Source: Terriglobia bacterium (GTDB taxonomy: Bacteria; Acidobacteriota; Terriglobia; 20CM-2-55-15). From it: a stretch of DNA of 64,000 nucleotides. Location of the stretch: contig CAXWPJ010000002.1 in the NCBI GenBank assembly GCA_963664115.2, positions 608,001 to 672,000 on the forward strand. Reading direction: 5' to 3'. The notes below the pieces were generated by a model. The model had not been told where the DNA came from, did no database searches, and saw only the letters and a list, made by a program, of their open reading frames with translations. The translations under genes were made by a program, and so were the position numbers. Below are positions 1 to 64,000 of the stretch, in pieces. Position 1 is the first letter of the stretch, and the number at the start of each line of letters is the position of its first letter.

Positions 1-14
1 TGAAGCTGCGGTAG
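1..14 (+). CDS. mraY: 3' end of phospho-N-acetylmuramoyl-pentapeptide transferase (partial)
   Basis: Window opens with ..tg aag ctg cgg tag = (L)KLR*, the typical MraY C-terminus, directly upstream of murD as in the canonical dcw order. Confidence 0.55.
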
Positions 15-43
15 GGGATCGCGGCTTTTTAAAGAGGTAGCAA

Positions 44-1375
44 GTGGTAGTTGTTGTCGGCATGGGGCGGAGCGGCCTGGCGGTATCGGGCCTCCTTCGT
101 TCGCACGGTCTGGAAGTGTTTGCCTCGGATGCGAACCCGGAACCGCCCCTGTTGAACGAGTTCGATCGGCTGGGGTTTCCCTCGGAAACCGGAGGACACT
201 CGATAGAGCGATTCACTCGCGCCGAAGAAATTGTCGTGAGTCCCGGCGTTCCGCTCGATATCGACGCGCTGAGCAAAGCGCGCGTTGGGGGTGTCGGAAT
301 CGTGAGCGAGTTAGAGGTGGCTTCGCGATACTTGCTCGGGGATGTCGTTGCCGTGACGGGTTCGAACGGCAAGACGACGACAACGTCGCTCGTGGCTGCC
401 ATCCTTGAGCACGGTGCGCGACCGGTGCAGGTTGGAGGCAATATCGGAATTGCGGTGTCGGACCTGGTGTCTGCGTCGACCCACGAAACGATCAACGTCC
501 TGGAAGTGAGTAGTTTTCAGTTGGATACATCCTCGCAATTCCGGCCCCGCGTGGGTGTTCTCCTGAACATCACGCCGGACCACCTCGACCGATATGCGAA
601 TTTCGAGGCGTACCGAATGGCTAAGTTCAATGTGTTTAAGAACCAGACTGAGGAAGATTTCGCCGTTATCAATATGGATGACCCTCAATCGTTTCCATTG
701 CCCGTTGAAATCGCCTCGCGTCAGCGTTTCTTCAGCCGGAAGGAACACTTTGATCGAGCGGCCGGTATACAGGGGGAATTTCTTTCGGTGCGTGGTCATC
801 GTGTTATTCGGACATCCGAACTGCCATTGAGAGGCGGCCACAACCTTGAAAACGTCCTTGCATCGATTCTTGTGGCCGACGTGTATGGCATTACACCGGA
901 ACAAACCTCTGAAGCCATCCGCGACTTCAAGGGTGTGGAACATCGGCTGGAAACGGTCGCGACGATCGCTGGAGTGGAGTTCGTGAACGACTCCAAAGCG
1001 ACGAATGTTGATTCTGCGGTCAAGGCTCTCGAAGCATTCGACGCCTTCGAGGCGAACATCATTTTGATCATTGGCGGCAGGGACAAGGAAGCGCCCTTCG
1101 AGCCCCTGGTTCAGGCGATGCACGGGCGTGTCCGGCAGGTTCTAACCTTGGGCGAAGCGGCTGAAAAACTGGAAAAGGCGGTTGGCACCAACGTTCCAAC
1201 CCGCCGGGTGGGGTCCATAGCCGAAGCTGTGAATGTGGCGATAGCCACAGGACGTGACGGCGACATCGTCCTTCTGTCTCCCGCCTGTGCCAGCTTCGAC
1301 ATGTACGCTAACTATGAAGAACGCGGCCACGACTTCAAGAACGCCGTCCGCACGCACATGAAATTGAAGACATAA
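44..1375 (+). CDS. murD: UDP-N-acetylmuramoyl-L-alanine--D-glutamate ligase
   Basis: GMGRSG, VTGSNGKTTT, EVSSFQL, NITPDHLDRY, NDSKATN, LLSPACASFD motifs; GTG start with AAGAGG upstream. Confidence 0.97.
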   Translation: MVVVVGMGRSGLAVSGLLRSHGLEVFASDANPEPPLLNEFDRLGFPSETGGHSIERFTRAEEIVVSPGVPLDIDALSKARVGGVGIVSELEVASRYLLGDVVAVTGSNGKTTTTSLVAAILEHGARPVQVGGNIGIAVSDLVSASTHETINVLEVSSFQLDTSSQFRPRVGVLLNITPDHLDRYANFEAYRMAKFNVFKNQTEEDFAVINMDDPQSFPLPVEIASRQRFFSRKEHFDRAAGIQGEFLSVRGHRVIRTSELPLRGGHNLENVLASILVADVYGITPEQTSEAIRDFKGVEHRLETVATIAGVEFVNDSKATNVDSAVKALEAFDAFEANIILIIGGRDKEAPFEPLVQAMHGRVRQVLTLGEAAEKLEKAVGTNVPTRRVGSIAEAVNVAIATGRDGDIVLLSPACASFDMYANYEERGHDFKNAVRTHMKLKT

Positions 1376-1410
1376 GAAATGCGAACGACACTGAAAAGGA
1401 TTGCTGCTCT

Positions 1411-1757
1411 CGGCGTGGGGGGACCGGCCCGGCGTCAGAGTTCCCGTGGGGTCGGAACAGGGAAATGTCAGTGCACCCAAACTGTTCGGTCAGTGGAGGG
1501 GACGGTGGGCCCGACGCTAATGAATGCACGGCGTGGGGGGACCGGCCCGGCGGTAGTGTTCCCGCAGAGTCGGAAGAGGGAAATGTCAGTGCACTCAAAT
1601 TGTTCGGTAAGTGGAAGGGACGGTGGGCCCGACGCTAATGAATGCACGGCGTGGGGGGACCGGCCCGGCGGTAGTGTTCCCGCAGAGTCGGAAGAGGGAA
1701 ATGTCAGTGCACTCAAATTGTTCGGTAAGTGGAACGGACGGTGGGCCCGACGCTAAT
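1411..1757. repeat. Tandem direct repeat, ~3 copies of a 118-bp unit
   Basis: CGGCGTGGGGGGACCGGCCCGGCG begins at 1411, 1529 and 1647; units 2 and 3 nearly identical, unit 1 more diverged; each ends in GTGGGCCCGACGCTAAT. Confidence 0.95.
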
Positions 1758-1762
1758 TACTA

Positions 1763-2854
1763 ATGGCCAGAAAACTAAATCCCGATTGGATCCTCTTCGT
1801 GACGACCCTGGCTCTTGTCGTCGTGGGCGTCGCGATGGTTTTCAGTTCGTCCGCTGTTCTGGCGAAGGAGTGGTACGGCGACCCGAACCACTTTTCCTTC
1901 CGTCATGTCGTTGCAGTGTTGCTGGGCCTGGTCGGCATGTTCACCTTGATGAGAGTGGACTACCATCGTTATCGGCATCCGGCGACGGTATTCTCCCTGC
2001 TGTCCGTCGTCACCGTATTGCTGGTTTTCGCCTATTTCCTGCCGGCTACAGCCAATACACACCGCTGGATCCGACTTGCAGGACTATCCTTCCAACCCGC
2101 AGAACTGGCAAAGCTTTCGATGATTGTTTTCATGGCTTACTTTCTGGAGATGCGAAGGGACAGGGTCAACGAACTGCGGTTCAGCCTGATTCCCCTGCTT
2201 GCGGTCAGCTCTCTCGTCTGTGGCTTGATCGTTCTCCAGCCCGATCTCGGGACTGCAGTTTCCATCCTTGCAGTTGCCGGGGTCATGCTGTTCGTGGCCG
2301 GCCTTAACGTCGGTTGGATGGTCGCCGCTGCTCTCATGGCTGCGCCCATGCTGTACGTACTCGTTTTTCAGGTGCCGTGGCGTCGGGCGAGACTCTTAGC
2401 CTTCAGGGATCCCTGGTCCGATCCCCTCGATACCGGGTTTCAGATTATTCAGTCGCTGATATCGGTGGGAACCGGCGGTATCGGCGGCATCGGCTACATG
2501 GAGGGACAGCAAAAGCTCTTCTATCTGCCTGAACCGCATACGGATTTCATATTTGCTGTGCTTGGCGAGGAATTCGGTTTGATTGGGACAGTCGCAGTTC
2601 TGGGCTTGTTTGGAGTCTTCATGTGGCGTGGTTTGCGAAGCGCCGCCAAGGCGCCCGACCTGTTCGGATCCTATCTCGCATTGGGAATCACGATGATGAT
2701 TGCCCTGCAGGCCTTCATCAATATGAGCGTGGTCCTGGGCCTGCTGCCGACCAAGGGAATTCCGCTTCCGTTCTTAAGCTACGGGGGCAGTTCGTTCCTG
2801 GTCATGTTGGTCAGTGTCGGAATTCTAATGAACGTTTCTCAACATGGGAATTGA
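1763..2854 (+). CDS. ftsW: Peptidoglycan glycosyltransferase FtsW (SEDS family)
   Basis: RWIRLAGLSFQPAELAK, QPDLGT, YLPEPHTDFIFAVLGEEFG, PTKGIPLPFLSYGGSS; dcw position. Confidence 0.97.
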   Translation: MARKLNPDWILFVTTLALVVVGVAMVFSSSAVLAKEWYGDPNHFSFRHVVAVLLGLVGMFTLMRVDYHRYRHPATVFSLLSVVTVLLVFAYFLPATANTHRWIRLAGLSFQPAELAKLSMIVFMAYFLEMRRDRVNELRFSLIPLLAVSSLVCGLIVLQPDLGTAVSILAVAGVMLFVAGLNVGWMVAAALMAAPMLYVLVFQVPWRRARLLAFRDPWSDPLDTGFQIIQSLISVGTGGIGGIGYMEGQQKLFYLPEPHTDFIFAVLGEEFGLIGTVAVLGLFGVFMWRGLRSAAKAPDLFGSYLALGITMMIALQAFINMSVVLGLLPTKGIPLPFLSYGGSSFLVMLVSVGILMNVSQHGN

Positions 2855-2963
2855 ATGGCAAGTGGAGGTCGTAGGGAAACTGAGTTCCGTGGAGCCTCTC
2901 GGAGGCTCGTATCTCTTTGTTTTTACGGGACAAAAAAAGTTCGAGCGGCCCTGATCTGTCACT

Positions 2964-4046
2964 ATGAAAGCGATAATCGCAGGAGGTGGCACGGGCGGCC
3001 ATCTGATGCCCGGAATCGCGGTGGCGCGGGAGTTGCTCCGGCGGGACCCGAGTACGCGGATACTCTTCGTCGGCGCAAAGAAAGGCATCGAGAACACGGT
3101 TGTGCCTAACGAAGGCTTCGAACTGATGACTTTGCCCATTGGTGGTTTGAAGCGTGTTGGGTGGGTCCGTGCGGTGGGAAACTTTGTTGCGATGGGTGCT
3201 GCGTTGATTCGCTCGATGGGGCTGTTGGCCCGCTTCGCCCCGGACGTGGTTGTCGGTTTGGGTGGCTACGCGTCGTTTCCGGCAGTGGGCGCGGCGATCC
3301 TTCGAGGAGTGCCGTCGGTGATTATGGAGCAGAACATTCTTCCGGGTTTAGCAAATCGTGTGTTGGGCCGCCGAGCCCGTTTCGTGGCAGTGCCCGATGA
3401 TCATGCGGCAGGTTATTTTCCAGGGCGTGCTGTCGTCACGGGGAATCCGGTCCGTCAAGCGTTTAAGGCCATCGGTCCGAAAGCGCATCAGGCCCCATTC
3501 ACGGTGCTGGTAACCGGCGGCAGCCAGGGTGCCGAAGCTATCAACTCAGCCGTTGTGGCCGCCCTGCCTCTGCTTTCGAAATGGAGGGATACATTGCGTT
3601 TCCTACATCAGACCGGGAGCCGGCAGGAAGCAGATGTGCGCCTGTCCTACCTGGAGGCGGGTTTCCAAGCCGATGTGAGCAGTTTTTTCTCGAGCTTCGA
3701 GAGTTGTTATGAGAAGGCCGATTTAATCGTTTCACGGGCAGGCAACACCTCCGTTGCCGAAATCCAGGCGGCAGGCCGGGCATCGGTGTTGATCCCCTTG
3801 GCTTATGCGACCGACGACCACCAACGGCGAAACGCTCGCGCCATGGTTGATCGCCGTGCCGCGATCATGATCGATCCTCTCGAACTGACGGGTGAAAGAC
3901 TCGCAAAGGAAATCACCTCCCTGCTCGAAGAGCCGGAGCGATTGACCCGAATTGAAGGGCGAGCGAAGGAGATGGCGGTCCTCGATGCGGAAGCACGCAT
4001 AGCGGACCTGATCGAGCGTGCAGCAAGTAGAAGTGATGGAAGATAA
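2964..4046 (+). CDS. murG: Undecaprenyldiphospho-muramoylpentapeptide beta-N-acetylglucosaminyltransferase
   Basis: AGGGTGGH, GLGGYAS, EQNILPGLAN, TGNPVR, GGSQGA, DHQRRNA. Confidence 0.97.
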   Translation: MKAIIAGGGTGGHLMPGIAVARELLRRDPSTRILFVGAKKGIENTVVPNEGFELMTLPIGGLKRVGWVRAVGNFVAMGAALIRSMGLLARFAPDVVVGLGGYASFPAVGAAILRGVPSVIMEQNILPGLANRVLGRRARFVAVPDDHAAGYFPGRAVVTGNPVRQAFKAIGPKAHQAPFTVLVTGGSQGAEAINSAVVAALPLLSKWRDTLRFLHQTGSRQEADVRLSYLEAGFQADVSSFFSSFESCYEKADLIVSRAGNTSVAEIQAAGRASVLIPLAYATDDHQRRNARAMVDRRAAIMIDPLELTGERLAKEITSLLEEPERLTRIEGRAKEMAVLDAEARIADLIERAASRSDGR

Positions 4047-4090
4047 GAGTTGAGAGCAAAGGCGTTCCAACTTTTAACTCTCAACTCTTA
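4044..4090. repeat. Heptamer-based inverted repeat (REP/STRR-like hairpin)
   Basis: TAAGAGTTGAGAG (4044-4056) ... CTCTCAACTCTTA (4078-4090), perfect 13-bp arms; related ACTCT/ACTTT heptamers recur near 24092-24165 and 35400-35420. Confidence 0.7.
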
Positions 4091-4100
4091 ACCAGAAAAA

Positions 4101-5483
4101 ATGTTTCACCGCATCAAACATGTTCATTTTGTCGGAATCGGCGGTAGCGGTATGAGCGGTATCGCCGGGGTTCTCCTGACCTTGGGTTACAAGGTCACGG
4201 GTTCGGACGTGAAGGCGACTGCTGTGACGGATGCTCTGGTGGAATCTGGTGCCAGCATTTTTCTTTCTCACGCGGCGGGAAATGTCAGTGGGGCGCATGT
4301 TGTGGTTCGATCCTCGGCCGTGGGAACCGACAACCCGGAACTGGCTGAAGCGGAAGAGCAGAAGATCCCTATCATCTCACGTGCCGAGATGCTGGCAGAG
4401 TTGGCGCGTCTGAAGTACACGACCGCCGTTGCGGGGACGCATGGCAAGACTACAACGACGTCGATGATTGCGACAATTCTGGGCTGCGCAGGTCTGGATC
4501 CGACGTTTGTTATCGGTGGACGCTTGAATAGCCTGGGCAGCAACTCCCGCCTCGGGAGCGGAGAGTTCATCGTTCTCGAGGCCGACGAGAGCGATCGGTC
4601 CTTTCTCATGCTATCGCCGACTATCGCAGTGGTGACGAACGTGGAAGCGGATCACCTGGATAACTATCGTGATCTCGAAGACATCCAGGACGCGTTCATT
4701 TCTTTCGTCAACAAGGTTCCTTTCTACGGTGCCGTAATCCTTCCGGCCGACTGTCCGGGCGTTCGGTCCGTGGCAGATCGGGTCAAGCGACGTGTGATCA
4801 CGTTCGGAGTCTCACCGGCTGCCGATGTCACCATTACCGATTGCGTGTTTGAAAAACTCAATTCCCGGTTCGTTCTTTCATATAACGGCGGAAATCGGCA
4901 GGAATGCGCGCTTCGGGTGCCCGGAATGCACAACGTTCTGAACGCGGCCGCTGCGTTCGCGGCGGCGATGGAAATGGGTGTGGGCCCGGACACAATTGCG
5001 GATGGTCTGGAGGCCTTCGGTGGCGTTGAGCGCCGCTTCGAGATCAAGTCGTCCGGTCCAGTGACCGTAATCGATGATTACGCCCACCACCCTACGGAAG
5101 TACGCGCGGTCCTGGCCGCGGCTCGTATGGGTGGGTTCAAAAGAATCCTGGTGGGTTTCCAACCCCACCGCTACAGCCGGACCTACCATCTCTTCGATGA
5201 TTTCACGCGGTCGTTTGATGAAGCCGACGCCGTTCTCATTACCGAAATTTACCCGGCGGGAGAGGCTCCGATTGAGGGTGTGTCATCGTCCGCACTCGTG
5301 GAACGAATGAAAGCGCTGGGTTCTCGAGAGGTAAGCCACGCACCCGACCTGGAGACCATCGAGTCGTACATGAGAGAAAACGCACGCCCGGGAGACGCCA
5401 TCCTGATTCTCGGAGCCGGTAACATTACCCGCCTCGCAGATCGTCTGGCCGAGTTAGAACCTCTGAAGGTGACGCATGATTAA
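4101..5483 (+). CDS. murC: UDP-N-acetylmuramate--L-alanine ligase
   Basis: HFVGIGGSGMSGIA, AGTHGKTTTT, EADESD, DDYAHHPTE, FQPHRYSRT. Confidence 0.97.
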   Translation: MFHRIKHVHFVGIGGSGMSGIAGVLLTLGYKVTGSDVKATAVTDALVESGASIFLSHAAGNVSGAHVVVRSSAVGTDNPELAEAEEQKIPIISRAEMLAELARLKYTTAVAGTHGKTTTTSMIATILGCAGLDPTFVIGGRLNSLGSNSRLGSGEFIVLEADESDRSFLMLSPTIAVVTNVEADHLDNYRDLEDIQDAFISFVNKVPFYGAVILPADCPGVRSVADRVKRRVITFGVSPAADVTITDCVFEKLNSRFVLSYNGGNRQECALRVPGMHNVLNAAAAFAAAMEMGVGPDTIADGLEAFGGVERRFEIKSSGPVTVIDDYAHHPTEVRAVLAAARMGGFKRILVGFQPHRYSRTYHLFDDFTRSFDEADAVLITEIYPAGEAPIEGVSSSALVERMKALGSREVSHAPDLETIESYMRENARPGDAILILGAGNITRLADRLAELEPLKVTHD

Positions 5484-6309
5484 GAAACGTATTCAGCGCT
5501 GGACCCGGCTGTTTCAATCTCAGTCTTCCAAATCAAAGGCAGGTGCGAGGTCCGGTATGAACGGCTTTCTTCGCGTTGCCGTCTGGGTCCCGGTGTTTCT
5601 GGGCCTTGGTTTTGGAATTTACGAATCCATCAGTTACGCCTACGAGACGGATCGTTTCGAAGTCCGGAGAATTTCGGTGTCCGGCCTCCATCGGGTCTCT
5701 GAGAACGAAATTCTCTCGCGCGTCGGCTACGCTTCGGGGGCAAACGTTTTGCACGTGAACCTGGAGGAGACCCGCGAAGCGATTGAAGAAATCCTCTGGG
5801 TGAGGTACGCGACGGTCCAGCGGGTATGGCCGAACGAGATTGTCATCTCCCTTGTCGAACGGCAACCGATCGCGCTGGCCCGAATCGATTCCGAAATTTT
5901 TCAGGTGGATATTGAAGGCGTCGTCCTCTCACCGGATGCGCTGACCGAGATCAATGGCCCGGTTCTCGATGGACTTCATGCGGGTGATCCCTCGGGCAAT
6001 GAAATAAAGATCAATATCTACAGAGAGATCGTAGACGCAATCGGTGAGAGTGATTTGTCCGAGGTCCACGTTGCTGAATCAGGCGAGGTGTCTGTAGTCC
6101 CGACCGACAATCCCATACTGATCGACCTGGGTTTGACCAGTTATCGTGATCGTTGGGAGAAGTACGTCGGTCTGAGCGTGCGAATTCACGAAGACTACCC
6201 TGACGCTTTCCGTGTAGACCTGCGCTTTCGAGATCAGGTCATCATTCAAACCAAAGAGAGTGAGCCGGCTGGGAACATCATATGGGGCGAAGAGACAAAA
6301 CTATTGTAG
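5476..6309 (+). CDS. ftsQ: Cell division protein FtsQ/DivIB
   Basis: Basic N-terminus, one TM helix, POTRA-like WVRYATVQRVWPNEIVISLVERQP, C-terminal DLRF; lies between murC and ftsA. Confidence 0.9.
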   Translation: MIKKRIQRWTRLFQSQSSKSKAGARSGMNGFLRVAVWVPVFLGLGFGIYESISYAYETDRFEVRRISVSGLHRVSENEILSRVGYASGANVLHVNLEETREAIEEILWVRYATVQRVWPNEIVISLVERQPIALARIDSEIFQVDIEGVVLSPDALTEINGPVLDGLHAGDPSGNEIKINIYREIVDAIGESDLSEVHVAESGEVSVVPTDNPILIDLGLTSYRDRWEKYVGLSVRIHEDYPDAFRVDLRFRDQVIIQTKESEPAGNIIWGEETKLL

Positions 6310-7496
6310 GGCTGGACATCGGTTCGACCAAGATCTGCACTCTGATTGCATCCGCGCATAACGGTGGCATGGAATCCGCCGGTTTTGGCAAGGTCGACTC
6401 CAAGGGACTTAAGAAAGGCGTTGTCGTAAACCTGGAAGCGACGGTTGAGGCGATCAAACGGAGTGTCCACGAAGCGGAGATAATGGCCGGTTCGGAAGTG
6501 GACCGGGTGTTTGTAGGTTTGGCCGGCCCGCATATTCGCAGTTTCAACAGCAAGGGCGCCATACCGATTTCGAAACAGTCGCGTGAGATAACGCGAGAGG
6601 ACGTCCGGCGAGTTATAGAGACAGCTCGTGCGATTGCCCTCGCGCCCGATCGCGAGATCATTCACATCATCCCGCAGGAATTCGTCGTCGATGACCAGGA
6701 TGGTATCGGAGACCCGCTCGGAATGGTCGGTACCCGTCTGGAAGTGAATGTTCATATCGTGACCAGTTCGGTGACGGCCGCACAGAACATCGTCACAGCC
6801 GTGAACCGCAGCGGTTTGGAGGTGGCTGATACCGTCCTGGAGCCCATCGCGGGAGGCGAAGCGGTGTTGAGTGACGACGAAAGGGAACTAGGCTGTGTCC
6901 TCATCGATATCGGGGGCGGGAAGACCAGCGTGGCTGTATACCACCATGGAGCCGTGCGCCACACAGTCGTTCTTCCCATTGGCAGCGATCACTTCACCAG
7001 CGATATAGCCGTGGGACTGCGCACTCCGATTCCTGAAGCAGAACGGCTGAAGAAAGAGTTTGGGTGCGTGTTGGCATCTATGGCTGACGACGAATTGGTG
7101 ATTGAGCTTACCGGAGTGGGGTCCCGGCCGGCGCGGGCCATCAGTCCGAGGTTGTTGAGCGACGTTCTGCAACCGCGGGCTGAAGAAATCGTCCATTTCG
7201 TTCGTGACGAGATACGCGGCGCGGGCTACGAACGTCAAGCTGGAGCAGGGGCGGTTATGACAGGCGGTGGCTCGCTCCTCAGGGGTATCGCGGAACTCAC
7301 CGAGGATCTGCTGGACCTGCCCGTAAGACTCGGTCTGCCGGAAGGCTTGACCGATTCTAGCTTTGGTGATCCTGAATATGCGACGGTTGTCGGGCTCGTT
7401 GCCTATGGCCAGAGAAGACGAAAGACTTACGAGTTTCATGAACATTCCGGGTCCGCGTTTAAACGAATGATGTCCCGATTACGCGGATTCATATGA
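6282..7496 (+). CDS. ftsA: Cell division protein FtsA
   Basis: GLDIGSTKI, GMVGTRLEVNVHIVT, DIGGGKT, TGGGSLL; C-terminal amphipathic helix. Confidence 0.97.
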   Translation: MGRRDKTIVGLDIGSTKICTLIASAHNGGMESAGFGKVDSKGLKKGVVVNLEATVEAIKRSVHEAEIMAGSEVDRVFVGLAGPHIRSFNSKGAIPISKQSREITREDVRRVIETARAIALAPDREIIHIIPQEFVVDDQDGIGDPLGMVGTRLEVNVHIVTSSVTAAQNIVTAVNRSGLEVADTVLEPIAGGEAVLSDDERELGCVLIDIGGGKTSVAVYHHGAVRHTVVLPIGSDHFTSDIAVGLRTPIPEAERLKKEFGCVLASMADDELVIELTGVGSRPARAISPRLLSDVLQPRAEEIVHFVRDEIRGAGYERQAGAGAVMTGGGSLLRGIAELTEDLLDLPVRLGLPEGLTDSSFGDPEYATVVGLVAYGQRRRKTYEFHEHSGSAFKRMMSRLRGFI

Positions 7497-7620
7497 GCTG
7501 CACCGATTGCACGAATTAACGTTGATGCGGATTACGCATTAAAAAGAACCAGCTCATGTTTATGACGAATAAATCCGCGAAGTTCGTGACTGAAAACGAT
7601 TCCGTGTAATCCGCGTAAAT
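7477..7620. repeat. Degenerate nonamer-based inverted repeat (ACGCGGATT/AATCCGCGT type REP-like)
   Basis: TTACGCGGATT (7479-7489), GCGGATTACGC (7527-7537), AATCCGCG (7572) and TCCGTGTAATCCGCGTAA (7601-7618). Confidence 0.5.
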
Positions 7621-7632
7621 AAGGGGGAGCCA

Positions 7633-8718
7633 GTGTCGAAGAACGTGACTGCTGAGAATCCTATCAGGTTCCTTTTTGACGAGGAGCGTGCCGTTGGTGC
7701 CTGTATCAAGGTAATCGGTGTCGGTGGCGGAGGGTCCAACGCTATCAACCGCATGATGGAAGCGGGAGTGGAAGGCGTTGAGTTTCTCGTTGCGAACACT
7801 GACGTCCAGGCCCTCCAGGAGTCGAAGGCCCCGGTGAAAATTCAGATCGGAGCGAAACTGACGAAAGGTTTGGGCGCTGGAGCCGATCCTAATATCGGGC
7901 GAGAGGCTGCACTGGAAGATACTGAAAAGATTATCGAGGCTCTCGAAGGCGCCGACATGATCTTCGTAACGACCGGTCTGGGAGGTGGCACCGGGACGGG
8001 TGCGGCGCCCATCGTAGCCAGCCTGGCGGCGGAGCTGGGCGGCCTGACCGTTGCGGTTGTCACCAAACCGTTCGCTTTTGAAGGTCGAAAGCGCATGATG
8101 CAGGCGGATCTCGGCCTGTCCAATTTGCAGGATTCCGTGGACACGGTGATCACCATTCCGAACGAACAATTACTGGCAACGCTCGAGCGTGGAACGAGCC
8201 TGTTCGACGCGTTTCATATCGCGGATGACATTCTGCGGCAGGCGGTTCAGGGCATTTCGGATTTGATCACCGTACCAGGATTGATCAACCTGGATTTCGC
8301 CGACGTCAAGACCGTCATGCACGGCATGGGCAGGGCGCTCATGGGGACCGGTATGGCGACCGGCGACAACCGAGCTGTTGAGGCGGCGCGCCGCGCAATT
8401 TCAAACCCGTTGTTGGAAGAGGGTTCGATTCAGGGTGCCAAGGGCGTGTTGATCAACATTACGGGTGGCAACGACCTACTGCTGCACGAGGTCAGCGAAG
8501 CTGCCGGTATCATTTACGAAGCGGCCGACACCGAAGCCAACATTATCTTTGGTGCGGTGCGGGACGAGCGTATCGAGAACGAAGTGAAGATTACAGTTAT
8601 AGCCACCGGCTTCGACCACAACGCGACAGACCGTCCGCTGCAGGAGGTGCCCCGCGCCGAGCCCGCGGGAGCGGAATTGGAGATCCCTACGTTTTTGCGG
8701 CGCGCTACGACGCATTAG
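7633..8718 (+). CDS. ftsZ: Cell division protein FtsZ
   Basis: [20 protein letters not shown] tubulin signature, INLDFADV, C-terminal LEIPTFLR. Confidence 0.98.
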
Positions 8719-8759
8719 TTGTTCGAAAGGTTTTGGCCTCAGAGGTGAAGAGAAACGCA

Positions 8760-8829
8760 TTCACCGCAAAGGCGCAAAGACGCAAATGAAGAACAGGTTT
8801 TCTTTGCGTCTTTGCGCCTTTGCGGTGAA
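8760..8829. repeat. Perfect 27-bp inverted repeat built of CGCAAAG(G/A) octamers; REP-like, possible terminator/stabiliser after ftsZ
   Basis: TTCACCGCAAAGGCGCAAAGACGCAAA (8760-8786) and exact reverse complement (8803-8829). Confidence 0.9.
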
Positions 8830-8880
8830 AAACCATTTCATCATTTAGACTTCCTAACTGTCCATTCCCGTCCGTCCCCT

Positions 8881-8886
8881 TATAAT
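8881..8886 (+). promoter_or_regulatory. -10 box of a probable leaderless promoter
   Basis: TATAAT 6 nt before ATG 8893; no Shine-Dalgarno between them. Confidence 0.6.
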
Positions 8887-8892
8887 CACTCC

Positions 8893-10278
8893 ATGAAGGT
8901 TGCCAACATCGCTGAGGAACTGCGTGCCATTGTGGGCGATCCGCATGTCCGGACGGATGCCGAGACGGTTCGGGAGAACAGTACGGATGCGACCAAACGC
9001 TTTCATCCGGCGGACGTGGTGGTGTTTCCGAAAATAGCTTCGGAAGTTGCCCGTATCGTCTGCCTGGCCAATGCAGAACGGATTCCTATCGTATCCAGAG
9101 GCGGTGGCGTGGGTTATGCCGGTGGAGCGATACCGGTCGCCGGAGGCATCGTCGTTGCCATGCGACGAATGAACCGGATTCTCGAGATCGACCCTGTGGA
9201 CCTCGTTGCCGTCGTCGAACCCGGCGTGATTACCGGAGATCTGCACGCGGCTGTGGAATCGAAGGGGCTGTTCTATCCGCCGGACCCTGCAAGTCTCGCG
9301 CGATCCACGGTCGGAGGAAACGTGGCCCACAATGCCGGAGGTCCACGAGGTTTTAAATACGGAGTGACACGCCAGTATTTGCTGGGCCTCGATGTCGTTC
9401 TTCCGACCGGAGAGCTCACTTCGACAGGAGGGAGAGTCGTAAAGAACGCCGTTGGCTACGATCTGACCGGTTTGATGTGCGGATCGGAAGGAACGCTCGG
9501 AATCATTACAAAAATCATCTTCCGGCTGTTGCCGCTTCCGAGCGCCGCTCGAACCTTAATGGCCTTGTTTGCCTCAGTGAGGGATTGTGCGGAATCGGCG
9601 AATCGCCTGGTCGAACGGGGCGTTATCCCTTCGAAGCTGGAGTTTGTGGATCGAGCCTCCGTCCGGGCCCTCCGAAGCTATATCCGGGATGAAGGGATCC
9701 AAACGCCTGTTGTTCTCCCGGACGGAGTCAGTGCATTGCTGCTCGTCGAAGTGGACGGGGATGTGCTTTCGCTCGAGAGCGATCTGCGGCGAGTCCGCGA
9801 AGTTCTCGAACCGCATGCCGCTGGAGTGATCGAGTCGGACACCGGAGATGAGCTTTGGGAACTCCGCCGTCACCTCTCTCCTGCCGTGGCACGCATCCGG
9901 CCTGACAAGGTGAACGAAGACGTCGTCGTACCGCGTCGGAGGGTCCCGGACTATCTCGACGCAATGGGACGCCTTGAAGTTGAATGCGGTCTACCTGTAG
10001 TTTGTTTCGGTCATGTCGGCGACGGCAACATCCATGTGAATGTGATGCTGGACTCTTCCAATCCCGATCAAGTCGAACGATCCGAAGTAGCAAAGTTGCG
10101 TGTGTTTGAACTCGCTGTGGAGATGGGCGGAACCATTTCGGGGGAACATGGAGTCGGGATCATGAAATCTCAGTTCATCGGATTGGCTCTCCCTCCGGCG
10201 GCCGTTGTTGCGATGAAAGCCATCAAGCGCGCTCTTGATCCGAACGGCATCATGAATCCCGGCAAGATATTCACGTGA
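8893..10278 (+). CDS. FAD-linked oxidase, GlcD/D-lactate dehydrogenase family
   Basis: YPPDPAS, STVGGNVAHNAGG, GSEGTLGII, GHVGDGNIH, GEHGVG, DPNGIMNPGK; start moved to ATG 8893 (the ORF-track extension runs through the repeat). Confidence 0.92.
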   Translation: MKVANIAEELRAIVGDPHVRTDAETVRENSTDATKRFHPADVVVFPKIASEVARIVCLANAERIPIVSRGGGVGYAGGAIPVAGGIVVAMRRMNRILEIDPVDLVAVVEPGVITGDLHAAVESKGLFYPPDPASLARSTVGGNVAHNAGGPRGFKYGVTRQYLLGLDVVLPTGELTSTGGRVVKNAVGYDLTGLMCGSEGTLGIITKIIFRLLPLPSAARTLMALFASVRDCAESANRLVERGVIPSKLEFVDRASVRALRSYIRDEGIQTPVVLPDGVSALLLVEVDGDVLSLESDLRRVREVLEPHAAGVIESDTGDELWELRRHLSPAVARIRPDKVNEDVVVPRRRVPDYLDAMGRLEVECGLPVVCFGHVGDGNIHVNVMLDSSNPDQVERSEVAKLRVFELAVEMGGTISGEHGVGIMKSQFIGLALPPAAVVAMKAIKRALDPNGIMNPGKIFT

Positions 10279-10676
10279 GATTCGCGGTAGCGGCCGGACT
10301 TCTCGATCAGATCGTTGGCCACGCCCGGGATCGCCTGCCGGAAGAGGCCTGCGGATTTCTCATCGGCCGATCCGGAACCGTGGAACAATTCGTGCCTGCC
10401 CCGAACGCCCTACGCAGCCAGACGGCCTTCGAAGTGGAACCCCGCTTCCTCTTTAATATGTTCCGGCAACTCAGGTCTTCCGGAGAAACTTTGCTGGCCA
10501 TTTGTCACTCCCATCCAACGGGAGCGGCCGTTCCATCGGCCCGCGACGTGGCCGAGGCGCACTATCCGGATTGTGCATATGTGATCGTTTCATTGGCTGG
10601 GGCCCAACCGAATGTTCGAGCCTACCGGATTGTCGAGGGCGAGGTCCTCGAAATGGAACTTCATGCTATAGTCTAG
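10275..10676 (+). CDS. Mov34/MPN/JAB (M67) metallopeptidase, Mec-like
   Basis: EEACG and HSHPxxxxxPSxxD JAMM motif; GTGA overlap with upstream stop. Confidence 0.9.
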   Translation: MRFAVAAGLLDQIVGHARDRLPEEACGFLIGRSGTVEQFVPAPNALRSQTAFEVEPRFLFNMFRQLRSSGETLLAICHSHPTGAAVPSARDVAEAHYPDCAYVIVSLAGAQPNVRAYRIVEGEVLEMELHAIV

Positions 10677-10715
10677 GAAATCGGCTCTTTTTCGAGTCTC
10701 TCGCCGGAGGTTTAG

Positions 10716-11333
10716 ATGCGTCTCTTGCTGATCATTCTGCTGTGGACGGCGCCGCTTTTGTCCCAGGATTCTGAGCTTACCTTGGACGCGGAATACGCCA
10801 TTCGGGCTGACGCCAATCTGTTTTTTGGGAGGGGCGAGTCGACGGGGACAGAGTACTACGACGTCGCAATCACGAGCCAACCCTCCGACGGAGTTTTGAT
10901 CAAGCTGCCCTATACGCAGAAAGGCGGGAAGCTTACTTTTGATCTCCATCATCGCGTCGGTTTGTCTGCGGACTATGGTCTCCCGGCCGAAATCATGACG
11001 GTCGTCGAAGTCGTCACGGGTGGTACGAATCGGCTTGGGACGTTCACGATGCTGGACATGATCGGTGAGGACGCGGCGTTCGATGAGCAGATCGAGCGGG
11101 CAAGCGACGCGGAGATCGACCGTTATGTCACGCCGATGTCCCGAAAGACAATAACCATCACCACGCAGCCCGGACCCCAGTCGATCAGCATAGTCGGACG
11201 CGATCTGAACATCGTGCGCCGGGGCACGACGACCCGGGTGGATACCCCGGGGACCCGGATCGCGATGGTCTCGAATATCAAATTTGAGGAAGTTCTAGCG
11301 GTCAATCCCCTCAGTCTGAGCACTCCGGATTAA
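10716..11333 (+). CDS. Hypothetical secreted protein
   Basis: GGAGG RBS, short signal peptide MRLLLIILLWTAPLLS, acidic beta-rich mature part; family not recognised. Confidence 0.75.
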   Translation: MRLLLIILLWTAPLLSQDSELTLDAEYAIRADANLFFGRGESTGTEYYDVAITSQPSDGVLIKLPYTQKGGKLTFDLHHRVGLSADYGLPAEIMTVVEVVTGGTNRLGTFTMLDMIGEDAAFDEQIERASDAEIDRYVTPMSRKTITITTQPGPQSISIVGRDLNIVRRGTTTRVDTPGTRIAMVSNIKFEEVLAVNPLSLSTPD

Positions 11334-11482
11334 GTTACGACTGCGCCGAATGTAGGGGCAGACCGACGCACTCTAATCTGACGGAGTCGCATGAGGGAAG
11401 ACCGCCGTCCGGGGGCTATTCAGCGACCGGGTTCTTCGCGGTTGGTGTCGCATTCGAGTTTCACGCCTTACGAAGAAGTCCT

Positions 11483-12454
11483 TTACTGTTGTTCCTCCAG
11501 CTCCCTTGAAACATCTTGGTAAAAGCGGCGATAAACGCGCTCAACCGTATTGCCCGTGTTGGGCGACAGGTTTTCGCTGGCGAAGCGAGCATCGAACTCC
11601 CTCGACGGACGCGCCTCAATGATCTCGTCCAGTGTCATGCCCTGTGCCACCATGTCGCGGAATCGAGCGTAAATCACAATCACGGCGTCACGTACTGCGC
11701 TGAGATCCTCTCTGCGCGAGAGTTGGCCGTGGCCGGGAACGAAAATCGTGTCCGGGGTCGTCATATCGAGCGCCATGTTGTAAATATCAACGAAATCTTT
11801 AATCGTGCCGCCGCCTGAGGACGGATAGTCTGTCCGATACACGTCACCAAAGGCCCACACGTCGGATCCGCTGAAGTACACAGCCGCATCTCCGTCCGTG
11901 TGCGAGGGTTTTAAGGGCACGAAGAGGATTTCCTCTCCGTTGAAGTGAAACGTCATCGGTTGCGCCGATGTGATCACAGGCAAACCGCCGGGAAGATCCG
12001 AATCGCTGCGGTCTCCTATGAGCGACCGGCGCAGGTTGGGCTGATCGACGATCAACGCGCCCTCCCGGGCAAAGTTTGCGTTGCCGCCGCTGTGGTCTGG
12101 GTGGGAGTGCGTGTTGACCACAAAGCGGATGGGCCCATCCGAGATTCGTCGGATCAGGGTCATGATCCGGTCGTAGAAAACGGGGTAGTTCGTGTCGACG
12201 ATGAAAATGCCATCATCGCCCGCCATGACGGTCATATTCCCACCTGCGCCGGCGATCACGTAAACCTGGCCGGCTACATGGCGGAGGACCATTTCGATCG
12301 CCGCCACCGCTTCGGGATCGTCAACCTGGTTGTTGAATCCGCGTATGTCGGGAATCGGGCCTCCAGTCTGAATCGCTTCCTGAGAAAAAGCCCCCCCGCA
12401 GAAAACCATAGCGCACACCGTCCCCGACGCCACAAATGCCATAGCTCGTTTCAT
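11483..12454 (-). CDS. Secreted MBL-fold metallo-hydrolase (cyclase-like)
   Basis: NTHSHPDHSGGN, HTDGD, GDV, PGHG; signal peptide; GAGGTG RBS before ATG 12454. Confidence 0.9.
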   Translation of the reverse strand: MKRAMAFVASGTVCAMVFCGGAFSQEAIQTGGPIPDIRGFNNQVDDPEAVAAIEMVLRHVAGQVYVIAGAGGNMTVMAGDDGIFIVDTNYPVFYDRIMTLIRRISDGPIRFVVNTHSHPDHSGGNANFAREGALIVDQPNLRRSLIGDRSDSDLPGGLPVITSAQPMTFHFNGEEILFVPLKPSHTDGDAAVYFSGSDVWAFGDVYRTDYPSSGGGTIKDFVDIYNMALDMTTPDTIFVPGHGQLSRREDLSAVRDAVIVIYARFRDMVAQGMTLDEIIEARPSREFDARFASENLSPNTGNTVERVYRRFYQDVSRELEEQQ

Positions 12455-12660
12455 AGAAGTCACCTCTGTGTGTACCGTTTCTTAAGACCTTCCTAAAGGA
12501 TATTCAAGGAAAGGGTCAGACGCAATCAAAGCCTCAAGGCCTAGCTGGCACGGTATCGGGAGGAGCCGTTCGATCCCATTTTGAAATCCCCCAAAGGTTG
12601 AAACAGATCGATCGGCCTTCGATATGGGAGAAACAATGAATCGGGGGTGCGCCAGCTCGA

Positions 12661-15084
12661 TCAGAACTGAAATCTCATTCCGACCTCGATTTGCCGCGGT
12701 GACGTCGCGTTGAAAGACCGTCCGAAGAAGGGAGACCTCAGCACACCGCTGGGTGTTCCCAGGTGGGTCATGTTGAAAGCGTTGCTGAGGTTTGCAAAGA
12801 CATTCATTCTGGGCCCGGTGCCCGTAGCGCCCGAGCCGTTGCTGCCGAATTCAAAGGCTTTCGAGATGTTGAAGCTGACATCAAAATAATTCGGTCCGAC
12901 TTCGCTGTTCTTGACGACCCCTTCCGGCCGGTCGTTACTCACGCCATCGCCGTTATCGTCCCGACCCGTGGTGATCGTGTACCGCCGGCCGCTGCGTGCC
13001 CCGACGACCGTGGTCAGATACACATCCATCGGCAGCCTCGAATTGACGCTCGTGTTGAACGTATGCGTGGGGTTGACGTGTCGGCCCCACTCCTTAGTGA
13101 CGTCGCGGCTGTCGACCGGCAAATCCTGAAAGCCGCCCGTGCCCGCCTGATCGCTGACGCCATGGAAATACAAATAGTCCGCGGTGATATTGAAGATGCT
13201 GACCCGCTGCCTCAGGGTGACGTTGAGATGGTGATATGTCGAAGAACCGCTGACGAGCTGGAGAATCTGGCCGACGTCTGGAAACGGCCGGAGGCCGCTT
13301 TCCGAAAAGGGCGCATTCATGTCCCGGCCGCGGGGTTGGTTGATACCGCGGGCCCGGTCGAAGGCCACCGTCACGAAAAGATTATGCGGAAAGCTCTGCT
13401 CGAGCTGTATTTGTGGCAGAAAGAAATAGCTGTTTCTCAGATTCGGGTCCAGCTGGGTTCGGGTCGGGGGCCGGACGGTGCCCGCAGAGAACGGGTCGGG
13501 CCAGCCGGGATTGTCGATCTGGGTCTCGAACAGCCGTGTCCCGTCCAGATAGGTAAATTCTTTGTTCTGCCGGAAATTTGCCGGGTTCGTGAAGATGGCG
13601 ACACCCCCGCGAATGACGGTCGAATTGCCGATCGCGTATGCAAAACCGATGCGCGGATCCACGTTATTCCGGTCGTCGAGATCTGTTTGCATGAAATAGC
13701 GTACGCCCAGCATCAAGGTGAAGGTCGGCGTGAGCCTGAAATCGTTCTGGGAGAAAAAAACAAGGTGCGTCTGGCTCATTTTGAACAAAGGATCGCAGCA
13801 TTTGACCCTGTACTTGAGCGGTTTCCCCGCCCGGTAACTTTCAAGATCCGAAAACGTGAACTCGCCGAAGAAATTGTTTTCCGAATCCGAACGCTCGCTT
13901 CGGCGCCAGCCCCGAAAACCGGTTCGCATCGTCAGGTTGTTTCCCTCGAAGTAGACGAGGTTCGACAGCTCGTATTCGTTTCCATTGATCAGGCTCCTGT
14001 TTTGTGAGCCCCCTCCGGTGAAAGCGTCCTTGACAACGATCCCAAGGGCGTCGCTGAAGGGAACTGTCTCGCTGCGATCTTTCCGCCAGATGAATCGGAC
14101 ATCGTGCACGGTCCGGTCCGAGATTACGAAGACTTCCCGCAGGTCCACCACGTGGTTCCGCTCCTTTGTGCGGGACGCGCGTTCGGGCAGGCTGAAATTG
14201 CCCACGTTCTCGTTACTGCTGTCTTCGGTGGCGAACTGGAAACGCATGTGCAGCGAATGCGCATCCGCAAGCTGCAGGACGCCACGGGTGTCGTACGACC
14301 GGTTCTCCACAGGCCGGGTGACGCCCAGGGAAAAGAGCCCATCCAGTGTCTGTGCTTTGACCGTGCCGACATTTTCCCGCCTGTTGTCCCTGACCGCGAA
14401 GTTCAATGAGAGCCGGTCTTGAATGATGGGACCGCTGATGTCAGCGTTGATGGTCCGTTCATAGTAGGGCGGTTTATTGTCCGCGAAGGGATTTCGGGCG
14501 TTCAGCTCCTCGTCCTGGAAAATCGCCGCGAAATTGCCGTGATAGGCGCCCACGCCGCCGCGTTCGATCACTTCCGTTCTCGCGCCGCCTTCACGCAAGC
14601 CGCTGGATCCGTTAGCGGCGCCGGTTTCGACGTTAAACGCGTTATTCGTTACGCGGATCTGTTGAATTCTTCCGCTCCCCGCACCGGCATCCCCAGAATC
14701 CTCCGTATAAAATGCCACGTCCTGCTCGCTCTGGTAGCTCTCCCATGCCGTTCTCTGCGCCGCAGTCATGTAGGCGGGAAGCTCATTACGCAACTCGTCG
14801 TACATAAACCGGATGCCGGCCAGTGCCTGATCCTGCTGCTCGCCCGGCGGCGGTCCCTGACTGAAATCCCAGGTTTCGCCAAACAGGTTTTCCGCAGCCT
14901 GACGTTCTTCTTCGATGAGCAACGCCAACTGCCGTTCCTGATCGGCGCTGAAAGGCACCCCGGCCTCGGCGAGTGCTTTCGTCACCTGGTCTTTCAGTTC
15001 GTCGACCGGATTGCGGGCGGTCAGTTGCCCAAAGGCAGTGGTGGCTAAGAAAATACAAATCAAGGCAGGACGCATCACATTCAT
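12661..15084 (-). CDS. Outer-membrane beta-barrel, Oar-like/TonB-dependent receptor family
   Basis: LNARNPF, PRIGFAY, YTITTGRDDNGDG, NAFNMTH, C-terminal PRQIEVGMRFQF; signal peptide from ATG 15084. Confidence 0.85.
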   Translation of the reverse strand: MNVMRPALICIFLATTAFGQLTARNPVDELKDQVTKALAEAGVPFSADQERQLALLIEEERQAAENLFGETWDFSQGPPPGEQQDQALAGIRFMYDELRNELPAYMTAAQRTAWESYQSEQDVAFYTEDSGDAGAGSGRIQQIRVTNNAFNVETGAANGSSGLREGGARTEVIERGGVGAYHGNFAAIFQDEELNARNPFADNKPPYYERTINADISGPIIQDRLSLNFAVRDNRRENVGTVKAQTLDGLFSLGVTRPVENRSYDTRGVLQLADAHSLHMRFQFATEDSSNENVGNFSLPERASRTKERNHVVDLREVFVISDRTVHDVRFIWRKDRSETVPFSDALGIVVKDAFTGGGSQNRSLINGNEYELSNLVYFEGNNLTMRTGFRGWRRSERSDSENNFFGEFTFSDLESYRAGKPLKYRVKCCDPLFKMSQTHLVFFSQNDFRLTPTFTLMLGVRYFMQTDLDDRNNVDPRIGFAYAIGNSTVIRGGVAIFTNPANFRQNKEFTYLDGTRLFETQIDNPGWPDPFSAGTVRPPTRTQLDPNLRNSYFFLPQIQLEQSFPHNLFVTVAFDRARGINQPRGRDMNAPFSESGLRPFPDVGQILQLVSGSSTYHHLNVTLRQRVSIFNITADYLYFHGVSDQAGTGGFQDLPVDSRDVTKEWGRHVNPTHTFNTSVNSRLPMDVYLTTVVGARSGRRYTITTGRDDNGDGVSNDRPEGVVKNSEVGPNYFDVSFNISKAFEFGSNGSGATGTGPRMNVFANLSNAFNMTHLGTPSGVLRSPFFGRSFNATSPRQIEVGMRFQF

Positions 15085-15229
15085 GCTAGCACTCCCCATT
15101 ACGCCGGTTTTAAGAAAAACCACAGCATGGCCCGGGATGATCTGAATTCCTAAATTGTTGGATCAAAACACAGCGGGATGGAATTCAGATTCAAGTAGCA
15201 TTCCATCTCCAGAGTTCGTCCGCAGCCTG

Positions 15230-16396
15230 TCAGGCGTTTCCTGCCGTAGCGGTCGCTTCGTTGGTCTTGCCCCCTGCCGAGGCGAGCTCATATGTTTTGA
15301 TCACTTTCTCCGCGCATGTTTTCCAGGAAAACTTCGCTACCTGCAGCAGGCCCTTTTCTATGAATTCCTGACGTAATACCTGATCGATCAGCAGTTGTTT
15401 GATCGCCCGCGCGATTTCAAAAACGTTTTCGGGGTTTACGAGAATAGCCGCATCGCCCAGTACTTCAGGAAGGGAAGACGTGTTTGAAGCCACGACAGGC
15501 GTTCGGTTGGCCATTGCTTCGAGCGGGGGAAGGCCGAAACCCTCGTAGAGTGATGGCGAGGCGAATGCAACAGCCGCCTCGTAAAACGCCTGAAGGATTG
15601 GATACGGAACGAAACCGAAGAAGCGGACGTCCTGCTGAACGCCGCTCCGAACGACCGTCAATCGAAGGTACTGATGATTGCTGAGTTTGTCGCCAATGAT
15701 GATCAGCTTTAAATGTTTGTACTTCTTGTGGTCACCCAGCTCGCTCTTCAAAACTGCGAACGCTTCGATCAGACGGCCGACGTTTTTGTGTGGCTTGATC
15801 TGTCCCGAATAGAGAACAAAGGGATCCTTCAGTTGGTAGCGTTCCAGGACCTGCATCTGCTCGGCCGGAGCATGGGCCACAGAAAAACGTCCATCCAGGG
15901 CGTTGTGTGCCACGGACGTCCGGGAGGTCGGCAGGTCGAATATGCTGATCAGATCCTGCCGGGTTGACTCCGAGACGGCAATGACGTGATCCGCTGAGCG
16001 GACAATGTGCTTCGTGTAGAGATACCTCCGGTAGTTATCGAACTTCGATGAACCCTCCGGCGGGAACAGTAGATGGACGCAGTCGTGAATCGTGACCACT
16101 AATCGGCACCCGACCATCAGAGGGGCCTCGTAGTGGGGTGCGTGGAAGACGTCGATCCCATGCTTTCGTAGCTGGAAAGGAATGCGTACGTGAAGATTCC
16201 AGAAGTTGTTGTGTTCGGGAATGTCGATTCGCTCGAAATTCTTTCCCAGCGGTCCGAATTCGAGAAACTGGCGTTGGGAGCCCAGAAGGAAGTAGTGATG
16301 GCTTCGATCTAAATCCGATAGGTTCCGGACAAGATTCCAAACGTGTGTGCCGACGCCGAACTCGTTGACCTTACGGATGTCGATAGCGACGCGCAT
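15230..16396 (-). CDS. Glycosyltransferase family 4 (GT-B)
   Basis: MRVAIDIR, VVTIHD, PHKN, PSLYEGFGLPPLEAMA. Confidence 0.93.
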   Translation of the reverse strand: MRVAIDIRKVNEFGVGTHVWNLVRNLSDLDRSHHYFLLGSQRQFLEFGPLGKNFERIDIPEHNNFWNLHVRIPFQLRKHGIDVFHAPHYEAPLMVGCRLVVTIHDCVHLLFPPEGSSKFDNYRRYLYTKHIVRSADHVIAVSESTRQDLISIFDLPTSRTSVAHNALDGRFSVAHAPAEQMQVLERYQLKDPFVLYSGQIKPHKNVGRLIEAFAVLKSELGDHKKYKHLKLIIIGDKLSNHQYLRLTVVRSGVQQDVRFFGFVPYPILQAFYEAAVAFASPSLYEGFGLPPLEAMANRTPVVASNTSSLPEVLGDAAILVNPENVFEIARAIKQLLIDQVLRQEFIEKGLLQVAKFSWKTCAEKVIKTYELASAGGKTNEATATAGNA

Positions 16397-16402
16397 GTCT
16401 GA

Positions 16403-16411
16403 ATTGTAGCA
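16403..16411 (-). promoter_or_regulatory. Extended -10 promoter, probably leaderless (glycosyltransferase)
   Basis: Minus strand TGcTACAAT-tcagac-ATG (6-nt spacing). Confidence 0.6.
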
Positions 16412-16425
16412 GCCTGCCAAGAGAA

Positions 16426-16496
16426 GAAGGAGACGGACACTTCATGCAACATTGTGCCCTGGCGAGTGTACTTCGCCTGAAGTGTCCGTCCCCTTC
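16426..16496. mobile_element. 71-bp MITE/REP-like palindromic element, copy 1
   Basis: Terminal inverted repeats GAAGGAGACGGACACTTCA / TGAAGTGTCCGTCCCCTTC (1 mismatch in 19); second copy at 21920-21990. Confidence 0.8.
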
Positions 16497-16510
16497 CGCT
16501 TCCACGGGTC

Positions 16511-16519
16511 TGTTATAAT
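16511..16519 (+). promoter_or_regulatory. Extended -10 promoter, probably leaderless (nfeD operon)
   Basis: TGtTATAAT-cgtcgt-ATG 16526 (6-nt spacing). Confidence 0.6.
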
Positions 16520-16525
16520 CGTCGT

Positions 16526-17902
16526 ATGATTCGACCCCATCCGGCGTGTGGCATCCGGAAGCTCTTCCGGACCTGTCGAACAGGGCTGATTCTTCGACGC
16601 GCGCTCGTCCTTGCCTCGATCGGGGTTGCCCTGGCGGGCGCCCTTCCTTACTTCATTTCTTCCTCGGCCCAGGGGCCGACTATCATCCAGATCGATCTCG
16701 CCGATATCGTCCACCCTGTCAGCGCAGACTACGTTGCTGCCGGATTGGAAAGAGCGGAGGAAGTCGGTGCGGTGGCGGTGATCATTCGATTGGACACTCC
16801 CGGAGGGCTCGTCGATTCGATGAGGGCCATTGTTGAGGATATTCTGGCTTCAGACGTTCCGGTCATCGTGTGGGTGGGTCCCAGTGGCGTGCGTGCCGCC
16901 TCGGCGGGCTTCTTCATTCTGCTGTCAGGCGATCTCGCATTGATGGCATCGGGCACCAATACCGGTGCGGCACATCCGGTTTCCTCCCTCGGTGGCGAGA
17001 TCGACGAAGTGATGGAGCAGAAAATCGTCAATGACGTTTCCGCCTTTCTCCGGAGCTATGCGGCAAAGCGTGGCAGAAACCCTGAACTCGCAGAACTGGC
17101 CGTTACCGAAAGCCGGGCATTCACCGCGGAAGAGGCCCTCGAGAATGAGTTGATCGATGCCGTCGTCGGTGATGTTGCCGAGTTGATCGAGGTTTTCGAC
17201 GGACAGGAGATCACGCGTTTCGATGATTCGGTCGAGACCCTGGCTCTTGCTGGTGCTACGGTTGAAGTGTTCGCGATGACTTCTAGAGAGAGACTGCTCT
17301 CGATGATCATGAACCCAAACGTTGCCCTTGTCTTGGGCCTCCTGGGCCTTGTCGGACTCTATCTTGAAATAACGAGCCCGGGTATGATCTTCCCCGGAGT
17401 CATCGGTGGTATCAGCCTGATACTCGCGTTGTTTGCCTTCAATCTTCTTCCGATCAACCTTACCGGAGTCCTTTTGCTTTTGCTCGGAATCGCTCTTTTT
17501 GTGGTTGAGGCAACGGTGCCAAGCAGCGGAATTCTTGCGATGGGGGGTGTTGTTGCGATGGTTGCGGGCGGTCTCATACTCGTTGACGGTCCGATTCCCG
17601 AACTCCGCATTCAGTTCCCGACAGTCCTGGCCGTAACCCTGCCTCTTGCGGCGATTACAGTTTTTCTCGTGCGCCTGGTGCTCGTGTCCCATAGCAAGAA
17701 GGCCGTTACAGGTTCGGCTGGAATGGTCGGTCTGATGGGTACGGCATCCACCGGCATTGACAGCCATGGAAAGGTGATGGTTCATGGCGAATACTGGGAA
17801 GCGCACTCCCAGGCTCCTATTCCGTCAGGGGCCCGAATTCGGGTAGTAAAAATGGACGGACTCAATCTTGAGGTCGAAACCGAAGACGAGGAGCAGCAAT
17901 GA
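16526..17902 (+). CDS. nfeD: NfeD family membrane-bound serine protease (ClpP class)
   Basis: [20 protein letters not shown], multi-TM middle, C-terminal OB-fold [12 protein letters not shown]. Confidence 0.93.
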
Positions 17903-18681
17903 ATGTTAATTTCGGAATCGTAGCACTGGTAATCATCCTGATCTGGCTTTTCAACTCCCTCAATATCCTGCGCGAATACGAGCGCGGGGTCATATTCCGA
18001 TTGGGCCGTCTCCTGCCGGACCCAAAGGGTCCGGGACTGATCTGGGTCTTCTGGCCGATCGACAAGATCGTACGCGTGAGCTTGAGGACGGTCACGATGG
18101 ACGTTCCCGCGCAGGACGTGATCACAAAGGACAACGTTACGGTGAAGGTCAACGCCGTCGTTTATTTTCGTGTGGTCGAGTCAGACAGGGCGGTTGTCGA
18201 GGTTGAGAACTACCTCTACGCGACATCGCAGTTGGCCCAGACGACGCTGCGTTCCGTTCTTGGAGAGGTCATTCTGGACGAGTTGTTGAGCGAGCGCGAG
18301 AAATTGAACTTGAGGCTGCAGGAAATCCTCGATCAGCATACCGACACCTGGGGTATCAAAGTATCGATCGTCGAGATCAAGGGTGTGGATCTGCCTGAGT
18401 CCATGCAGCGTTCGATGGCGCGTCAGGCCGAGGCCGAGCGTGAGAAGCGCGCCAAGATCATCCACGCTTCGGGTGAATATGAGGCGGCTGCCCGCCTGGC
18501 TGATGCCGCCAAGACTATTGCCACCGAGCCTATGGCCCTCCAGTTGCGTTATCTGCAAACCATGACGGAAATTGGAATAGAAGGGAAGAACACTACGCTT
18601 GTATTCCCACTTCCGATTGATATTCTGAGTTCCCTTCAGAAAGCTTTGATTAAGCCTGACACCGACAGCAGCAGCGGTTAG
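17899..18681 (+). CDS. SPFH/stomatin-like (slipin) protein
   Basis: [50 protein letters not shown]; coupled to nfeD. Confidence 0.95.
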
Positions 18682-18693
18682 AGAGTCGACTCG

Positions 18694-19257
18694 ATGGACG
18701 AACATTCCTGGAAGGGACACAACTTCACGTTGTTGATTTTCGGCGGAGTTGTTGTCCTGTGCTCGATTTTCTTTATCCTGGGAATGTTGGTCGGCCGGGT
18801 TCAGGTTCCTGCGGTTTCGGAAGTTGCGGCCGTCTCTGGCGAGACGGCCACTGCGGAAGAACCGGGAGATCTCGATCTGCAATTTTATGAGGCTGTGGAA
18901 GGAAGCGAGCCGCCTCCCTTCGAGGTGTCCGGACCCGAAGCCGGTTTCAACCCGGAGACTGTAGACCCGATTCAGCCTTTGCCGACGACGCCAGCCGCTC
19001 CGCTTGCCGCCTCTGTACCTGAGGTCGAAATCGCGAGTACGCTTCAGATTGCGGCTCTCAGCAGCGCAGACCAGGCTGAAACGCTACGTGCGGAAATTGC
19101 CGGGCAAGGATTTCCATCCTTTGTTGTGCGTCCGGCACCGGACGACCAGTCGGGTCTCCATCGCGTTCACGTCGGTCCTTTCAGCGATGAGACTGAAGTT
19201 GCACGTGTCCGCGCGTTGCTGGAGGCCGAAGGATACCAGCCCATCGTCAGGAACTGA
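18694..19257 (+). CDS. SPOR domain membrane protein (FtsN/DedD-like)
   Basis: N-terminal TM, Pro/Glu-rich linker, C-terminal LQIAAL...HRVHVGPF SPOR domain. Confidence 0.88.
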   Translation: MDEHSWKGHNFTLLIFGGVVVLCSIFFILGMLVGRVQVPAVSEVAAVSGETATAEEPGDLDLQFYEAVEGSEPPPFEVSGPEAGFNPETVDPIQPLPTTPAAPLAASVPEVEIASTLQIAALSSADQAETLRAEIAGQGFPSFVVRPAPDDQSGLHRVHVGPFSDETEVARVRALLEAEGYQPIVRN

Positions 19258-19260
19258 TCG

Positions 19261-20808
19261 ATGTACGGGCGGCATTTTCTTGTTGAGGCCTCCACTGCCT
19301 CTAAGGTCGTTGCGGCCGGGCTGACCGGAGCACTGCTTGTCCTGGCTCTTCCGAAGCCCGACCTGTACTACCTGTCCTGGCTTGCGTTTGTTCCTCTACT
19401 GTTGGCCCTCTCACCTGAAGATTCGATACTGAAGACATTTGGTATTGGATACGCTGCGGGTCTGGTTTTCTTCAGCGGAAGTTGCTACTGGATCGTCGAG
19501 ACGATGGCGACGTACGGAGGGCTACCCCTGGGGACGTCTCTGGCCGTTTTTGCACTCTTTGTTTCTGTCTTTGCCCTCCATACGGCCCTGTTCGCAGTGT
19601 TGCTGCAACCCCAACTGGCACGCTTCGGACATTGGGGCCTGCTGTTGGCCGCACCCACGTGGGTAGCGGTTGAACTGATACAGACCTATGCGATATTCGG
19701 CGGCTTCCCCTGGATGCTCGTGGGCTATGCCCTTGCGCCATTCACGGGCCTCCTTCAGGTCGTGACGATTACCGGGGTCTACGGACTGTCGTTTCTGCTG
19801 GTCGCGGTGGGCTCGCTCCTGGCGCTCAGTCTCCGGGCAAACAATACCAAGCTCGTCGGTATCGCCGCCGGTATCATGCTGATCGCCAACTTCGTGCCGG
19901 CCCCTCAAGGCGGCCCGCCCGATGAACCCCTGTCGGTTCGCATCGTGCAGACCAACATCGACATCGAGCAGTCCTGGGAAAGTAGCGCTCGAGAGCAGTT
20001 GATGGACGCACTGCATAGCTTGACGGTGCGGGCGCCGGCGAATCCGGATCTGGTGATCTGGCCTGAGACACCGTCGCCGTTTTATCTGGGGCACGATGCA
20101 GAGTTTCGTTACCGGATGGGAGCGATCGCAAGGGCACTCGACGCGCATTTCCTCTTGGGATATATCGATTTCGACGACGAAAAGCCGTCCAACAGTGTGG
20201 GTGTCATTTCGCCAGCCGGAGAACAGATGTCCCGTTATAACAAGATCCATCTGGTGCCGTTTGGCGAGTACGTTCCGCTCGGGAGTATTCTTTTTTTCGC
20301 ACAGTCCCTCACCCGCAACGTGGGTGATTTTGTGCCCGGATCGGACTTCACACTCACCTCAGTGGGCGATCACCGGATCGCATCAACGATATGTTATGAA
20401 GACGTGTTTCCCGGACTGATGCGGCAGTTCACCCGGCGCGGCGCCGAGGCCATCGTCAACGTTACCAACGACGGCTGGTTCGGCGCGACCTCAGCGCCAT
20501 ACCAGCATCTTCGAATGTCGATTGTTCGAGCGGTCGAGAATCGGCGCTATATTATCCGCGGTGCCAATACGGGTATCAGTGCGATCATAGATCCTTATGG
20601 GAGCGTTGTTTCCCGGACTGAGTTGGGAGAAAGGACCGTTCTTGACGGCGTGGCCGGTTATCGTTCCGATCTGACGTTCTATGTGCGTTTCGGTGATGTG
20701 TTTGCATATTTGGCAGCGACAATGGCTGGAGTGGCGCTGCTGATGGCGAGGGGAACGAGACCGGCCGGGAAGCGACCTGGCGCTAAGCTAAAGGAAGAAT
20801 CGATATGA
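19261..20808 (+). CDS. lnt: Apolipoprotein N-acyltransferase
   Basis: GGFPW, WPET, YNKIHLVPFGEY, ICYE (E-K-C triad), TNDGWF, RAVENRR. Confidence 0.96.
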   Translation: MYGRHFLVEASTASKVVAAGLTGALLVLALPKPDLYYLSWLAFVPLLLALSPEDSILKTFGIGYAAGLVFFSGSCYWIVETMATYGGLPLGTSLAVFALFVSVFALHTALFAVLLQPQLARFGHWGLLLAAPTWVAVELIQTYAIFGGFPWMLVGYALAPFTGLLQVVTITGVYGLSFLLVAVGSLLALSLRANNTKLVGIAAGIMLIANFVPAPQGGPPDEPLSVRIVQTNIDIEQSWESSAREQLMDALHSLTVRAPANPDLVIWPETPSPFYLGHDAEFRYRMGAIARALDAHFLLGYIDFDDEKPSNSVGVISPAGEQMSRYNKIHLVPFGEYVPLGSILFFAQSLTRNVGDFVPGSDFTLTSVGDHRIASTICYEDVFPGLMRQFTRRGAEAIVNVTNDGWFGATSAPYQHLRMSIVRAVENRRYIIRGANTGISAIIDPYGSVVSRTELGERTVLDGVAGYRSDLTFYVRFGDVFAYLAATMAGVALLMARGTRPAGKRPGAKLKEESI

Positions 20809-21915
20809 ATGATGAACTCCTGGAACGATTTTCCCACCTCAAGGACAGAAGTCAGGAAATACGGAGGTTCCTTTGACTCGCCTGCCAAGCAGAAACGTAT
20901 CGACGAGTTCGAAAAGACCATAGCCGCGCCCGATTTCTGGTCCGACCAGGAGCGATCCACCGACCTACTCCGTCAGAAAGCCCGCCTGGACGAAAGCATC
21001 GAATTAGACAGCAAGATCAGAGCTTATGTCGAAGATGGGGAAGCGCTGGCCGAGTTGGCGCGTGAGGGTGAGGACGTTGGCGAAGAACTTCCCGAGTTCA
21101 TGGAACAACTTACCGAACTCGTGGAACGTGTTGAATTCCAGATGCTGCTCGGCAGGGAAAACGATCGGTTAAATGGGATTGTCTCGATCCACCCGGGCGC
21201 TGGCGGAACCGAAGCGCAGGACTGGGCGGCTATGCTGATGCGAATGTACCTGCGGTGGGCGGAAAAAGGGGGCTATAAGACCGAGATTCTGGACTATCAG
21301 GATGGAGAGGAAGCCGGGTTGAAATCGGTGACGTTCACTGTTTCGGGCGACTACGCGTACGGATATCTGTCCAACGAAACAGGGGTTCACCGTCTTGTTC
21401 GTATTTCGCCGTTCGATGCGACCAAACGGCGGCATACCTCTTTTGCCTCGGTTTCCGTCTATCCGGAGATCGACGATCAGGTGGAAGTGGACATTGACGA
21501 CAAAGACCTGCGGATCGATACCTACCGTTCCAGCGGTGCCGGTGGTCAGCACGTCAACGTCACGGATTCCGCTGTACGTATCACGCACATCCCAACCGGC
21601 ATCGTCGTGCAATGCCAGAACCAGCGGTCCCAACATAAGAATCGTTCTGTGGCATTGAAGCTTCTTCGGGCGCGAATTTACGAGAAGGAACTGGAACGCA
21701 AACGGGCTGAGGCTCAGGCTGTTGAGGACAGCAAGCTCGACAATGCCTGGGGCAGCCAAATCCGTTCCTACGTCCTCGCTCCCTACCGTATGGTCAAGGA
21801 CCATCGGACCAAGAAGGAAATGGGTGACGTCGATCGGGTCCTCGACGGCGATCTGGAAGGATTCATCAATGCTGCCCTCCAATGGAGAGTGAACCCGAAA
21901 AGAAGTGATAGGTGA
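20805..21915 (+). CDS. prfB: Peptide chain release factor 2, programmed +1 frameshift
   Basis: ATG 20805 reads MNDELLERFSHLKDRSQEIRRFL to CTT TGA C (20871-20877) with GGAGG at 20863-20867; +1 frame continues DSPAK... with SPF and GGQ motifs. Confidence 0.97.
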
Positions 21916-21919
21916 GCAA

Positions 21920-21990
21920 GAAGGTGACGCACACTTCATGCGACATTGTGGCCTGGCGAGTGTATATCGGCTGAAGTGTCCGTCCCCTTC
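21920..21990. mobile_element. 71-bp MITE/REP-like palindromic element, copy 2
   Basis: GAAGGTGACGCACACTTCA...TGAAGTGTCCGTCCCCTTC; same length and near-identical core to 16426-16496. Confidence 0.8.
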
Positions 21991-22005
21991 GTGGGCCCGA
22001 CGCTA

Positions 22006-24096
22006 ATGAATACCCTTCATCTTGATTCCGAAATCCAGTACGTCAAAGGCGTCGGTCCGAAAAGGGGGGCGTTGTTGAGAGCCCGGGGTATTCACACGGT
22101 TCAGGATCTGCTGCTGCGATTTCCCCGCCGTTACGAAGACCGCAGCCGTCTGGCCTCTCTCGATACCCTAGTCACCGGTCAAACCGCCACGTTATTGGCC
22201 AAAGTCTACAGCGTCCGCTTGATTTCCACCCGGTCGAGGGGCGGTATTCTTGATGTCGTCCTGACCGATGGTGTGACCTATGGTCATGCAAAATGGTTCA
22301 ATGGCGGCTCACTCTACCGACAAAAGAAGTTCGTCCCCGGTATGGCCCTCGTCCTGACGGGTAAGGGTGAGGTGGACAAGTACGATCAGGGGATCGTTCT
22401 GTTTAATCCTGAATTCGAGGTCCTCCCCGAAGGAGAGCCCACCGCCCCGGACGGGTTGGGCCGCTATGTTCCGATCTATGAGGAGGTGTCCGGCATTTCG
22501 AGTCGTCAGCTGCGCAGCATCGTGTTGGCTGCATTCGGAAGCCTGTCGGACACGCTCGAGGACCCGCTGCCCGTAGAGATGCGTTCGCGTTACAGCCTGC
22601 CGGGTCTTAGAACCTCACTGGAAGCGTTACACCAACCGACCCTCGACGATGACATCGACTTGCTCAACCGGCGGCGTTCCCCCTATCACCGCCGATTTAT
22701 TTTCGAGGAATTCCTGCTCCTCGAATTGACGCTGGCGCTTCGCAGACATCACTTGCGTTCGACTGTCGGTGTTCGGTTTCGAACGAACCCACACATTCGG
22801 GAGCGGATCAAGGAGATCCTCCCCTTCCATCCCACTGCGGCTCAGAAGCGCGTTTTCGCCGAGATCGTTGACGACTTGAGAGCCTCTCATCCGATGAACC
22901 GTCTGCTGCAAGGGGATGTGGGTTCGGGAAAGACGCTGGTAGCGTTCGAAACCATCGTCGTGGCCGTCGAAAACGGTTATCAGGCAGCCATGATGGCGCC
23001 GACAGAAATCCTGGCCGAGCAACACTACATCAGCGCCCGACGCATTCTGGAGCCCCTCGGATACAAGGTGGCCCTTCTCAGGAAGGGTGTGGGAAAAGAC
23101 CAGCCGGATTTACTCGCCGAGCTCAGAGGCGGCAGGATTCATCTGGCGATCGGGACACACGCGCTTCTTGAGGATGCCGCCGCGTTTTCGCGTCTGGGAC
23201 TGGTCGTCATTGATGAACAGCACCGCTTTGGTGTGATGCAGCGTCTTCGCCTGATGGAGAAGGGACAGAGCCCGAACACTCTCGTCATGACGGCGACTCC
23301 GATACCGCGCACTCTTGCGATGACGTTTTATGGGGATCTAGATGTTTCCGTGATCGATGAGATGCCCCCGGGGCGAACACCCATTCGAACCGTTCACATC
23401 GGGGAGGGTCGACGGGGGTATGCCGAGAAATTACTGAAACAGGAGTTGGAGAAGGGCAGGCAATGCTACGTCGTATATCCGCTGATCGAGGAGTCGGAGA
23501 AAATAGACCTCCGCTCAGCCACCGAGGGCTACGGTCAACTCGCGGATATATTCGGAAGTGAGCGTGTGGGTCTCCTGCATGGACGCTTGAAGGGAGAGGA
23601 AAAAGAGGCGATCATGCGCGCTTTCAATGCAGGAGATATTGGAATCCTCGTATCGACCACCGTCGTGGAGGTGGGTGTCGACGTTCCCAACGCGACACTG
23701 ATGTTAATCGAGCATGCCGAACGGTTCGGGATGGCACAGCTACATCAACTGAGGGGACGGGTCGGGCGCGGAACGGAGGCGTCTCATTGTGTCCTGATGA
23801 CACCGGACCGTATTGGCGGCGTCGCCCGTGAACGTGTGCGTGCGGTTGCTGCCACTACCGATGGTTTTCGGCTTGCCGAAACAGACTTGCGTTTGAGGGG
23901 GCCGGGAGAACTCGCCGGGACGCGGCAGTCGGGTCTCCCTGAGTTTCTTCTGGCCGATCTTGTAGAGGACGTGGATATCCTGGTTGAGGCGCGGGGAGAG
24001 GCCGAGCGATGGGTCCGGGATGCCCCCCGGAGGGACAAACTGATTGCCGACCTGGGCCGGCGGGCGGGCGCCTCGAGTCTGGCTACAGTGGGTTGA
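22006..24096 (+). CDS. recG: ATP-dependent DNA helicase RecG
   Basis: VKGVGPK, RLLQGDVGSGKT, APTEILAEQH, IDEQHRFG, MTATPIPRTL, QLHQLRGRVGRG; start set at ATG 22006. Confidence 0.97.
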   Translation: MNTLHLDSEIQYVKGVGPKRGALLRARGIHTVQDLLLRFPRRYEDRSRLASLDTLVTGQTATLLAKVYSVRLISTRSRGGILDVVLTDGVTYGHAKWFNGGSLYRQKKFVPGMALVLTGKGEVDKYDQGIVLFNPEFEVLPEGEPTAPDGLGRYVPIYEEVSGISSRQLRSIVLAAFGSLSDTLEDPLPVEMRSRYSLPGLRTSLEALHQPTLDDDIDLLNRRRSPYHRRFIFEEFLLLELTLALRRHHLRSTVGVRFRTNPHIRERIKEILPFHPTAAQKRVFAEIVDDLRASHPMNRLLQGDVGSGKTLVAFETIVVAVENGYQAAMMAPTEILAEQHYISARRILEPLGYKVALLRKGVGKDQPDLLAELRGGRIHLAIGTHALLEDAAAFSRLGLVVIDEQHRFGVMQRLRLMEKGQSPNTLVMTATPIPRTLAMTFYGDLDVSVIDEMPPGRTPIRTVHIGEGRRGYAEKLLKQELEKGRQCYVVYPLIEESEKIDLRSATEGYGQLADIFGSERVGLLHGRLKGEEKEAIMRAFNAGDIGILVSTTVVEVGVDVPNATLMLIEHAERFGMAQLHQLRGRVGRGTEASHCVLMTPDRIGGVARERVRAVAATTDGFRLAETDLRLRGPGELAGTRQSGLPEFLLADLVEDVDILVEARGEAERWVRDAPRRDKLIADLGRRAGASSLATVG

Positions 24097-24205
24097 GAGC
24101 CAGTTAAAGGTTTGATGTTCAGAGTTCACCACTCTTTACTTCTGACTCTCGACTTTCGGCTTCTACTGTTTCCTGAAGAGTGGTTCCTGAAGAAATGACC
24201 AGCCG

Positions 24206-24766
24206 ATGAGAATTATCGCCGGCCAATACAAGAGTCGCCGCCTGAAGGCGGGCCCTTCAGAGGGAACCCGGCCTACGAACGACAAGCTTCGGGAAACCGT
24301 GTTTAACATTCTGGGGGATCGCGTAATAGAATCAGTATTTCTGGATGCTTACGCAGGAGTGGGTGCGATAGGGATCGAGGCGATCAGCCGGGGTGCCCGG
24401 TCGGTGTACTTCGTCGATCACCGAACGCATGCGTGTGCGGCGATTCGCACCAACCTTGAGTCCCTGAACGTCGAAGCGGAGTGCCGTGTCCTGCGGATGG
24501 AGTTCGGCGAAGCATTTAGCCTTTGTCTTCGTGAAGGGGCCGGTTTCGATATCGTGTTTCTCGATCCGCCCTACGAGAGGGAGGACCTCTATCGACGCGA
24601 CCTGGAACGCCTGGGTGCGGATTCCTTGTTGAGAAAAGGGGCGATCGTTGTCACTGAACATTTGCGCTCGGTTGAAATGCCCGCTAACATTCCCGGGCTT
24701 GTCCACTTACGGACGCACCCTCAGGGGGACAGCACCTTGACTTTCTACGAACCGGAGAGCGCGTGA
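24206..24766 (+). CDS. rsmD: 16S rRNA m2G966 methyltransferase
   Basis: MRIIAG, TRPT, FLDAYAGVG, EAISRGA, FLDPPY; upstream of coaD. Confidence 0.93.
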   Translation: MRIIAGQYKSRRLKAGPSEGTRPTNDKLRETVFNILGDRVIESVFLDAYAGVGAIGIEAISRGARSVYFVDHRTHACAAIRTNLESLNVEAECRVLRMEFGEAFSLCLREGAGFDIVFLDPPYEREDLYRRDLERLGADSLLRKGAIVVTEHLRSVEMPANIPGLVHLRTHPQGDSTLTFYEPESA

Positions 24767-25251
24767 AGCGAACGAGTGCGATGTATCCGGGGACTTTCGA
24801 CCCGGTGACCAACGGGCACCTGGATATCATCGAGAGAAGCAGTAAGCTGTTCGGCCAGGTGATCGTGGCTATTCTTGTGAACCCCCAGAAGGAACCCCTG
24901 TTTTCCTCAGAGGAAAGAGCCGAACTCATTCGGAAGTCGATCCCGGACGGGATTTCCAATGTGGAGGTGGCCGGCTTTCAGGGATTGCTGGTCGATTACG
25001 CGAAAGAAAGACAGGCGGACGTAATCATTCGTGGCATCCGCGCGGTTTCCGACTACGAATACGAACTTCAAATGGCACTGATGAACCGGCGCCTCCGGCC
25101 TGAGATCGAAACGTTTTTCATGCTACCGGCAGAAAATTATTCCTATCTGAGCTCGCGTTTGGTTTGCGAGATCGCCGAGCACTCCGGATCCATCGAAGGC
25201 TTGGTTCCCGCCGCTGTTGAGAAAGCTTTAAAGGACATTTTCGCGAAGTAG
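24763..25251 (+). CDS. coaD: Pantetheine-phosphate adenylyltransferase
   Basis: YPGTFDPVTNGHLDII, RGIRAVSDYEYE, LSSRLV. Confidence 0.97.
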   Translation: MKRTSAMYPGTFDPVTNGHLDIIERSSKLFGQVIVAILVNPQKEPLFSSEERAELIRKSIPDGISNVEVAGFQGLLVDYAKERQADVIIRGIRAVSDYEYELQMALMNRRLRPEIETFFMLPAENYSYLSSRLVCEIAEHSGSIEGLVPAAVEKALKDIFAK

Positions 25252-25285
25252 TGCAGGGACAGATCACTCGAGGACAGTAGAGAAC

Positions 25286-26467
25286 ATGGGGCTGAAATTA
25301 ACGCAGAGAATATCCCGCATATCGGCGTCGCAAACCATGGCGGTCGCAGAAACTGCAACCCGGCTGCGCGAACAGGGTCTGGATGTCGTGGATCTCAGCG
25401 CGGGTGAGCCTGATTTCCCAACACCGGAAAATATCAAGCAAGCGGGGATTCGCGCGATCGAGGCAAACTTCAGCAAGTACACGGCCGCGAGTGGAATAGC
25501 CGAGCTGAAGCAAGCGGTCATCGACCGTCATAGTCAGGATTTCGGTTCCTCTTACAGCACCTCGGAAGTCATGCTCAACGTTGGAGCGAAACACTCCATA
25601 TTCAACGTGTTCTCGGCCCTGGTCGAACACGGCGACGAGATCGTGATTCCCACGCCCTACTGGGTGACTTTCGCCGACGTGGCCCGCTACGTGGGGGGGC
25701 AGCCCGTTTTTGTCGAAACACTCGAAGATCACGGGTTTCGCCTGACCTTCGACATGGTAGAGGCTGCGATTACCCCGAAGACCCGACTGCTGGTGGTAAA
25801 CTCGCCCAGCAATCCCAGCGGTGCTGTTCTAGACGACGACGAGTTCGTTCGTATTGCCGGCCTGTGTCAGGACAGAGGTGTCGTTCTCCTCTCGGACGAG
25901 TGCTACGCCTACTTCCTGTACGAAGGCCGGCAGCCGTTTTCGATCGCTTCCCATTCGGAATTCAAGGACACTGTCGTCATCGTTGGGTCGGTCTCTAAGA
26001 CTTATGCGATGACGGGATGGAGGGTTGGTTTCGTCCTGGGGGACGTCGCGCTGATCAAGGGAATCAGCAAGCTTCAGAGTCATTCCACGTCGAATCCGAC
26101 TTCGATTGCCCAGAAAGCTGCTGTAGAAGCATTCCGGGGATCCCAGGAATCGGTCGGTGGGATGCTGGCCGAGTACAGCCGGCGCCGCCGATACGTCGTG
26201 GACCGGCTCCGGGCCATTCCTGGATTTCGATGTCAGGAACCGGGTGGTGCGTTTTACGCGTATCCGAACGTTTCAGCGGCGTTTCAGCGAGGCGTCAAGA
26301 ACATCGTTGATTTCTCCGTCCAGCTGCTTGAGAATAAGCAAGTGGCGGTCGTTCCCGGCGTTGCATTTGGCACAACAGAACACGTTCGCATATCCTACGC
26401 CGCCTCAATGGAAAACCTAGAAAAGGCGCTCGACCGGATTGAAGAGTTCATGATGGAACTCGGCTGA
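25286..26467 (+). CDS. PLP-dependent aminotransferase class I (aspartate aminotransferase-like)
   Basis: GEPDF, NSPSNPSG, SDECY, SVSKTYAMTGWRVG, PGGAFY. Confidence 0.95.
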   Translation: MGLKLTQRISRISASQTMAVAETATRLREQGLDVVDLSAGEPDFPTPENIKQAGIRAIEANFSKYTAASGIAELKQAVIDRHSQDFGSSYSTSEVMLNVGAKHSIFNVFSALVEHGDEIVIPTPYWVTFADVARYVGGQPVFVETLEDHGFRLTFDMVEAAITPKTRLLVVNSPSNPSGAVLDDDEFVRIAGLCQDRGVVLLSDECYAYFLYEGRQPFSIASHSEFKDTVVIVGSVSKTYAMTGWRVGFVLGDVALIKGISKLQSHSTSNPTSIAQKAAVEAFRGSQESVGGMLAEYSRRRRYVVDRLRAIPGFRCQEPGGAFYAYPNVSAAFQRGVKNIVDFSVQLLENKQVAVVPGVAFGTTEHVRISYAASMENLEKALDRIEEFMMELG

Positions 26468-26564
26468 AGAAAATCAGACAATCGTGGCAGAGGGTGTAGT
26501 CTTTATATTATCGTTAGCTTGGAAATTTCAAATCACCAGTGTTTCCAGGAAGGGGAGAATCAAC

Positions 26565-27182
26565 ATGATTAGAATGCGTTTCGTTATTGGTGTGATCGCG
26601 GTTACTTTGCTGAGCTCAGGGCTTGCCCTCGCCCAGCAGGATCCGATGACCTTCTTCGTCACGAGCCAGGGCCCTGGCGAGGGCAGCGACTTCGGTGGTT
26701 TAGCTGGAGCCGACGCGCACTGTCAGATGCTCGCCGCTGATGAGGATGCCGGTGACCGCACCTGGCGTGCCTACCTCAGCACCCAGGGTCCGAATGCCGT
26801 CAATGCGCGTGACCGTATCGGCACGGGGCCATGGCATAACGCCCAGGGCGTCCTCGTGGGTGCCGACGTCGATGAGATGCACGGCATGGGGCATCGGTTT
26901 AATTTCTCGAGGATGCTCGACGAGGGCGGCAATCTGATCCCCGGTGGAGGATACTCGCCGAACCGGCATGACGTCCTGACGGGCTCGCAGGCCGACGGTA
27001 CGGCTTTTGCGGCAGGCGAAGACATGACCTGCAATAACTGGACTAGCAGCAGTGACGGAAAAGCCAGGATCGGTCACCATGACCGCGCAGCCTGGAATTC
27101 AGCCCACGATAGCCGTGGTTGCAGTCAGGAACAGTTGCGGTCTTCTGGCGGCGACGGCTTGTTTTATTGTTTCGCCCAGTAG
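26565..27182 (+). CDS. Secreted lectin-like protein (endostatin/C-type lectin fold)
   Basis: Signal peptide; FFVTS, GGLAGADAHCQ, TWRAYLS, NARDRIGTGPW, HDVLTGS, TCNNWTS, LFYCFA. Confidence 0.8.
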   Translation: MIRMRFVIGVIAVTLLSSGLALAQQDPMTFFVTSQGPGEGSDFGGLAGADAHCQMLAADEDAGDRTWRAYLSTQGPNAVNARDRIGTGPWHNAQGVLVGADVDEMHGMGHRFNFSRMLDEGGNLIPGGGYSPNRHDVLTGSQADGTAFAAGEDMTCNNWTSSSDGKARIGHHDRAAWNSAHDSRGCSQEQLRSSGGDGLFYCFAQ

Positions 27183-27221
27183 GCTGACGGACCGGCTCGA
27201 GGTTCGGTCACTTGATCATTC

Positions 27222-27287
27222 TCAACACGAAGGCACGATGGAACACGCAGAAATCAGGACTTCGTGTTCTTCGTGCCTTCGTGTTGA
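27222..27287. repeat. CACGAAG-type REP-like inverted repeat overlapping the mutY 3' end
   Basis: TCAACACGAAGGCACGA (27222-27238) / TCGTGCCTTCGTGTTGA (27271-27287), perfect 17-bp arms, between convergent genes. Confidence 0.85.
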
Positions 27288-28249
27288 AAGATTTCATAGA
27301 TCTTCCGGGTCAGTGATGTGACGGGAAGAGCGTCAAACTGTACGCGTTTGCAGCCCGGGCGGCGTCCGAGTTTGCCGCGGTAGACCTGAACATGGACCCT
27401 GTGGTGTGTGATCGCATGGCGCGTCGTACCGATCAGCTCGAAGGATCCTGCGGGTGCCTCCGGGAAAGAAGGGAATTCCCAGAGCCCATCGGTCTCACGC
27501 ATGAGGATGCCCCGCTGATTGCTGTCGATCACTGCGTGGAGGTCGACTCGGATCGTTTCAGGTCTCTTCCTTGGCCGAGGGATGTCTTCCTGCGCTCCGG
27601 TACGGTACGCCTTACAGATCTTATTCCAGGGACACGCTGAGCATCGAGGTGCTCGAGGCGTGCAGACGGTCGCTCCAAGTTCCATCATCGCTTGATTCAC
27701 GACGCGCGGTTCGCCTGAGTGTGCCACCGCGTCGGCTGCCTCCCAGAGGGTTTTGTCCTTTACCTCTTCCCATCCATTGACCCGGGACAACACACGGCGC
27801 ACATTGCCGTCCACGATCGGATACGGTTCGTTGAAGGCAATACTCATAAGGGCTCCAGCCATGTAACGGCCGATGCCGGGAAGTTGGAGCAGCGCGGCAT
27901 GGGAATCGGGCAGTTCGCCTCCGTGCTCGTCCATGACCTGTGCGGCCGCGGCTCTGAAGTTGCGTGCGCGGCTGTAATAACCCAGTCCGGACCAGAGCCC
28001 GAGAACTTCGGCTTCGCTCGAACGGGCCAGAATTTCGATTGTGGGGAAGCGAGCGAGAAAGCGTTCGTAGTAAGGCAGGGCGGTATCGACCTGCGTCTGC
28101 TGCAACATCACTTCTGAAACCCAGACATGGTAGGGATCGTAGCTCTTACGCCACGGCAGCTGACGGTGCATCTTCCTGAACCAGTCTTCGAGAGACCGGG
28201 TCGCAGATTGTGAAGGGGTCGGTTTACGTTGCCGCGAGTTCGTTCTCAC
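27254..28249 (-). CDS. mutY: A/G-specific adenine glycosylase
   Basis: LPWR, SEVMLQQT, WSGLGYYSRARN, LPGIGRY, VDGNVRRV, CxxxxxxCxxCxxxxxC Fe-S motif. Confidence 0.96.
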   Translation of the reverse strand: MRTNSRQRKPTPSQSATRSLEDWFRKMHRQLPWRKSYDPYHVWVSEVMLQQTQVDTALPYYERFLARFPTIEILARSSEAEVLGLWSGLGYYSRARNFRAAAAQVMDEHGGELPDSHAALLQLPGIGRYMAGALMSIAFNEPYPIVDGNVRRVLSRVNGWEEVKDKTLWEAADAVAHSGEPRVVNQAMMELGATVCTPRAPRCSACPWNKICKAYRTGAQEDIPRPRKRPETIRVDLHAVIDSNQRGILMRETDGLWEFPSFPEAPAGSFELIGTTRHAITHHRVHVQVYRGKLGRRPGCKRVQFDALPVTSLTRKIYEIFQHEGTKNTKS

Positions 28250-29366
28250 GCGTCTCGGCAGAGTCTTTCAAGTCCTGTTCTACTTTCTTGATCTGCACCA
28301 GATGCTGCGGGTTGAAGGCGAGGGAAGGATAATAGCAGTTGCTTTCGTGTGTGCAGAAGCAACCGTCGGCAACTTCCTCCCGGCGGGCATCCATGGCGGG
28401 TGAGTACCACAACTTCGAGAAATCCCAGTCGTAATCCCGAAGATTGCCCACGGGTTTGAGGATCTCACAACTGGAAACCGTTCCCTCGTCGTAAATGACG
28501 CCACCGGCATCTCCGGCGAAACATCGGAGCTGTGGCCGGCCTTCCAAAGCTGTTTTCGCGATCAACTCGTGCATATAGACGTCGATGGCCGCTTTGAAGA
28601 AACCTGCATCTCCCGAGTAGCTGTTCTTGAGTGCAGCGTGCGCGGAATCCTGACCGATCTGTTTCGTCAAGTTGTAGTAGCGGGTGATGTCGATATCAAG
28701 CTCTGTGGGAACGGCTGATGGCGGCCGGATGTAGTTGACGTTCACTTTGTCCGGTTTGAGGTCGTTCTTCAGGAAGTCGTACCAGTCGAAGATGCGGTCC
28801 TGATTGCTGTTCATGAAACACGTGCAGGTCTGAATGTCCAGGCGAGGCGTATCCACCTTGATTTCCTGAAGCCGACGGGCCGTGTCGATCGCGATGTCCC
28901 AGCTGCCTGGCTTCTGACGGATTTTCTCGTGATCTTCTTTCAATCCATCAATGCCCAGCGCGACCGTCACGTTAAGGTTCGGGCACTCGTCAAGGATGCG
29001 GGCAACGTCGGGCAATATGCGCTGCTGAATTTGCCCGTTCGACATGAGATAGATCGATTCGAGTCGATTGTTTTCGTAGAAAGCGCGCGCGATTTCCGGA
29101 AGGTCCCGCCGAGTGAACGGCTCACCACCGGCGATGACCAGCACACCGAGGTTTGCGCCGAGGGTTTCGCTGATGCGCTCCAGCTCATGGGTCTTCATCT
29201 GATTCTTCTTACGGGGTTTGTCATTGAGTTCGTCCGTGAAGAAGCAGTGGATGCACCGCATGTCACAGACCGAGGTGACAAGTATGTTCAGCAGAATCGG
29301 GGCAAACGGGCGCCCTGTCACCATTCGGGTGTATCGCTTCAGGATTTCCTTGTTGTGAAAGTCCAT
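28224..29366 (-). CDS. Radical SAM protein with C-terminal SPASM/twitch-like Cys domain
   Basis: CDMRCIHC, GGEP, later CFAG...CE...CFCTHES. Confidence 0.9.
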   Translation of the reverse strand: MDFHNKEILKRYTRMVTGRPFAPILLNILVTSVCDMRCIHCFFTDELNDKPRKKNQMKTHELERISETLGANLGVLVIAGGEPFTRRDLPEIARAFYENNRLESIYLMSNGQIQQRILPDVARILDECPNLNVTVALGIDGLKEDHEKIRQKPGSWDIAIDTARRLQEIKVDTPRLDIQTCTCFMNSNQDRIFDWYDFLKNDLKPDKVNVNYIRPPSAVPTELDIDITRYYNLTKQIGQDSAHAALKNSYSGDAGFFKAAIDVYMHELIAKTALEGRPQLRCFAGDAGGVIYDEGTVSSCEILKPVGNLRDYDWDFSKLWYSPAMDARREEVADGCFCTHESNCYYPSLAFNPQHLVQIKKVEQDLKDSAETRENELAAT

Positions 29367-29429
29367 AATTGCGCTTTCAGATTTCAGACTGCAGATGCGG
29401 TCCCTCTAGCGTTTCGAGTATACAGGCTG

Positions 29430-30416
29430 CTAAGGATTCTCGGAAACCGGTACCCTGCCGGGTGCGTAATAGCCGGGCTTGGTTTGGACTTCGAGTCTGG
29501 GGAAGCCTCTGGGAGCGTTGATCTTGACCTCTACTTCGCGCCAGGTGCCGTCGAACGCACGGTTGGTGGGGTTATAACCCAGCGTAAAGTGATTGCGGAG
29601 ATCGCGTGCGACCCTTCGGCACAGTTCTTCCACTTCATCCAGAAATTCTGGAAAATAGGCCTGTCCGCCCGTGGACTCTGCGATCTGGCGAAGTTCGCGT
29701 TTGGCTCTTGAGGAGGGTGATCGACGGAACAGTCCGCCACGCTGATCGTTCAACTCGAGCAGGCCGATGACGTACACCGTGACTTCGGCTTCTCTCAGGC
29801 GTTCCATTATGCGGTTGAAACCGAATTTGCTGGCATTGTCCTCGCCGTCACTGATGATGAGCACTGCCTTCTTGTCCATGCGTCCGTTGGCTTCAACATG
29901 TTCGATCGAAAGATAGATCGCGTCGTTCAATGCAGTTTCGCCCCGCGTGTCGACGTTTTCCAGAGTATCGACCAGGTTTCCGATGCTCCCGGTGAAATCC
30001 TGTTCCAGGTAGGCCTCGTCGTCAAAATTGACGATGAACGTTTCGTCTTCAGGATTGCCCTCTCGTATGAACACCAGTGCCGCACTGTTGACGCGTTCCC
30101 GTTTGTTGCGCATACTGCCGCTGTTATCGATTACGAGCCCGATGCTTATAGGCACGTCCTCATGTTGAAACAGTGAGATGTCCTGCCGGACGCCGTCCTC
30201 ATATATCTCGAAATGTTGCTGATCGAGACCGATGACTGGAACGCCATCGCGGTCTACAACCGAAACCGGAAGCTGGACGAGCTCGACATCGACGCTGATC
30301 TGGAATTCGCTATCTTCGTTCCGTTCCAGCTGTTGGGCGTCTGCGGTTAGAGGGAAGGCGAGTAGAAGGAGAGGAAGCGTGTAGCGACCGAGTGCGTGTC
30401 CGGGAATGGATTCCAT
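29430..30416 (-). CDS. VWA domain protein (Acidobacterial VWFA-related type)
   Basis: VDVELVQLPVSV, DNSGSM MIDAS, TALNDA, ISDGED, STGG, LGYNP; start set at ATG 30416. Confidence 0.9.
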   Translation of the reverse strand: MESIPGHALGRYTLPLLLLAFPLTADAQQLERNEDSEFQISVDVELVQLPVSVVDRDGVPVIGLDQQHFEIYEDGVRQDISLFQHEDVPISIGLVIDNSGSMRNKRERVNSAALVFIREGNPEDETFIVNFDDEAYLEQDFTGSIGNLVDTLENVDTRGETALNDAIYLSIEHVEANGRMDKKAVLIISDGEDNASKFGFNRIMERLREAEVTVYVIGLLELNDQRGGLFRRSPSSRAKRELRQIAESTGGQAYFPEFLDEVEELCRRVARDLRNHFTLGYNPTNRAFDGTWREVEVKINAPRGFPRLEVQTKPGYYAPGRVPVSENP

Positions 30417-30427
30417 GGTCGCGCCTG

Positions 30428-31369
30428 CTAACGGACGGGGGCGTAGTAACCCTGTTTGGCTCGGACCGACAGGCGGGGCGCTCCCCGTGGAGGATTGACC
30501 CGGACCTGAATATCGCGCCATTCGCCGTCAGTTTCCTTGTTGGACGAGAAATAGCCGATAACGTATTGGTTCTTGAGCTCGACAGCGATCCGTCGCGTAA
30601 TGTCTTCGAGTTCAAACACCGAATTCGGGAAGAACGAGCGGCCACCGGTCACTTCCGCCAGTTCCTCAATCAATCCGCGTCCCGTGCGTCCCAGTCCCAA
30701 CTGTGAGTTGAACGAGTCGACGATACCTATGGCGTAAAGCTGTACGTCGGACTCCCTGACGTATTCGCGAACGTTTCGGAACGTGTAGCGGCTCCGATTG
30801 TCCTGCCCATCGGTAATCATGAGGAGAGCTTTCTTCGGGTTCCTGCCTTCCTTCACCTTTTCGAGTCCCAGATAAACGGCGTCGTAGAGAGCAGTCATGC
30901 CTCCCGCGGGGGTAAAAATGAGCTCGTTCTGCAGTCTGGCGATGTCGCTGGTGAAGCCCTGCGCGACTTCTGCCCGGCCGCTGAACGGGACAAGGAAGTG
31001 CTCGTCCTGTGGACTGCCTGTCTGAAGGAAGGTCACCGCAGCGTCTCGTGCGACCGACAGCTTTTCCTTCATGCTGCCGCTGACGTCAAAGATGATGCCG
31101 ACGCTCAGGGGAACGTCTTCGGCAGAAAAGTACTGGATGTCCTGCTCGACGCGATCTTCATAGATTTGGAAATGGTCGCCCTGCATTCCCGTCACGGGAC
31201 GGCCGGTCTGGGAATCGCTCACGGTCGCGTTGACCAGAACAAGATCGACGTTAACGCTTAATGTCTGTTCGAGGGCATTCCCCAGGTCCTGGGAGTGCGC
31301 GGCGAAGGCGAGGAGCATCAACACGCCCGGCAATGCGCCTGAGGCCAGTATCCATTTTTTGCACCGCAT
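30428..31369 (-). CDS. VWA domain protein (Acidobacterial VWFA-related type), paralog of the adjacent gene
   Basis: Signal peptide, VNVDLVLV, DVSGSM, TALYDA, ITDGQDN, VTGGR, GYYAP. Confidence 0.9.
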   Translation of the reverse strand: MRCKKWILASGALPGVLMLLAFAAHSQDLGNALEQTLSVNVDLVLVNATVSDSQTGRPVTGMQGDHFQIYEDRVEQDIQYFSAEDVPLSVGIIFDVSGSMKEKLSVARDAAVTFLQTGSPQDEHFLVPFSGRAEVAQGFTSDIARLQNELIFTPAGGMTALYDAVYLGLEKVKEGRNPKKALLMITDGQDNRSRYTFRNVREYVRESDVQLYAIGIVDSFNSQLGLGRTGRGLIEELAEVTGGRSFFPNSVFELEDITRRIAVELKNQYVIGYFSSNKETDGEWRDIQVRVNPPRGAPRLSVRAKQGYYAPVR

Positions 31370-31642
31370 CGGTACTGCTCCCGCGAGGGGGGCCTTTCGA
31401 GGCCCGCAAATTCAACGCGACCTTAGATTTGTCTAGCGGAACGAATTTGATTATAGTCCCCGGTCATTCCCGGGCGCAAGTAATGTTACTGGTAGATTGT
31501 TACTCACGGGATGTTTAGATACTTATGTTTAGGTCGGATAAGGTCCAGATCGATATGGATTTCTTTTCGGTCTTTAAGCGCAACAGCCGATGCGAACCCT
31601 GTGCTATAGTCAGCGGGTGATTTAGATCAAATCACCTTCCGG

Positions 31643-34812
<3,170 letters not shown>

Positions 34813-34831
<19 letters not shown>

Positions 34832-35352
34832 CTCGCCGTGTCGGAAATGTCGCCCTGTTGCTGATGGACGTCGATGGAGTTCTGACCGACGGGAGAGTGT
34901 GGTTTGTGCCTGATGGTGGGGAACTCATCGAAGTGAAGTCGTTCAACGTTCTTGATGGAGCCGGTATCGCGCTGGCGCACCGCGTGGGCCTGAAAACCGG
35001 AGTTGTGTCGGCCCGCACTTCTCCCGGCGTGAGAAAACGGGCTGAAGAGTTGTCCATCGAGTTTGTCTATCTCGGTGTTCGTGACAAGAAAACCGCTCTG
35101 GCAGACATTGTGAGAGAGAGCGGTGTCGCGGCCGAGAACGTGTGCTTCATGGGCGATGAGGTTGTGGATCTTCCCGCCATGACCCGGGTTGGATTTCCAG
35201 TGGCTGTTGCGAATGCGGTTCCCGAGGTCCGTTCCCGCGCCGCATATGTGACCGAGGCTTCCGGCGGCAACGGCGCCGTGCGGGAAGTGATTGAGTTGAT
35301 CTTGAAAGAGCAGGGCAAATGGGATGGGGCCATCGAAGAGTTCTTGAAGTGA
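34813..35352 (+). CDS. kdsC: KDO 8-phosphate phosphatase (HAD)
   Basis: DVDGVLTDG, FNVLDG, FMGDEVVD, GGNGAVRE. Confidence 0.93.
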
Positions 35353-35408
35353 GACGGGAAGTATAAGAATTATCAGTCGGAACCCGAAGAAGTTTGCTCT
35401 CGTAACTT

Positions 35409-35495
35409 TTAACTCTCAATTTCCCCCGCCAAATCCGCAATTGGTTGTGCTCCTGATTCAAGGGCCACCGACCTTTCCTGAACTTCCTGAAGCTC
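35409..35495 (-). pseudogene. 3' fragment of a paralog of the lipoprotein at 38208-38828
   Basis: Encodes LQEVQERSVALESGAQPIADL vs LQEVRERSVALETSAQLIVDF; DNA similarity GCCACCGACCTTTCC in both. Confidence 0.7.
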
Positions 35496-35643
35496 AGACT
35501 GAATTGATAATAGAGCCAGACGGCGAGGCTGATGATTTCGGCCGGAAAACGATGCTGAGATCCGGAAAACGATGCTGAGATAACGAGATCGGCGATTCGT
35601 CATCCCGTTGGTGTGCCACCTGGGAACTTAACCTGACAATGCC
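35485..35643 (-). mobile_element. IS6-family left-end remnant (IR plus 5' end of a frameshifted transposase)
   Basis: Minus strand GGCATTGTCAGGTTAAG end, ATG 35603 (MTNRRSRY), then HRFPAEIISLAVWLYYQFSLSFR, resembling the IS6 transposase N-terminus; contains a perfect 20-bp tandem duplication 35542-35581. Confidence 0.75.
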
Positions 35644-35731
35644 ACCTCACCAATGACTCGCTCCACCGACCAGAAAATCGGGCGATTGGTCGATGTTCTT
35701 ACCATTTCGCCAGCCACAGCTTGCAAACGCC

Positions 35732-35777
35732 AAAATCTTTGATTTTATTGACAGGTAAACGCCCGGGGCTATATCGT
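35732..35777 (+). promoter_or_regulatory. sigma70-type promoter with adjacent inverted-repeat operator
   Basis: TTGACA (35748-35753)-N18-TATCGT; AAAATC-ttt-GATTTT palindrome at 35732-35746. Confidence 0.5.
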
Positions 35778-35838
35778 CTTTGGCAGATCCAACCCAGAAA
35801 TCATGTCTTTAAACAGTACGGTCAATTTGGGGGCGTCT

Positions 35839-36243
35839 ATGAAGAAGGTATACACAGTTTTCCTCGTTCTGGCAGGCTTGTTGACGGCCGCCGCTCCGCT
35901 GTTCGCGCATCATGGCCGAGGGAATGCGTTTGATATGGAGAATCGACGTACAGTAACAGGCGTCGTGTCGGAAGTCTTATGGCGGAATCCACACGTGCGG
36001 ATTATGGTGGACGCGCCGGGCGAGGACGGTGAAATTGTAAACTGGTCTTTCGAAAACACCGGCACGGCCAACCTGGCACAGGCGGGCTATAACCGCGGTA
36101 CGCTGAAAGTCGGCCAGCCGATAACGGCCATTTTCAACGGCGCCGCCAACGGATCGCCGGTTGGAATCATCGTCATGTTCATCGACGAGGAAGGAAGAGA
36201 GTTGATGTCGCGCATAGGCGGCGGCGGAAATCCTCTTGACTGA
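35839..36243 (+). CDS. Secreted DUF6152-like protein
   Basis: Signal peptide ending AHH, FD...TGVV...WRNPH...W.FE pattern; ATG 35839. Confidence 0.8.
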   Translation: MKKVYTVFLVLAGLLTAAAPLFAHHGRGNAFDMENRRTVTGVVSEVLWRNPHVRIMVDAPGEDGEIVNWSFENTGTANLAQAGYNRGTLKVGQPITAIFNGAANGSPVGIIVMFIDEEGRELMSRIGGGGNPLD

Positions 36244-36294
36244 TCCGACGATATGACAGTTTGTGCGGAAAGCTCAGAGGAGGAGGATCGAGAA

Positions 36295-37227
36295 ATGCGA
36301 AATCGCCTGGCAAACGTACCGACAGGTTTCGTGTGGTTGCTATTATTTTTGGTGTCCACCGTCCTTGCGTTTCCATCGGTGACGCTGGCCCGAGTGCAAG
36401 AAGAAAAAGATTACGGCTTACGGACTTACTCAGACAAGCCGTTCTCAGAGGATGGGTTCATCACGCCGGAATCGTCAGCTGAGAGCGGCGGATTGGAAAC
36501 GGCTGCGATCCGGTTTGATCCCCAGGATCTGTCGGGAATTTATAGATCGGTTGCCGGAGGGTGGGAGTCGCCCGGTCCGAATGTCCCGCCGATGACTCTG
36601 GAGGGACGGGCGAAGCTGGCCGAGCGTGTTTCGCCCGACAACGTCCCCAATCCAGCGCTTGGGAACGATCCGCAGTTCTTATGCGCTCCGCAGGGTTTTC
36701 CACGGCTGTGGCTCGATCAGGAGCTAATCGAAAACATCCATCTGGAAGACAGACTGCTGCAGTTGTCCCAGTGGGACCAGACCTTGCGCGAAATCTGGAT
36801 GGACGGGCGACCCCTGCCCACGCCAGAGGACATCGCTGAACTGGGCCAAACCTTCTACGGATATTCGGTCGGCCGGTGGGAGGGAGACACGCTTATCGTC
36901 GAAACCGTTGGACTCGATGAGAGAAACTGGATCGACGATGACACGGGTTACCCGTTCAGTTCCGGCGCACGGTTCGAAGAGCGTTACAGACGCGTAGCTC
37001 CAGATGCTATCACTGTCCAATATACGCTGTACGATCCGCAATATTATGCCACTCCCTGGGTCGGTGACTCTAAACCGTGGAGACGAATGCCCCGAGCATT
37101 CGTGACTCATGTTGGATGGTTCGGCTTGTATTCGGGGGTCACGGAAGCAATCTGTGCGCCGATGAACGAAGCGGAGTTCCATCTTCGGAACGAACCCGCA
37201 TACGCAGATTTACCGCAGCCTGATTAG
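36295..37227 (+). CDS. Conserved secreted hypothetical protein (DLSGI...CxPxG.PR...GRWEGDTLxVxT family)
   Basis: GAGGAGGAGG RBS, signal peptide, motif set shared with next ORF. Confidence 0.8.
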   Translation: MRNRLANVPTGFVWLLLFLVSTVLAFPSVTLARVQEEKDYGLRTYSDKPFSEDGFITPESSAESGGLETAAIRFDPQDLSGIYRSVAGGWESPGPNVPPMTLEGRAKLAERVSPDNVPNPALGNDPQFLCAPQGFPRLWLDQELIENIHLEDRLLQLSQWDQTLREIWMDGRPLPTPEDIAELGQTFYGYSVGRWEGDTLIVETVGLDERNWIDDDTGYPFSSGARFEERYRRVAPDAITVQYTLYDPQYYATPWVGDSKPWRRMPRAFVTHVGWFGLYSGVTEAICAPMNEAEFHLRNEPAYADLPQPD

Positions 37228-37365
37228 GGTGCTTTTGAGGTTTCAATGCCTCATTTCGCCCTCCGGAAGGCGTCGCTGGAAAACCGCAAGGTCCCCCGTC
37301 TGCGTTTTCTGTACGCCAGAGATTTGAACATGAGAAGCCCCGTACCGGAAAAGGAGATTTGAAAA

Positions 37366-38172
37366 ATGCGAAGTCGTTTCGCGACTCTAAAAGCCTCCCT
37401 ATGGATGCCCGTTATCGTAACGGTATTCGTTCTTCTCCTGACAGATGCCGGTGCAGGCGCTACACAAGCCCAGGGGGGCGGACTCGACCCGCGTGATCTT
37501 TCCGGAATCTACGTGCGGACGGGCGGGGATCCTGGCTTTGGTCCTGTGGACAGCATGCCGCCTCTGACGGCCGCAGGCGAGGCGAAGCTGAGGAGTGTGA
37601 TTCTGCCAGGCCCCAGCCGACACCCCCTGGCACGGGAGGCCAGCAACGCCGCTCCTTCAAACGATGCCTCCCTCAGCTGCAATCCGAAAGGGCTTCCCCG
37701 GCTGTTGCTCGAATCGAGCCACCAGGAACTGATCACTCTGCCGAATCGTATTGTACAAGTCTGGAACCAGGAACGAAGACCGCGTGAAATCTGGATCGAC
37801 GGGCGGGATGTGCCGTCACCTGACGATATCAACAATCTGGGACTCACCTGGTACGGACACGGGGTCGGTGTCTGGGAGGGCAACACCCTCGTCGTCAACA
37901 CAGTCGGTATCGACGACAGAGCGTGGCTGGATTCGTTCGGTTTTCCGAGAGGGTACGACGCCCGTGTGGAGGAGCGCTACGAACGTGTCGATGCCAACAC
38001 ACTGCAGGTTACGGTGACACTCTACGACGAGGAAATGTACACGAGCCCCTGGGTGTCGGACGTGAAGACTTTCACAAAGGAAACCCGGCAGAACGTGACC
38101 CGGCGCGGGTGGTACGGGTTGTTGGGAGGAGTCCCACAAGAAATCTGCTTTCCGAAGGCGCCGAACCGCTAG
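37366..38172 (+). CDS. Paralog of the preceding secreted hypothetical protein
   Basis: AGGAGA RBS; DPRDLSGIY, CNPKGLPR, REIWIDGR, GVWEGNTLVVNTVG, EERYER. Confidence 0.8.
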   Translation: MRSRFATLKASLWMPVIVTVFVLLLTDAGAGATQAQGGGLDPRDLSGIYVRTGGDPGFGPVDSMPPLTAAGEAKLRSVILPGPSRHPLAREASNAAPSNDASLSCNPKGLPRLLLESSHQELITLPNRIVQVWNQERRPREIWIDGRDVPSPDDINNLGLTWYGHGVGVWEGNTLVVNTVGIDDRAWLDSFGFPRGYDARVEERYERVDANTLQVTVTLYDEEMYTSPWVSDVKTFTKETRQNVTRRGWYGLLGGVPQEICFPKAPNR

Positions 38173-38207
38173 ACACACGGGCGTGCGGGAGCCGTGGATC
38201 TCACACG

Positions 38208-38828
38208 TCACTCATTTCCAAAATCCACAATCAACTGCGCACTTGTCTCCAGCGCCACCGACCTTTCCCGGACTTCCTGCAGCAGAATGAAAGCACCCGA
38301 GTAGTCACCGCCGTCGTAAATGTCCTCCGCCTCGTTGAGCGAGGCGAAAATGCCAGCCAGTTCATCCTCGAACGATTGAATTTGCTGGCGCGTGATGGCA
38401 CCGCCAAGGGCGGCATCCACCGCTTCAAAGGTCGCCCGAAAAGCCAGCTGGGACGTGGGCAACGCCCGCTGCGCTTGCTCGAAAACGTCGGCCTTGTTGA
38501 CCTCGGCGATCGCCTGCGCCTGGCCGGCCTGCTCGAAGGCGAGGGCCAGGAATTCGAGCGCCCCGTCGTAGTTTCGGCCCCATACCGGCAGCTGCTCTTG
38601 CCGGGCGATGGCGAACTCTCCGCTTTCCAGATTGAATTGAGCCACTTCGAATTCCCCTGGCGCGTATATGTCCGCTTCGAAGTCCGCTGCCCCAGCGACG
38701 GCTTCACGTGTTTGCTGGAGTTCGAGCACGGGCTTTTCCGCACAACCGGCGAATACACTCAAACTCATCCCGAGACCCAGTAACAGCAGATGACTCCGAT
38801 TGCCAGGTCCGGGGCGCGTGTGAATCAA
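38208..38828 (-). CDS. Alpha-helical lipoprotein (DUF4398-like)
   Basis: Lipobox FAGC, Ala/Glu/Gln-rich helices, ADIYAP motif. Confidence 0.7.
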   Translation of the reverse strand: MIHTRPGPGNRSHLLLLGLGMSLSVFAGCAEKPVLELQQTREAVAGAADFEADIYAPGEFEVAQFNLESGEFAIARQEQLPVWGRNYDGALEFLALAFEQAGQAQAIAEVNKADVFEQAQRALPTSQLAFRATFEAVDAALGGAITRQQIQSFEDELAGIFASLNEAEDIYDGGDYSGAFILLQEVRERSVALETSAQLIVDFGNE

Positions 38829-40546
38829 TCCCCTAGCCTGAAGACCATCAGGATGTTACTCCCGTTCGGGGTTCTCAGTTCGGGGTACAATTCGGCCAGG
38901 TGGTCAGTACCCGCCGTGTTGCCACCCACAGCCACCGCAATGTACTGGTTTCCGTCCACAGCATAGGTTATGGGATAGCCGCTTACCGGCGCACTGAGCG
39001 GTGTCTCCCAGAGCACGCTACCGGTTCGAGCATCGAGCGCCCTGAAGTAGCGGTGCAGATCTCCCACAAAAACCAATCCGCCCGCTGTGGTCAGGACCGA
39101 GCCCAGCGCGGCCCGCTGATCATAGGTCCACAGAAAGTCTCCTGTCGCGGCTGAAACCGCTGCCAGCCTTCCGACCTGGCCGTTCGAACCTTCCATATGC
39201 CGGAGTTCGCTGTAGTCCGCACCGGAGACGCTTTCCTCCAGAGGTACGACCTCGAAGATCGTACATTCGTTGCTCACCGTGCTGTATACAGCCTCGGTCA
39301 TGGGATTGTAGGCGTTCGTCTGAAACAGCTTGCCGCCGCGCATTCCCGGGCATACCAGCGGAGCGTCTCCGATATTCCTCGGAATGATCTCATCGTTCAT
39401 CGTGACTCGGCCGGTCTCCGTGTCGATGTCGTCGTAGAGGTTCTGGAATGTCACCAGCTGTTTGTGAAACAGATACTCTCCGGTCTCTCGATCCAGGGCC
39501 CACAAGATGCCAGGCTTGCCGAGCAAATACACCACCTTGCGCACGGTGGGGCCGATTGCTACGTCGGCAAGGATGGGATTGTCCTGGTGATCCATGTCGA
39601 AGTTGTCACGCGGCTGCATCTGGAAGAACCAGCGGATGTCTCCGGAGTCGGCGTCGAGAGCCAGAATCGAGTTTGAGTAAAGCAGCGCACCGCTGCCTGT
39701 GCCTTTGTGCAACTCCGGGTAGGGATAGGGGCTGGCTGTTGTCCAGTAGACCAGGTTCAAGTCCGGATCGTAGCTTCCGGTCAGCCAGAAGGAGGCTTTC
39801 CTGCGCTGCTCGTAAGGCGCTCCTCCCCAGGTTGCGTCGTGCTCTGGGGGATCTTCGGGCCCGGCTACGGATTCCCTCCGCCAGAGTTCCCGTCCCGTAT
39901 CCGCGTCATGGGCACTCAGGAAACACGCGCGAGACGTGCCCGTGCCGCAAGTCAGCCCGGCGAAAACCTTGCCGTTCCCGGCGATGGGTCCGGCAGAGTA
40001 TCGGATTCGGTCGCTGGGGTCCCCGGTCTGGATCTCCCATTCCAGTTCTCCCGTCCTCGCATCCAGCGCAACAAGAAATCCATCCTCAGTCGTGAGAAAG
40101 ATCTTGTCCTCATAAATTCCGAGATTCCGGGTCGTAAGTTCGCCTATGCCTTCCGGCAAGTTTCGTCGGTACTCCCAGATCAACTCGCCCGTTCGCGCAT
40201 CGAGCGCCTGCACCACTCCATGGGTGTGAGGCAGGTACATGACGCCCCGGTATACGATGGGCTCTGATTCTTGCTGCCCGCTCTCCATCGCCCACGCCCA
40301 GGCCAGGCGCAAGCTCTGAACATTCTCAGTCGTTACCTGAGCTAGGGGGCTATAGCCGCTGGCACCGTTGTCACGACGCCATCGCAACCAGTCGGCCGGT
40401 TCAGGGTTTTGAAGGACGGCGTCGGTAACCGGAACGAAGTCCGATTGTTGTGCGAGCGCCGCATAAAACGCTCCCGAACCAAGCATCGCGACCAGCGCAA
40501 CCAGCGCAATCTTGAACAGCACCACACGAAACCCTGTCATAGACAT
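38825..40546 (-). CDS. Periplasmic PQQ-binding beta-propeller dehydrogenase
   Basis: YSPLAQVT, repeated ALDARTGExxW Trp-docking motifs, YDPDLNLVYW, W.FQ..P.DNFDMD, PITYAVDGNQYIAV. Confidence 0.92.
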   Translation of the reverse strand: MSMTGFRVVLFKIALVALVAMLGSGAFYAALAQQSDFVPVTDAVLQNPEPADWLRWRRDNGASGYSPLAQVTTENVQSLRLAWAWAMESGQQESEPIVYRGVMYLPHTHGVVQALDARTGELIWEYRRNLPEGIGELTTRNLGIYEDKIFLTTEDGFLVALDARTGELEWEIQTGDPSDRIRYSAGPIAGNGKVFAGLTCGTGTSRACFLSAHDADTGRELWRRESVAGPEDPPEHDATWGGAPYEQRRKASFWLTGSYDPDLNLVYWTTASPYPYPELHKGTGSGALLYSNSILALDADSGDIRWFFQMQPRDNFDMDHQDNPILADVAIGPTVRKVVYLLGKPGILWALDRETGEYLFHKQLVTFQNLYDDIDTETGRVTMNDEIIPRNIGDAPLVCPGMRGGKLFQTNAYNPMTEAVYSTVSNECTIFEVVPLEESVSGADYSELRHMEGSNGQVGRLAAVSAATGDFLWTYDQRAALGSVLTTAGGLVFVGDLHRYFRALDARTGSVLWETPLSAPVSGYPITYAVDGNQYIAVAVGGNTAGTDHLAELYPELRTPNGSNILMVFRLGD

Positions 40547-40665
40547 TCCTAATTCTCCTTTCCAAGCCCGTCATCTGACGAGGCCGATGTTGACGACACC
40601 CCGTGCCGCTTAGGCTTCGCTGACCGAACCCCGTAGGCCGCACCCGGCTTTTTGAGCGCCTCCGC

Positions 40666-42435
40666 TCAGCGCGGCCGCACCATGAGCTGGATGGCATTCG
40701 ACATTCCACCTTCCGGTGGCGGGTTGAATACACGGATCTCAATCGCGCGATAGCCGACGATCCCAACATTCTGGGCGGGGCCGGGAGCCCGGTACGGGTC
40801 AGGACCCGGTCGTGAGACCAGGCTGGCGGGAAGATCAAATTCCACGCGGCGGGGGCTCGTTACGAATGTTTTCACTGCGATTCCGTCTACATGAATCAGT
40901 GAGGTCAACAAGAATCCGCTGCCCTCGATCGTGACACGGCTTCCCTCACGGCCCGCCTCCACCATGGCCGGCGTGACGGAGCTGAGGACGGGAGCGAACG
41001 TGGATCCGGCCACGGATCGTGATGGTTCGGTGGCGGTGTAGTACTCCGGAGTATAGGTGAGCTCTATCCAACGCCCGTCTTTCATCACCCGTTCTATCTC
41101 TTGCGTGTTCGAAATATCGGCCAGGGGATCCGAGCCCAATACAACCAGATCCGCAAGCTTGCCCGGCTCAATGGAGCCGACGCGGGCAGGGCCGCGCGCT
41201 CCGTTCTTGCCTTCTAACAACTCGGCAGACCATAGCGTGGCTGATTTCAGCGCTTGCATAGGCGTGAGGCCGGCTTCGACCAGCATCTCCATCTCCTGAT
41301 GCACGCTGAGTCCGGGCACTCCGCCGGTTAGGGTGTCTGTGCCAGCCTGAATCTTTCCGCCCGCGTTCACGAAGCGGCGGACAAACTCGAGCACGTTTCG
41401 ATATCCCTCCTCGAACTGGGCGCGATCCGCGTCCGGCAGATGGCTGATGAAGGGCATATTTCCATATCGGCTGGAGAAATTCTTTATCTGCCTGTGCTTG
41501 GCAAGCACGCTGCCCGCGATGTTCTCCGGGAAGTAAACCAGATCAGGATTGCTGATAACGCGATAGTCGTCCAACTCGCGTTGACCGGCGCGCTCGCTCA
41601 ACCCTCCCCACTCATAGACCAGCGTGGGATTGAGATAAACGCCGGCCGCGACCGCATCCGCGATCATGGCGTCCAACACTTCCCAATCGGTCATGAAGGT
41701 CGCCCAGGTTAGAAACGCACCCTGCTGGAAGGCTTGAAGATTTTCCCCCGACATGGCCGCCTGGGTGAAGCCCCAGACATGTTCGATCGAGTCCATGCCG
41801 TCGCTTATGCCTTCCGGCGCGTTTTCTACGTGCCCGAATACCAGGAACCCGGCCCGGTGAACCTCTTCTGCGGCCACGGCATACGCCCTGCGGGAGGCAT
41901 CGTTGTGGGTCGGGAAATGAGCCATGTCCGGTTCGTTCCGAAGCCAGCGTTCGACGGCGCTCTGAATCTCTTCCCGACTGTCGTCGTTTGAGAATCCAAC
42001 CCGATTGCCACTGTGGTAGAGCCTGGGAAGCTTTTCCGAGGTCTGGCTCCGGGCCCTCATTTCGCGATCGAGGTCAGTCAGAGCAACAAGCGACGTCACT
42101 CCGTGATTCAGAAAGAGTTCGCCCATCCAGTCCAGCCAATGGACATGCGAGTCCAGGAGTCCCGGAATCAAGACCTTGCCCTCCAGGTCGACGACTACGG
42201 TACCCGCTGGAACGGGTGAGCCGCCCGGAACAATGGCTGTGATCGTATTCCCCTCGATCAGTACAGCCTGATCGAGGAGCGGCGCGTCGGAAACACCGTC
42301 GATGATTGTGGCACCCTCGAGCAGGAGGGCGCCGGCAGGTTCTTCCTGTGCCCAGCCGGGCGCCCCAGCCAGCAACACCAGACTGAACAAAGCAAGGCTA
42401 CACAGGCAAAAACTCCGATACTTGAAAAGACACAT
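40666..42435 (-). CDS. Secreted amidohydrolase with C-terminal IPT/TIG-like domain
   Basis: PGLLDSHVH, AGTD, GLTPMQALKSAT, GSIEPGKLADLVVL; C-terminal PVLSSVTP...GSGF...NPPPEGG; start uncertain (42435-42462). Confidence 0.88.
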   Translation of the reverse strand: MCLFKYRSFCLCSLALFSLVLLAGAPGWAQEEPAGALLLEGATIIDGVSDAPLLDQAVLIEGNTITAIVPGGSPVPAGTVVVDLEGKVLIPGLLDSHVHWLDWMGELFLNHGVTSLVALTDLDREMRARSQTSEKLPRLYHSGNRVGFSNDDSREEIQSAVERWLRNEPDMAHFPTHNDASRRAYAVAAEEVHRAGFLVFGHVENAPEGISDGMDSIEHVWGFTQAAMSGENLQAFQQGAFLTWATFMTDWEVLDAMIADAVAAGVYLNPTLVYEWGGLSERAGQRELDDYRVISNPDLVYFPENIAGSVLAKHRQIKNFSSRYGNMPFISHLPDADRAQFEEGYRNVLEFVRRFVNAGGKIQAGTDTLTGGVPGLSVHQEMEMLVEAGLTPMQALKSATLWSAELLEGKNGARGPARVGSIEPGKLADLVVLGSDPLADISNTQEIERVMKDGRWIELTYTPEYYTATEPSRSVAGSTFAPVLSSVTPAMVEAGREGSRVTIEGSGFLLTSLIHVDGIAVKTFVTSPRRVEFDLPASLVSRPGPDPYRAPGPAQNVGIVGYRAIEIRVFNPPPEGGMSNAIQLMVRPR

Positions 42436-42711
42436 TCTTGTGGCTCCCTGTCGCATTTTCATCGTCAAATTTGGGGTTGTACCGGGTGACTTTATCACTT
42501 TGGACCAACGGGAGCAAAGCTGCCCGTAGTTAATCTGCCGCCGCAATCGTCCCATCTTCTTTTCTCCAGTTCAGCGATGAAGTGTGTATTCTTGGACTCG
42601 CTGATCTGGATAGAAATTGGGCACGGAGGCAGATGCCTGCGGATGCAGGTTCCGACAATCGGAGACCTTTGGGAATCTGCCTCCGTTCCGGGAGTTCCGG
42701 GGAAGAACGTA

Positions 42712-44172
42712 ATGTCTTCACAGCAAGACGACAAAGCATCCACGAATAGATCCTTCAAGCTCTATTTGCGCATCCTGACGGGACCCTTGGCCTTCTTGAT
42801 AGTCCAGGCCCTCTCCTTGCCTGGTTTGGAAGCCGGACCTCATTTCGCTCTCAGCTCTTACGCCTGGGTTGTGGCCTGGTGGGCGGCCATGCCGATCCCC
42901 TGGGCGATTACCGGATTCCTGCCCCTGGTACTGTTCCCGCTCGGAGGCGTCATGCCCTTCCGTGAGGTGGCGGCGCTTTACGGCCAGCGGGTATTTCCCT
43001 TTCTCCTGGGAATAATGCTGTTTGGCCACGCTTTCCGAAAATATGGTCTCGCCAGGAGAATGGCGACGAACTTGTTAAGCATCCCCGGGGTGGCAACATC
43101 AGGCGCACGCCTGATCCTGATGATTATCGTCGTGACGGCTATTCTATCGGCCCTGGTCGATGACGCGGCAGCGGTCGCGATCATGATACCGATCGCTCTG
43201 TCTGTGGCCCGATTCGCGGGCGATACGACCAGCGGTAAGACTCCCCGTCTGATGGAAGCATCCGCTCTGGCGGTGCTTTACGGTTCTGCGGCAGGCGGCA
43301 TGGCAACCCCGGCGGGCGTACCTTTTAATCCGCTGGCTATTTCCCTTCTCGATCAATTGACCCAATACCAGATCAGTTTCACCCAGTGGACTCTCACCGG
43401 AGTCATCCTTTCAGTCGCAACTATTCCCGTCTACTACCTGGTTCTGCGATTCATGTCGCCACCCGAAGTGCAGAGCATTCGTGGTGGGGCGGCCTATTTC
43501 AGCGAAGCGAAGCAAGCCCTCGGCCCGATGAGCCGGGGTGAAAAGAACGTTCTTTTCGTCTTGATTGTCATGATCGTCCTCTGGTTCCTGCCGGCCCTCG
43601 TCACGATAAGCTTCCTGGACATCTGGTACGTTCCCCCGGTGGCCATGGTGCTTCTGTTTCTTCTTCCGGTTGACGCTGGCAAGGGCGAAATGACCCTCGG
43701 TTCCAAAGACGTCCAGGAAGGGGTTCTGTGGAACATCCTTTTCCTGGTTGTGAGCGGTACCGCGATTGCCAGTGGACTGGCCAGCCTGGGTATAGCAGAC
43801 TGGATTGGGAGCATGATCTCGGCGAGCGCGTCGGCCGCAGTGCTGCCGTGGCTGGCAGGGCTCGCCACGCCGATCTTGAGCCACCTCACAAGCGGCACGG
43901 CGACGACATCGATGGTGTCCACCATTCTGTTCCCTATGGCCAACGATCTGGGTTACAACGCTGCGATTCTGGCCCGGATCATTGCCGGAACCGCACTGGC
44001 CGTTTCCTTTCCCTGGTCGGGAGCGGGAGCGGGAACTGCATTCGCCTCCGGTGCGATCAGCTTCGGCACGATGTTCAGGATCGGCGTTGTCGCGACAATC
44101 CTCACCATGACCGTCATCACGGTTCTGAGCATGGTGCTGGTACCTGCGCTGGGCGCGTTCTCAATACCTTAG
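42712..44172 (+). CDS. SLC13/DASS family anion permease
   Basis: Many TM helices, YGSAAGGMATPAGVPFNP, HLTSGTAT; ATG 42712. Confidence 0.85.
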   Translation: MSSQQDDKASTNRSFKLYLRILTGPLAFLIVQALSLPGLEAGPHFALSSYAWVVAWWAAMPIPWAITGFLPLVLFPLGGVMPFREVAALYGQRVFPFLLGIMLFGHAFRKYGLARRMATNLLSIPGVATSGARLILMIIVVTAILSALVDDAAAVAIMIPIALSVARFAGDTTSGKTPRLMEASALAVLYGSAAGGMATPAGVPFNPLAISLLDQLTQYQISFTQWTLTGVILSVATIPVYYLVLRFMSPPEVQSIRGGAAYFSEAKQALGPMSRGEKNVLFVLIVMIVLWFLPALVTISFLDIWYVPPVAMVLLFLLPVDAGKGEMTLGSKDVQEGVLWNILFLVVSGTAIASGLASLGIADWIGSMISASASAAVLPWLAGLATPILSHLTSGTATTSMVSTILFPMANDLGYNAAILARIIAGTALAVSFPWSGAGAGTAFASGAISFGTMFRIGVVATILTMTVITVLSMVLVPALGAFSIP

Positions 44173-44188
44173 CGAAAGGACTCTTCTG

Positions 44189-45190
44189 ATGAGCCGAACG
44201 GGGCACATGAAACTCACGCTTGCATGCTGGGATTATGACCGGACGCGCCCGATCATGGAAAACCGGGTACGTTTTGATGGTATCGATCTGAATTATTTGA
44301 ACCTCGTGGTTGAGGAAATCTTCTTCCGGCAGATGCGCCATCATGAGTTCGACGTTTCGGAAATGTCGTTTTCTTCTTACCTTGTATCCAGATTCGAAGA
44401 CAGCCCTCCGTTTATCGCCATTCCGGTCTTCCCGTCGCGATCGTTCCGTCACTCCGGCATCTATGTCCACACCAACTCCGGAATCCAGGCTCCCGAGGAC
44501 CTCGTCGGCAAACGTATCGGCTGCGCTGAATACCAGTTGACGGCCAATGTTTGGATTCGCGGAATACTTAACGACGAATACGGCGTCGCACCATCGAGTT
44601 TCTTGACGCTCACCGGTGGCCTGGAACAGCCGGGACGCATCGAAAAGGCGGGCGTTTCGTTGCCTCCCGGCATTCAGTCTGAAGCCATTGGACCCACCCA
44701 GACGCTATCGGAGATGCTGGATCGGGGTGAAATCGATGCGCTGTTTTCTCCACGAGCACCTTCAAGCTTTTTGTCCGGGAGCCCTAATGTCGGACGGCTC
44801 TTCGAAGACAGCTATACGGCCGAACGCGAGTACTATCAGCGGACCAAGATATTCCCGATCATGCACCTGGTGGCAATCCGGAGGGAAGTTTATGAAGAGA
44901 ATCGCTGGGTCGCCCAGTCGCTGCTTAAGGGTTTCGTGGAAGCGCAGCGTATGGCGTATCAGGACCTCCATGAAACAGCTGCGCTCAAGGTCATGCTCCC
45001 CTGGTTGATCCGGCACGTCGCCGATACGGAAGAAATCATGGGTCAGGATTTCTGGGCCTATGGCTACGAATCCAACAAAGAGGTCGTCAATCGTCTGCTC
45101 CGCTATCACCATGAACAAGGACTGTCCGCGCGACAACTGACAGGTGAGGAAATCTTCGCGCCGGAAACACTCGAGTCGTTCAAAATCTAA
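44189..45190 (+). CDS. 4,5-dihydroxyphthalate decarboxylase-like protein (periplasmic-binding-protein fold)
   Basis: LTLACWDYDRT, EEIFFRQ, FDVSEMS, PVFPSRSFRHS, EYQLTANVWIRG, IFPIMH. Confidence 0.85.
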   Translation: MSRTGHMKLTLACWDYDRTRPIMENRVRFDGIDLNYLNLVVEEIFFRQMRHHEFDVSEMSFSSYLVSRFEDSPPFIAIPVFPSRSFRHSGIYVHTNSGIQAPEDLVGKRIGCAEYQLTANVWIRGILNDEYGVAPSSFLTLTGGLEQPGRIEKAGVSLPPGIQSEAIGPTQTLSEMLDRGEIDALFSPRAPSSFLSGSPNVGRLFEDSYTAEREYYQRTKIFPIMHLVAIRREVYEENRWVAQSLLKGFVEAQRMAYQDLHETAALKVMLPWLIRHVADTEEIMGQDFWAYGYESNKEVVNRLLRYHHEQGLSARQLTGEEIFAPETLESFKI

Positions 45191-45386
45191 TCCAGAAGCC
45201 CGAGACCGGATGGAGGCACTATTGTGCCGGAAGCTGCCGGGGACCGCTCTTCGATGCCCGGCGATCGATCAATCATGTCAAATGATGTCATTTGTCGTCG
45301 CGCTGATCAGGGTCTCCTGATCTTGATCACGACGGTGACTAATGATTGTGAGCTTAGGTAGATAGGTTGTAGAATCCAGTGCGTAA

Positions 45387-45458
<72 letters not shown>

Positions 45459-45494
45459 CTTATCTGTCAATGACTCAGATGATTGGCTGCAAAG

Positions 45495-45516
45495 TTCTAC
45501 CGCGTTTCTACCGCGT
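45495..45516. repeat. 11-bp tandem direct repeat, possible integrase arm-type sites
   Basis: TTCTACCGCGT x2, 36 nt downstream of the tRNA, at the integrase stop. Confidence 0.55.
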
Positions 45517-46450
45517 TAAGCTCACAAGCCGAATCCAGCGTTTCCACTGCCTCAAGTCGGCTTCGCAGTGATGATTGGGTGTAGACATCCATATGAACAC
45601 CCAGTCCATGCCCCTGCTGATCGCTGATAACTTTCGGGCTTACTCCTAAGTTCTTCCATCAGGTTCGAGTGGGTTCGACGCATTACATGGAAGTCCACCC
45701 AACCGAGACCGACTCGCTCAAACACTGGCCGAATGTGTCGACGCATGAGGTTGTCCTTGGCAAGGGGAGTTGTGAGCCGTTCTGATGGAAATAGCCACCC
45801 ATCAGGTTCGGTATCCGGGCTTTGTCGCTTCCATTCCTCCATTATCCTGCTGCGCGCTAGATGACAGAGCCGCCAGTCTAGGATTCGTTTTCGGCGTATC
45901 TATAAGTCCACGATATATCCGCTCCTGAATATCGACGGATTTGTTGTGGATACGACCCCAACGTAGCCCAAATATTACGCTGGAACGTATCCCCGCAAGG
46001 ATAGCCAGCTTCATGATCAACCGATCCCGTAATGGCAGAACGGTAAACGCCAGCCTGACATCCTCTATACCCATCGTGGGATGTTCCGGCTTCGGACATT
46101 CCTCGGGCGTGAACAACAACGCTGCAGGGTTCTTGTCTGTAATCCCCTCTACGATCGCGGTCTCAAATATTTGATTGAGGTCCCACCGCAGATGATCCAC
46201 GGTGCTGAAAGACATACCGGCCTTCGAGTCTAGGAAGTCCTGTAGCTCGTGCCGCGTGAGACTCCGTAGGTGTCCATTGCCGAAAGTTCCGACGATTTCC
46301 CTGCCAATTCGATCCTTGTTCGTTGCTCCATTTCTTTCTGTAGATGACCAAGTAGACGTTCTCGACGAATTCCTTCACCGTGCAATTTATCGATACCGCA
46401 GAACGGGCATCGATTGCCAGCGTGGCCTGAATGGAGCCAAGTTGACAACA
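45497..46450 (-). pseudogene. Frameshifted tyrosine recombinase/integrase
   Basis: Fragments in several frames: EFVENVY, LQDFLD..STVDHLR, LAILAGIR, TPKT, WLFPS, FHVMRRT, ISDQQGH...DVYT; 5' end approximate. Confidence 0.88.
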
Positions 46451-46970
46451 TCAGCGGGCAGACCATGTTCTGGAAAATGAGGCTTTGTAACCCTTTTGGG
46501 TAATTGACTTTAATGGGCCTGCTCCATCAGAATATCATCCAAGGACCTAGGCGCTTGACCAATTGAGATCGCGGGCGATTACGGCTGTCAAATTCGATAG
46601 CATCGGCCGGTCGATCAGGGCGGTGTCCTGACCACAGGGAGTGGACGAAATCCGTTCCCCTTCCCGAGCAAGGAGGCAAAGGAGTTTCTCGTAAATAGCT
46701 AGATTCGTTTGAGATATGTTGTTCGCTGTCCGGAGCAAGACGACTCGATCGCGACAGCGAATCCGCCGTTGAAAGCCAGGATCAGGGGCCACACAACCTG
46801 CCAATCTATACCTCTTTATCCTTAGGTCTAGTTTGATCTGCGCTTGCGCCGGGCCACTGACACTGGACTCGAACGCCGATGCAACTGGAATTTGGTGGCG
46901 GAACCTGGACCCGATTTTTTATTTCGTCGAGTGACGAGCCGGGTTCATCGGTTAGCTCTGGAGTATTGCT

Positions 46971-49385
46971 TTGAATCGTCCCTGGATTCTTTCTGTCCTG
47001 ATCCTGTTCCTGATCGCTGGCATCCCGACACTGGCGCGCGCGCAGTCGTCCGGTAGCGTTGAGGGCTTCATTGCCCTGCCGACCGGAGACCCTGTGGGCC
47101 GTGCAACCGTGCTGCTCTCCGGTCTGGACCGCGTGGCCGAAACCGACGCCAATGGCCGCTTTCGTTTCGACAACGTACCGGTAGGGACATATGGCTTGGT
47201 GGCATATCGGTGGCTCATGTCGGCTGAAGTCGACCAGGTTCTGGTCGGGCAAGGTCAGACCGGGAACGTCCGAATGCAGCTCGGGTCTGCCCTGGTGGTA
47301 ATGGAAACAGCCCGGCCGGCCGATCCGGCAAGGCTTGCCGAAGCCCCCGAAGCAGGTCTGGTGGCGTCGGCAAATTCCCAATCTCTTGAAGTGCCTGTGA
47401 ACGCCGTGCAGAACCGTTCGACCCCGATCAGCACGTTTGATATGACCCGTGCCGGAGCCTCGACGCTCGGCGATGCAATGGATTCCCGACTGGGATTTAA
47501 CACCCGAAGCTTCGGCCAGAGTATCTCGCGGCCAATTTTCAGGGGATTCGATGGAGACCGGGTTCTGATCCTCGGAGACGGACTTTCTGGTGGGTCGCTT
47601 GCCTACCATTCAGGTGACCATTTCGAGCCGTTTGCCCCGGGCACGATCGAACGGATCGAGTTCCTGCGCGGGCCTTCGACGTTGTTGTACGGCAACAGCC
47701 TGGTCGGCCGTGCGATCAATGTCGTCGGACCTGGCCGGACCCGAACGCCGGCTTCGGGTGAAGGCTGGCGTGGGCGCACGTCCTCCGGATTCGGCTTCGG
47801 TGACGCGTATGCCGGCAGTTCTGTCCAGGCCGAGTACGCGAGCGGCAACTGGCAGTTTTCGCTGGCCGGTAGCAGTCGCCGCGCCGGTGATTACGACTCG
47901 CCCCTCGGCTCGGTTGAGAACTCCGGGAACGGTCTGGCCGATGGCTCGGTGGGCATTACATGGTTCGACGACTCCGCGTTCATGGGTTTCAATTACAGCG
48001 TTGGTCGAGGAAGCTATGGCATACCGGTCGCACCCGAATTCCGATCTGCTAACGCAGCGATCCCCATACCGGATGCAGTCGATGTCGAGTTCCGTCGACA
48101 TGGTGTTGAGTTGTTCGGTGGCGCTCGTGCTGAGTACCTCGCGTTCGAGGGTTTCGAATTCTCGGCGAGTTACAGTTACTGGGACCACGATGAAATCGAA
48201 ACTTTCAATGATGTTGGTCCGTCCATCGCCACAAATTTCGGAAATCGGGTCTTGAGTTACCGCGCTTGGTTTGACCAGAAACGAGCCGGTGTTCTCGACG
48301 GCCGAATCGGATTCTCCACCTCGACCAGGGAATATCGGGCGAACGGCCGGGAGCAATTGTTGCCATCGGTCCGCCGTAACAATCTTGCGGTGTTTGCCGT
48401 CGAAGAACTCGATCTCAGTCCGTTTCTGTTAGAGATGGGTGGCCGTATCGATTATGCGGGAGATGGAGTGCGCGGCTTGCTGACCCGCCGGATCAACCCT
48501 CTTGACGCGGACGCCGGATTCGCGCAGGACTTTTTCCGGGGTCGGTCCTTTGTCGGGGGAACAGGATCCCTTGGCGCGAGTGTCCAGGCCTGGGACATCG
48601 GAGAATTCAGGGTCGACCTGACCAGTGGGTACCGGCAACCCGCAATCGAGGAGCTCTATAGTTTCGGTGCGCATGTCGGCCGTCTCACTTTCGACATCGG
48701 CGACGTCACCCTGCGAGCTGAGCGTTCCAACGGGGCCGAGATCTCATTCACCCACACGCGTCCACGGTTCAGTGCCGAGATGGATGTGTTCTATTACGAC
48801 ATCAAGAACTTCGTCTATTTCGGCCTGAACCAGAATTTCTTGCAGGGCCTTATGGAGGCGGAGTACCAACAGGGGCCGGCCCGGTTCAGCGGCGTTGAGC
48901 TGGCGCTGGATTTCCAACTGCACCGTTCAACCAGGCTGAAAGTTGGGATGGAAACCGTCCAGGCCACGCTCAGGGATCTGGGTACCTCCCCTCCCCGGCT
49001 TCCACCGTTTCGCGCAAGGTTCGGTCTGGACTACCGCCTCGGAGGTCTCCGTTTCAGTCCGGAGCTCATCGTGGCTGATTCCCGTGAGGAGGTGTTTTCG
49101 GGAGAGAATCCAACTCCCGGGTACGGACTGGTCAACATGGCCGCTTCCTATACGCTACCCCGCGAAAACATGTCGCATCAATTTGCGTTCAATGTCTTCA
49201 ACTTAGGGGACAAGCTTTACCGGGACCACAACAGCCTGCTCAAGCGCCTGGTGCCCGCATGGGGCCGTGGCTTCCGGATCACCTACGCGATGGAGTTCAC
49301 CAGACCGGCGCCTTCCGGTGGTGCATCGTCTTTCGATCAGGAAGGCCTGGGGTTGGCTGCGGGCGGGCCGACGCCATTGGACTGA
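46971..49385 (+). CDS. TonB-dependent receptor with N-terminal carboxypeptidase-regulatory-like domain (ZnuD-like)
   Basis: Signal peptide, TDANGRFRFDNVPVGTY, plug SRPIFRGFDGDRV..DG..GDH, IERIEFLRGPSTLLYG, FNLGDKLY; TTG start with GGAG RBS. Confidence 0.9.
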   Translation: MNRPWILSVLILFLIAGIPTLARAQSSGSVEGFIALPTGDPVGRATVLLSGLDRVAETDANGRFRFDNVPVGTYGLVAYRWLMSAEVDQVLVGQGQTGNVRMQLGSALVVMETARPADPARLAEAPEAGLVASANSQSLEVPVNAVQNRSTPISTFDMTRAGASTLGDAMDSRLGFNTRSFGQSISRPIFRGFDGDRVLILGDGLSGGSLAYHSGDHFEPFAPGTIERIEFLRGPSTLLYGNSLVGRAINVVGPGRTRTPASGEGWRGRTSSGFGFGDAYAGSSVQAEYASGNWQFSLAGSSRRAGDYDSPLGSVENSGNGLADGSVGITWFDDSAFMGFNYSVGRGSYGIPVAPEFRSANAAIPIPDAVDVEFRRHGVELFGGARAEYLAFEGFEFSASYSYWDHDEIETFNDVGPSIATNFGNRVLSYRAWFDQKRAGVLDGRIGFSTSTREYRANGREQLLPSVRRNNLAVFAVEELDLSPFLLEMGGRIDYAGDGVRGLLTRRINPLDADAGFAQDFFRGRSFVGGTGSLGASVQAWDIGEFRVDLTSGYRQPAIEELYSFGAHVGRLTFDIGDVTLRAERSNGAEISFTHTRPRFSAEMDVFYYDIKNFVYFGLNQNFLQGLMEAEYQQGPARFSGVELALDFQLHRSTRLKVGMETVQATLRDLGTSPPRLPPFRARFGLDYRLGGLRFSPELIVADSREEVFSGENPTPGYGLVNMAASYTLPRENMSHQFAFNVFNLGDKLYRDHNSLLKRLVPAWGRGFRITYAMEFTRPAPSGGASSFDQEGLGLAAGGPTPLD

Positions 49386-49409
49386 TCACACCATATCTGG
49401 AGGAAGAAG

Positions 49410-51056
49410 ATGAAGAAAGCCGATTCCCTGGCTTTTCTCGCGGTGTTTATTTCTCTTCTGCTTTCTGTGCCGACGACGAGGGCTCAGGAAGCGGATTTCG
49501 GCGACATTGAACTCAGGCGGGCGCCGCTTGTCGGGGAGGCCCGGTTGTCGCTGCAGCGGACCGTCGAAATCGCGCTGGAGAGCAACCCCGACCTCGTCGT
49601 GGAAAGGCTCCGAATAGAGCAGTCCCGGGCGGGTGTCGAGGAAGAAAAAGGCGTCTACGACCCAGTCTTTTCCATGTCCGGTCTTGCAGGACGGCGAGAC
49701 AACGTCATCGCGAGTAGATTTTTTCCGACCGGTGAATTCACCGAAGAGAATTTCGTTTACGGTGCCGGCCTGAACGGGGTGACGCACTTGGGATCCCGTT
49801 ACAGTCTGGATCTGAACTATCAACGTCAGATCTCAACGTCGAACACCCAATCTTTGAGTCCCCAGTACTCGGCTACGCTGGATCTGACTTACAGCCAGCC
49901 TCTGTTTCGCGATTTTGGCACCGATGTGACGCTGACCCAACTCCGGATTGCGCAGCGCGAACAGGACATTTCAGAAGAGAATCTGGCGATTGGTCTGACC
50001 AGCCTGATCTTCGAGGTCGTCGAATCGTACTGGAACCTGGTCTTTGCCACCGAGGACCTGGCTGTACGTCGCGCAAGCTTCGAACTGGCTGAAGCTTTGC
50101 TCGAGCAGACCGAAACGCTTTTTGAATCCGGACAATTATCTGAACTCGACGTCCTCGAGGCGCGGGCGGGTGTCTTCGAGCGACGCGAAGACGTAATCCG
50201 CTTCGAGAACCAAGTCGCTGGGGTCGAAGATCTCCTCAAAATTCTGATGTACGCGGACATGGCAGTTGTGAGCGTGACGCCGACCGAGCCGCTGATCGTA
50301 GTCCCCGTAGATCCGAACCCTCAGGAAAGCAACGACCGGGCTCTGGGTCGACGACCCGAGATCTTGAGGCTCCAGACCGTGCTCGAGCAGCGGCAGAACG
50401 AAACGATTTTTGCGTCCAACCAGGTGCGCCCACGCATCGACCTGAACTTGACGTACGGGATGAGTGGGCTGTCGGGAAGACCCAACTTGACACTCGTAAA
50501 TCCTGGAAATCCGCTACAGGGTTTTGCCGGAAGCACCGTCGCCGGTTCGGTGTTTGCGGGCCTGACACGGCCTCTGGGCGCGTTCAATCGGTTCTTCAGC
50601 GGCGACTCCTTCGACAACTGGAGTGTCGAGTTGCGTGTGGAACTACCCCTGCGCAATCGAACCGCTGAAGCCCGACTTGCCAATGCGGGACTGCGCGAGA
50701 AAGAAAGCCAGGTCACGCTGGCCACCGTTGAGGAACAGGTCGTATTCGAAATCCGCCAGGCGCTGAGGGACCTTTCCACGGCAACCGAGAGCATCGATGC
50801 GTCGCGCGAGGCAGTCCGCTATGTTGAGGACCAGCTCGTTGCGACGCGTACGCGGTTCGAAGCCGGCCTGTCAACCAGCTACGACGTTCTGCGTGTGCTC
50901 GAAACGCTGGCCCTGTCACGGCGGCGCGAGTTGCAGGCCTTGACCGACCACAACATTGCCCGCGCTGCGTTGAGTCTGGCCGAAGGCCGTATTCTGGAAG
51001 ACTTCAACGTCGAGGTGGGTGGGGCATCCCGCTCCAATTCGGGGACATCCTTTTAG
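49410..51056 (+). CDS. TolC family outer-membrane channel
   Basis: Signal peptide, LSLQRTVEIALESNPDL, QPLFRDFG, YWNL, RRPE, RFEAGLST; two-repeat OEP layout. Confidence 0.93.
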   Translation: MKKADSLAFLAVFISLLLSVPTTRAQEADFGDIELRRAPLVGEARLSLQRTVEIALESNPDLVVERLRIEQSRAGVEEEKGVYDPVFSMSGLAGRRDNVIASRFFPTGEFTEENFVYGAGLNGVTHLGSRYSLDLNYQRQISTSNTQSLSPQYSATLDLTYSQPLFRDFGTDVTLTQLRIAQREQDISEENLAIGLTSLIFEVVESYWNLVFATEDLAVRRASFELAEALLEQTETLFESGQLSELDVLEARAGVFERREDVIRFENQVAGVEDLLKILMYADMAVVSVTPTEPLIVVPVDPNPQESNDRALGRRPEILRLQTVLEQRQNETIFASNQVRPRIDLNLTYGMSGLSGRPNLTLVNPGNPLQGFAGSTVAGSVFAGLTRPLGAFNRFFSGDSFDNWSVELRVELPLRNRTAEARLANAGLREKESQVTLATVEEQVVFEIRQALRDLSTATESIDASREAVRYVEDQLVATRTRFEAGLSTSYDVLRVLETLALSRRRELQALTDHNIARAALSLAEGRILEDFNVEVGGASRSNSGTSF

Positions 51057-51069
51057 TCTGGAGCCCAAC

Positions 51070-51885
51070 ATGAAATCAACGATTCGAATAATGTGCGGCG
51101 TGTTGGCCCTCGGCGTCGGCTCTGGCCAGTTTCTTGCTCAACAAGCCGCGACCGGTGTCGTGCGAGCCGAAGAGGCCGTCATCGTTCGCAGCGAAGTTGT
51201 GGGCATCGTCGACCAAATCGATGTCCAGGAAGGCCAGCGCATATCGGAAGGCGAGCCGCTCGTGCACCTGCGGAAGGACCTCCAGGAGATCGGTCTCCGC
51301 CTCGCAGCGGCACGGCTGGATCGGGCTGAAGCCACCGCGGCCGCCTCGGAGGTGACGCTTGAGAATGCCCGGCACACTCTGGCACGAGTGGAAGTCGCGG
51401 CAACTGCGCTGACCGAAAAGGAATACGAGGACGTCATCGATGAGGTGCACCGTTTGGAGGCGCTGCTAAAGGCGCAGGAGGCCGAGGTCGTCGAGTTCCG
51501 CGTGGAGCAGGATCTTCGCCAGCAGGAGTTTGACGCCCGCTCGATTCGTGCCCCCTTCGACGGTACCGTCACAGCGGTCTATCTGGTGCGGGGCGACGCC
51601 GTGGCGCCTCTGGAAACGCCGATTCTGGCCCTCGTGCTTCTGGATCAACTGTACGTCGAGCTGGCACTGCCGGTGTCTGAACTCCCCAGACTCGCAGAAG
51701 GCATGCGGGTTGGAATCGACGTGGAAAGCGAAGTCCTTGGCCCGGCCGGACAGGTGGGCGGTGTCATCCGATATATCAATCCCACCGTCGACCCGTCGAG
51801 TCGCACGTTCCTGGTTAAAGTCGGATTTTCCGATCCGCCCGGACAGATCCGACCTGGAATGCGGGCTGACGTCGAGCTGCCATGA
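51070..51885 (+). CDS. HlyD/RND-type periplasmic adaptor (membrane fusion protein)
   Basis: Lipoyl half-motifs GIVDQIDVQEGQRI and IRAPFDGTV around a coiled coil; INPTVDPSSRTF, IRPGM; ATG 51070. Confidence 0.92.
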   Translation: MKSTIRIMCGVLALGVGSGQFLAQQAATGVVRAEEAVIVRSEVVGIVDQIDVQEGQRISEGEPLVHLRKDLQEIGLRLAAARLDRAEATAAASEVTLENARHTLARVEVAATALTEKEYEDVIDEVHRLEALLKAQEAEVVEFRVEQDLRQQEFDARSIRAPFDGTVTAVYLVRGDAVAPLETPILALVLLDQLYVELALPVSELPRLAEGMRVGIDVESEVLGPAGQVGGVIRYINPTVDPSSRTFLVKVGFSDPPGQIRPGMRADVELP

Positions 51886-51912
51886 TGCCTGGAGACATTC
51901 GATAAGGTTTAA

Positions 51913-53775
51913 ATGGAATACAGAGACGAACACCATGATGAGTCGGCGCCGGCCGACCTGATCGACGAGCTGGAAAGCCTTAGACGTTTCAATGGCCCGC
52001 CGGCACAGTTCTGGCCGCTGTTTCTGGAAAAGGCCGGCATGTTGGTGACGGCCCATCTGGCCGTGCTGCTGATGTTTTCCACCGACGACAAGTCCTGGAA
52101 GCGTATGGCCCTGTGGCCTGAGAGCGAGAAGGACACGCTCAAGATGCCGAAGCTGACCGGCGATATCGAGCGGGTGGCCGGTCGTTCCCTGGCCGAACGG
52201 TCCGCGATCAGCTCCGATGATCTTCCACCCGAACTGGGCGATGCCTGCCTGATCGGCCTTCGTCTCGGGACCGGGCAGGATGTCCAGGTCGTGGCCGTCT
52301 TCATCATCGGGAACTCGACCTACACCGATGCCGAAGAGGCGCGAATGCGCCTCAGCCTGATTGCCGATACGCCGAGCCTCTATCAACTCGGGCGCCTGTT
52401 TGACCAGACGCGATCCGATGTCGGCAAGTTCAGCGATTCGCTCGACCTGACGGTCCTGATCAACGACCAGACCCGCTACGTCGCAGCCGCGATGACGCTA
52501 TGCAACGAAGTCGCCTCCCGATTCAACTGCGATCGCGTGTCGCTGGGCTGGTTGAAGGACGGCTATGTCCGGGTCCAGGCCATCAGCCACATCGAACGCT
52601 TCGAGAAGAAGATGGACGTGGTTCAGGCGCTGGAGGCCGTCATGGAAGAGGCTCTGGACCAGGACACGGAAATCGTCTGGCCTTCGCCCCCTGAGGGCCA
52701 CTTCATCACCCGCAGCCACGAGTCGTTTTCGAAACGCGAAGGCGCTTCCGACATCGTGTCGCTTCCGATGCGGATCGAAGGGGTTCCGGTTGCGGTTCTC
52801 ACCTGCGAACGGAGCGGTGATTCGTTCGCTGAAGAAACCGTCCGCGGACTACGACTGCTTTCCGACCTGGCCACACGTCGCCTGGGCGATCTTCGCGACC
52901 GGGACCGGTGGATCGGCGCCCGGGTGGCCGGGGCGGTTCGTGACGGTGCCGGGCGTCTGGTGGGCGTCGAACACACCTTCGCCAAGCTCGCCGGCATCGT
53001 GCTGATGGGTCTTCTGGCGTTCGGAATTTTCGGAACCCTGGAATACCGCGTCGAAGCGCCGTTCGTTCTCAAGTCCGACGATGTCGTCTACGTGTCGGCG
53101 CCTTTTGACGGGTTCATCGATCAGGTGCCCATTGACGTCGGCGATCCGGTGGAACCCGGTGATCTGTTGCTCAGTTTTGACACGCGCGAACTCCTCCTTC
53201 AGGAAGCCACGGCGATCGCAAACCAGATCCGTTACGAGCGGGAAGCCGAGCAGGCCCGGGCCCAGCGCGCAACCGCCGACATGATGATCGCTGAAGCGCT
53301 GGCCGACCAGGCCGGGGCGCAACTGGCACTGGTGCGGCACTTTATTGAACGGGCCGAGGTGCGGGCGCCGTTCAACGGCATTGTCGTGGAGGGCGATCTT
53401 CAGGAACTGTTGGGGACACCGGCTCAAAAGGGAGATGCGCTGTTCCGGATCGCCCGGACCGAGAACCTGTACGCCGAACTCGAACTCGATGAGCGGGACG
53501 CCCAGGACGTGTCGGAGGTGTCGACCGGCGAGATCGCTTTCCTGACCCGCCCGGATCTGGTTTTCCCGATCGTGGTTGAACGGACCGATCCGGTGACGGT
53601 GACCCGCGACGCAGATAATGTCTTCATCGTTCGCGCTAACCTGTCGGGCGAAGCCTCAGACTGGTGGCGGCCCGGCATGAGCGGCATCGCCAAGATCAAT
53701 GCGGGGCGGAGAAACGTCCTCTGGATCCTTACGCACCGAACGATCGATTTTTTGCGAATGTACCTGTGGTGGTAA
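51913..53775 (+). CDS. GAF-like domain + HlyD adaptor fusion protein
   Basis: Cytoplasmic GAF-like region (CDRVSLG, EEALDQD, IVSLPM, AVLTCER), one TM, VSAPFDGFI / VRAPFNGIV, WWRPGMSGIAKI. Confidence 0.85.
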   Translation: MEYRDEHHDESAPADLIDELESLRRFNGPPAQFWPLFLEKAGMLVTAHLAVLLMFSTDDKSWKRMALWPESEKDTLKMPKLTGDIERVAGRSLAERSAISSDDLPPELGDACLIGLRLGTGQDVQVVAVFIIGNSTYTDAEEARMRLSLIADTPSLYQLGRLFDQTRSDVGKFSDSLDLTVLINDQTRYVAAAMTLCNEVASRFNCDRVSLGWLKDGYVRVQAISHIERFEKKMDVVQALEAVMEEALDQDTEIVWPSPPEGHFITRSHESFSKREGASDIVSLPMRIEGVPVAVLTCERSGDSFAEETVRGLRLLSDLATRRLGDLRDRDRWIGARVAGAVRDGAGRLVGVEHTFAKLAGIVLMGLLAFGIFGTLEYRVEAPFVLKSDDVVYVSAPFDGFIDQVPIDVGDPVEPGDLLLSFDTRELLLQEATAIANQIRYEREAEQARAQRATADMMIAEALADQAGAQLALVRHFIERAEVRAPFNGIVVEGDLQELLGTPAQKGDALFRIARTENLYAELELDERDAQDVSEVSTGEIAFLTRPDLVFPIVVERTDPVTVTRDADNVFIVRANLSGEASDWWRPGMSGIAKINAGRRNVLWILTHRTIDFLRMYLWW

Positions 53776-53781
53776 TGATCG

Positions 53782-55935
53782 ATGGCCTTCGGTAATACAT
53801 TCAGCGAATCCTGGCACCGGGTGGCCGGGCTGCGGATCAGCCTGCGGCCCACCGTATCGGCAAGGAAGCAGTTTTTCCGCGGTGAGACCTGGTACGTACT
53901 GGAAGACCCCTTCAACAACAGTTTCTTCCGCTTGCGTCCCGAAGCTTACGAATTCGTTTCCCGCCTGGCACCGGACCGCACGGTTGAAGAGGTTTGGGAA
54001 GGTTGCCTGACGCGCAAACCCGAGGACGCTCCGGGGCAGGAAGACGCGATCCGGCTGCTCAGCCAACTCTATTTCGCAAACCTGTTGTATTTCAAAACGG
54101 CCGGCGACAGCGAGGCGTTGTTTGAGCGGTACCGGCAGCGCCGCCAGCGGGAAACCAAATCCAAGCTCATGTCGATCATGTTCATGCGCATTCCCATGAT
54201 CGATCCCGATCAGATGTTGCGCGCCGTTATGACGGCGATTCGTCTGTTCATCAGCCCGATCGGATTGGCGATATGGGTTGGGGCTCTGGGTTACGCGATC
54301 AAGCTCTTCTTCGACAACTTCGCCGAAGCCGCTGACCAGACCCAGGCCATTCTGGCGCCGTCGAACCTCTTCCTGCTCTATCTGGGCCTGATCGTCACCA
54401 AGACCGTCCATGAGTTCGGCCACGCCATCGTCTGTCGACGGTACGCCGGAGAAGTGCACACGATGGGCATCATGCTGCTGGTGTTCACGCCGATCCCCTA
54501 CATGGACGCCACGTCGAGCTGGTCGTTCCGAAGCCGATGGCAGCGCGCGTTCGTGGGCGCGGCGGGCATGATCTTCGAGCTGTTTGTCGCGTCGATTGCA
54601 ACCGTCGTGTGGGCCAATACCGATGAGGGCACTATACACAGCCTGGCGTACAACATGATGTTCGTCGCGTCGATTTCGACCCTGGTATTCAACGCCAACC
54701 CGCTGCTGCGCTTCGACGGTTACTACATCCTCTCGGACCTGGTCGACATTCCGAACCTGTCGAACCGGTCGTTCCGGCAGATCCGTCACGTCGTCGAGCG
54801 CTACGGATTCGGATACCTGGAATCCGAGAGCCCGTCGGATTCGATGCGCCAGGCCACGCTGCTTGGCGGTTTCTGCGTCCTGAGCGCGGTCTACAAGGTC
54901 CTCGTGTTCACTGGAATCGTTCTGTTCGTGGCCGACAAGCTGTTTCTGGCCGGATTGATCATGGCGGCGGTGTGCGTGTTTGCCTGGCTGGTCGTTCCGT
55001 TAACTCGGCTGCTGACCTACATAGCGACCGGTCCGCACCTGGCGCGGAAGCGGGCCCGCGTTGCCCTGGTTTCGCTCGGTACACTTGGCGTCGTTTTCGG
55101 ATTTCTGGGCGTCTTCCCCTTCCCCAATCATTTCCGTGCCGATGGCGTTCTCGAAGCCGCCCGATTCCAGCTCGTCGCCAACGATGCGTCCGGCTACGTC
55201 GTTGCGGTGCGGACACCACCGGGTGCAACGGTCCAGCCGGGAACCCCGCTGTTCGAACTGGCCGATCCCGAGCTTCAGTTCTCGATCGATTCGGCCGAAG
55301 CCGAGCGTCGGGAAACCCTGGCCTTTATGCAACGGGCCCTGGACAGGCAGATCGCCGAAATTGAGCCGATTCAGAAACGGCTGGACACCATCGAGCAGAA
55401 GATTGCCGACCTGGAACAGGTTCGCGAATCTCTGCTCGTGGTAGCCGCACAAGAAGGTATCTGGGTCGCGGCCGAGTCCGGTCAGCTCGACGGGTCGTGG
55501 GTCCAGCGCGGTTCGATCCTGGGCCAGGTCATCGACGAGGGTCAGTTCCGGTTTGTGGCCGCTGTTCTCCAGGACGAAGCGTCCAACCTGTTCGCCGAAG
55601 CGATTCGAAAGGCCGAGGTCCGTGTTCGCGGACAAGGGGGATTGACCGTCCCGGTCCAGTCCTATGAAGCCATTCCCTTCGAATACCGAAACCTCCCCTC
55701 GGCTGCGCTGGGCTGGCTGGGCGGTGGTGACGTGCCGGTTGCCGCCGATGACGAGACCGGTGTGGCGGCCACCGAGCCGTTCTTCCTGATCTACGCCGAT
55801 CTGGACGACGTGGGTGAGGTGGCGTATCTCCGCGGTCGGCGTGGCGAGATCCGGTTCACCCTGGAGCCGCAGCCGCTGCTGGCGCAGTGGTACACGAAAT
55901 TCCGCCGGTTATTGCAGGAGCGGTACCAGATTTGA
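53782..55935 (+). CDS. PqqD/RRE-like domain + site-2 (M50) metallopeptidase + HlyD adaptor fusion
   Basis: HEFGH (54409-54423) and NANPLLRFDGYY (54691-54726) within TM region; N-terminal YVLEDP..FFRL..AYEF..L..RTVEE winged-helix-like pattern; C-terminal lipoyl/coiled-coil module. Confidence 0.88.
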   Translation: MAFGNTFSESWHRVAGLRISLRPTVSARKQFFRGETWYVLEDPFNNSFFRLRPEAYEFVSRLAPDRTVEEVWEGCLTRKPEDAPGQEDAIRLLSQLYFANLLYFKTAGDSEALFERYRQRRQRETKSKLMSIMFMRIPMIDPDQMLRAVMTAIRLFISPIGLAIWVGALGYAIKLFFDNFAEAADQTQAILAPSNLFLLYLGLIVTKTVHEFGHAIVCRRYAGEVHTMGIMLLVFTPIPYMDATSSWSFRSRWQRAFVGAAGMIFELFVASIATVVWANTDEGTIHSLAYNMMFVASISTLVFNANPLLRFDGYYILSDLVDIPNLSNRSFRQIRHVVERYGFGYLESESPSDSMRQATLLGGFCVLSAVYKVLVFTGIVLFVADKLFLAGLIMAAVCVFAWLVVPLTRLLTYIATGPHLARKRARVALVSLGTLGVVFGFLGVFPFPNHFRADGVLEAARFQLVANDASGYVVAVRTPPGATVQPGTPLFELADPELQFSIDSAEAERRETLAFMQRALDRQIAEIEPIQKRLDTIEQKIADLEQVRESLLVVAAQEGIWVAAESGQLDGSWVQRGSILGQVIDEGQFRFVAAVLQDEASNLFAEAIRKAEVRVRGQGGLTVPVQSYEAIPFEYRNLPSAALGWLGGGDVPVAADDETGVAATEPFFLIYADLDDVGEVAYLRGRRGEIRFTLEPQPLLAQWYTKFRRLLQERYQI

Positions 55936-57917
55936 TCGTTCCCAGCCATGACTACATGCGGACGGCCACGGTGGAACCGCCCGAGTTTCATCGTGGGTGG
56001 GATGGGGCGGCCTACGGCATCGTCGGCGCGTGGAAACGCCGACCAACCACACTCGGCCGCTTCGGGCGCCAGGCGGACCGGATCTATGACATGGCCGGCC
56101 GGCTTGGACATTTGTCCGACAGCGCTCTTCGGGAGCGCATGTCCGGATTTCGGGAGCGATTCCGGTGCCACCGGGTCCGGGATGACGCGGTGGTCTCCGA
56201 GGCTCTGGCCGCGATCGTCGAGGCCGCTGAACGGAGGCTGGGACTGCGGCCATACCCGGTGCAGATCGTCGGTGCCCTGGCCATGGATCACGGATTTCTC
56301 GCCGAGATGGCCACCGGCGAAGGGAAGACGCTCACCGCCTGCCTGCCGATGATCCTGGCCGCCTGGACCGAGCGCCCCGCACACCTGGTCACGGTAAACG
56401 ATTACCTCAGCGACCGCGATGCAACGGAGATGGGTCGCCTCTACGCTTTCTGCGGTGTTTCAGCTGCGGCGGTGACCGCCCCTATGGACCAGCGCGAACG
56501 GTACCGGAACTACCAGAAAGACGTCGTCTACGTCACCAGCAAGGAGCTGGTCGCTGACTTTCTCCGCGACCGGCTGCGGTTGGGCAAACTCGAGCATCCC
56601 ACACGACGGCTGATCGCCGGCATGTTGCCCGGCGGTACCATCCGGCCCGACGAAATCGTGATGCGCGGTCTGGACACCGTGATCGTCGACGAGGCCGACA
56701 GCGTTCTGATCGACGAGGCGGTGACGCCGCTGATCATCTCCCGGGCCCGCGATAACGAGACGCTGCGTGAAGCGTGCCGCATCGCGAGCGAGATTGCAGA
56801 TACGCTGGAGCCCGGCAGCGACTATCAGGTCGATGAGCGGTACAAGGAAGTCCGGATCACCGACGCCGGCGAGGCCCGGGTTCTTGATGCCGCGGCAAAA
56901 CTGCCCGGCGTCTGGCAGGGGACCCTGCGCCGCGAGGAGTTGGTCAAGCAGGCGTTGACCGCGCGCGAATTCTATATCCGGGACAAACAGTACGTCGTCG
57001 ACGACGGCCGATTGACGATCGTCGATGAGTTCACCGGCAGACTGATGCCGAACCGGTCCTGGCGGGCGGGCCTCCACCAGGCCGTTGAAGCCAAGGAAGG
57101 CCTGGATGCCACGCTGCCGACCGAGACCCTGTCCCGGCTGAGTTTTCAGCGGTTCTTCCGGCAGTTCCGGCGAATCGGCGGGATGACAGGGACGGCCAGC
57201 GAAGCAGCTTCCGAGTTCTGGCACATCTACGGGCTGCCCGTCCTTCGGGTCCCGACACACCGGCCGATGGTGCGCGATACGTATCCGGACCGGGTATTTG
57301 CGACCCGGGACGAGAAATTCAACGCGATCGTCGATGAAATCGCGGCCTGTCACGAGTCCGGCCGTCCCGTTCTGGTCGGAACCCGAAACGTCGAAGCCAG
57401 TGAGACTCTCGCCTCACTGCTCCGGTCCCGGAACCTGGAATTCAACCTGTTGAACGCCACCCACCACAGCGACGAAGCACGCATCGTGGCTGCGGCCGGC
57501 CAGCCCGGCAACATCACTATTGCGACGAACATGGCCGGACGTGGGACCGATATCAAGCTGGGCCGCGGCGTGGGAGCCATGGGCGGGCTCCACGTCATTG
57601 CCACCGAGCGCCATGAGGCGCGGAGAATCGACCGTCAGCTCTTCGGACGATGCGCACGACAGGGCGACCCCGGCAGCGCGCGGGCCTATATCAGCGTTGA
57701 TGACGAACTAATCAAGCGCTTTGTGCCGGTCTGGGTACGGAACGGGCTCGAAACTGCCGTTGCCGCCGATTTGCCGGCCGCATCGCAGATGGCGCATAGG
57801 GTGTTTCGATATGCGCAAAAGGCGGCCGAAAAACTCGCATTTCGGCAGCGCGCCTCGGTGCTGCGTGCCGATGAGCACCTGGAACGGAGCCTTGGTTTCG
57901 CCGGTCCCGGCAGCTGA
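55932..57917 (+). CDS. Accessory, C-terminally truncated SecA-type ATPase (SecA_DEAD)
   Basis: EMATGEGKT, VTVNDYL, DEADSVLIDEA, IVDEFTGR, GLHQAVEAKE, TNMAGRGTDI, RRIDRQLFGRCARQGDPG; ~660 aa; TTG 55932 overlaps the upstream TGA, CAGGAG RBS. Confidence 0.93.
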   Translation: MIVPSHDYMRTATVEPPEFHRGWDGAAYGIVGAWKRRPTTLGRFGRQADRIYDMAGRLGHLSDSALRERMSGFRERFRCHRVRDDAVVSEALAAIVEAAERRLGLRPYPVQIVGALAMDHGFLAEMATGEGKTLTACLPMILAAWTERPAHLVTVNDYLSDRDATEMGRLYAFCGVSAAAVTAPMDQRERYRNYQKDVVYVTSKELVADFLRDRLRLGKLEHPTRRLIAGMLPGGTIRPDEIVMRGLDTVIVDEADSVLIDEAVTPLIISRARDNETLREACRIASEIADTLEPGSDYQVDERYKEVRITDAGEARVLDAAAKLPGVWQGTLRREELVKQALTAREFYIRDKQYVVDDGRLTIVDEFTGRLMPNRSWRAGLHQAVEAKEGLDATLPTETLSRLSFQRFFRQFRRIGGMTGTASEAASEFWHIYGLPVLRVPTHRPMVRDTYPDRVFATRDEKFNAIVDEIAACHESGRPVLVGTRNVEASETLASLLRSRNLEFNLLNATHHSDEARIVAAAGQPGNITIATNMAGRGTDIKLGRGVGAMGGLHVIATERHEARRIDRQLFGRCARQGDPGSARAYISVDDELIKRFVPVWVRNGLETAVAADLPAASQMAHRVFRYAQKAAEKLAFRQRASVLRADEHLERSLGFAGPGS

Positions 57918-58000
57918 ATTCAAGTTGCTGTCGGGCATTTCCCTAGGGATTATTCCCCTGGAAAAATGAGTGGCGGGGCGTGTTTTTGGCGTGTCACTCC

Positions 58001-58030
58001 TTGACATTATGGTGTCTCATGCGTTAAAAG
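58001..58030 (+). promoter_or_regulatory. Possible sigma70 promoter for the giant protein gene
   Basis: TTGACA at 58001-58006 followed by an AT-rich but imperfect -10 (TTAAAAG, 58024-58030). Confidence 0.4.
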
Positions 58031-58075
58031 ATCCTAGCTTTAAAGCTTAGAATTACTGGGAAGAGAAAGCTCAAT

Positions 58076-61000
58076 TTGAGTCGAAAGCAAGACAAAGAAC
58101 GCTACAACCTTGAGAACCTCGAGCCCCGAATCCTACTTTCGGGTGACCCCCTCGTCGGTGCCTTAGCCAGTCTTGCGCCCAGGGAGGCCGACTCTGAAGA
58201 GCCCATTCTCACCTCCGTTCAGGAGGTGACGGTTTCGGAAGAAACGCTCTACGAATCCCACACAACCGACTCGGAACCGTACGATCCGGCGGCCTCGGTC
58301 GACGACATTTTCTCTGGTATGACCGGTGAAGATTCTCTCGCCGATGGTGCCGATGACGCGTCCGATTCCTCCGATTCCAGCGACGTCAATTTCCCGATCG
58401 GCGACGACGAAGCCGCGCAAATTGTGCAAGGCCTCGACGAACTGGCCGGCGTCGGCGAGGTGATCAGCGAGTCTGAAACGCTGACCACACCGCTCGATGG
58501 TCTGGGTGATCTATCACTGGGCGACGTCTTCGGCGTGGGCGAAATTCTGGATTCGCGACTGGCGAAATCGGTGTATGACCACTTCGGTGATGCGGTCGAT
58601 CCGCCCACTGTAGAGGGAGTCATAGAGGCCATCCGAAATGGCCTGACTGCCCTGGGTGAACAGGAAATTTCAGTCAGTTCACTCGAGGGTATAGTTGTGT
58701 CTGGCGGCGAACAGATCCGCTTCGACATCGCCTTCACCCTCCGCCAGTCCGGTCAAATCTTTCTCGATCAAGACCTTACCGATTCCGACGGCGCCGAATC
58801 TACCACCTATACCGCAACGCTGAAAGTCGATTTGAGTTTTGGTGTTGATCAAGGCCAGTCCGACAGCTTTTTCCTCATCATTCGTTCTCTTGAGATCGAA
58901 TTGACCGTGAATCAGCCCGGAACGGGAGCTTCTGAGAGCGGCCGTGTCGAGGTCGGGTTCGCTGGGGCGGCCGGGGCAGACGGCGCGCTCAGCGTCGCCG
59001 AACTCGAGGCGATCCAGTCCAGCGGTGCCGAACTGGAGATCGAGGCGACCGGATCGCTGTTCGATGACGGAAGCGCAGATTTTGCGTCACTGGCTGCGAC
59101 CTCTGCGCTGACCACTTCGGGAGCCGCGACCAGCTTCGTGACGTTGGATGAATCCCCTGCCGCAAGCTCGGCAGTGACCACCAACCTCGCCGATCTGACG
59201 CTTGGGCCCAACTCGATCACGACGTTCAATATCGGCGGCACAACCCCCGGCTCCGGATACGACCAGACTATCGTCTCTGGCGACGTCACACTGGATGGCG
59301 AGCTGGCAATCGTCGTGGCCGCCGGCTTCGGCCCGAGCCTGGGCGATACATTCGACATCGTCACGTTCACCGGAAGTGTGAGCGGCGCATTCGTCGACGG
59401 AACCGGCATCTACGGGTTTGGCGATGGTTCGCTGTTCCTTGAGGTCGTCGTAGAAGACAGTACTGCCGAAAGTGACGGTAAGGTCCAGCTGGAAGCCAAG
59501 ACGGCCCCGGGCGGGAATTTCATAACTTCCAGTACGCCACTGCTCAGCGATGTGCTCGGCCTCTATTACAGCGAGTACTTCACGCTGGGCGCTTCGGTCG
59601 CCATCAGCGGTGAGATCAACATCGGCGGATACGTGACCCTCGCGGGAACCTTTGAATTTGGCTTCAGTCTGGATGAGACGGTCACGCTTGGGACCGGATT
59701 GCCGACGACCCTGACTCCCGAGCTCGTGACCACTGTTGGCGCACAAATCGAATTAGCTCTGGCCACGATCCCGGGTACCCAGATTCTTTCCCCTGATCTG
59801 CAGTCGATCACTGGCCTTCCCGTTGCGGTTCTGGAAATCGGCGGTAGCAATATCCACGCGTTCGTGGGTGTGAACGGGCCGTACTGGACAGACCTGAATG
59901 GAAACGGGGACGTCGATACCGGGGAAACCAACGAAAGTGCCACCGGCCTGGCGATTACCAACGTCGATTTCGGTTACGTTGCGATGCAGTTGCTGCCTTC
60001 GGTTGTGGCCTTGCCCCTCAACGCCCAGTTCTTCCAGGCCTTGAAGGCGACCGCATCCCAGGTGGGGTTGGTGGGCGTCCCCAACGTCGAACTGTCGGTC
60101 GATAACGTTCTGATCGAAGTCAACTCGGGTCCGACCTGGACGGCGCTGGGTGTTAGCGGTGACGGGCCGGCGGTGGTCGACTTTGAAGCTAGCTTCCTGG
60201 CCCAGACTGGAACCGACACGGACGGAGACAGCAAGCACGTTGAGCCGGCTGGCTATGAGGTCGGTACCGGCACGGTGCCGGTTTACATCGACCTGGATGG
60301 CAACGAGCGGCTCGGTGCCAGTGTGGACAACGCGCTGCTGTCGATCGGGGGCAGCGACGGCAAGTTTGTCTATGCGAACGGCAACCTGTCGTTCGAGAAG
60401 GGCCCGACCAGCATCGTGACTGTTGCGACCGGTATCCCGGCCAACATCAATGGAACCCCGGCCGGAGACACCATCGAGACGAATTTCGCGACCCGGACGG
60501 GGTTGAGTGGCAGCAGCGCGACACTGTCGGGCGACATGCAGACGATCAGTAACGTTCAGATGGCCAGTCTTCAGATTGGCGGAAGCGCTATTCAGATCTT
60601 CGTGGGCGTCAACGGGCCATACTGGACAGATTCGGACAAGGACGGCAACGTCGATCCCGGAGAAACCAGCGACAACGCGACCGGCGTGTCGATCACCAAC
60701 GTGAACTTCGGTCTGGTGACGATGACGCCGACCCAGGAACTGCCGCTGTTGAGCAGCCAGACCTTCACGGCGTTGAAGCTGACTGGTTCCCAGGTGGGCC
60801 TGGTTGGAGTCCCTGGGGTGGAGTTGTCGGCCGACAACGTACTGGTGGAGGTCAACACGGGTCCGACCTGGACGGCGACGGGTATCAACGGCGATGGCCC
60901 GGCGGTGGTCGATTTTGCCGCCAGCTTCCCGGCGGCGAACGGCTCCCCGGCCGGTTTCGAGGTGCGCACCGGCACGACATCGACGCCCGTCTATATCGAC

Positions 61001-64000
61001 TTCGACGGCAACGAACGAATCGGTGCGAGCGTGGACAACGCGTTGTTGTCGATCGGGGGCAGCGACGGCAAGTTCGTATACGCCAACGGAAACCTGTCGT
61101 TCGAGAAGGGCCCAACCAGCATTGTGACGGTTGCAACCGGTATACCGGCGAATATCGTTGGAACCGCGACCGAAACGGCCTTGAGAGCGCAGTTTGGTGT
61201 GGCGACCCTCGTAAGTAGCAACGTCACGCTGTCGAACGATCTGCAGACCATCAATAACGTGCAGGTTTCAGGCCTTCAGATTGGCGGCAGCAACATTCAG
61301 ATTTTCGCCGGAGTGAACGGGCCGTATTGGACAGATACGGACAAGGACGGCAACGTCGATCCTGGTGAAACCAGCGACAGCGCGACGGGCGTGTCGATCA
61401 CCAACGTGGACTTCGGGTTGGTGACGATGACGCCGACCGTCGAGTTGCCGCTGTTGAGTGACCAGACGTTTACGGCGTTGAAGTTGACCGGTTCCCAGGT
61501 GGGACTGGTCGGTGTCCCGTTTGTGCAGCTGTCGGCCGACAACGTTCTGGTGGAAGTGAACACGGGGCCGACCTGGACGGCGGCTGGTATCAATGGTGAC
61601 GGGCCGGCGGTGATCGATTTTGCCACCAGCTTCCCGGCGGCGGGCGGCTCCCCGGCCGGTTTCGAGGTGCGCACCGGCACAACATCGGCACCGATCTATA
61701 TCGCTTATGACGGCAACGAGCGGATCGGTGTAAGCGTGGACAACGCGTTGTTGTCGATCGGGGATAGCAGTGGCAAGTTCGTCTATGTGAACGGCGACTT
61801 CTCGTTCGAAAAGGGCCCGACCAGTATCGTGAGTGTCGCGACCGGTCTTTCCAGCGACCAGCTGCCAGGCGTTCCGGCCCTCATAAAAGCGCAATTCTTG
61901 GCCGAGGCGTTCCTGAATCAAACCAACGCGACCTTGTCGGCCGACCTGCAGACGATCAGCAACGTTCAGATGTCGAGTCTGCAGATTGGTGGCAGCAACA
62001 TTCAGGTCTTCGTGGGCTTGGGCGGACCGTACTGGACGGACCTGGATCGCAATGATGATGTCAGTTGGGCATTGCCCGATGGAACCACCCGGACCAACGC
62101 CAACGGCACGCCGATGGCGAATTTTGTCCACACTGATGGCGTCACCTACGGTGACCTCAACGGCGACGGTGTGGTGGATGCGAACGAAACGGCCGAGCTG
62201 AGCGAAAACGCGACCGGATTCGCAATCACCAACGTCAATTTTGGTCTTGTCATGTTGACGCCGACCCAGGAACTGCCGATGCTGGGCAGCCAGACCTTCA
62301 CGGCTCTGAAGCTGACCGCCACCCAGGTCGGTCTGGTGGGCATCGATGAAGTTCAGATCAGCGCGAATGACATCACCGTCAGCGTGAACGTCGGGCCAGA
62401 TTGGACAGGTCTGGCTAGCGGGCAGGGACCGGCGGTCGTTGATTTCGTCAACAGTTACCCGGCTGAAGCCAGCAACACCGACAGCGACAACGATGGACTG
62501 TTGGGCGAGCCGGCCGGCTTCCAGGTGCGTACCGGCACTACATCGGCGCCGATCTATATCGATTTCGACGGCAACGAGCGAATCGGCGCCAGGATCGAAA
62601 AAGTCACGCTGAAGATCTCCGAAGTTGTCCATGCGACCGGCAGCATCGAGTTCCTCAAAGGCCCCGTGCAGAGGGTCGGTCTGACCGGCGGGGGCGATAA
62701 GCAGCTGTCGTTCATGACCATTGGCGGGTCCAACCTCCACGCGTTCATTGGCATGGACGGTCCGTACTGGACGGACCTGGACGCCGATGACGACATCAGC
62801 TGGGCCTTGCCGGATGGGACCACCCGGACCAACGCCAATGGCACGGCGATGGCGGATTTCATCCACACTGATGGCGTCACCTACGGTGACCTCAACGGCG
62901 ACGGCAAAGTCGATGCCAATGAGACGGCTGAGCTGAGCACGGAAGCTGTGGGGCTGGTCATCAACGACTTCGATTTCGGCCTGGCAATTATGTCGCCGAC
63001 GAGCCCATTCGACTTCGTCGACTACTTCGCCCTCAAGGCCAGTGCCGATCAGATCGCTCTGGTGGGTATCGACGACGTGACGATCTCGGGCGAGGACATC
63101 AAGGTCGCAGTCAACCATTCCAGCCCCAGTCTCAAAGGCATACCGATCTTCCCGGTCGTCGATTTCAGCAACACAACTGTCCGGCCGGAGTTCGCCAACG
63201 AGGAGTTGGCGCTGTTCGACCAGAATATCAGCGGACGAATCACGCTTGGCGACCTGGCGACCCTGAATGCAGCACTTCCTGCCGCATCCAGATTCGCCGA
63301 CCTCGCGGGAGTCTCCCTGACCGATGCCACACCGGTCGATCACGAAGGCTTGCTCGCCATCCTGAACACGAACGACGCCGGAGACAGTCGGGGCATCATC
63401 GACATCGACGAAGCCGCGGCGTTGCTCGGCGGTGCGACGGCGGTTTCGCAGGTCGAGAATGCGGACATCGACCTCGATGGCAAGATCGATCCGCTCGGTT
63501 TCGAGATTGGCACCGGCGGCGATCCGGTGTACCTGGACATGAATTCGGTCCTGATACGCGCGCAGGGATTTGTCGACATCAAGATTCTTGATGTCGTATT
63601 CCTGTCCGGCAGTGTCGCCTTTGAACTCGGGCCCATCCACACGGTGACCCTGGCCGACGGCGTGACCACCAAGAGCGTCAGCACGATGACCATCGGCGCG
63701 GCCAACGTGACCGGATTCATCGGTGTAGACGGGCCGTACTGGACCGATCTGGACGGCGATCACGAGGTTTCCTGGTCGGATGCGAACGGCGACCCGTTGG
63801 TCGATACGGATGGTGACGGTGTCGTCGATGCGAACGAGACCTCTGAGCTGAACGGCGATGCAGTCGGCTTCCACGTGACCGATCTCGATATCGGTATCAC
63901 CCTGATGGCCGCGACTGCGCTTAATGATCTGGGCGTATACCTCGCCGCCAAGCTCGACGTGAACAGCTTCGGCCTGATCGGAATCCCCGGGCTTACGGCG
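58076..64000 (+). CDS. Giant LEPR-XLL-motif acidic repeat protein, probable secreted adhesin/surface protein (partial, >=1975 aa)
   Basis: TTG 58076 (first start after in-frame TAA 58025) reads MSRKQDKERYNLENLEPRILLSGDP...; frame still in register at the window end (..NSFGLIGIPGLTA); six GPYWTD-anchored repeats with DxDxDG loops. Confidence 0.92.
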   Translation, partial: MSRKQDKERYNLENLEPRILLSGDPLVGALASLAPREADSEEPILTSVQEVTVSEETLYESHTTDSEPYDPAASVDDIFSGMTGEDSLADGADDASDSSDSSDVNFPIGDDEAAQIVQGLDELAGVGEVISESETLTTPLDGLGDLSLGDVFGVGEILDSRLAKSVYDHFGDAVDPPTVEGVIEAIRNGLTALGEQEISVSSLEGIVVSGGEQIRFDIAFTLRQSGQIFLDQDLTDSDGAESTTYTATLKVDLSFGVDQGQSDSFFLIIRSLEIELTVNQPGTGASESGRVEVGFAGAAGADGALSVAELEAIQSSGAELEIEATGSLFDDGSADFASLAATSALTTSGAATSFVTLDESPAASSAVTTNLADLTLGPNSITTFNIGGTTPGSGYDQTIVSGDVTLDGELAIVVAAGFGPSLGDTFDIVTFTGSVSGAFVDGTGIYGFGDGSLFLEVVVEDSTAESDGKVQLEAKTAPGGNFITSSTPLLSDVLGLYYSEYFTLGASVAISGEINIGGYVTLAGTFEFGFSLDETVTLGTGLPTTLTPELVTTVGAQIELALATIPGTQILSPDLQSITGLPVAVLEIGGSNIHAFVGVNGPYWTDLNGNGDVDTGETNESATGLAITNVDFGYVAMQLLPSVVALPLNAQFFQALKATASQVGLVGVPNVELSVDNVLIEVNSGPTWTALGVSGDGPAVVDFEASFLAQTGTDTDGDSKHVEPAGYEVGTGTVPVYIDLDGNERLGASVDNALLSIGGSDGKFVYANGNLSFEKGPTSIVTVATGIPANINGTPAGDTIETNFATRTGLSGSSATLSGDMQTISNVQMASLQIGGSAIQIFVGVNGPYWTDSDKDGNVDPGETSDNATGVSITNVNFGLVTMTPTQELPLLSSQTFTALKLTGSQVGLVGVPGVELSADNVLVEVNTGPTWTATGINGDGPAVVDFAASFPAANGSPAGFEVRTGTTSTPVYIDFDGNERIGASVDNALLSIGGSDGKFVYANGNLSFEKGPTSIVTVATGIPANIVGTATETALRAQFGVATLVSSNVTLSNDLQTINNVQVSGLQIGGSNIQIFAGVNGPYWTDTDKDGNVDPGETSDSATGVSITNVDFGLVTMTPTVELPLLSDQTFTALKLTGSQVGLVGVPFVQLSADNVLVEVNTGPTWTAAGINGDGPAVIDFATSFPAAGGSPAGFEVRTGTTSAPIYIAYDGNERIGVSVDNALLSIGDSSGKFVYVNGDFSFEKGPTSIVSVATGLSSDQLPGVPALIKAQFLAEAFLNQTNATLSADLQTISNVQMSSLQIGGSNIQVFVGLGGPYWTDLDRNDDVSWALPDGTTRTNANGTPMANFVHTDGVTYGDLNGDGVVDANETAELSENATGFAITNVNFGLVMLTPTQELPMLGSQTFTALKLTATQVGLVGIDEVQISANDITVSVNVGPDWTGLASGQGPAVVDFVNSYPAEASNTDSDNDGLLGEPAGFQVRTGTTSAPIYIDFDGNERIGARIEKVTLKISEVVHATGSIEFLKGPVQRVGLTGGGDKQLSFMTIGGSNLHAFIGMDGPYWTDLDADDDISWALPDGTTRTNANGTAMADFIHTDGVTYGDLNGDGKVDANETAELSTEAVGLVINDFDFGLAIMSPTSPFDFVDYFALKASADQIALVGIDDVTISGEDIKVAVNHSSPSLKGIPIFPVVDFSNTTVRPEFANEELALFDQNISGRITLGDLATLNAALPAASRFADLAGVSLTDATPVDHEGLLAILNTNDAGDSRGIIDIDEAAALLGGATAVSQVENADIDLDGKIDPLGFEIGTGGDPVYLDMNSVLIRAQGFVDIKILDVVFLSGSVAFELGPIHTVTLADGVTTKSVSTMTIGAANVTGFIGVDGPYWTDLDGDHEVSWSDANGDPLVDTDGDGVVDANETSELNGDAVGFHVTDLDIGITLMAATALNDLGVYLAAKLDVNSFGLIGIPGLTA
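59876..64000 (+). repeat. Intragenic tandem repeats of ~235-325 codons
   Basis: GPYWTD codons start at 59876, 60614, 61319, 62024, 62759, 63731 (spacings 738, 705, 705, 735, 972 bp). Confidence 0.9.

Follow-up and report, generated by a model that had tools for sequence, protein, structure and literature searches.

The five-gene cluster considered here likely encodes an ABC-free, envelope-spanning exporter that is predicted to choose the giant protein encoded behind it by an N-terminal LEPR-XLL leader. That the module exports tagged proteins is highly probable, because those acidobacterial genomes that have the gene set are also the ones with the tag. At its core the idea has a precedent: SecA as the ATPase, M50 as the pore and the lack of an ABC transporter were printed together in 2015, and the locus in the source genome is a further copy of a module known from computation only. 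The preliminary description of the locus had mentioned a comparative-genomics link between SecA_DEAD proteins and type-I-related genes, and this link can be found in the available text of Kamneva 2015 (PMC4452313). It had also made SecA the source of energy; across the genomes compared below, however, the tag is accompanied more constantly by RRE-M50-HlyD than by SecA.

The cluster and its giant neighbor

In the window (the whole 64,000-nt stretch that was analysed), an ORF check returns exactly the layout first described, five packed plus-strand genes and then the giant gene, with the claimed spacing of 13, 27, 6, -4 and finally 158 nt (Table 1). The labels TolC, HlyD, GAF-HlyD, M50 and SecA are each backed by HMM family scans (Pfam, NCBIfam). 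Promoter and terminator scans at the locus stay at chance level and the GC profile reveals no clear island; some related loci are flanked by transposases. DUF3467 sits in three related loci and was detected in 0/5 genomes, including the source genome (97% complete), where it is not a core part of the module.

Table 1. Features of the cluster and of the giant gene (window positions)
Feature	Position	Strand	Description
tolC	49410-51056	+	548 aa; OEP PF02321 E 5.7e-46, two stretches
small HlyD/MFP adaptor	51070-51885	+	271 aa from ATG; TIGR01730 129 bits, cut-off 94.9
GAF-HlyD	51913-53775	+	620 aa; PF01590, PF16576, PF13437
RRE/M50/MFP fusion (M50-HlyD)	53782-55935	+	717 aa; Peptidase_M50 PF02163 over cut-off
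short SecA	55932-57917	+	TTG start, 661 aa; PF07517, PF01043, PF21090
giant gene start	58076-64000	+	frame runs on to C2:685758, 6,560 aa
LEPR-XLL tag	58106-58168	+	giant residues 11-31; NF012209 31.3 bits

The MFP and TolC-family components of a type I system are present in the cluster. The TolC-family protein starts with a hydrophobic signal (stretch 4-22, by hydropathy). The small HlyD, likely periplasmic, also matches PF16576 and PF13437, and in alignments with its relatives the ATG form is covered from its first residue. GAF-HlyD combines a GAF domain (193-321), one membrane helix (356-374, by hydropathy) and then the MFP part; its N-terminal half aligns to its own GAF half (hhalign probability 63%, E 6.9e-5), and a second GAF-like domain likely precedes the GAF domain. 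Among the Foldseek matches listed, only MFPs appear.

The fusion protein (AlphaFold model, pLDDT 84.7) begins with an RRE domain of the PqqD fold at residues about 19-105, modelled as three strands and three helices (E26-32, E35-42, E47-51, H53-60, H68-78, H86-98). This domain aligns with the RRE-leader complex 5v1u at Z 9.4 (rmsd 3.1, 82/84 aligned), with 6jx3 at Z 9.3 and with 5sxy at Z 8.7; RRE Z-scores of 9 are modestly above background. The earlier label "PqqD-like" therefore stands for the modelled fold, which agrees with RRE structures, but not at the level of Pfam, where there is no PqqD match. The protease part resembles RseP (7w6z, Z 9.5) and SpoIVFB (Z 9.0) and has its site at HEFGH 210-214 and D312. 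The metal-site residues H210, E211, H214, N304, P307 and D312 are invariant in 83 aligned M50 rows, and HExxH is kept in 58/58 rows of a separate alignment; because the full protease site is kept in all of these, M50 likely works as a leader peptidase, whether in addition to forming a pore or in place of it. Seven long helices lie between residues 159 and 444 of the model, which fits an N-in, C-out topology, and are followed by the C-terminal MFP (444-697; MFP structures Z 13-15). Within NCBIfam, the fusion is most similar to the daptide peptidase NF041824 (E 2.4e-46; 158.6 bits against a cut-off of 300), and none of the five cluster genes encodes a short precursor or a daptide enzyme. A solo M50-HlyD paralogue is found in three of the six untagged acidobacterial genomes tested and also elsewhere in the source genome, so the fusion by itself implies no tagged cargo.

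The short SecA (SecA_DEAD E 5.3e-90, with PP_bind and P-loop matches and no SecA_SW match in Pfam) contains both nucleotide-binding domains and the preprotein-binding domain and ends in the first part of the scaffold helix. It aligns only to residues 14-607 of the about 840 of B. subtilis SecA; its end corresponds to about B. subtilis residue 610-620, and its model closes with a helix at 617-654. In B. subtilis numbering, the wing domain and the two-helix finger, which engage SecY, are located beyond this end point. The TTG start is supported by an identical 661-aa database protein and by homologues that mostly measure 660-663 aa. GEGK, DEAD and the motif VI arginines are invariant in 62 short-SecA rows; the SecA2 family models all stay under cut-off. 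The source genome has in addition a canonical SecA (915-aa frame, C4:167922-170669) and SecY, and secY is absent from the locus. The short SecA may belong to the multi-phylum clade of Kamneva 2015: pairwise, it is 52-54% identical to planctomycete copies with the same neighbors as against 38% to its own canonical SecA.

The motif announced at the N-terminus of the giant is a true LEPR-XLL tag, scoring well over the cut-off of 17 for NF012209, a 24-aa motif, and being the single match to this model in the whole source genome; against PF07595 (Planc_extracel) the match is weak (E 0.02). It has the SecA-type form, with an acidic residue three places ahead of the E-x-R core, and no hydrophobic core, in line with the claim that the giant bears no hydrophobic signal peptide. 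The protein had been put at more than 1975 aa, and its frame indeed reaches the full length given in Table 1 once the DNA past the window is inspected. It is acidic, rich in Gly/Thr/Asp, nearly Cys-free and repetitive. A second frame of 1,167 aa (C2:685907-689410) lies behind a break in the gene, and both frames have RTX repeats towards the C-terminus. The break, at about C2:685750, falls within a garbled third copy of a 483-bp repeat, in a region of zero cover in 4/4 runs; it is plausibly an assembly error.

As first stated, there is no ABC ATPase in or near the cluster: the nearest profile matches lie 76 kb upstream of tolC (C2:581371) and at C2:843757. A cognate ABC gene just downstream of the giant, which the preliminary description had named as evidence against its proposal, was not found with a genome-wide ABC profile built from the ATPase domains of the source genome itself (50 matches genome-wide). 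In 68 related stretches this profile matched only two 340-aa subunits, on the opposite strand and 6 kb from one SecA-less locus. Two of 18 further stretches had a match, one to an exporter gene ahead of a dispersed tagged gene in G018, the other to a sugar-type ABC near a lone planctomycete SecA. The HlyB, PrtD and LssB models remained under cut-off in 5/5 module-bearing genomes, and a Pfam scan detected no recurring energiser among 83 neighbor proteins (chosen from 174 script-picked ones, plus a few substitutes). One related locus has a MacB-type permease.

Distribution of the tag and of the module

Surveyed across gene neighborhoods, as the preliminary description had suggested, tag and module co-occur strongly in several genome sets. 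Among 41 relatives, the short SecA (at least 530 bits, matched to residue 658) is found in six, namely G000, G011, G012, G013, G017 and G018, to which the tag is likewise confined. They represent six genera, their sister genomes have neither, and both are missing from the four other genomes of the source genus. The second SecAs of G024 (716 aa) and G036 (814 aa) have no module genes and were rejected as short SecAs. In 251 genomes of the phylum, short SecA and tag coincide in four, one of which is G000; a further 21 SecA matches, all those that remain, are frames of 843-1009 aa. Among 301 Pseudomonadota, 20 genomes have a short SecA (E 1e-120), 31 the tag and 19 both; the tag is thus in 19/20 short-SecA genomes versus 12/281 others, an association that Fisher tests overstate because kin are not independent. 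In the lone untagged short-SecA genome, the giant gene runs off the contig.

The picture is less uniform elsewhere. In 121 Planctomycetota, the best short SecAs (at least 580 bits) are in tagged genomes in 9/9 cases; below 580 bits the matches are ambiguous, with many SecAs of 640-720 aa, some without M50 nearby, and NF012209 misses divergent tags, for example at L135. The 141 genomes of the phylum of G290 fit poorly, with only two of five short-SecA genomes tagged, several of the set on contigs of less than 10 kb; one genome of this phylum, G405, is tagged and yielded neither a short SecA nor an M50 fusion. Outside Planctomycetota, a tagged gene lies within 15 kb at 25 of the 43 short-SecA loci, and G011, G012 and G018 have 6-7 dispersed tagged genes each, which still track the module. 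A search for related loci with the SecA alone as query gave 18 loci, ten of which have a canonical SecA and were excluded from the module counts; G318, at a contig edge, was left out. A link between broken SecAs and the loss of tags was considered and dropped, the "stops inside" matches corresponding to intact frames in G478 and G442.

Twelve of the tagged Pseudomonadota genomes gave no strong short-SecA match, and these were searched again: eight have only a canonical-length SecA, two a divergent short SecA beside M50 and a tagged gene, one a contig-end fragment, and one (G450) a relic SecA without the Walker A motif. All twelve have the M50-HlyD fusion. In the eight SecA-less genomes no exporter ABC lies beside it, and the typical gene order is giant, TolC, HlyD, GAF-HlyD, M50-HlyD and then unrelated genes. 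It is because 8/31 tagged genomes have the fusion and no short SecA that RRE-M50-HlyD ranks as the more constant partner of the tag; together with the G450 relic, these canonical-only genomes imply that SecA is dispensable in some lineages. The earlier proposal that SecA supplies the energy and M50 the membrane part is therefore upheld only in part: the ATPase motifs are intact, but eight tagged genomes pair the fusion with canonical SecA only, so that "SecA-powered" would describe at most one subtype.

The two subtypes also differ in the sequences of their parts. An N-terminal S-x-x-W-x-R helix of the fusion is exclusive to SecA-linked copies (41/41 complete SecA-linked rows, 0/14 rows without SecA), and three incomplete SecA-linked rows have it in a separate N-terminal frame. 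GAF-HlyD mostly measures 605-690 aa when linked to SecA and 445-501 aa in 11/12 SecA-less loci, where the short form is without the first GAF-like domain. In the leader, the acidic residue three before the core is present in 36/36 SecA-type rows (35 of them from short-SecA genomes) and in 0/9 rows from SecA-less genomes; the last residue is S in 33/36 of the former and D in 9/9 of the latter. In an M50 tree (FastTree; L052, an over-long frame, left out), the 43 SecA-linked rows fall on one side of a branch with support 99 and the 11 SecA-less rows form one clade: the split is a single event in evolution rather than a repeated one. In the Pseudomonadota sample, 16/22 short-SecA and 0/8 SecA-less genomes have a longest tagged frame of more than 5,000 aa, a comparison in which many frames are cut by contig ends and G450 is left out; tagged frames of planctomycete short-SecA genomes are mostly small.

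Related secretion systems

The locus shares with type I systems (HlyB-HlyD-TolC) a TolC, MFP adaptors and an RTX-bearing cargo. It differs from them by the absence of an ABC transporter, in place of which it has an M50 metalloprotease and a SecA-type ATPase, by its three different MFPs, and by a giant cargo with an N-terminal tag. A leader read at the inner membrane has a counterpart: peptidase-containing ABC transporters recognise and cleave a leader there. Lacking the ABC component, the locus is not a type I system, and its mode of action is likely similar to that of type I exporters that process a leader. Gram-positive bacteria, too, have a second SecA that serves large surface proteins, the accessory SecA2; this protein is about 760-790 aa long (model lengths) and works with SecY or SecY2, whereas the module loci have no secY.

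The closest match is the module of Kamneva 2015 (PMC4452313), where the available text describes a secondary SecA_DEAD locus with M50-HlyD, GAF-HlyD and HlyD, with or without OEP and SapC; the five neighbor clusters are M50, HlyD, GAF, SapC and a hypothetical protein. SecA_DEAD was proposed to be perhaps co-opted as the ATPase and M50 to perhaps form the pore, a regulatory role was suggested for the GAF protein, and the only experiment in that text is a re-reading of one microarray. As far as this account goes, the four core proteins, a SecA without the SW domain, the lack of an ABC and the SecA/M50 proposal are the same here, and so is the canonical SecA encoded elsewhere in the genome. The same text names no cargo, leader, RRE, acidobacterial copy or SecA-less subtype.

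The RRE-protease combination is not unprecedented: according to the accessible part of the source, daptide MpaP is an RRE-fused site-2 protease that removes a leader with the motif ELExMEAP (10.1101/2023.03.08.531785). In MpaP as in the fusion, the RRE is N-terminal to the site-2 protease, and ELExMEAP resembles E-x-L-E-P-R; one of the tags here has the sequence E-L-E-N-L-E-P-R. So short a resemblance can serve only as a lead. The fusion differs from MpaP, as described there, by a C-terminal MFP and by a putative substrate of thousands of residues. The tag itself resembles RRLxxExLExRxLLA / PF07595, an export motif of planctomycetes (Studholme 2004, cited through PMC8567305), described in the portion of PMC8567305 available as a possible novel export signal on 8 of the 10 longest Tuwongella proteins. 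Both have an N-terminal E-x-L-E-x-R-x-L-L core, carried by proteins that are very large and likely located at the surface, and the available portion assigns no transporter to the motif.

In Chlorobium chlorochromatii, Cag_663 and Cag_665, two LEPRxLL giants, are encoded beside tolC and sapC; by the available text, they leave the cell and reach the partner bacterium with "no known signal", and wait in the periplasm when there is no partner cell (10.64898/2026.03.19.712371). The authors propose C-terminus-first export by SapC, TolC and a remote HlyD; the term "M50" is absent from the main text (10.64898/2026.03.19.712371). Searches of the openly available literature returned no paper that joins the tag to the module.

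A proposed mechanism and its alternatives

We propose that export starts in the cytoplasm, where the RRE would bind the leader; the fold and the homologous daptide RRE-peptidase make this probable. The M50 fusion and GAF-HlyD would then provide, with their membrane helices, the passage through the inner membrane, and the three MFPs would form a mixed ring that docks on TolC. During or after engagement, the M50 site would clip the leader, its predicted substrate, which the conserved site makes reasonably probable. In the SecA-linked subtype, the short SecA would dock, perhaps via the S-x-x-W-x-R helix or the extra GAF-like domain, and spend ATP to feed the unfolded chain, N-terminus first. Co-occurrence favors this role to a similar degree, and as it is without the C-terminal regions through which canonical SecA works on SecY, the protein would act by clamp-and-ratchet. 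RTX repeats fold outside with Ca2+, and those of the giant would do the same. We give the whole SecA-driven chain, as written, a probability of about 50%. Besides the exceptions noted above, two observations run against it: C-terminal RTX repeats are typical of classical type I substrates, and the periplasmic waiting reported for the Chlorobium giants in the available text fits one-step export poorly.

Exporter and cargo could be the same and the short SecA have an accessory role, as a holdase or targeting factor that helps with very long chains, while the proton-motive force, RTX folding outside or the housekeeping SecA would supply the energy. This is rather unlikely, albeit with support from the SecA-less clade, which has retained the tag, TolC, the three MFPs and M50 although no dedicated ATPase is encoded nearby, from tagged frames of more than 5,000 aa being confined to the short-SecA side of the Pseudomonadota comparison, and from the G450 relic without Walker A. 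Against it, the ATPase motifs are invariant across 62 short SecAs, planctomycete short-SecA genomes mostly have small tagged frames, and the SecA-less copies may be a single special case because they form one clade. Export could instead proceed in two steps, with the short SecA working as a SecA2 on SecYEG, M50 removing the leader and MFP-TolC exporting from the periplasm. SecY is encoded in the genome, SecA2-only systems run on the canonical channel (PMC4452313, available text), and in Chlorobium cells without their partner, tagged giants are reported to be periplasmic. We nevertheless consider such a route unlikely: the short SecA stops ahead of the wing domain and two-helix finger that engage SecY, the tag has no hydrophobic core, and two MFPs are tied to inner-membrane proteins with cytoplasmic domains.

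The giant might also be a classical type I substrate with a C-terminal signal and a remote ABC transporter, the module only retaining, processing or releasing it via the tag, much as LapD/LapG do for LapA. The RTX repeats near its C-terminus, the presence in other parts of the source genome of about a dozen full-length frames resembling ABC exporters, and the G018 tagged gene that comes after an ABC exporter gene speak for this possibility; that the module brings its own TolC and three MFPs, that no examined module locus has an exporter ABC, and that HlyB, PrtD and LssB are over cut-off in 0/5 genomes make it quite improbable. It is very improbable that the M50 fusion and the GAF protein serve regulated intramembrane proteolysis or sensing, the link to the giant reflecting co-transfer on mobile islands. 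GAF and site-2 protease domains are indeed common in signalling, a regulatory role was suggested for the GAF protein (PMC4452313, available text) and transposases flank some loci, but genomes with dispersed tagged genes (G011, G012, G018) still track the module, the type of leader sequence tracks the type of machine, and no regulator gene recurs among the 83 neighbors scanned.

We tentatively suggest that the module could be a separate secretion class, a TolC exporter in which RRE-M50, a RiPP-type unit for recognising and cleaving leaders, has taken the place of the ABC transporter, recognises the LEPR-XLL or planctomycete E-x-L-E-x-R-x-L-L tag and threads the largest proteins of bacteria out N-terminus first, in two matched forms and with a SecA acting without SecY. 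One form may be SecA-driven, with an ExLEPRxLLS leader, the S-x-x-W-x-R helix and a two-GAF adaptor, and the other motor-less, with an xALEPRxLLD leader; the SecA-less form tells which parts of the module are its core. As far as the literature search reached, the module had been without a cargo since 2015 and the motif without a transporter since 2004, and the two are joined here. If true, this would mean a TolC exporter without an ABC, RND or MFS pump and a SecA acting without SecY, and it would explain how proteins between 6,000 and more than 30,000 residues long, the giants of the Chlorobium symbiosis included, leave the cell.

Surroundings of the cluster and the break in the giant gene

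The TonB-dependent receptor gene (see table) ends 24 nt before tolC in the window and is possibly co-transcribed with the cluster. The presence of a receptor gene upstream of tolC is not widely conserved; in two acidobacterial relatives with short SecA and tag, the place before tolC is taken by a gene resembling the window's receptor gene in size and start (G013, locus L030) or by a transposase-like gene (G017). Upstream of the receptor gene, a short frame judged by eye resembles an integrase fragment; it has no match in Pfam. The frame of the giant gene breaks inside a garbled third copy of its 483-bp repeat.

Features in the window, its genome (G000) and related loci
Feature	Length	Position	Strand	Context
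TonB-dependent receptor	804 aa	window 46971-49385	+	
Integrase-fragment-like frame		window 45802-46215	-	
Tandem repeats	483 bp per repeat	G000:C2:684735-685900		in giant gene
Solo RRE-M50-HlyD paralogue		G000:C4:44262-46544; also L049, L050		near clpB, acidobacteria
SecA relic	650 aa	L044:10742-12694 (G450)		between M50 and tolC

Variants of the M50 fusion and of SecA

The solo paralogue of the M50-HlyD fusion forms a long branch of its own and is present even in acidobacterial genomes without any LEPR tag. In two genomes (L051, L053) the fusion lies in two frames of 143 and ~590 aa with the same split point, parting the PqqD-fold RRE from the protease, which may be a real split.

In the tagged pseudomonadotal genome G450, the SecA relic stands behind a frame of >6,000 aa; it lacks both Walker A and the DEAD motif and has no Pfam match. 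Planctomycete SecAs of 640-655 aa (L131-L135) occur without an adjoining M50, and one of them adjoins two proteins with divergent E-x-L-E-D-R-T-L-L tags that the LEPR-XLL model NF012209 fails to detect.

Optional members and outer-membrane partners

DUF3467 (L003, L004, L025) and SapC (L054, L057, L059, L061) recur as optional members in three and four loci, respectively; the window's cluster contains neither, and DUF3467 was not found in its genome.

Among SecA-less loci, SPOR or OmpA peptidoglycan-binding domains are fused to TolC or encoded after it (L037, L038, L047, L048). Three SecA-linked loci (L062, L066, L069) have no TolC and are followed by a ShlB/FhaC transporter, an arrangement likely shared by L068, L070-L072, L081 and L082; where scanned, a TPS-domain protein of ~2,000 aa also follows. 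In one clade, a two-partner secretion pair is thus attached to the SecA-linked module.

Follow-up and report, generated by a model that had tools for sequence, protein, structure and literature searches.

Peptidase-containing ABC transporters, which combine C39, ABC, HlyD and TolC components, cut the leader of their substrate on the cytoplasmic side of the membrane. The motif RRLxxExLExRxLLA of planctomycetes (PF07595), reportedly described by Studholme in 2004, is regarded as an export signal and is present on eight of the ten longest Tuwongella proteins (PMC8567305); the account given there assigns no machinery to this motif or to LEPR-XLL (NF012209), for which a candidate machine is described here. 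A 2026 Chlorochromatium preprint on LEPRxLL giants proposes TolC/SapC/HlyD, and its main text mentions neither an M50 protein nor a peptidase.

The closest described gene cluster is the secondary SecA_DEAD/Peptidase_M50/GAF/HlyD/OEP locus of Kamneva, Poudel and Ward (2015; PMC4452313), who proposed the M50 protein as a pore and noted that an ABC transporter was missing. The main text of that paper contains no mention of PqqD, a giant protein or a cargo, and no export experiment. The closest described protein is the daptide protease MpaP/DapP. Daptide clusters were found via RiPP recognition elements (RREs) fused to a site-2 protease; their precursors carry the motif ELExMEAP, the products begin after its Pro, and the MpaB/MpaC pair, which bears an RRE, requires L(-7) and M(-4) for processing (Ren et al. 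2023; PMC10036551). MpaP is named as the leader peptidase in the discussion of that article, in whose cited sections no knock-out or in vitro assay of it was met. Among other M50 enzymes, EpeP is thought to perform both cleavage and export, and TglG and TmoG cut at C-termini (PMC10885120).

Results

Organization of the locus

The window is the whole stretch of DNA analysed here, 64,000 nucleotides of a Terriglobia bacterium (contig CAXWPJ010000002.1, positions 608,001 to 672,000). It encodes an inner-membrane protein whose single chain joins an RRE-fold domain to an intact zinc protease of the M50 type and to an adaptor of the periplasmic kind, called here the RRE-M50-adaptor protein. The features of the locus are the following.

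49410..51056, + strand: TolC-family outer-membrane channel, 548 aa (PF02321, 157 bits)
51019..51885, + strand: stand-alone adaptor (MFP; TIGR01730, 129 bits, above cut-off)
51913..53775, + strand: GAF-domain adaptor fusion, 620 aa (PF01590 and PF13437, above cut-off)
53782..55935, + strand: RRE-M50-adaptor fusion gene, open ORF, 717 aa
53830..54096, + strand: RRE/PqqD-fold domain, residues ~17-105, predicted cytoplasmic
54187..55116, + strand: M50 site-2-type membrane protease domain, residues ~136-445
54409..54423, + strand: HEFGH zinc motif (H210, E211, H214), residues 210-214
54691..54720, + strand: NANPLLRFDG motif (NxNPxxxFDG) with the third zinc ligand D312, residues 304-313
55117..55881, + strand: periplasmic adaptor (MFP) domain, residues ~446-700
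55887..57917, + strand: shortened SecA-like ATPase, motor motifs intact, no SecA_SW match
58076..64000, + strand: giant LEPR-XLL protein, likely cargo, runs off the window
58109..58141, + strand: leader motif LENLEPRILLS, residues 12-22 of the giant
58127-58129, + strand: codon of Arg18 of the giant, after which a cut is predicted from the daptide register

The genes thus follow each other in the order TolC, adaptor, GAF-adaptor, RRE-M50-adaptor, short SecA and LEPR-XLL giant. The stand-alone adaptor likely starts at the ATG at 51070, which is preceded by a GGAG site, and the short SecA at the TTG at 55932, which overlaps the stop of the M50 gene. The short SecA matches SecA_DEAD with 302 bits and has no SecA_SW match at E<=0.1; a canonical SecA of 915 codons is encoded elsewhere, on contig C4. 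The M50-HlyD, GAF-HlyD, HlyD and OEP genes clustered with it, without ABC, match the gene set described by Kamneva et al. (a short SecA without SecA_SW, M50-HlyD, GAF-HlyD, HlyD, often OEP, no ABC; PMC4452313), and the RRE-M50-adaptor protein is a member of this uncharacterised module. A chance or artefactual ORF was ruled out by 5,392 homologues among 7,999 scored candidates from a large protein set. The genome also carries a paralogue, on contig C4.

The operon is conserved. Among 43 related loci, those with enough flank carried the GAF-adaptor in 40/40 cases, the SecA-like gene in 36/37 and TolC in 28/34; the leader pattern lay within 10 kb of the gene in 13 of the 43. Adaptor and TolC are components of type I secretion, and no dedicated ABC exporter is present in the cluster. 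By tblastn, with queries that matched 48 places in the genome as a control, no ABC ATPase was detected in the window and one was detected in the 43 related loci, a count that supersedes the 0/43 given by a strict ABC pattern. ABC ATPases were present near the cluster in loci L017, L127 and L129. Elsewhere, the genome carries two C39-ABC-HlyD exporter loci (C39-ABC genes on contigs C9 and C10) and further ABC exporters, all unlinked; none of its genes scored above the cut-off for LssB/LapB-type exporters (TIGR03375). Since neither the protein nor the window contains a C39 or ABC domain, membership of the peptidase-containing ABC transporters was rejected.

The AlphaFold model of the whole protein (alignment of 149 homologues) has a mean pLDDT of 93.0. 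It predicts about seven membrane helices in the M50 part and a re-entrant beta-hairpin at 228-241. The helix count and the basic loops suggest a topology of about seven crossings, in which the RRE and the active site would be cytoplasmic and the adaptor periplasmic.

The N-terminal domain has an RRE/PqqD fold

In the full-chain AlphaFold model the N-domain is composed of strands 26-32, 35-42 and 47-51 followed by helices 53-60, 68-78 and 86-98, the winged-helix arrangement of three strands and three helices that is typical of RRE/PqqD-like domains. Modelled in isolation, it showed the identical pattern with a pLDDT of 86.2. Among 48,161 solved chains, seven matched the N-domain with a Z score of at least 8. 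Four were RRE or PqqD chains: TfuB1 (6jx3; Z 9.0, rmsd 3.1, 84 aligned), TbiB1 (5v1u; Z 8.7, rmsd 3.2, 83 aligned), TigE (Z 8.4, rmsd 2.5, 83 aligned) and PqqD (5sxy; Z 8.3, rmsd 2.5, 87 aligned). The other three, which matched equally well, were non-RRE winged helices of other enzymes (Rv2067c, Z 9.2; NovN, 8.7; PKMT2, 8.1), and therefore the comparison settles the RRE fold and does not in itself prove leader binding.

The four best Foldseek rows were lasso-peptide RREs, none of them at E<=0.001. In the ESM Atlas the best cluster was PqqD-like (0.96, 224/256 features), with PF05402 on 41% of its members. PF05402 was also present in 17 of the 120 shorter homologues listed; many matches of that search are named partial, which makes it uninformative on natural splits. 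In 141 of 149 aligned homologues the strand-3 residue Arg50 is conserved as R, and in 6 it is replaced by K; covariation of this residue with the type of leader was dropped as evidence, the pattern being mixed across branches.

Pfam gave no PqqD/PF05402 match at E<=0.1 for the protein or elsewhere in the genome, and the NCBIfam search of the N-domain gave no match. A sequence-profile search of solved structures returned adaptor and lipoyl matches and a weak match to MJ0392 (E 0.054), and none for the N-domain. The RRE assignment therefore rests on structure, language-model features and homologues. In conclusion, the PqqD-like pattern of three strands then three helices that the first-pass annotation had read from the letters is seen in the model, and the fold that it implied was recovered by Foldseek, by structure comparison and in the ESM Atlas.

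The protease and adaptor domains are intact

The M50 part matches Peptidase_M50 (PF02163) with 35.4 bits (cut-off 27.2), and contains the conserved HExxH and NxxPxxxxDG motifs within its membrane domain. H210, E211, N304, N306, P307 and D312 are invariant in 149/149 aligned homologues, which are 29-71% identical, and H214 is kept in 148/149; HExxH is kept in 60/60 more distant relatives. Because the zinc and catalytic residues are kept in this way, the protease is, as judged from sequence, very probably active, and an inactive protease was rejected. The zinc ligands that had been noted as intact at first pass are thus in place at 210-214 and 304-313, and conservation among homologues, on which that reading depended, held in 148-149 of the 149. 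By structure, the membrane part resembles RseP (9j83; Z 8.7, rmsd 3.9, 163 aligned). Residues 446-700 match MexA, MacA and EmrA with Z 14.0-14.8; what had been described as a lipoyl/coiled-coil adaptor is a complete one, with barrel, lipoyl domain and hairpin.

The best NCBIfam matches of the protease were RiPP maturation enzymes. The first was NF041824, the daptide intramembrane metalloprotease (158.6 bits, E 2.4e-46). As the cut-off of that family is 300 and a true MpaP scores 481.8 bits, membership of the MpaP family was rejected. The match to NF058609 (EpeP/YydH) was weak, at 32 bits for a cut-off of 225.

A modest match in register between the leader of the giant protein and the daptide leader

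The ORF from 58076 has ERYNLENLEPRILLSGDP at its start and, on contig C2, extends over 6,576 codons stop to stop. The giant carries RTX-like Gly/Asp repeats, and no hydrophobic Sec signal was seen in it. Its leader scores 31.3 bits against NF012209 (cut-off 17) and is the sole match to that model in the genome. PF07595 was tried as a leader detector and set aside: it matched four of the five orthologue genomes at E<=0.1, never above cut-off, and two of the matches were not giant leaders. The consensus of 49 leaders is FxLExLEPRxLLSAD, where the first x is most often E (44%), and the motif is equally conserved before and after the Arg (xLLS). The tag is found on open frames as long as ~27,800 codons.

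A family profile aligned with MpaP over 428 columns, the N-domain included (probability 99.7, E 1.7e-25). Like MpaP/DapP, the RRE-M50-adaptor protein has an RRE N-terminal to a site-2 protease and is homologous to it over both domains, and the leader ELExMEAP of the daptides is in register with (F)ELExLEPR of the LEPR giants. Unlike MpaP/DapP, it carries a lipoyl/hairpin adaptor and has a likely TolC partner, no Dap modifying enzymes are encoded in the operon, and the cargo is >6,500 aa compared with ~50 aa. The neighbours being TolC, adaptors, a SecA-like protein and a giant, with no Thr-ending short precursors and no MpaB/C/D/M, the locus was not considered a daptide cluster.

The likeness of the two leaders is modest. 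Streptomyces daptide precursors read QELEALEAP-GW. Against the leader profile (positions -9 to -1) the daptide Pro fell on the leader Arg in six of eight precursors, all eight from two near-identical loci, and two scored best out of register; those in register were among the best-scoring 0.14-0.3% when set against 2,156 N-termini used as background (shuffle p<=0.006), with a leader alignment built on a pattern that fixed several of its columns. Profile-profile comparison of leader and daptide gave a probability of 8% over 7 columns, and the daptide models listed no match among 10 LEPR leaders. The register shared by the two leaders predicts a cut after Arg18; a cut further on, or none, also fits, because the motif stays conserved after the Arg.

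The leader co-occurs with the RRE-M50-adaptor gene

In three phylum samples, 703 genomes in all, the leader was found in 25 of 27 genomes with an orthologue and in 2 of 676 without. This count includes three seed genomes among the 27 and uses orthologue thresholds placed at score gaps post hoc, and related genomes in it do not count as independent. Among 301 genomes of the organism's own phylum, a full-length orthologue (E<=2e-115) was present in five; NF012209 matched in 4/5 of these, compared with 0/296 of the others (one of which, G023, is flagged unpublished), and in the fifth a leader-bearing giant adjoins the operon. In the phylum of locus L003 (201 genomes), the motif was found at E<=0.001 in 14 of 15 genomes with an orthologue and in none of 186 others, the fifteenth being matched by the leader alignment (E 5e-7). 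In the phylum of locus L002 (201 genomes), seven genomes had the orthologue and seven the motif, with an overlap of five; two had the gene without a leader found, and two the motif without a fusion found. The count excludes eight NF012209 matches from the second phylum sample that were weak (E 0.004-0.04) and lay for the most part on short frames. The loci led to ten further genomes, of which three are seeds or overlap with the samples, and nine of the ten had the motif. The discordant genomes are G610, G641 and G509 (gene without leader found) and G624 and G646 (motif without fusion found).

A literature search, conducted mostly outside subscription journals, found no paper linking the LEPR tag to the RRE-M50-adaptor protein and no published binding, cleavage or export data for this protein.

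The tag persists in sister clusters without SecA

Weaker relatives of the gene (E 1e-15 to 1e-71) are present in many genomes that lack NF012209. On proteobacterial plasmids they lie in clusters of a giant, TolC, two adaptors and M50, without SecA, and the giants start with a variant of the tag (for example ALEPRFMFD, ALESRQLFD or SLEPRMLFD), followed by a DUF4347 domain. An LE-x-R tag was found in 16 of 29 SecA-less loci. Among the 13 others, the locus edge truncates a large frame in four, and in two (L123, L124) a neighbouring gene whose start is included carries no tag. In three of the 16 tagged loci the tag is carried by two short precursors each, of ~110-140 aa, such as that of L126, FEMETLESRELFA; L126 and L133, the annotated loci of this kind, resemble RiPP clusters and contain genes for radical SAM, PqqD and nucleotidyltransferase proteins. 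No ATPase is encoded in the annotated stretches of the SecA-less sister clusters. At the level of sequence, the tag tracks the M50 fusion and not SecA; its presence in clusters without SecA means that SecA need not be its reader. These clusters with DUF4347 giants fall outside the SecA-anchored search of Kamneva et al. (2015).

The pattern search found no LE-x-R leader in a 14-locus branch of the same architecture with three GAF domains, nor at the paralogue on contig C4. In 8 of the 14 three-GAF loci, a small repeat protein with a different conserved N-terminus adjoins the gene, and the neighbours in this branch include a sigma-54 regulator (13 of 15 stretches), a kinase-like gene and FHA-GAF-SpoIIE phosphatases.

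In a quick tree search with 61 RRE+M50 units, the SecA type formed one group of 15 rows (SH-aLRT 99); L145 was called SecA-type from its score, SecA itself being out of view. The window protein grouped with L001 and a Desulfuromonas locus, not with four other orthologues from its own phylum, and this separate position suggests horizontal transfer of the RRE-M50-adaptor gene.

Discussion

Co-occurrence across genomes, the sister clusters and the daptide precedent together give strong indirect support to a link between the RRE-M50-adaptor gene and the LEPR-XLL leader. We consider it on balance probable that the protein binds the leader of the giant encoded beside it, cleaves this leader after LEPR and forms an export conduit with the two further adaptors and TolC. 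As in solved RRE structures, the cytoplasmic RRE would likely bind the leader as an added strand, formed by the F-E-L-E-x-L-E stretch. The predicted topology places the active site on the cytoplasmic side as well, and it would, with a little better than an even chance, cut between Arg18 and Ile19, as daptides are cut after ELExMEAP. There is good reason to expect that the adaptor domain would dock on TolC together with the GAF-adaptor and the stand-alone adaptor. More tentatively, the passage might be formed by the membrane helices of the RRE-M50-adaptor protein and of the GAF-adaptor, where the short SecA would be an accessory pusher in this branch only.

If this holds, the system would resemble peptidase-containing ABC exporters in reading and cutting the leader on the cytoplasmic side, in using an adaptor and TolC, and in exporting in one step. 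It would differ from them by a zinc membrane protease in place of a cysteine protease, by the lack of C39 and ABC domains, by three different adaptors, and by a SecA-type ATPase or none. The first-pass annotation had called it an analogue of a peptidase-ABC transporter built from unrelated parts, which stands in relation to these transporters; the combination itself is not new, because RRE and M50 are a known RiPP pairing and the protein is a homologue of MpaP. We know of no EpeP/YydH protein fused to an adaptor. EpeP/YydH is likewise an M50 enzyme within the membrane; it matures a peptide that has a leader and is believed to export this peptide as well (PMC10885120). It differs in acting in a Gram-positive system on a small peptide.

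The membrane step may be viewed in another way. To our knowledge no M50 protease is an established channel. As the SecA-less sister clusters encode no ATPase in their annotated stretches, energy from elsewhere would be needed; an ABC ATPase is near the cluster in the three loci cited above, and daptide clusters encode ABC transporters beside MpaP. The unlinked C39-ABC-HlyD loci, the other ABC exporters of the genome and the RTX-like repeats of the giant make a transporter partner in trans possible. The protein could then be a processing station instead of the gate: it would bind the leader, cut it and connect to TolC, while a separate ABC exporter encoded elsewhere, or SecYEG with the short SecA, would move the giant across the inner membrane. 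We regard this as rather unlikely, given that 42/43 orthologue loci have no ABC gene, that no LapB/LssB-type exporter scored above cut-off, that the wing domain, to which SecYEG contact is attributed, is missing from the short SecA, and that the cluster passes between phyla as a unit.

The role of the protease is also subject to other readings. The leader could be an uncleaved address tag read by the RRE, with the protease acting at another site, be it a C-terminus, a retention segment or a jammed chain. Equal conservation on either side of the Arg fits one continuous binding epitope, the M50 enzymes TglG and TmoG cut at C-termini (PMC10885120), and the LEPRxLL giants of the 2026 Chlorochromatium preprint are reported as complete, although the loss of 18 residues would escape notice there. 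It seems improbable, however, when the homologous daptide RRE-M50 sits with precursors cut directly after the motif in register, and when the RRE and the active site are predicted on the same side of the membrane. Finally, the GAF domain that adjoins the gene in 40/40 loci, and the regulator, kinase-like and phosphatase genes of the three-GAF branch, would suit a regulatory site-2 protease that cuts a membrane regulator such as the GAF-adaptor, the giant being merely a co-regulated neighbour. TolC and three adaptors are nevertheless export parts, the leader tracks the gene genome-wide, unlinked copies included, and among NCBIfam models the protease best matches RiPP maturation enzymes, which leaves this last explanation very little weight.

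The operon and the idea of the M50 protein as a pore have already been published (PMC4452313). What is added here is the co-occurrence of leader and orthologue, the MpaP homology with the register of the leaders, and the SecA-less and RiPP-like branches with LE-x-R leaders. Returning to cleavage and export of the giant by the RRE-M50-adaptor protein, a wider proposal may be made, to which we give somewhat less than an even chance. The family would be a separate, one-step secretion class, in which a RiPP-derived core of RRE-M50 leader peptidase and adaptor recognises and removes an (E-L-E-x-)L-E-x-R leader and threads cargo, from precursors of 110 residues to megadalton adhesins, into TolC without ABC, with SecA-powered and ATPase-free branches and horizontal spread to E. 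coli plasmids.

The cleavage model points to a single bond (Arg18-Ile19), a single domain and a single catalytic residue that can be tested, and compact versions in the culturable Azospirillum, Methylosinus and Cupriavidus make such testing practical. If true, an export signal of 2004 that had no machine would be joined to a machine of 2015 that had no cargo, and the secretion of very large cargo would gain a useful tool in a cleavable tag of 18 residues. It would also explain how some of the largest bacterial proteins leave the cell.

Gene neighbours and the 3' end of the giant

A gene for a TonB-dependent receptor lies directly upstream of tolC in the window:
window 46971-49385 (+), TonB-dependent receptor

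Its top match is ZnuD, below the cut-off. Because a similar gene is found upstream in locus L001 but not generally, the receptor is probably outside the export module. At the other end of the operon, in locus L039, the frame following the short SecA (14308-15153, minus strand) is presumably a SapC-like protein. In a 2026 Chlorochromatium preprint, sapC is likewise placed next to LEPRxLL giants.

The frame of the LEPR-XLL giant stops within a repeated block past the window (G000, the window's own genome, contig C2:685755-685796), and is followed on C2 by a 1,204-codon frame carrying the same repeats in another reading frame; this end may reflect a genuine interruption of the gene or a slip in the assembly. 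In locus L004, two tandem leader-bearing frames, one of them short, were observed downstream of the short SecA:
L004:14285-15103 and L004:15292-21201, tandem leader-bearing frames

In many genomes a single operon is accompanied by several unlinked LEPR-XLL giants.

G000 encodes a second member of the family:
contig C4:44265-46553 (-), second RRE-M50-adaptor gene

This paralogue is 26% identical, with HExxH intact, and is adjoined by transposase-like frames; no partner genes or cargo were seen beside it.

Related clusters and their candidate cargo

Giants of the DUF4347 or Ig-like type carry a tag of the LE-x-R-x-(M/L)-F-D type at 11 loci (L115-L117, L120-L122, L125, L131, L134, L137 and L139), for example:
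L115:2757-2800 (+), tag locus

Their neighbours at these 11 loci include genes for TolC, for adaptors and for an RRE-M50-adaptor protein; neither a SecA nor an ABC gene is present there. Many E. coli and Citrobacter plasmids bear one version of this cluster.

In the three-GAF branch (L049-L062), small proteins share a conserved N-terminus of about 35 residues and Lys/Ala-rich short repeats:
L050:8465-9049 (+), small repeat protein
L055:11375-11749 (-), small repeat protein
L060:11230-11508 (-), small repeat protein

In 8 of the branch's 14 loci, their genes are transcribed in the direction of the M50 gene and lie beside a sigma-54 regulator. One protein matched histone H1-like models weakly, below the cut-off. 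These proteins are possible cargo.

For the daptide peptidase MpaP, the family-versus-MpaP profile alignment ended short of the C-terminal ~125 residues:
L109:6458-8098, MpaP

By eye, this part seems similar to the barrel and final helix of the adaptor, with the lipoyl and hairpin missing.

AT-rich genomes of a verrucomicrobial sample (loci L126, L128 and L133) contain a RiPP-like cluster:
L126:641-11120, RiPP-like cluster
L133:8744-19999, RiPP-like cluster

It encodes a nucleotidyltransferase, a radical SAM protein, a stand-alone PqqD, adaptors, an RRE-M50-adaptor protein and two precursors of ~110-140 aa with FExExLESRxLFA; the L133 version includes a TolC gene. It looks like a RiPP cluster served by an RRE-M50-adaptor exporter.

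Follow-up and report, generated by a model that had tools for sequence, protein, structure and literature searches.

The question raised by this locus is what a SecA protein without the wing domain, the two-helix finger and the C-tail does when its gene lies between that of an intramembrane protease fusion and that of a giant repeat protein. In the window, which is the whole 64,000-nucleotide stretch of DNA that was analysed, a preliminary description had identified this SecA paralogue and proposed that it drives a non-SecY channel and is coupled to the protease gene. The reading preferred here, with a probability of roughly 0.58, is that the intact short SecA ATPase is a plug-in motor for a SecY-independent exporter that has no ABC transporter and is built from an RRE-protease-adaptor fusion, two more adaptors and TolC, the probable cargo being the adjacent LEPR-XLL-tagged giant. 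The genes concerned are:

49410..51056, + strand: TolC-family outer-membrane channel, 548 aa (two OEP matches)
51019..51885, + strand: small RND/HlyD-type periplasmic adaptor, 288 aa from the first start codon (TIGR01730, 129.1 bits against a cut-off of 94.9)
51913..53775, + strand: GAF domain, one transmembrane segment and HlyD-type adaptor, 620 aa (domain search, hydropathy)
53782..55935, + strand: fusion of an RRE (PqqD-like, approximately aa 19-103), an M50/site-2 protease and a periplasmic adaptor, 717 aa (Pfam Peptidase_M50 match; five hydrophobic segments by hydropathy)
55916..55935, + strand: AGGAG, resembling a ribosome-binding site, and TTGA, in which the M50 stop and the start of the short secA overlap (sequence, related loci)
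55932..57917, + strand: short secA, a secondary SecA_DEAD protein of 661 aa with NBD1, PPXD, NBD2 and the long scaffold helix, without wing, two-helix finger and C-tail
58076..64000, + strand: start of the gene for a giant RTX-repeat protein, the likely cargo; its frame continues past the window and stays open for 6,560 aa in the assembly

The short secA starts with a TTG at 55932 that shares bases with the M50 stop codon TGA (TTGA, 55932-55935), and AGGAG is present upstream at 55916-55920. An alternative in-frame GTG at 55887 would give a protein of 676 aa; homologues are mostly 659-664 aa, compared with 661 aa from the TTG. Related loci bear out the proposed coupling, with the SecA gene after the M50 orthologue in 32 of 34 class I loci; in 25 of these 32, a candidate SecA start overlaps the stop codon of the M50 gene. 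Counts from a promoter and terminator scan were at chance level (3 vs 3.1; 11 vs 11.4).

This gene is an intact, naturally short secA copy and not a pseudogene. The C-termini of all 119 top homologues fall within -1 to +3 residues of its end, and the best 150 representatives at 50% identity include 143 with lengths of 600-725 aa. Contigs from four out of four public runs, at least one of which is possibly the window's own source, cover the stop without an indel and with the stop unchanged. A recent truncation, a pseudogene or an assembly artefact, for which nothing speaks except the short length, is therefore hardly credible and is ruled out by the end point that homologues share across phyla and by the run contigs spanning the stop. 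The preliminary description, which placed the end of the frame about 65 aa past SVDDELIKRF (64 aa as measured), would have been undone by full-length homologues or by this being the only secA of the genome. Neither is the case, as a full-length housekeeping SecA of 886 aa, 43% identical to the short SecA, is encoded on contig C4. In a quick tree that did not include the sequences of Kamneva et al. (2015), 34 short and 10 canonical SecA rows are on opposite sides of one branch (support 91). A scan of genome contigs, an insensitive one, found 18 loci, 10 of which were canonical secA. The genome (97% complete) has a single secY, on another contig (C9), and no dedicated secY2 was found in it. The reported absence of secY2 and asp genes thus holds for secY2, and for asp at the cluster, where they were looked for: no secY or asp-type gene is among the neighbouring ORFs scanned, with none of asp1-3 among the seven cluster ORFs.

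Conservation of the motor motifs was counted in alignment A3, in which the 149 rows were picked by score, so that the counts are skewed towards intact proteins:

56307..56330, + strand: Walker A MATGEGKT, aa 126-133 (G131 and K132 invariant, 149/149 rows)
56688..56699, + strand: Walker B/DEAD, aa 253-256 (D253, E254 and D256 invariant, 149/149 rows)
57636..57659, + strand: motif VI QxxGRxxR with the arginine finger, aa 569-576 (Q569, R573 and R576 invariant, 149/149 rows)
57780..57902, + strand: predicted C-terminal scaffold helix, aa 617-657, with a family-conserved L-x-F-x-G cap at its end (model)

The catalytic residues K132, D253, E254, Q569, R573 and R576 are kept in every one of these rows, as are the gate residues D261 and R537. 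In the PP-loop, R375 is present in 143/149 rows and W377 in 138/149, and in the C-terminal helix R640 is present in 149/149, L654 in 121/149 and F656 in 118/149. The further motifs YVVDDGRLTIVDEFTGR and MAGRGTD were also read, and the Pfam search matched SecA_DEAD, SecA_PP_bind and P-loop_SecA, with SecA_SW absent. The NBD1 and NBD2 motifs and the PPXD are therefore intact, as first described, and the substrate clamp (TC-beta strands and PP loop) is conserved.

The extent of the loss was overstated. Residue 648 pairs with residue 650 of E. coli SecA, so that the loss amounts to approximately 238 of 901 residues (26 %), a quarter rather than a third. In an AlphaFold2 model with the 149-row alignment as input (pLDDT 94.8), residues 617-657 form a single 41-residue helix, so that most of the long scaffold helix is retained rather than only its start; the wing, finger and tail are indeed absent. 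The closest superpositions of the model were with 6itc (TMq 0.79, rmsd 4.0 Å) and 5eul (TMq 0.77, rmsd 4.4 Å), both substrate-engaged SecA-SecY structures; SecA structures without SecY gave TMq 0.58-0.72. Likewise, the missing part had been described as the SecY-engaging one, which is correct for the finger but goes too far, since contacts with SecY are also made by the PPXD and the long scaffold helix, which this protein retains (Dong 2023; PMC9926265).

The short SecA shares 37 % identity with E. coli SecA across 663 alignment columns and has the same fold in the model. With housekeeping SecA (TIGR00963) and the N68 and N649-N668 fragments it shares the DEAD motor, including Walker A/B and motif VI residues, the gate residues, the PPXD clamp and the long scaffold helix; it differs from housekeeping SecA in lacking the wing, finger and Zn tail, in an NBD1 insert and an N-terminal extension of about 20 aa each, and in scoring 608.7 bits against a TIGR00963 cut-off of 800. 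The accessory SecA2/SecY2 systems of Gram-positives, which have large adhesins encoded alongside, are similar in that a second SecA is devoted to special cargo. Gram-positive SecA2 proteins, however, retain the scaffold/finger region and work with SecY or SecY2, whereas this genome has one secY only, and the short SecA is below all four SecA2 cut-offs (TIGR03714, 511/930; TIGR04221, 427/725; TIGR04397, 522/1085; NF012136, 410/1100 bits). Rearrangement is described as milder in SecA2 in the main text of Kamneva et al. (2015; PMC4452313).

The short SecA is a 'secondary SecA_DEAD protein' in the sense of Kamneva, Poudel and Ward (2015; PMC4452313), whose main text describes such proteins with a Peptidase_M50/HlyD/GAF(/OEP) locus: second SecA copies of diderms in which SecA_SW is wholly or mostly missing, beside the neighbours found in the window and likewise without an ABC transporter. 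Here too SecA_DEAD is present without SecA_SW, in a second copy beside canonical SecA, and the neighbours are M50-HlyD, GAF-HlyD, HlyD and OEP proteins. Since the secondary SecA was proposed there as ATPase and the M50 protein as pore, that idea is not new; an inner-membrane pore formed by the M50 fusion is speculative because it has only five hydrophobic segments. The main text of that study contains no cargo, LEPR-XLL tag, RRE, SecA-less sister class, ATPase-dead copies or protein experiments. In Omnitrophota, giants hold SecA_DEAD and PP_bind without wing or scaffold, and a wingless motor was proposed to export the giant (10.1101/2023.11.21.568195); that SecA is fused in cis within the giant, in contrast to the separate gene in the window, and 'M50' is not mentioned in the text of the study.

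The RRE of the M50 fusion was assigned from orthologues and from the order of predicted structure. PqqD was matched in 8/9 orthologues of the fusion (E up to 5, best 9e-07), with no Pfam match to PqqD in the window's own copy, and the N-terminal domain matched PDB 3g2b with E 0.14. The single-sequence model of the fusion is poor (pLDDT 40.5) and served solely to read the order of secondary-structure elements in the N-terminal domain, three strands followed by three helices; a structure search with it gave generic helical matches only. The metal-ligand motifs, HExxH (HEFGH, aa 210-214) and NPxxxxDG (NPLLRFDG, aa 305-313), are both present, and H210, E211, H214, N304, P307 and D312 are invariant across 36 rows. 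Judged from its sequence, the M50 partner combines a leader-binding PqqD/RRE domain with a protease whose motifs are intact, binding and cleavage being its putative activities. The same arrangement, an RRE N-terminal to an intramembrane M50 protease, is found in the daptide protein MpaP/DapP (NF041824), in which the RRE-fused site-2 protease cuts a leader with the motif ELExMEAP, resembling the xLExLEPR of the tag (10.1101/2023.03.08.531785). The fusion differs from MpaP by the additional periplasmic adaptor and scores 158.6 bits against the NF041824 cut-off of 300; daptide precursors are short peptides, whereas tagged proteins are mostly of hundreds to thousands of residues and the tagged neighbour in the window is a giant.

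With type I secretion the cluster shares a periplasmic adaptor, a TolC-family channel and an RTX-repeat cargo, and peptidase-containing ABC transporters also cut an N-terminal leader. It differs in having no ABC transporter as inner-membrane component (neighbouring ORFs scanned), in its three adaptors, of which two are fusions with membrane or GAF domains, in a metalloprotease that stands where those transporters have C39, and in a SecA-type ATPase. Two peptidase-ABC and adaptor pairs are encoded elsewhere in the genome and could in principle export an RTX protein, which counts against the proposed model; no adaptor or ABC protein of the genome reaches the type I cut-offs searched.

The N-terminus of the giant has no hydrophobic signal-peptide core and contains the only such match in this genome to the following tag:

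58106..58168, + strand: LEPR-XLL N-terminal tag, aa 11-31, LENLEPRILLSGD (NF012209, 31.3 bits against a cut-off of 17)

In the genomes searched, tagged open frames reach 19,427 aa. Matches were found in 4/201 genomes of the same phylum (G000 included), 34/301 of Pseudomonadota and 18/151 of Planctomycetota. The M50-adaptor gene is present in all 56 tag-positive genomes of the 653 searched and the tag in none of the 503 M50-negative genomes, counts that are not independent because the genomes are related; 25 of the 43 M50-positive Planctomycetota genomes have no NF012209 match. The final tag residue is S in 30 of 31 tags read from class I genomes and D in 8/8 from class II-only genomes. The tag thus tracks the M50-adaptor machine, and its type varies with machine class. 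A full-text search, mostly outside subscription journals, found no experimental study of the locus and no link between tag and locus.

Class II is a sister M50 clade (support 100), mostly beside giants, TolC and adaptors. No SecA or ABC gene adjoins the M50 gene in the 15 class II loci read, and the short SecA is present in 0/44 class II-only genomes, which have canonical SecA only (in G343 the housekeeping gene is apparently divided between two contigs); LEPR-XLL matches occur in eight of the 44. In class III, a third M50 clade, 0/6 genomes searched have a short SecA, and there is no tag match. Genome G460 combines a class I M50 gene with a tagged giant, yet lacks a short SecA. In addition, 3 of 32 class I SecA copies (G207, G255 and G219) lack Walker A and DEAD and, judged by the full alignment, motif VI as well, but are still in frame beside the M50 gene, and their M50 partners form one clade (support 98); Walker A is kept in the other 29. 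Possible divergent short SecAs, weak SecA_DEAD matches in ORFs of about 690 aa from four SecA-less genomes, were RecG. The short SecA is therefore optional across the wider family, which is the evidence added by this analysis, and the sister clusters suggest a plug-in motor rather than the machine core.

It is likely that the short SecA pushes giant tagged surface proteins out through a dedicated channel. From fold and co-occurrence, the N-terminal tag would be the ligand of the RRE in the M50 fusion; from gene coupling, the short SecA may take the place of SecY as its docking site with the membrane subunits, which it would approach from the cytoplasm. The clamp would then hold the unfolded chain and thread it, N-terminus leading, by the helicase-like step of SecA, with no need of a moving two-helix finger; in SecA itself, chain movement is due to the clamp, and the finger stays practically still (Dong 2023; PMC9926265). 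The site-2 protease, its motifs being present, presumably removes the tag, and the route out would lead through the adaptors and TolC, with the chain folding on Ca2+ via its RTX repeats. E. coli SecA fragments matching it in length (N649-N668) are strong ATPases with 0 % translocation of pOmpA through SecYEG (Hsieh 2017; PMC5456053, Table 1), which fits a non-SecY role of the short SecA, as first proposed; that it drives the channel is weakened by the SecA-less loci and the ATPase-dead copies. Against the proposed model, export of two LEPRxLL giants has been assigned to TolC/SapC/HlyD from the C-terminus, and symbiosis proteins are reported to be retained in the periplasm (Kuzyk 2026; 10.64898/2026.03.19.712371). 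More generally, and tentatively, at slightly below even odds, this may be a distinct secretion system for giant proteins, in which an RRE reads a RiPP-style leader, an intramembrane protease cuts it, and adaptors and TolC export the chain without ABC or SecY. Its energy module would be exchangeable, with a finger-less SecA clamp motor on a non-SecY channel in one class and no encoded ATPase in sister classes. If so, the SecA motor is separable from SecY and works without the two-helix finger, the locus is a natural test of the disputed SecA mechanism (clamp/helicase-like step, finger push or ratchet), and an exporter and tag are named for some of the largest bacterial proteins. The gene family has been in print since 2015, the locus apparently has no experimental test in the literature, and the SecA-less and ATPase-dead versions allow direct comparison on the energy question.

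The tagged giants of class II without SecA, the loss in G460 and the single clade of partners of the three dead copies would also be expected if the short SecA were an accessory chaperone, holdase or targeting factor passing the unfolded giant to the M50-adaptor machine, with force from proton motive force, external Ca2+-driven folding, co-translational push or housekeeping SecA. This is rather unlikely, given Walker A in 29/32 class I copies and the invariance of D261, R537 and the arginine finger, as a working motor would predict, in rows that favour intact proteins. A search with one ATPase-dead copy, in which canonical SecA saturated the candidate list, yielded only the query and canonical SecAs and no large dead subfamily.

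Service to the single SecYEG, alone or with housekeeping SecA in the style of SecA2-only systems, with the giant passing to the periplasm and then through adaptors and TolC, is improbable. The N649-N668 fragments that fail to translocate through SecYEG still open its ion channels (PMC5456053), the PPXD and long helix contact SecY, class II genomes have canonical SecA only, the symbiosis proteins reported in the periplasm are giants (10.64898/2026.03.19.712371), and the tree in the main text of Kamneva et al. (PMC4452313) sets the clade beside actinobacterial SecA2. However, the SecY-inserting finger is missing and the giant has no signal-peptide core. TolC with inner-membrane-anchored adaptors, moreover, usually signals one-step export. 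It is very improbable that the cluster serves the processing and export of a small peptide, or GAF-dependent signalling, with the RTX giant exported by an ordinary ABC-type system encoded elsewhere. RRE-site-2 proteases are known from small-peptide pathways, class III modules have no tag, and the RTX repeats and the two peptidase-ABC pairs would suit such a route, but in the genomes searched the tag occurs only with the M50 fusion, and its type varies with machine class. The peptidase-ABC pair that was scanned reached 412 bits, far under the type I cut-off of 725.

The SecA-like gene and its neighbours lie in the window as follows.

45552–46215, − strand, two overlapping short ORFs just upstream of the cluster
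49410–51056, TolC
51019–51885, adaptor
51913–53775, GAF-adaptor
53782–55935, M50-adaptor (the M50 fusion), followed by the short SecA
55932–57917, + strand, short SecA ORF (661 aa; domains SecA_DEAD, PP_bind and P-loop; no SecA_SW)

Based on sequence and domain scan, the 55932–57917 ORF is genuine and intact, as previously described. Its TTG start codon falls within a TTGA overlap with the M50 gene, with AGGAG 11 nt upstream, and its stop codon is unchanged in the contigs from four public runs that cover it. In NCBIfam the protein is under the cut-off of every SecA and SecA2 model scanned. Its identity to E. coli SecA is 37 %, and it ends at about residue 663, with residue 648 aligned to E. 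coli 650; the C-terminal portion is therefore missing, as the preliminary description had it, and amounts to about 26 % of SecA rather than the third that was claimed. By the usual domain boundaries, the wing, two-helix finger and tail are absent. The AlphaFold2 model (pLDDT 94.8, pTM 0.92) ends in one 41-residue helix (617–657), so most of the long scaffold helix, previously thought to be kept only at its start, is predicted to be present.

Such a protein might be read as the decayed remnant of a longer SecA; this has a negligible probability, and the short SecA is not a pseudogene. Both checks proposed in the preliminary description, for a housekeeping secA elsewhere in the genome and for a shared end point among homologs, gave positive results. 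The housekeeping SecA (886 aa, contig C4) is the sole SecA_SW match in the genome, which has one secY copy, and 119/119 best listed homologs (120 best listed matches minus the query itself) share the end point of the short SecA to within −1 to +3 residues. Among the best 150 representatives at 50 % identity, 143 are 600–725 aa long. An alignment of 149 rows was made from the query, six close homologs and 142 of these 150 representatives, the eight left out being fragments, fusions or canonical SecA. K132, D253, E254, D261, R537, Q569, R573 and R576 are invariant in all 149 rows, and a conserved C-terminal cap, R640...L654-x-F656, closes the proteins. In a quick tree, one branch with support 91 splits 34 short from 10 canonical rows.

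The short SecA belongs to a family already described, and the kind of gene is known. In the portions available, Kamneva et al. (2015; PMC4452313) report 'secondary SecA_DEAD domain proteins' without the wing/scaffold domain, at loci encoding M50-HlyD, GAF-HlyD, HlyD and sometimes OEP, with the ABC transporter absent; the window cluster matches exactly in gene content. They name Methylobacterium extorquens AM1, a tractable non-pathogen, as a carrier of the locus, and suggest that SecA hydrolyses ATP and that the M50 protein is the pore. The earlier proposal of an ATPase working with the M50 fusion thus restates a published hypothesis. What the system now offers is a sharp, testable question, polypeptide movement by a SecA without a finger, and a second, the power source of its ABC-less sister machines.

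In 8/9 orthologs PqqD matches the first 120 aa of the M50 fusion, a part also matched by PDB 3g2b at E 0.14; the zinc ligands do not vary among 36 orthologs. In daptides, according to the available text, an RRE-fused site-2 protease cuts off a leader with the motif ELExMEAP (10.1101/2023.03.08.531785). Downstream of the short secA, a giant gene open for 6,560 aa, with RTX repeats, encodes the N-terminal LENLEPRILLSGD (NF012209), the LEPR-XLL tag. The accessible part of Kuzyk et al. (2026; 10.64898/2026.03.19.712371) shows expression of two such LEPRxLL giants and their transfer to a partner cell, and ascribes export of the giants to TolC/SapC/HlyD.

The tag follows the M50 gene across genomes. 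In the window's own phylum it is present in 4/201 genomes, all within the five that have a full-length M50 ortholog, with one unpublished genome (G023) entered as tag-negative; in the fifth (G090) the adjacent giant bears a variant tag. In Pseudomonadota it occurs in 34/301 genomes, all M50-positive, and in 0/225 M50-negative ones, and in Planctomycetota in 18/151, again all M50-positive, and in 0/108, with no tag match in 25/43 M50-positive genomes. Pooled, 56/56 tag-positive genomes are M50-positive vs tags in 0/503 M50-negative genomes, in samples whose M50 query and threshold differed and whose genomes are related and often drafts.

In the text available from Dong et al. (2023; PMC9926265), the SecA clamp consists of the connecting beta strands and PP loop and advances the chain by a helicase-like step; the finger inserts into SecY and barely moves. 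At the sequence level this clamp is retained in the short SecA family: R375 is conserved in 143/149 rows, W377 in 138/149 and R212 in 134/149. Where helix 8 has its intercalating Phe, 86 rows have Ala and 58 have Phe. The best structural matches of the model are substrate-engaged SecA–SecY (6itc, TMq 0.79; 5eul, 0.77), to which predictor bias may contribute.

Three clades are supported in the M50 tree, class I (96), class II (100) and class III (99), of which class I carries the short SecA. The class I M50 gene is followed by the SecA gene in 32/34 loci, the exceptions being one contig end and one true absence; a candidate SecA start overlaps the M50 stop in 25/32 and lies ≤4 nt downstream in four more. 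Class II M50 genes mostly neighbour genes for a giant, for TolC and for two adaptors, one small and one of ~450 aa; in the 15 loci inspected, neither a SecA nor an ABC gene was seen next to them. Of the 45 class II-only Pseudomonadota genomes, 44 were searched by profile and none yielded a short SecA. In class I genomes the same search did detect three degenerate copies as well as two intact controls. Weak extra profile matches were considered as divergent short SecA and rejected, those checked being RecG. Tagged proteins are present in eight class II-only genomes. The last tag residue is D in 8/8 class II-only loci read and S in 30 of the 31 class I genome tags read (from 32 retrieved), and the tag thus covaries with the machine. 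The six class III genomes searched have neither short SecA nor tag match. One class I genome (G460) has lost the short SecA gene, and in three of 32 (G207, L114; G255, L115; G219, L117) Walker A, DEAD and motif VI are destroyed in open frames of 514–650 aa still coupled to the M50 gene. Because of these absences, the loss and the dead copies, the sequences indicate that the leader-reading M50-adaptor is the core of the machine and SecA an optional, class-specific module. The profile match begins at about position 2–8 in class I M50 proteins and mostly about 19–40 in class II, making the first 35 residues of the class I protein a candidate docking site for the short SecA.

The G255 dead copy additionally lacks most of PPXD. 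In the window's phylum, class III modules (L062–L066, L070, L071) comprise a triple-GAF adaptor of ~800 aa, an M50-adaptor and often a small adaptor, and neither SecA nor a giant or tag was seen near them. The window's genome has a second, class III M50-adaptor gene (L165; C4, about 44,262–46,544; 760 aa, HEFAH kept), which stands alone without a GAF-adaptor or SecA partner and adjoins a 428-aa ORF resembling a transposase-like ORF repeated elsewhere in the genome.

What was observed directly is the domain make-up, the shared end point, the catalytic and clamp residues, the coupling of the genes and the co-occurrence of tag and machine. The reading favoured, at a probability of about 0.58 for the whole scheme, is leader-dependent export with the short SecA as motor. 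The RRE would capture the tag, the short SecA would dock onto the membrane subunits and its clamp would feed the unfolded chain, N-terminus first; the protease would remove the tag, and the chain may exit through the adaptors and TolC. That the short SecA is instead an accessory chaperone, with export energy coming from elsewhere, is a less likely reading, favoured by the SecA-less and ATPase-dead loci and opposed by the invariant catalytic residues.

Two-step export through SecYEG is improbable. In the portions seen of Hsieh et al. (2017; PMC5456053), E. coli N649–N668 fragments show high ATPase activity and open ion channels of SecYEG, with zero pOmpA translocation. By analogy, a natural protein of such a length would probably not translocate via SecYEG unaided, and contact with SecY may still occur; the basal ATPase activity of the short SecA is expected to be high as well. 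Less probable still is a cluster handling unrelated cargo, against which stands the pooled co-occurrence. Leader-dependent export remains the preferred reading.

The giant gene is broken after 6,560 aa (contig C2, about 685,750–685,910; L164:2748–2917) and resumes out of frame as a 1,167-aa ORF. The break is probably an assembly error, because it falls in a tandem RTX repeat array almost uncovered by contigs of the four public runs; the G205 homolog likewise appears split near the same place. SecA-like segments occur within very long ORFs of 2,546 aa (G502:C1:21411–21941) and 4,930 aa (P0193), and recall the wingless SecA domains fused inside giants in the available part of an Omnitrophota preprint (10.1101/2023.11.21.568195). 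Some short SecA homologs (P0030, P0056, P0072) are labelled 'prepilin peptidase' in public sources, which looks like misannotation. Two similar pairs of peptidase-type ABC transporter and adaptor (C10:375,813–378,759 and C9:9,694–12,319 of the window's genome) fall short, in the scans made, of the cut-offs for type I and bacteriocin systems. A TonB-dependent receptor gene (46971–49385) precedes tolC by 24 nt on the same strand, an order that recurs in L004 and was seen in none of the more distant loci read. The overlapping ORFs at 45552–46215 read like what we take to be phage-type integrase fragments, which suggests an insertion-site remnant.

Follow-up and report, generated by a model that had tools for sequence, protein, structure and literature searches.

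The export of bacterial proteins that are 5,000 to 37,000 residues long poses an open question, which the locus described here raises directly: a gene for a giant protein with an N-terminal LEPR-XLL tag adjoins genes for a TolC channel, HlyD-type adaptors, an M50 protease and a second SecA. Which machinery takes the giant out of the cell, and what part does the tag play? We analysed a window of 64,000 nucleotides (G000:C2:608001-672000, where G000 is this genome, 97% complete) and followed the gene beyond its edge. The host is most likely a member of the Terriglobia (Acidobacteriota), and the closest relative of the short SecA is titled Terriglobia (71%), its genome being classed in the host's own family; the planctomycetes, for which an initial annotation noted such motifs in particular, are not the likely host.

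Table 1 Features of the window, numbered from its first base
Feature	Position	Strand	Evidence or remark
TolC-family outer-membrane channel	49410..51056	+	PF02321, 157 bits
HlyD/MFP periplasmic adaptor	51019..51885	+	PF16576, PF13437; TIGR01730, 129 bits against a cut-off of 94.9
GAF–HlyD fusion	51913..53775	+	PF01590, PF13437, PF16576
RRE(PqqD-like)–M50 site-2 protease–HlyD fusion	53782..55935	+	Intact HEFGH and NxNPxxxxDG motifs
PqqD/RRE-like domain of the M50 protein	53860..54087	+	Three strands, then three helices; putative tag reader
Truncated second SecA	55887..57917	+	Has the DEAD motor and preprotein clamp; lacks wing and C-terminal scaffold
Weak sigma-70-like promoter match	58024..58053	+	9/12 bases; 1 found against 0.1 expected
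Giant LEPR-XLL gene, first 1,975 codons	58076..64000	+	Calculated total about 7,786 aa; gene ends at contig position 689,410
LEPR-XLL tag	58106..58168	+	NF012209, residues 11–31, behind a short basic start; putative export signal
Acidic low-complexity linker	58184..58414	+	Sequence composition
Beta-rich FNIGG...GDTFDIV segment	59225..59362	+	Widespread mobile module with no Pfam family
Tandem GPYW repeats, 235–325 aa, DxDxDG loops	59561..64000	+	Six GPYW motifs; a degenerate seventh unit lies beyond the window

One continuous giant gene

The frame that opens at the TTG at 58076 had been read as uninterrupted to the window edge, and it is: its 1,975 codons contain no stop. Translated past the window, the frame extends to 6,560 codons and ends at contig position 685,758 (77,758 if the window numbering were continued), in a garbled stretch that belongs to the third unit of a 483-bp tandem repeat and is 26 bases short relative to the other copies; a further 1,204 codons follow in another frame. 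At this break the contigs of four out of four public runs (3 studies), which may come from repeat copies 1 or 2, have 78 letters instead of the 52 garbled ones, and read depth over the garble is ~1, compared with 22–32 alongside. We conclude that the break arose in assembly; on the evidence of the bridging contigs from all four runs we reject a broken gene, and the giant open reading frame (ORF) is one real, continuous gene. Its length of about 7,786 aa is an arithmetic figure, with the copy number of the 483-bp repeat not fixed.

Only two ORFs in the genome reach 1,800 aa or more, and the giant is one of them. Its TTG start, 14–15 codons ahead of the LEPR motif, recurs in three close homologues. 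The short secA lies 158 bp ahead of the giant gene, and both are read from the plus strand; a search for a terminator between the two found none, and a weak promoter match precedes the giant gene (Table 1). Distal pieces of the gene are present at ≥99% identity in two sponge-metagenome runs (one study), and a seawater run contains a diverged relative. A transposase-like ORF (G000:C2:690607-691497, minus strand) lies about 1.2 kb past the end of the giant gene.

A tagged, repeat-rich protein

The motif LEPRILLS occupies 58118-58141, as first described, and membership of the LEPR-XLL family is upheld by NF012209 (31.3 bits against a cut-off of 17). A profile search for other proteins of this type in the genome matched the giant alone. 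From the family name LEPR-8K we take NF012209 proteins to be very large and repeat-rich, and the giant, with its roughly 7,786 aa and three repeat families, has both traits. E16, R18, L20 and L21 are invariant in 33 of 33 aligned leaders, which were picked with a pattern that fixes these four positions. The tag has no hydrophobic core. Planc_extracel, the second family named for comparison, was not supported (PF07595 has no match at E ≤ 0.01 in residues 1–1975), and the acidic linker behind the tag is as reported, aspartate and glutamate making up 22% of residues 1–250.

Behind the linker comes a unique domain. The beta-rich FNIGG...GDTFDIV segment, which is part of it, lies where it was first placed, whereas its likening to autotransporter domains is a lead only, with no Pfam match. 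The segment has 2,434 representatives at E ≤ 0.001 and look-alikes in the Atlas at 0.77–0.78; a PATR or autotransporter barrel occurs in 2 of the 40 carriers scanned (from 150 listed), and a search of PDB sequences with the segment returned nothing meaningful. We rejected a type Va autotransporter as a description of the giant: neither the PF03797 barrel nor the PF12951 passenger repeats matched residues 1–1975 or the distal pieces, and the C terminus has no barrel.

Behind this segment come the long repeats that had been claimed, six or seven GPYW repeats spanning residues about 496–2110. A model of two of them (pLDDT 90.3, pTM 0.88) contains strands of up to 25 residues and is predicted to form a long-stranded beta-sheet. 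No match was found when the repeats were searched against PDB sequences or when their model was searched with Foldseek at E ≤ 0.001, and the best VIA hit (Z 9.3, r.m.s.d. 9.1 Å, 213 aligned residues) was to a porin wall, reflecting a common arrangement only; the model may represent a repeating-groove lipid-transfer fold. Relatives of the repeats occur in 40 metagenome loci; in 8 of them the ORF opens with a LEPR-type tag, and most of the loci stop short of the start.

Beyond the window, in its RTX-rich distal three quarters, the protein carries an RTX cluster (residues about 2,780–2,900), about ten 100-residue repeats (3,100–4,100) and long RTX-type arrays (5,900–7,600), with a weak Calx-beta region and weak EF-hand matches in its distal part. 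All 15 PF00353 matches of the genome fall in the giant, over the cut-off in all three distal pieces. The tail is rich in Gly, Ser and Asn and ends in KKE. Cysteine is absent from the 7,782 positions read (X at the break), compared with about 0.6% in the long ORFs of the genome. We found no membrane helix in the giant and, in Pfam and NCBIfam, no enzyme, toxin or pore domain. The RTX pore-forming toxin model NF033943 was rejected, scoring 77.9 and 61 bits against 1000; it matched the calcium repeats alone and no pore domain. Amid this beta-rich protein, residues about 2555–2630 form an Ala/Gly/Val-rich, amphipathic-looking helical stretch.

Two giants of a relative have residues 1–450 and 3,100–6,500 in common with this protein and not the GPYW block, and the giant is therefore modular. 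An extracellular location is very likely for it, and an adhesin plausible. Of the two functions first put forward, adhesin and surface layer, the second is unlikely, because the protein would have a mass of about 780 kDa.

A module with a second SecA and no ABC pump

The five genes upstream of the giant (Table 1) include no ABC pump, and no accessory secY was seen among the ORFs of the locus. The short SecA has 676 aa (open frame 699 aa), and the canonical SecA is encoded elsewhere, on contig C4 (open frame 915 aa). The short form keeps Walker A, the DEAD motif and the clamp, and is alignable only to about residues 1–612 of the canonical protein. In the M50 protein, all 104 alignment rows share the catalytic residues H210, E211, H214 and D312. 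Its N terminus scores 0.97 in the Atlas to a PqqD cluster (PF05402 in 41% of its members), and PF05402 is matched by four of four distant M50 orthologues, two over the cut-off; the copy in the window has no Pfam PqqD match of its own. We infer from these comparisons that the protein starts, over about its first 100 residues, with a PqqD/RRE-like leader-binding domain. A single-sequence model of the M50 protein has a pLDDT of 40, with the RRE part of low confidence, and yielded no informative fold match; a search of PDB sequences with the M50 alignment gave weak adaptor matches only.

The M50 protein has 58–59% identity with proteins that carry the label Thermodesulfobacteriota or Desulfuromonas, against only 31–35% with most orthologues of its own phylum; the higher identity outside the phylum is a hint of lateral transfer. 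A second, distant M50–HlyD paralogue (G000:C4:44262-46544, minus strand; E = 5.5e-38) has an RRE-looking start, and neither SecA nor a tagged gene was seen around it; members of the family often have an M50 match of this weaker tier and no tag. Directly upstream of tolC lies a TonB-dependent receptor gene (46971-49385). In genome G351 a similar-looking gene also precedes tolC, with a transposase-like ORF between the two (labels assigned by eye).

Across the genome (97% complete), no type I ABC transporter exceeds the model cut-offs, the best scores being 411 bits against 725 for HlyB, 349 against 693 for LssB and 255 against 510 for PrtD; several ABC exporters score 335–411 bits on the HlyB model. 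In two near-identical ABC exporter regions (G000:C10:375804-377555 and C9:9149-11112) the HlyB-model match extends into the N-terminal part, and these are possibly peptidase-containing peptide exporters, one copy being split.

Tag and module track together across genomes

The giant had been proposed as the cargo of the adjacent system, and the distribution of the two makes this probable. Searches of 719 genomes with NF012209 and with the M50 protein and short SecA found module genes in 35 of the 36 tag-bearing genomes; kin among these genomes are not independent, and most are drafts. Owing to this kinship, Fisher tests overstate the association, and they do not enter the evidence.

In the phylum of the host (377 distinct genomes: 351 + 31 - 5 shared; G023 counted in the denominator and the weak tier only), 10 genomes have the tag, 10 have a full-length M50 orthologue (E ≤ 2e-115) and 9 have both. 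Closer inspection accounts for both mismatches: in G343 a short SecA fragment sits at a contig start right before the tagged gene, and in G090 a variant tag adjoins the module. Weaker M50 paralogues were found in 18 further genomes of the 351 and 10 further genomes of the 31, none with the tag. Among the 31 near relatives, 6 have tag and module and 25 have neither; none of the four congeners has either.

In the Planctomycetota-centred sample (n = 181), 49 genomes gave an M50 match at E ≤ 1e-45, among them every one of the 21 with the tag (G553 on a partial match only), and 19 of the 21 are among the 24 genomes with top-tier M50 matches. Five genomes of the Desulfobacterota-centred sample (n = 161) have the tag, three of them with an M50 orthologue and one with a cut short SecA. 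The draft G680 has a tagged ORF and canonical SecA only, with no M50 or GAF–HlyD match. Planc_extracel motifs occur in G536 and G554, which have no short SecA.

Conversely, NF012209, which is known to miss tags (a real one in G354 was passed over), has no match in eight top-tier module genomes (G545, G488, G485, G492, G455, G562, G666 and G697). It also matched none of five genomes in another set, four reached through canonical secA loci and G562 with the module, and a GAF–HlyD query run with no positive control matched none of 5 test genomes.

Other tagged loci vary in layout. G351 (C1:3151900-3205258; L043–L046) has two tandem tagged giants behind its short secA, both breaking in an RTX tandem-repeat zone, probably owing to assembly errors. 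Tagged ORFs of 14,970 and 8,409 aa lie either side of the module in G145 (C66:65565-135734), G355 (C93) and G535 (C4) have tagged ORFs of 14,180 and 11,600 aa, and G486, from the Planctomycetota-centred sample, has at least 4 short-SecA copies.

A proposed export route and alternatives

The adjacency of giant and module, the sole tag in the genome, the lack of an ABC transporter over the cut-off and the joint distribution of tag and module together support the module as the exporter. That it handles the giant in some way is quite likely; on balance, we favour a reading in which the ABC-less module exports the tagged protein as a probable calcium-stiffened surface adhesin filament. In our somewhat favoured view, the M50 protein would use its PqqD/RRE domain, in the cytoplasm, to bind LExLEPRxLL as in the recognition of a RiPP leader, and the intact M50 site might then cut off or release the leader, a step that we propose with more reserve. 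The short SecA, which keeps the ATPase and clamp and is without the C-terminal part that pushes into SecY, would probably ratchet the chain, still unfolded, into a tunnel that three HlyD-type proteins form with TolC. Outside the cell, RTX and DxDxDG loops would take up calcium, and a long, beta-rich filament would probably make contact with host matrix or other cells.

A route in two steps is unlikely. The short SecA would act as an accessory SecA2 that feeds SecYEG, or the membrane domain of the M50 protein, and the giant would reach the periplasm and cross the outer membrane later, through HlyD–TolC or by itself. Accessory SecA2 systems export large adhesins in Gram-positive bacteria, and the motor here is SecA-derived, with its clamp intact. 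Symbiosis proteins that wait in the periplasm, according to the parts of a preprint that we drew on (Kuzyk et al., bioRxiv 10.64898/2026.03.19.712371), are likewise in keeping with two steps. Against these points, the tag has no hydrophobic core, the SecA aligns with only about the first 612 residues of its canonical counterpart and the locus has no visible accessory secY; the three HlyD-type proteins with TolC suggest a continuous tunnel, and a chain of about 7,800 residues with no cysteine agrees with a bypass of the periplasm.

Export could also run from the C terminus with the N terminus as a tether, although we give this a small chance. The RTX end would leave first, the tag would stay anchored on the RRE domain and M50 cleavage would be a regulated release, similar to that of LapA, which is released by LapG. 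RTX arrays at the C terminus typically go with export that begins at that end, the giant carries such arrays in its distal part and the GAF–HlyD protein could supply a signal input. SecA, by contrast, normally engages chains from the N terminus, and many tagged ORFs are far shorter, with the tag alone in common. C-terminus-first transport, by other genes, was proposed by Kuzyk et al. (bioRxiv 10.64898/2026.03.19.712371); this proposal and the wait in the periplasm, as far as those parts of the preprint describe them, fit poorly with a one-step, N-terminus-first tunnel.

The route could be as we propose and the task another: instead of an adhesin, the giant might be a protein that is delivered on contact and gets into or remodels a partner cell, or it might form a lattice at the surface. 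The predicted long-stranded sheet of the GPYW repeats, the amphipathic-looking stretch near residues 2555–2630 and the identical DNA in sponge metagenomes would suit such a role. The weak Calx-beta and EF-hand matches suit adhesins, however, and Pfam and NCBIfam show no enzyme, toxin or pore domain, RTX-toxin models matching the calcium repeats alone; we regard this reading as rather improbable. Least credible is export by a classical type I system whose ABC pump is encoded at another site in the genome, with the module serving another purpose: the giant is acidic, cysteine-free and RTX-bearing and several exporters score 335–411 bits on the HlyB model, yet none exceeds the HlyB, LssB or PrtD cut-off and the tracking of tag and module in three phyla would be left unexplained.

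Relation to known systems

The favoured reading, N-terminus-first export by the module, departs from type I secretion in its motor. In size, modular repeats, RTX nonapeptides, acidity, lack of cysteine and association with TolC and HlyD, the giant resembles LapA, SiiE and the Marinomonas ice-binding adhesin, which we take to be giant RTX type I adhesins; it differs in having no cognate ABC transporter over the cut-off, a conserved N-terminal tag, and a SecA-type motor with a membrane protease. Compared with a canonical type I substrate, it has the RTX repeats and neither a Sec signal nor cysteine, and the HlyB/LssB/PrtD-type ABC is missing.

The module itself has been described. Kamneva, Poudel and Ward (2015; PMC4452313) reported a secondary SecA_DEAD/M50 locus, for which they suggested that SecA serves as the ATPase and that M50 forms the pore; Methylobacterium extorquens AM1 is among the carriers of the module that they name. 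Our locus has all five gene types, a second short SecA_DEAD beside the canonical one and no ABC transporter, as theirs does. The parts of that paper considered here name no substrate, PqqD/RRE domain or Acidobacteria (the neighbours in its S2 Table were outside our scope).

The closest counterparts of the giant are two LEPRxLL giants of Chlorobium chlorochromatii, which the parts of the preprint by Kuzyk et al. (bioRxiv 10.64898/2026.03.19.712371) that we covered describe as made, exported and moved into the partner cell. There the Cag giants are said to have no known transport signals, export by SapC/TolC/HlyD is proposed and one recently acquired secA is noted; this organism also appears, with a second SecA_DEAD and further cluster members, in the trees of the parts of Kamneva et al. 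considered here (PMC4452313). By description, not by sequence, our giant is similar to Cag_663 and Cag_665 as they are portrayed in those parts: an N-terminal LEPRxLL, giant size, beta-rich repeats, predicted calcium sites and a nearby TolC gene. In contrast to the Cag giants, a whole SecA/M50 module adjoins it, and we propose the tag as the signal.

For the putative tag reader, the nearest parallel is the daptide peptidase MpaP, an RRE–site-2 protease that removes a leader with the motif ELExMEAP (Ren et al., bioRxiv 10.1101/2023.03.08.531785, in the parts covered). As described there, MpaP also has its RRE N-terminal to the site-2 protease, and ELExMEAP resembles LExLEPR. Compared with RRE-fused site-2 leader peptidases in general, the M50 protein has intact HExxH and NPxxxxDG motifs and, as far as its sequence indicates, the N-terminal PqqD/RRE domain. 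It differs from MpaP in scoring 158.6 bits on NF041824, below the cut-off of 300, in its extra HlyD domain, in that short precursors and modifying enzymes were not seen and in a proposed client of 7,800 residues.

A wingless SecA_DEAD occurs in giant proteins of Omnitrophota, where it was proposed to aid export (West-Roberts et al., bioRxiv 10.1101/2023.11.21.568195, in the parts covered). From that account, both cases tie a SecA motor without wing and scaffold to giant proteins; in Omnitrophota the SecA is built into giants that span the membrane and lie near genes for type II secretion, whereas our locus has a free-standing secA gene and a giant with no membrane segment.

Discussion

Taken alone, the giant simply adds one more member to a named family, and the description of the module dates from 2015; the interest lies in the link between tag and module, and the new part is this link, with the tag as signal, together with the RRE domain. 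Neither was stated in any paper found, in a search that covered few subscription journals and left the Kamneva neighbour table and the bioRxiv supplements out of scope. In the parts considered, the sole experimental LEPRxLL study that we found describes giants with no known transport signals, and the 2015 module paper names no substrate.

As a tentative generalization, LEPR-XLL may be the N-terminal signal of a previously undescribed route by which bacteria secrete their largest proteins, in which a RiPP-style RRE domain reads the tag, an intramembrane protease clips it, SecA stands in for an ABC pump and HlyD–TolC forms the tunnel, the cargo here having a repeating, long-stranded beta-sheet fold unmatched in our searches of solved structures. 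The locus is a clean case for this question: one tag, one giant and one module, all adjacent, in a genome with no canonical type I ABC transporter over the cut-off. With tag and module paired, signal, reader domain, motor and channel would all be at hand, and each can be mutated.
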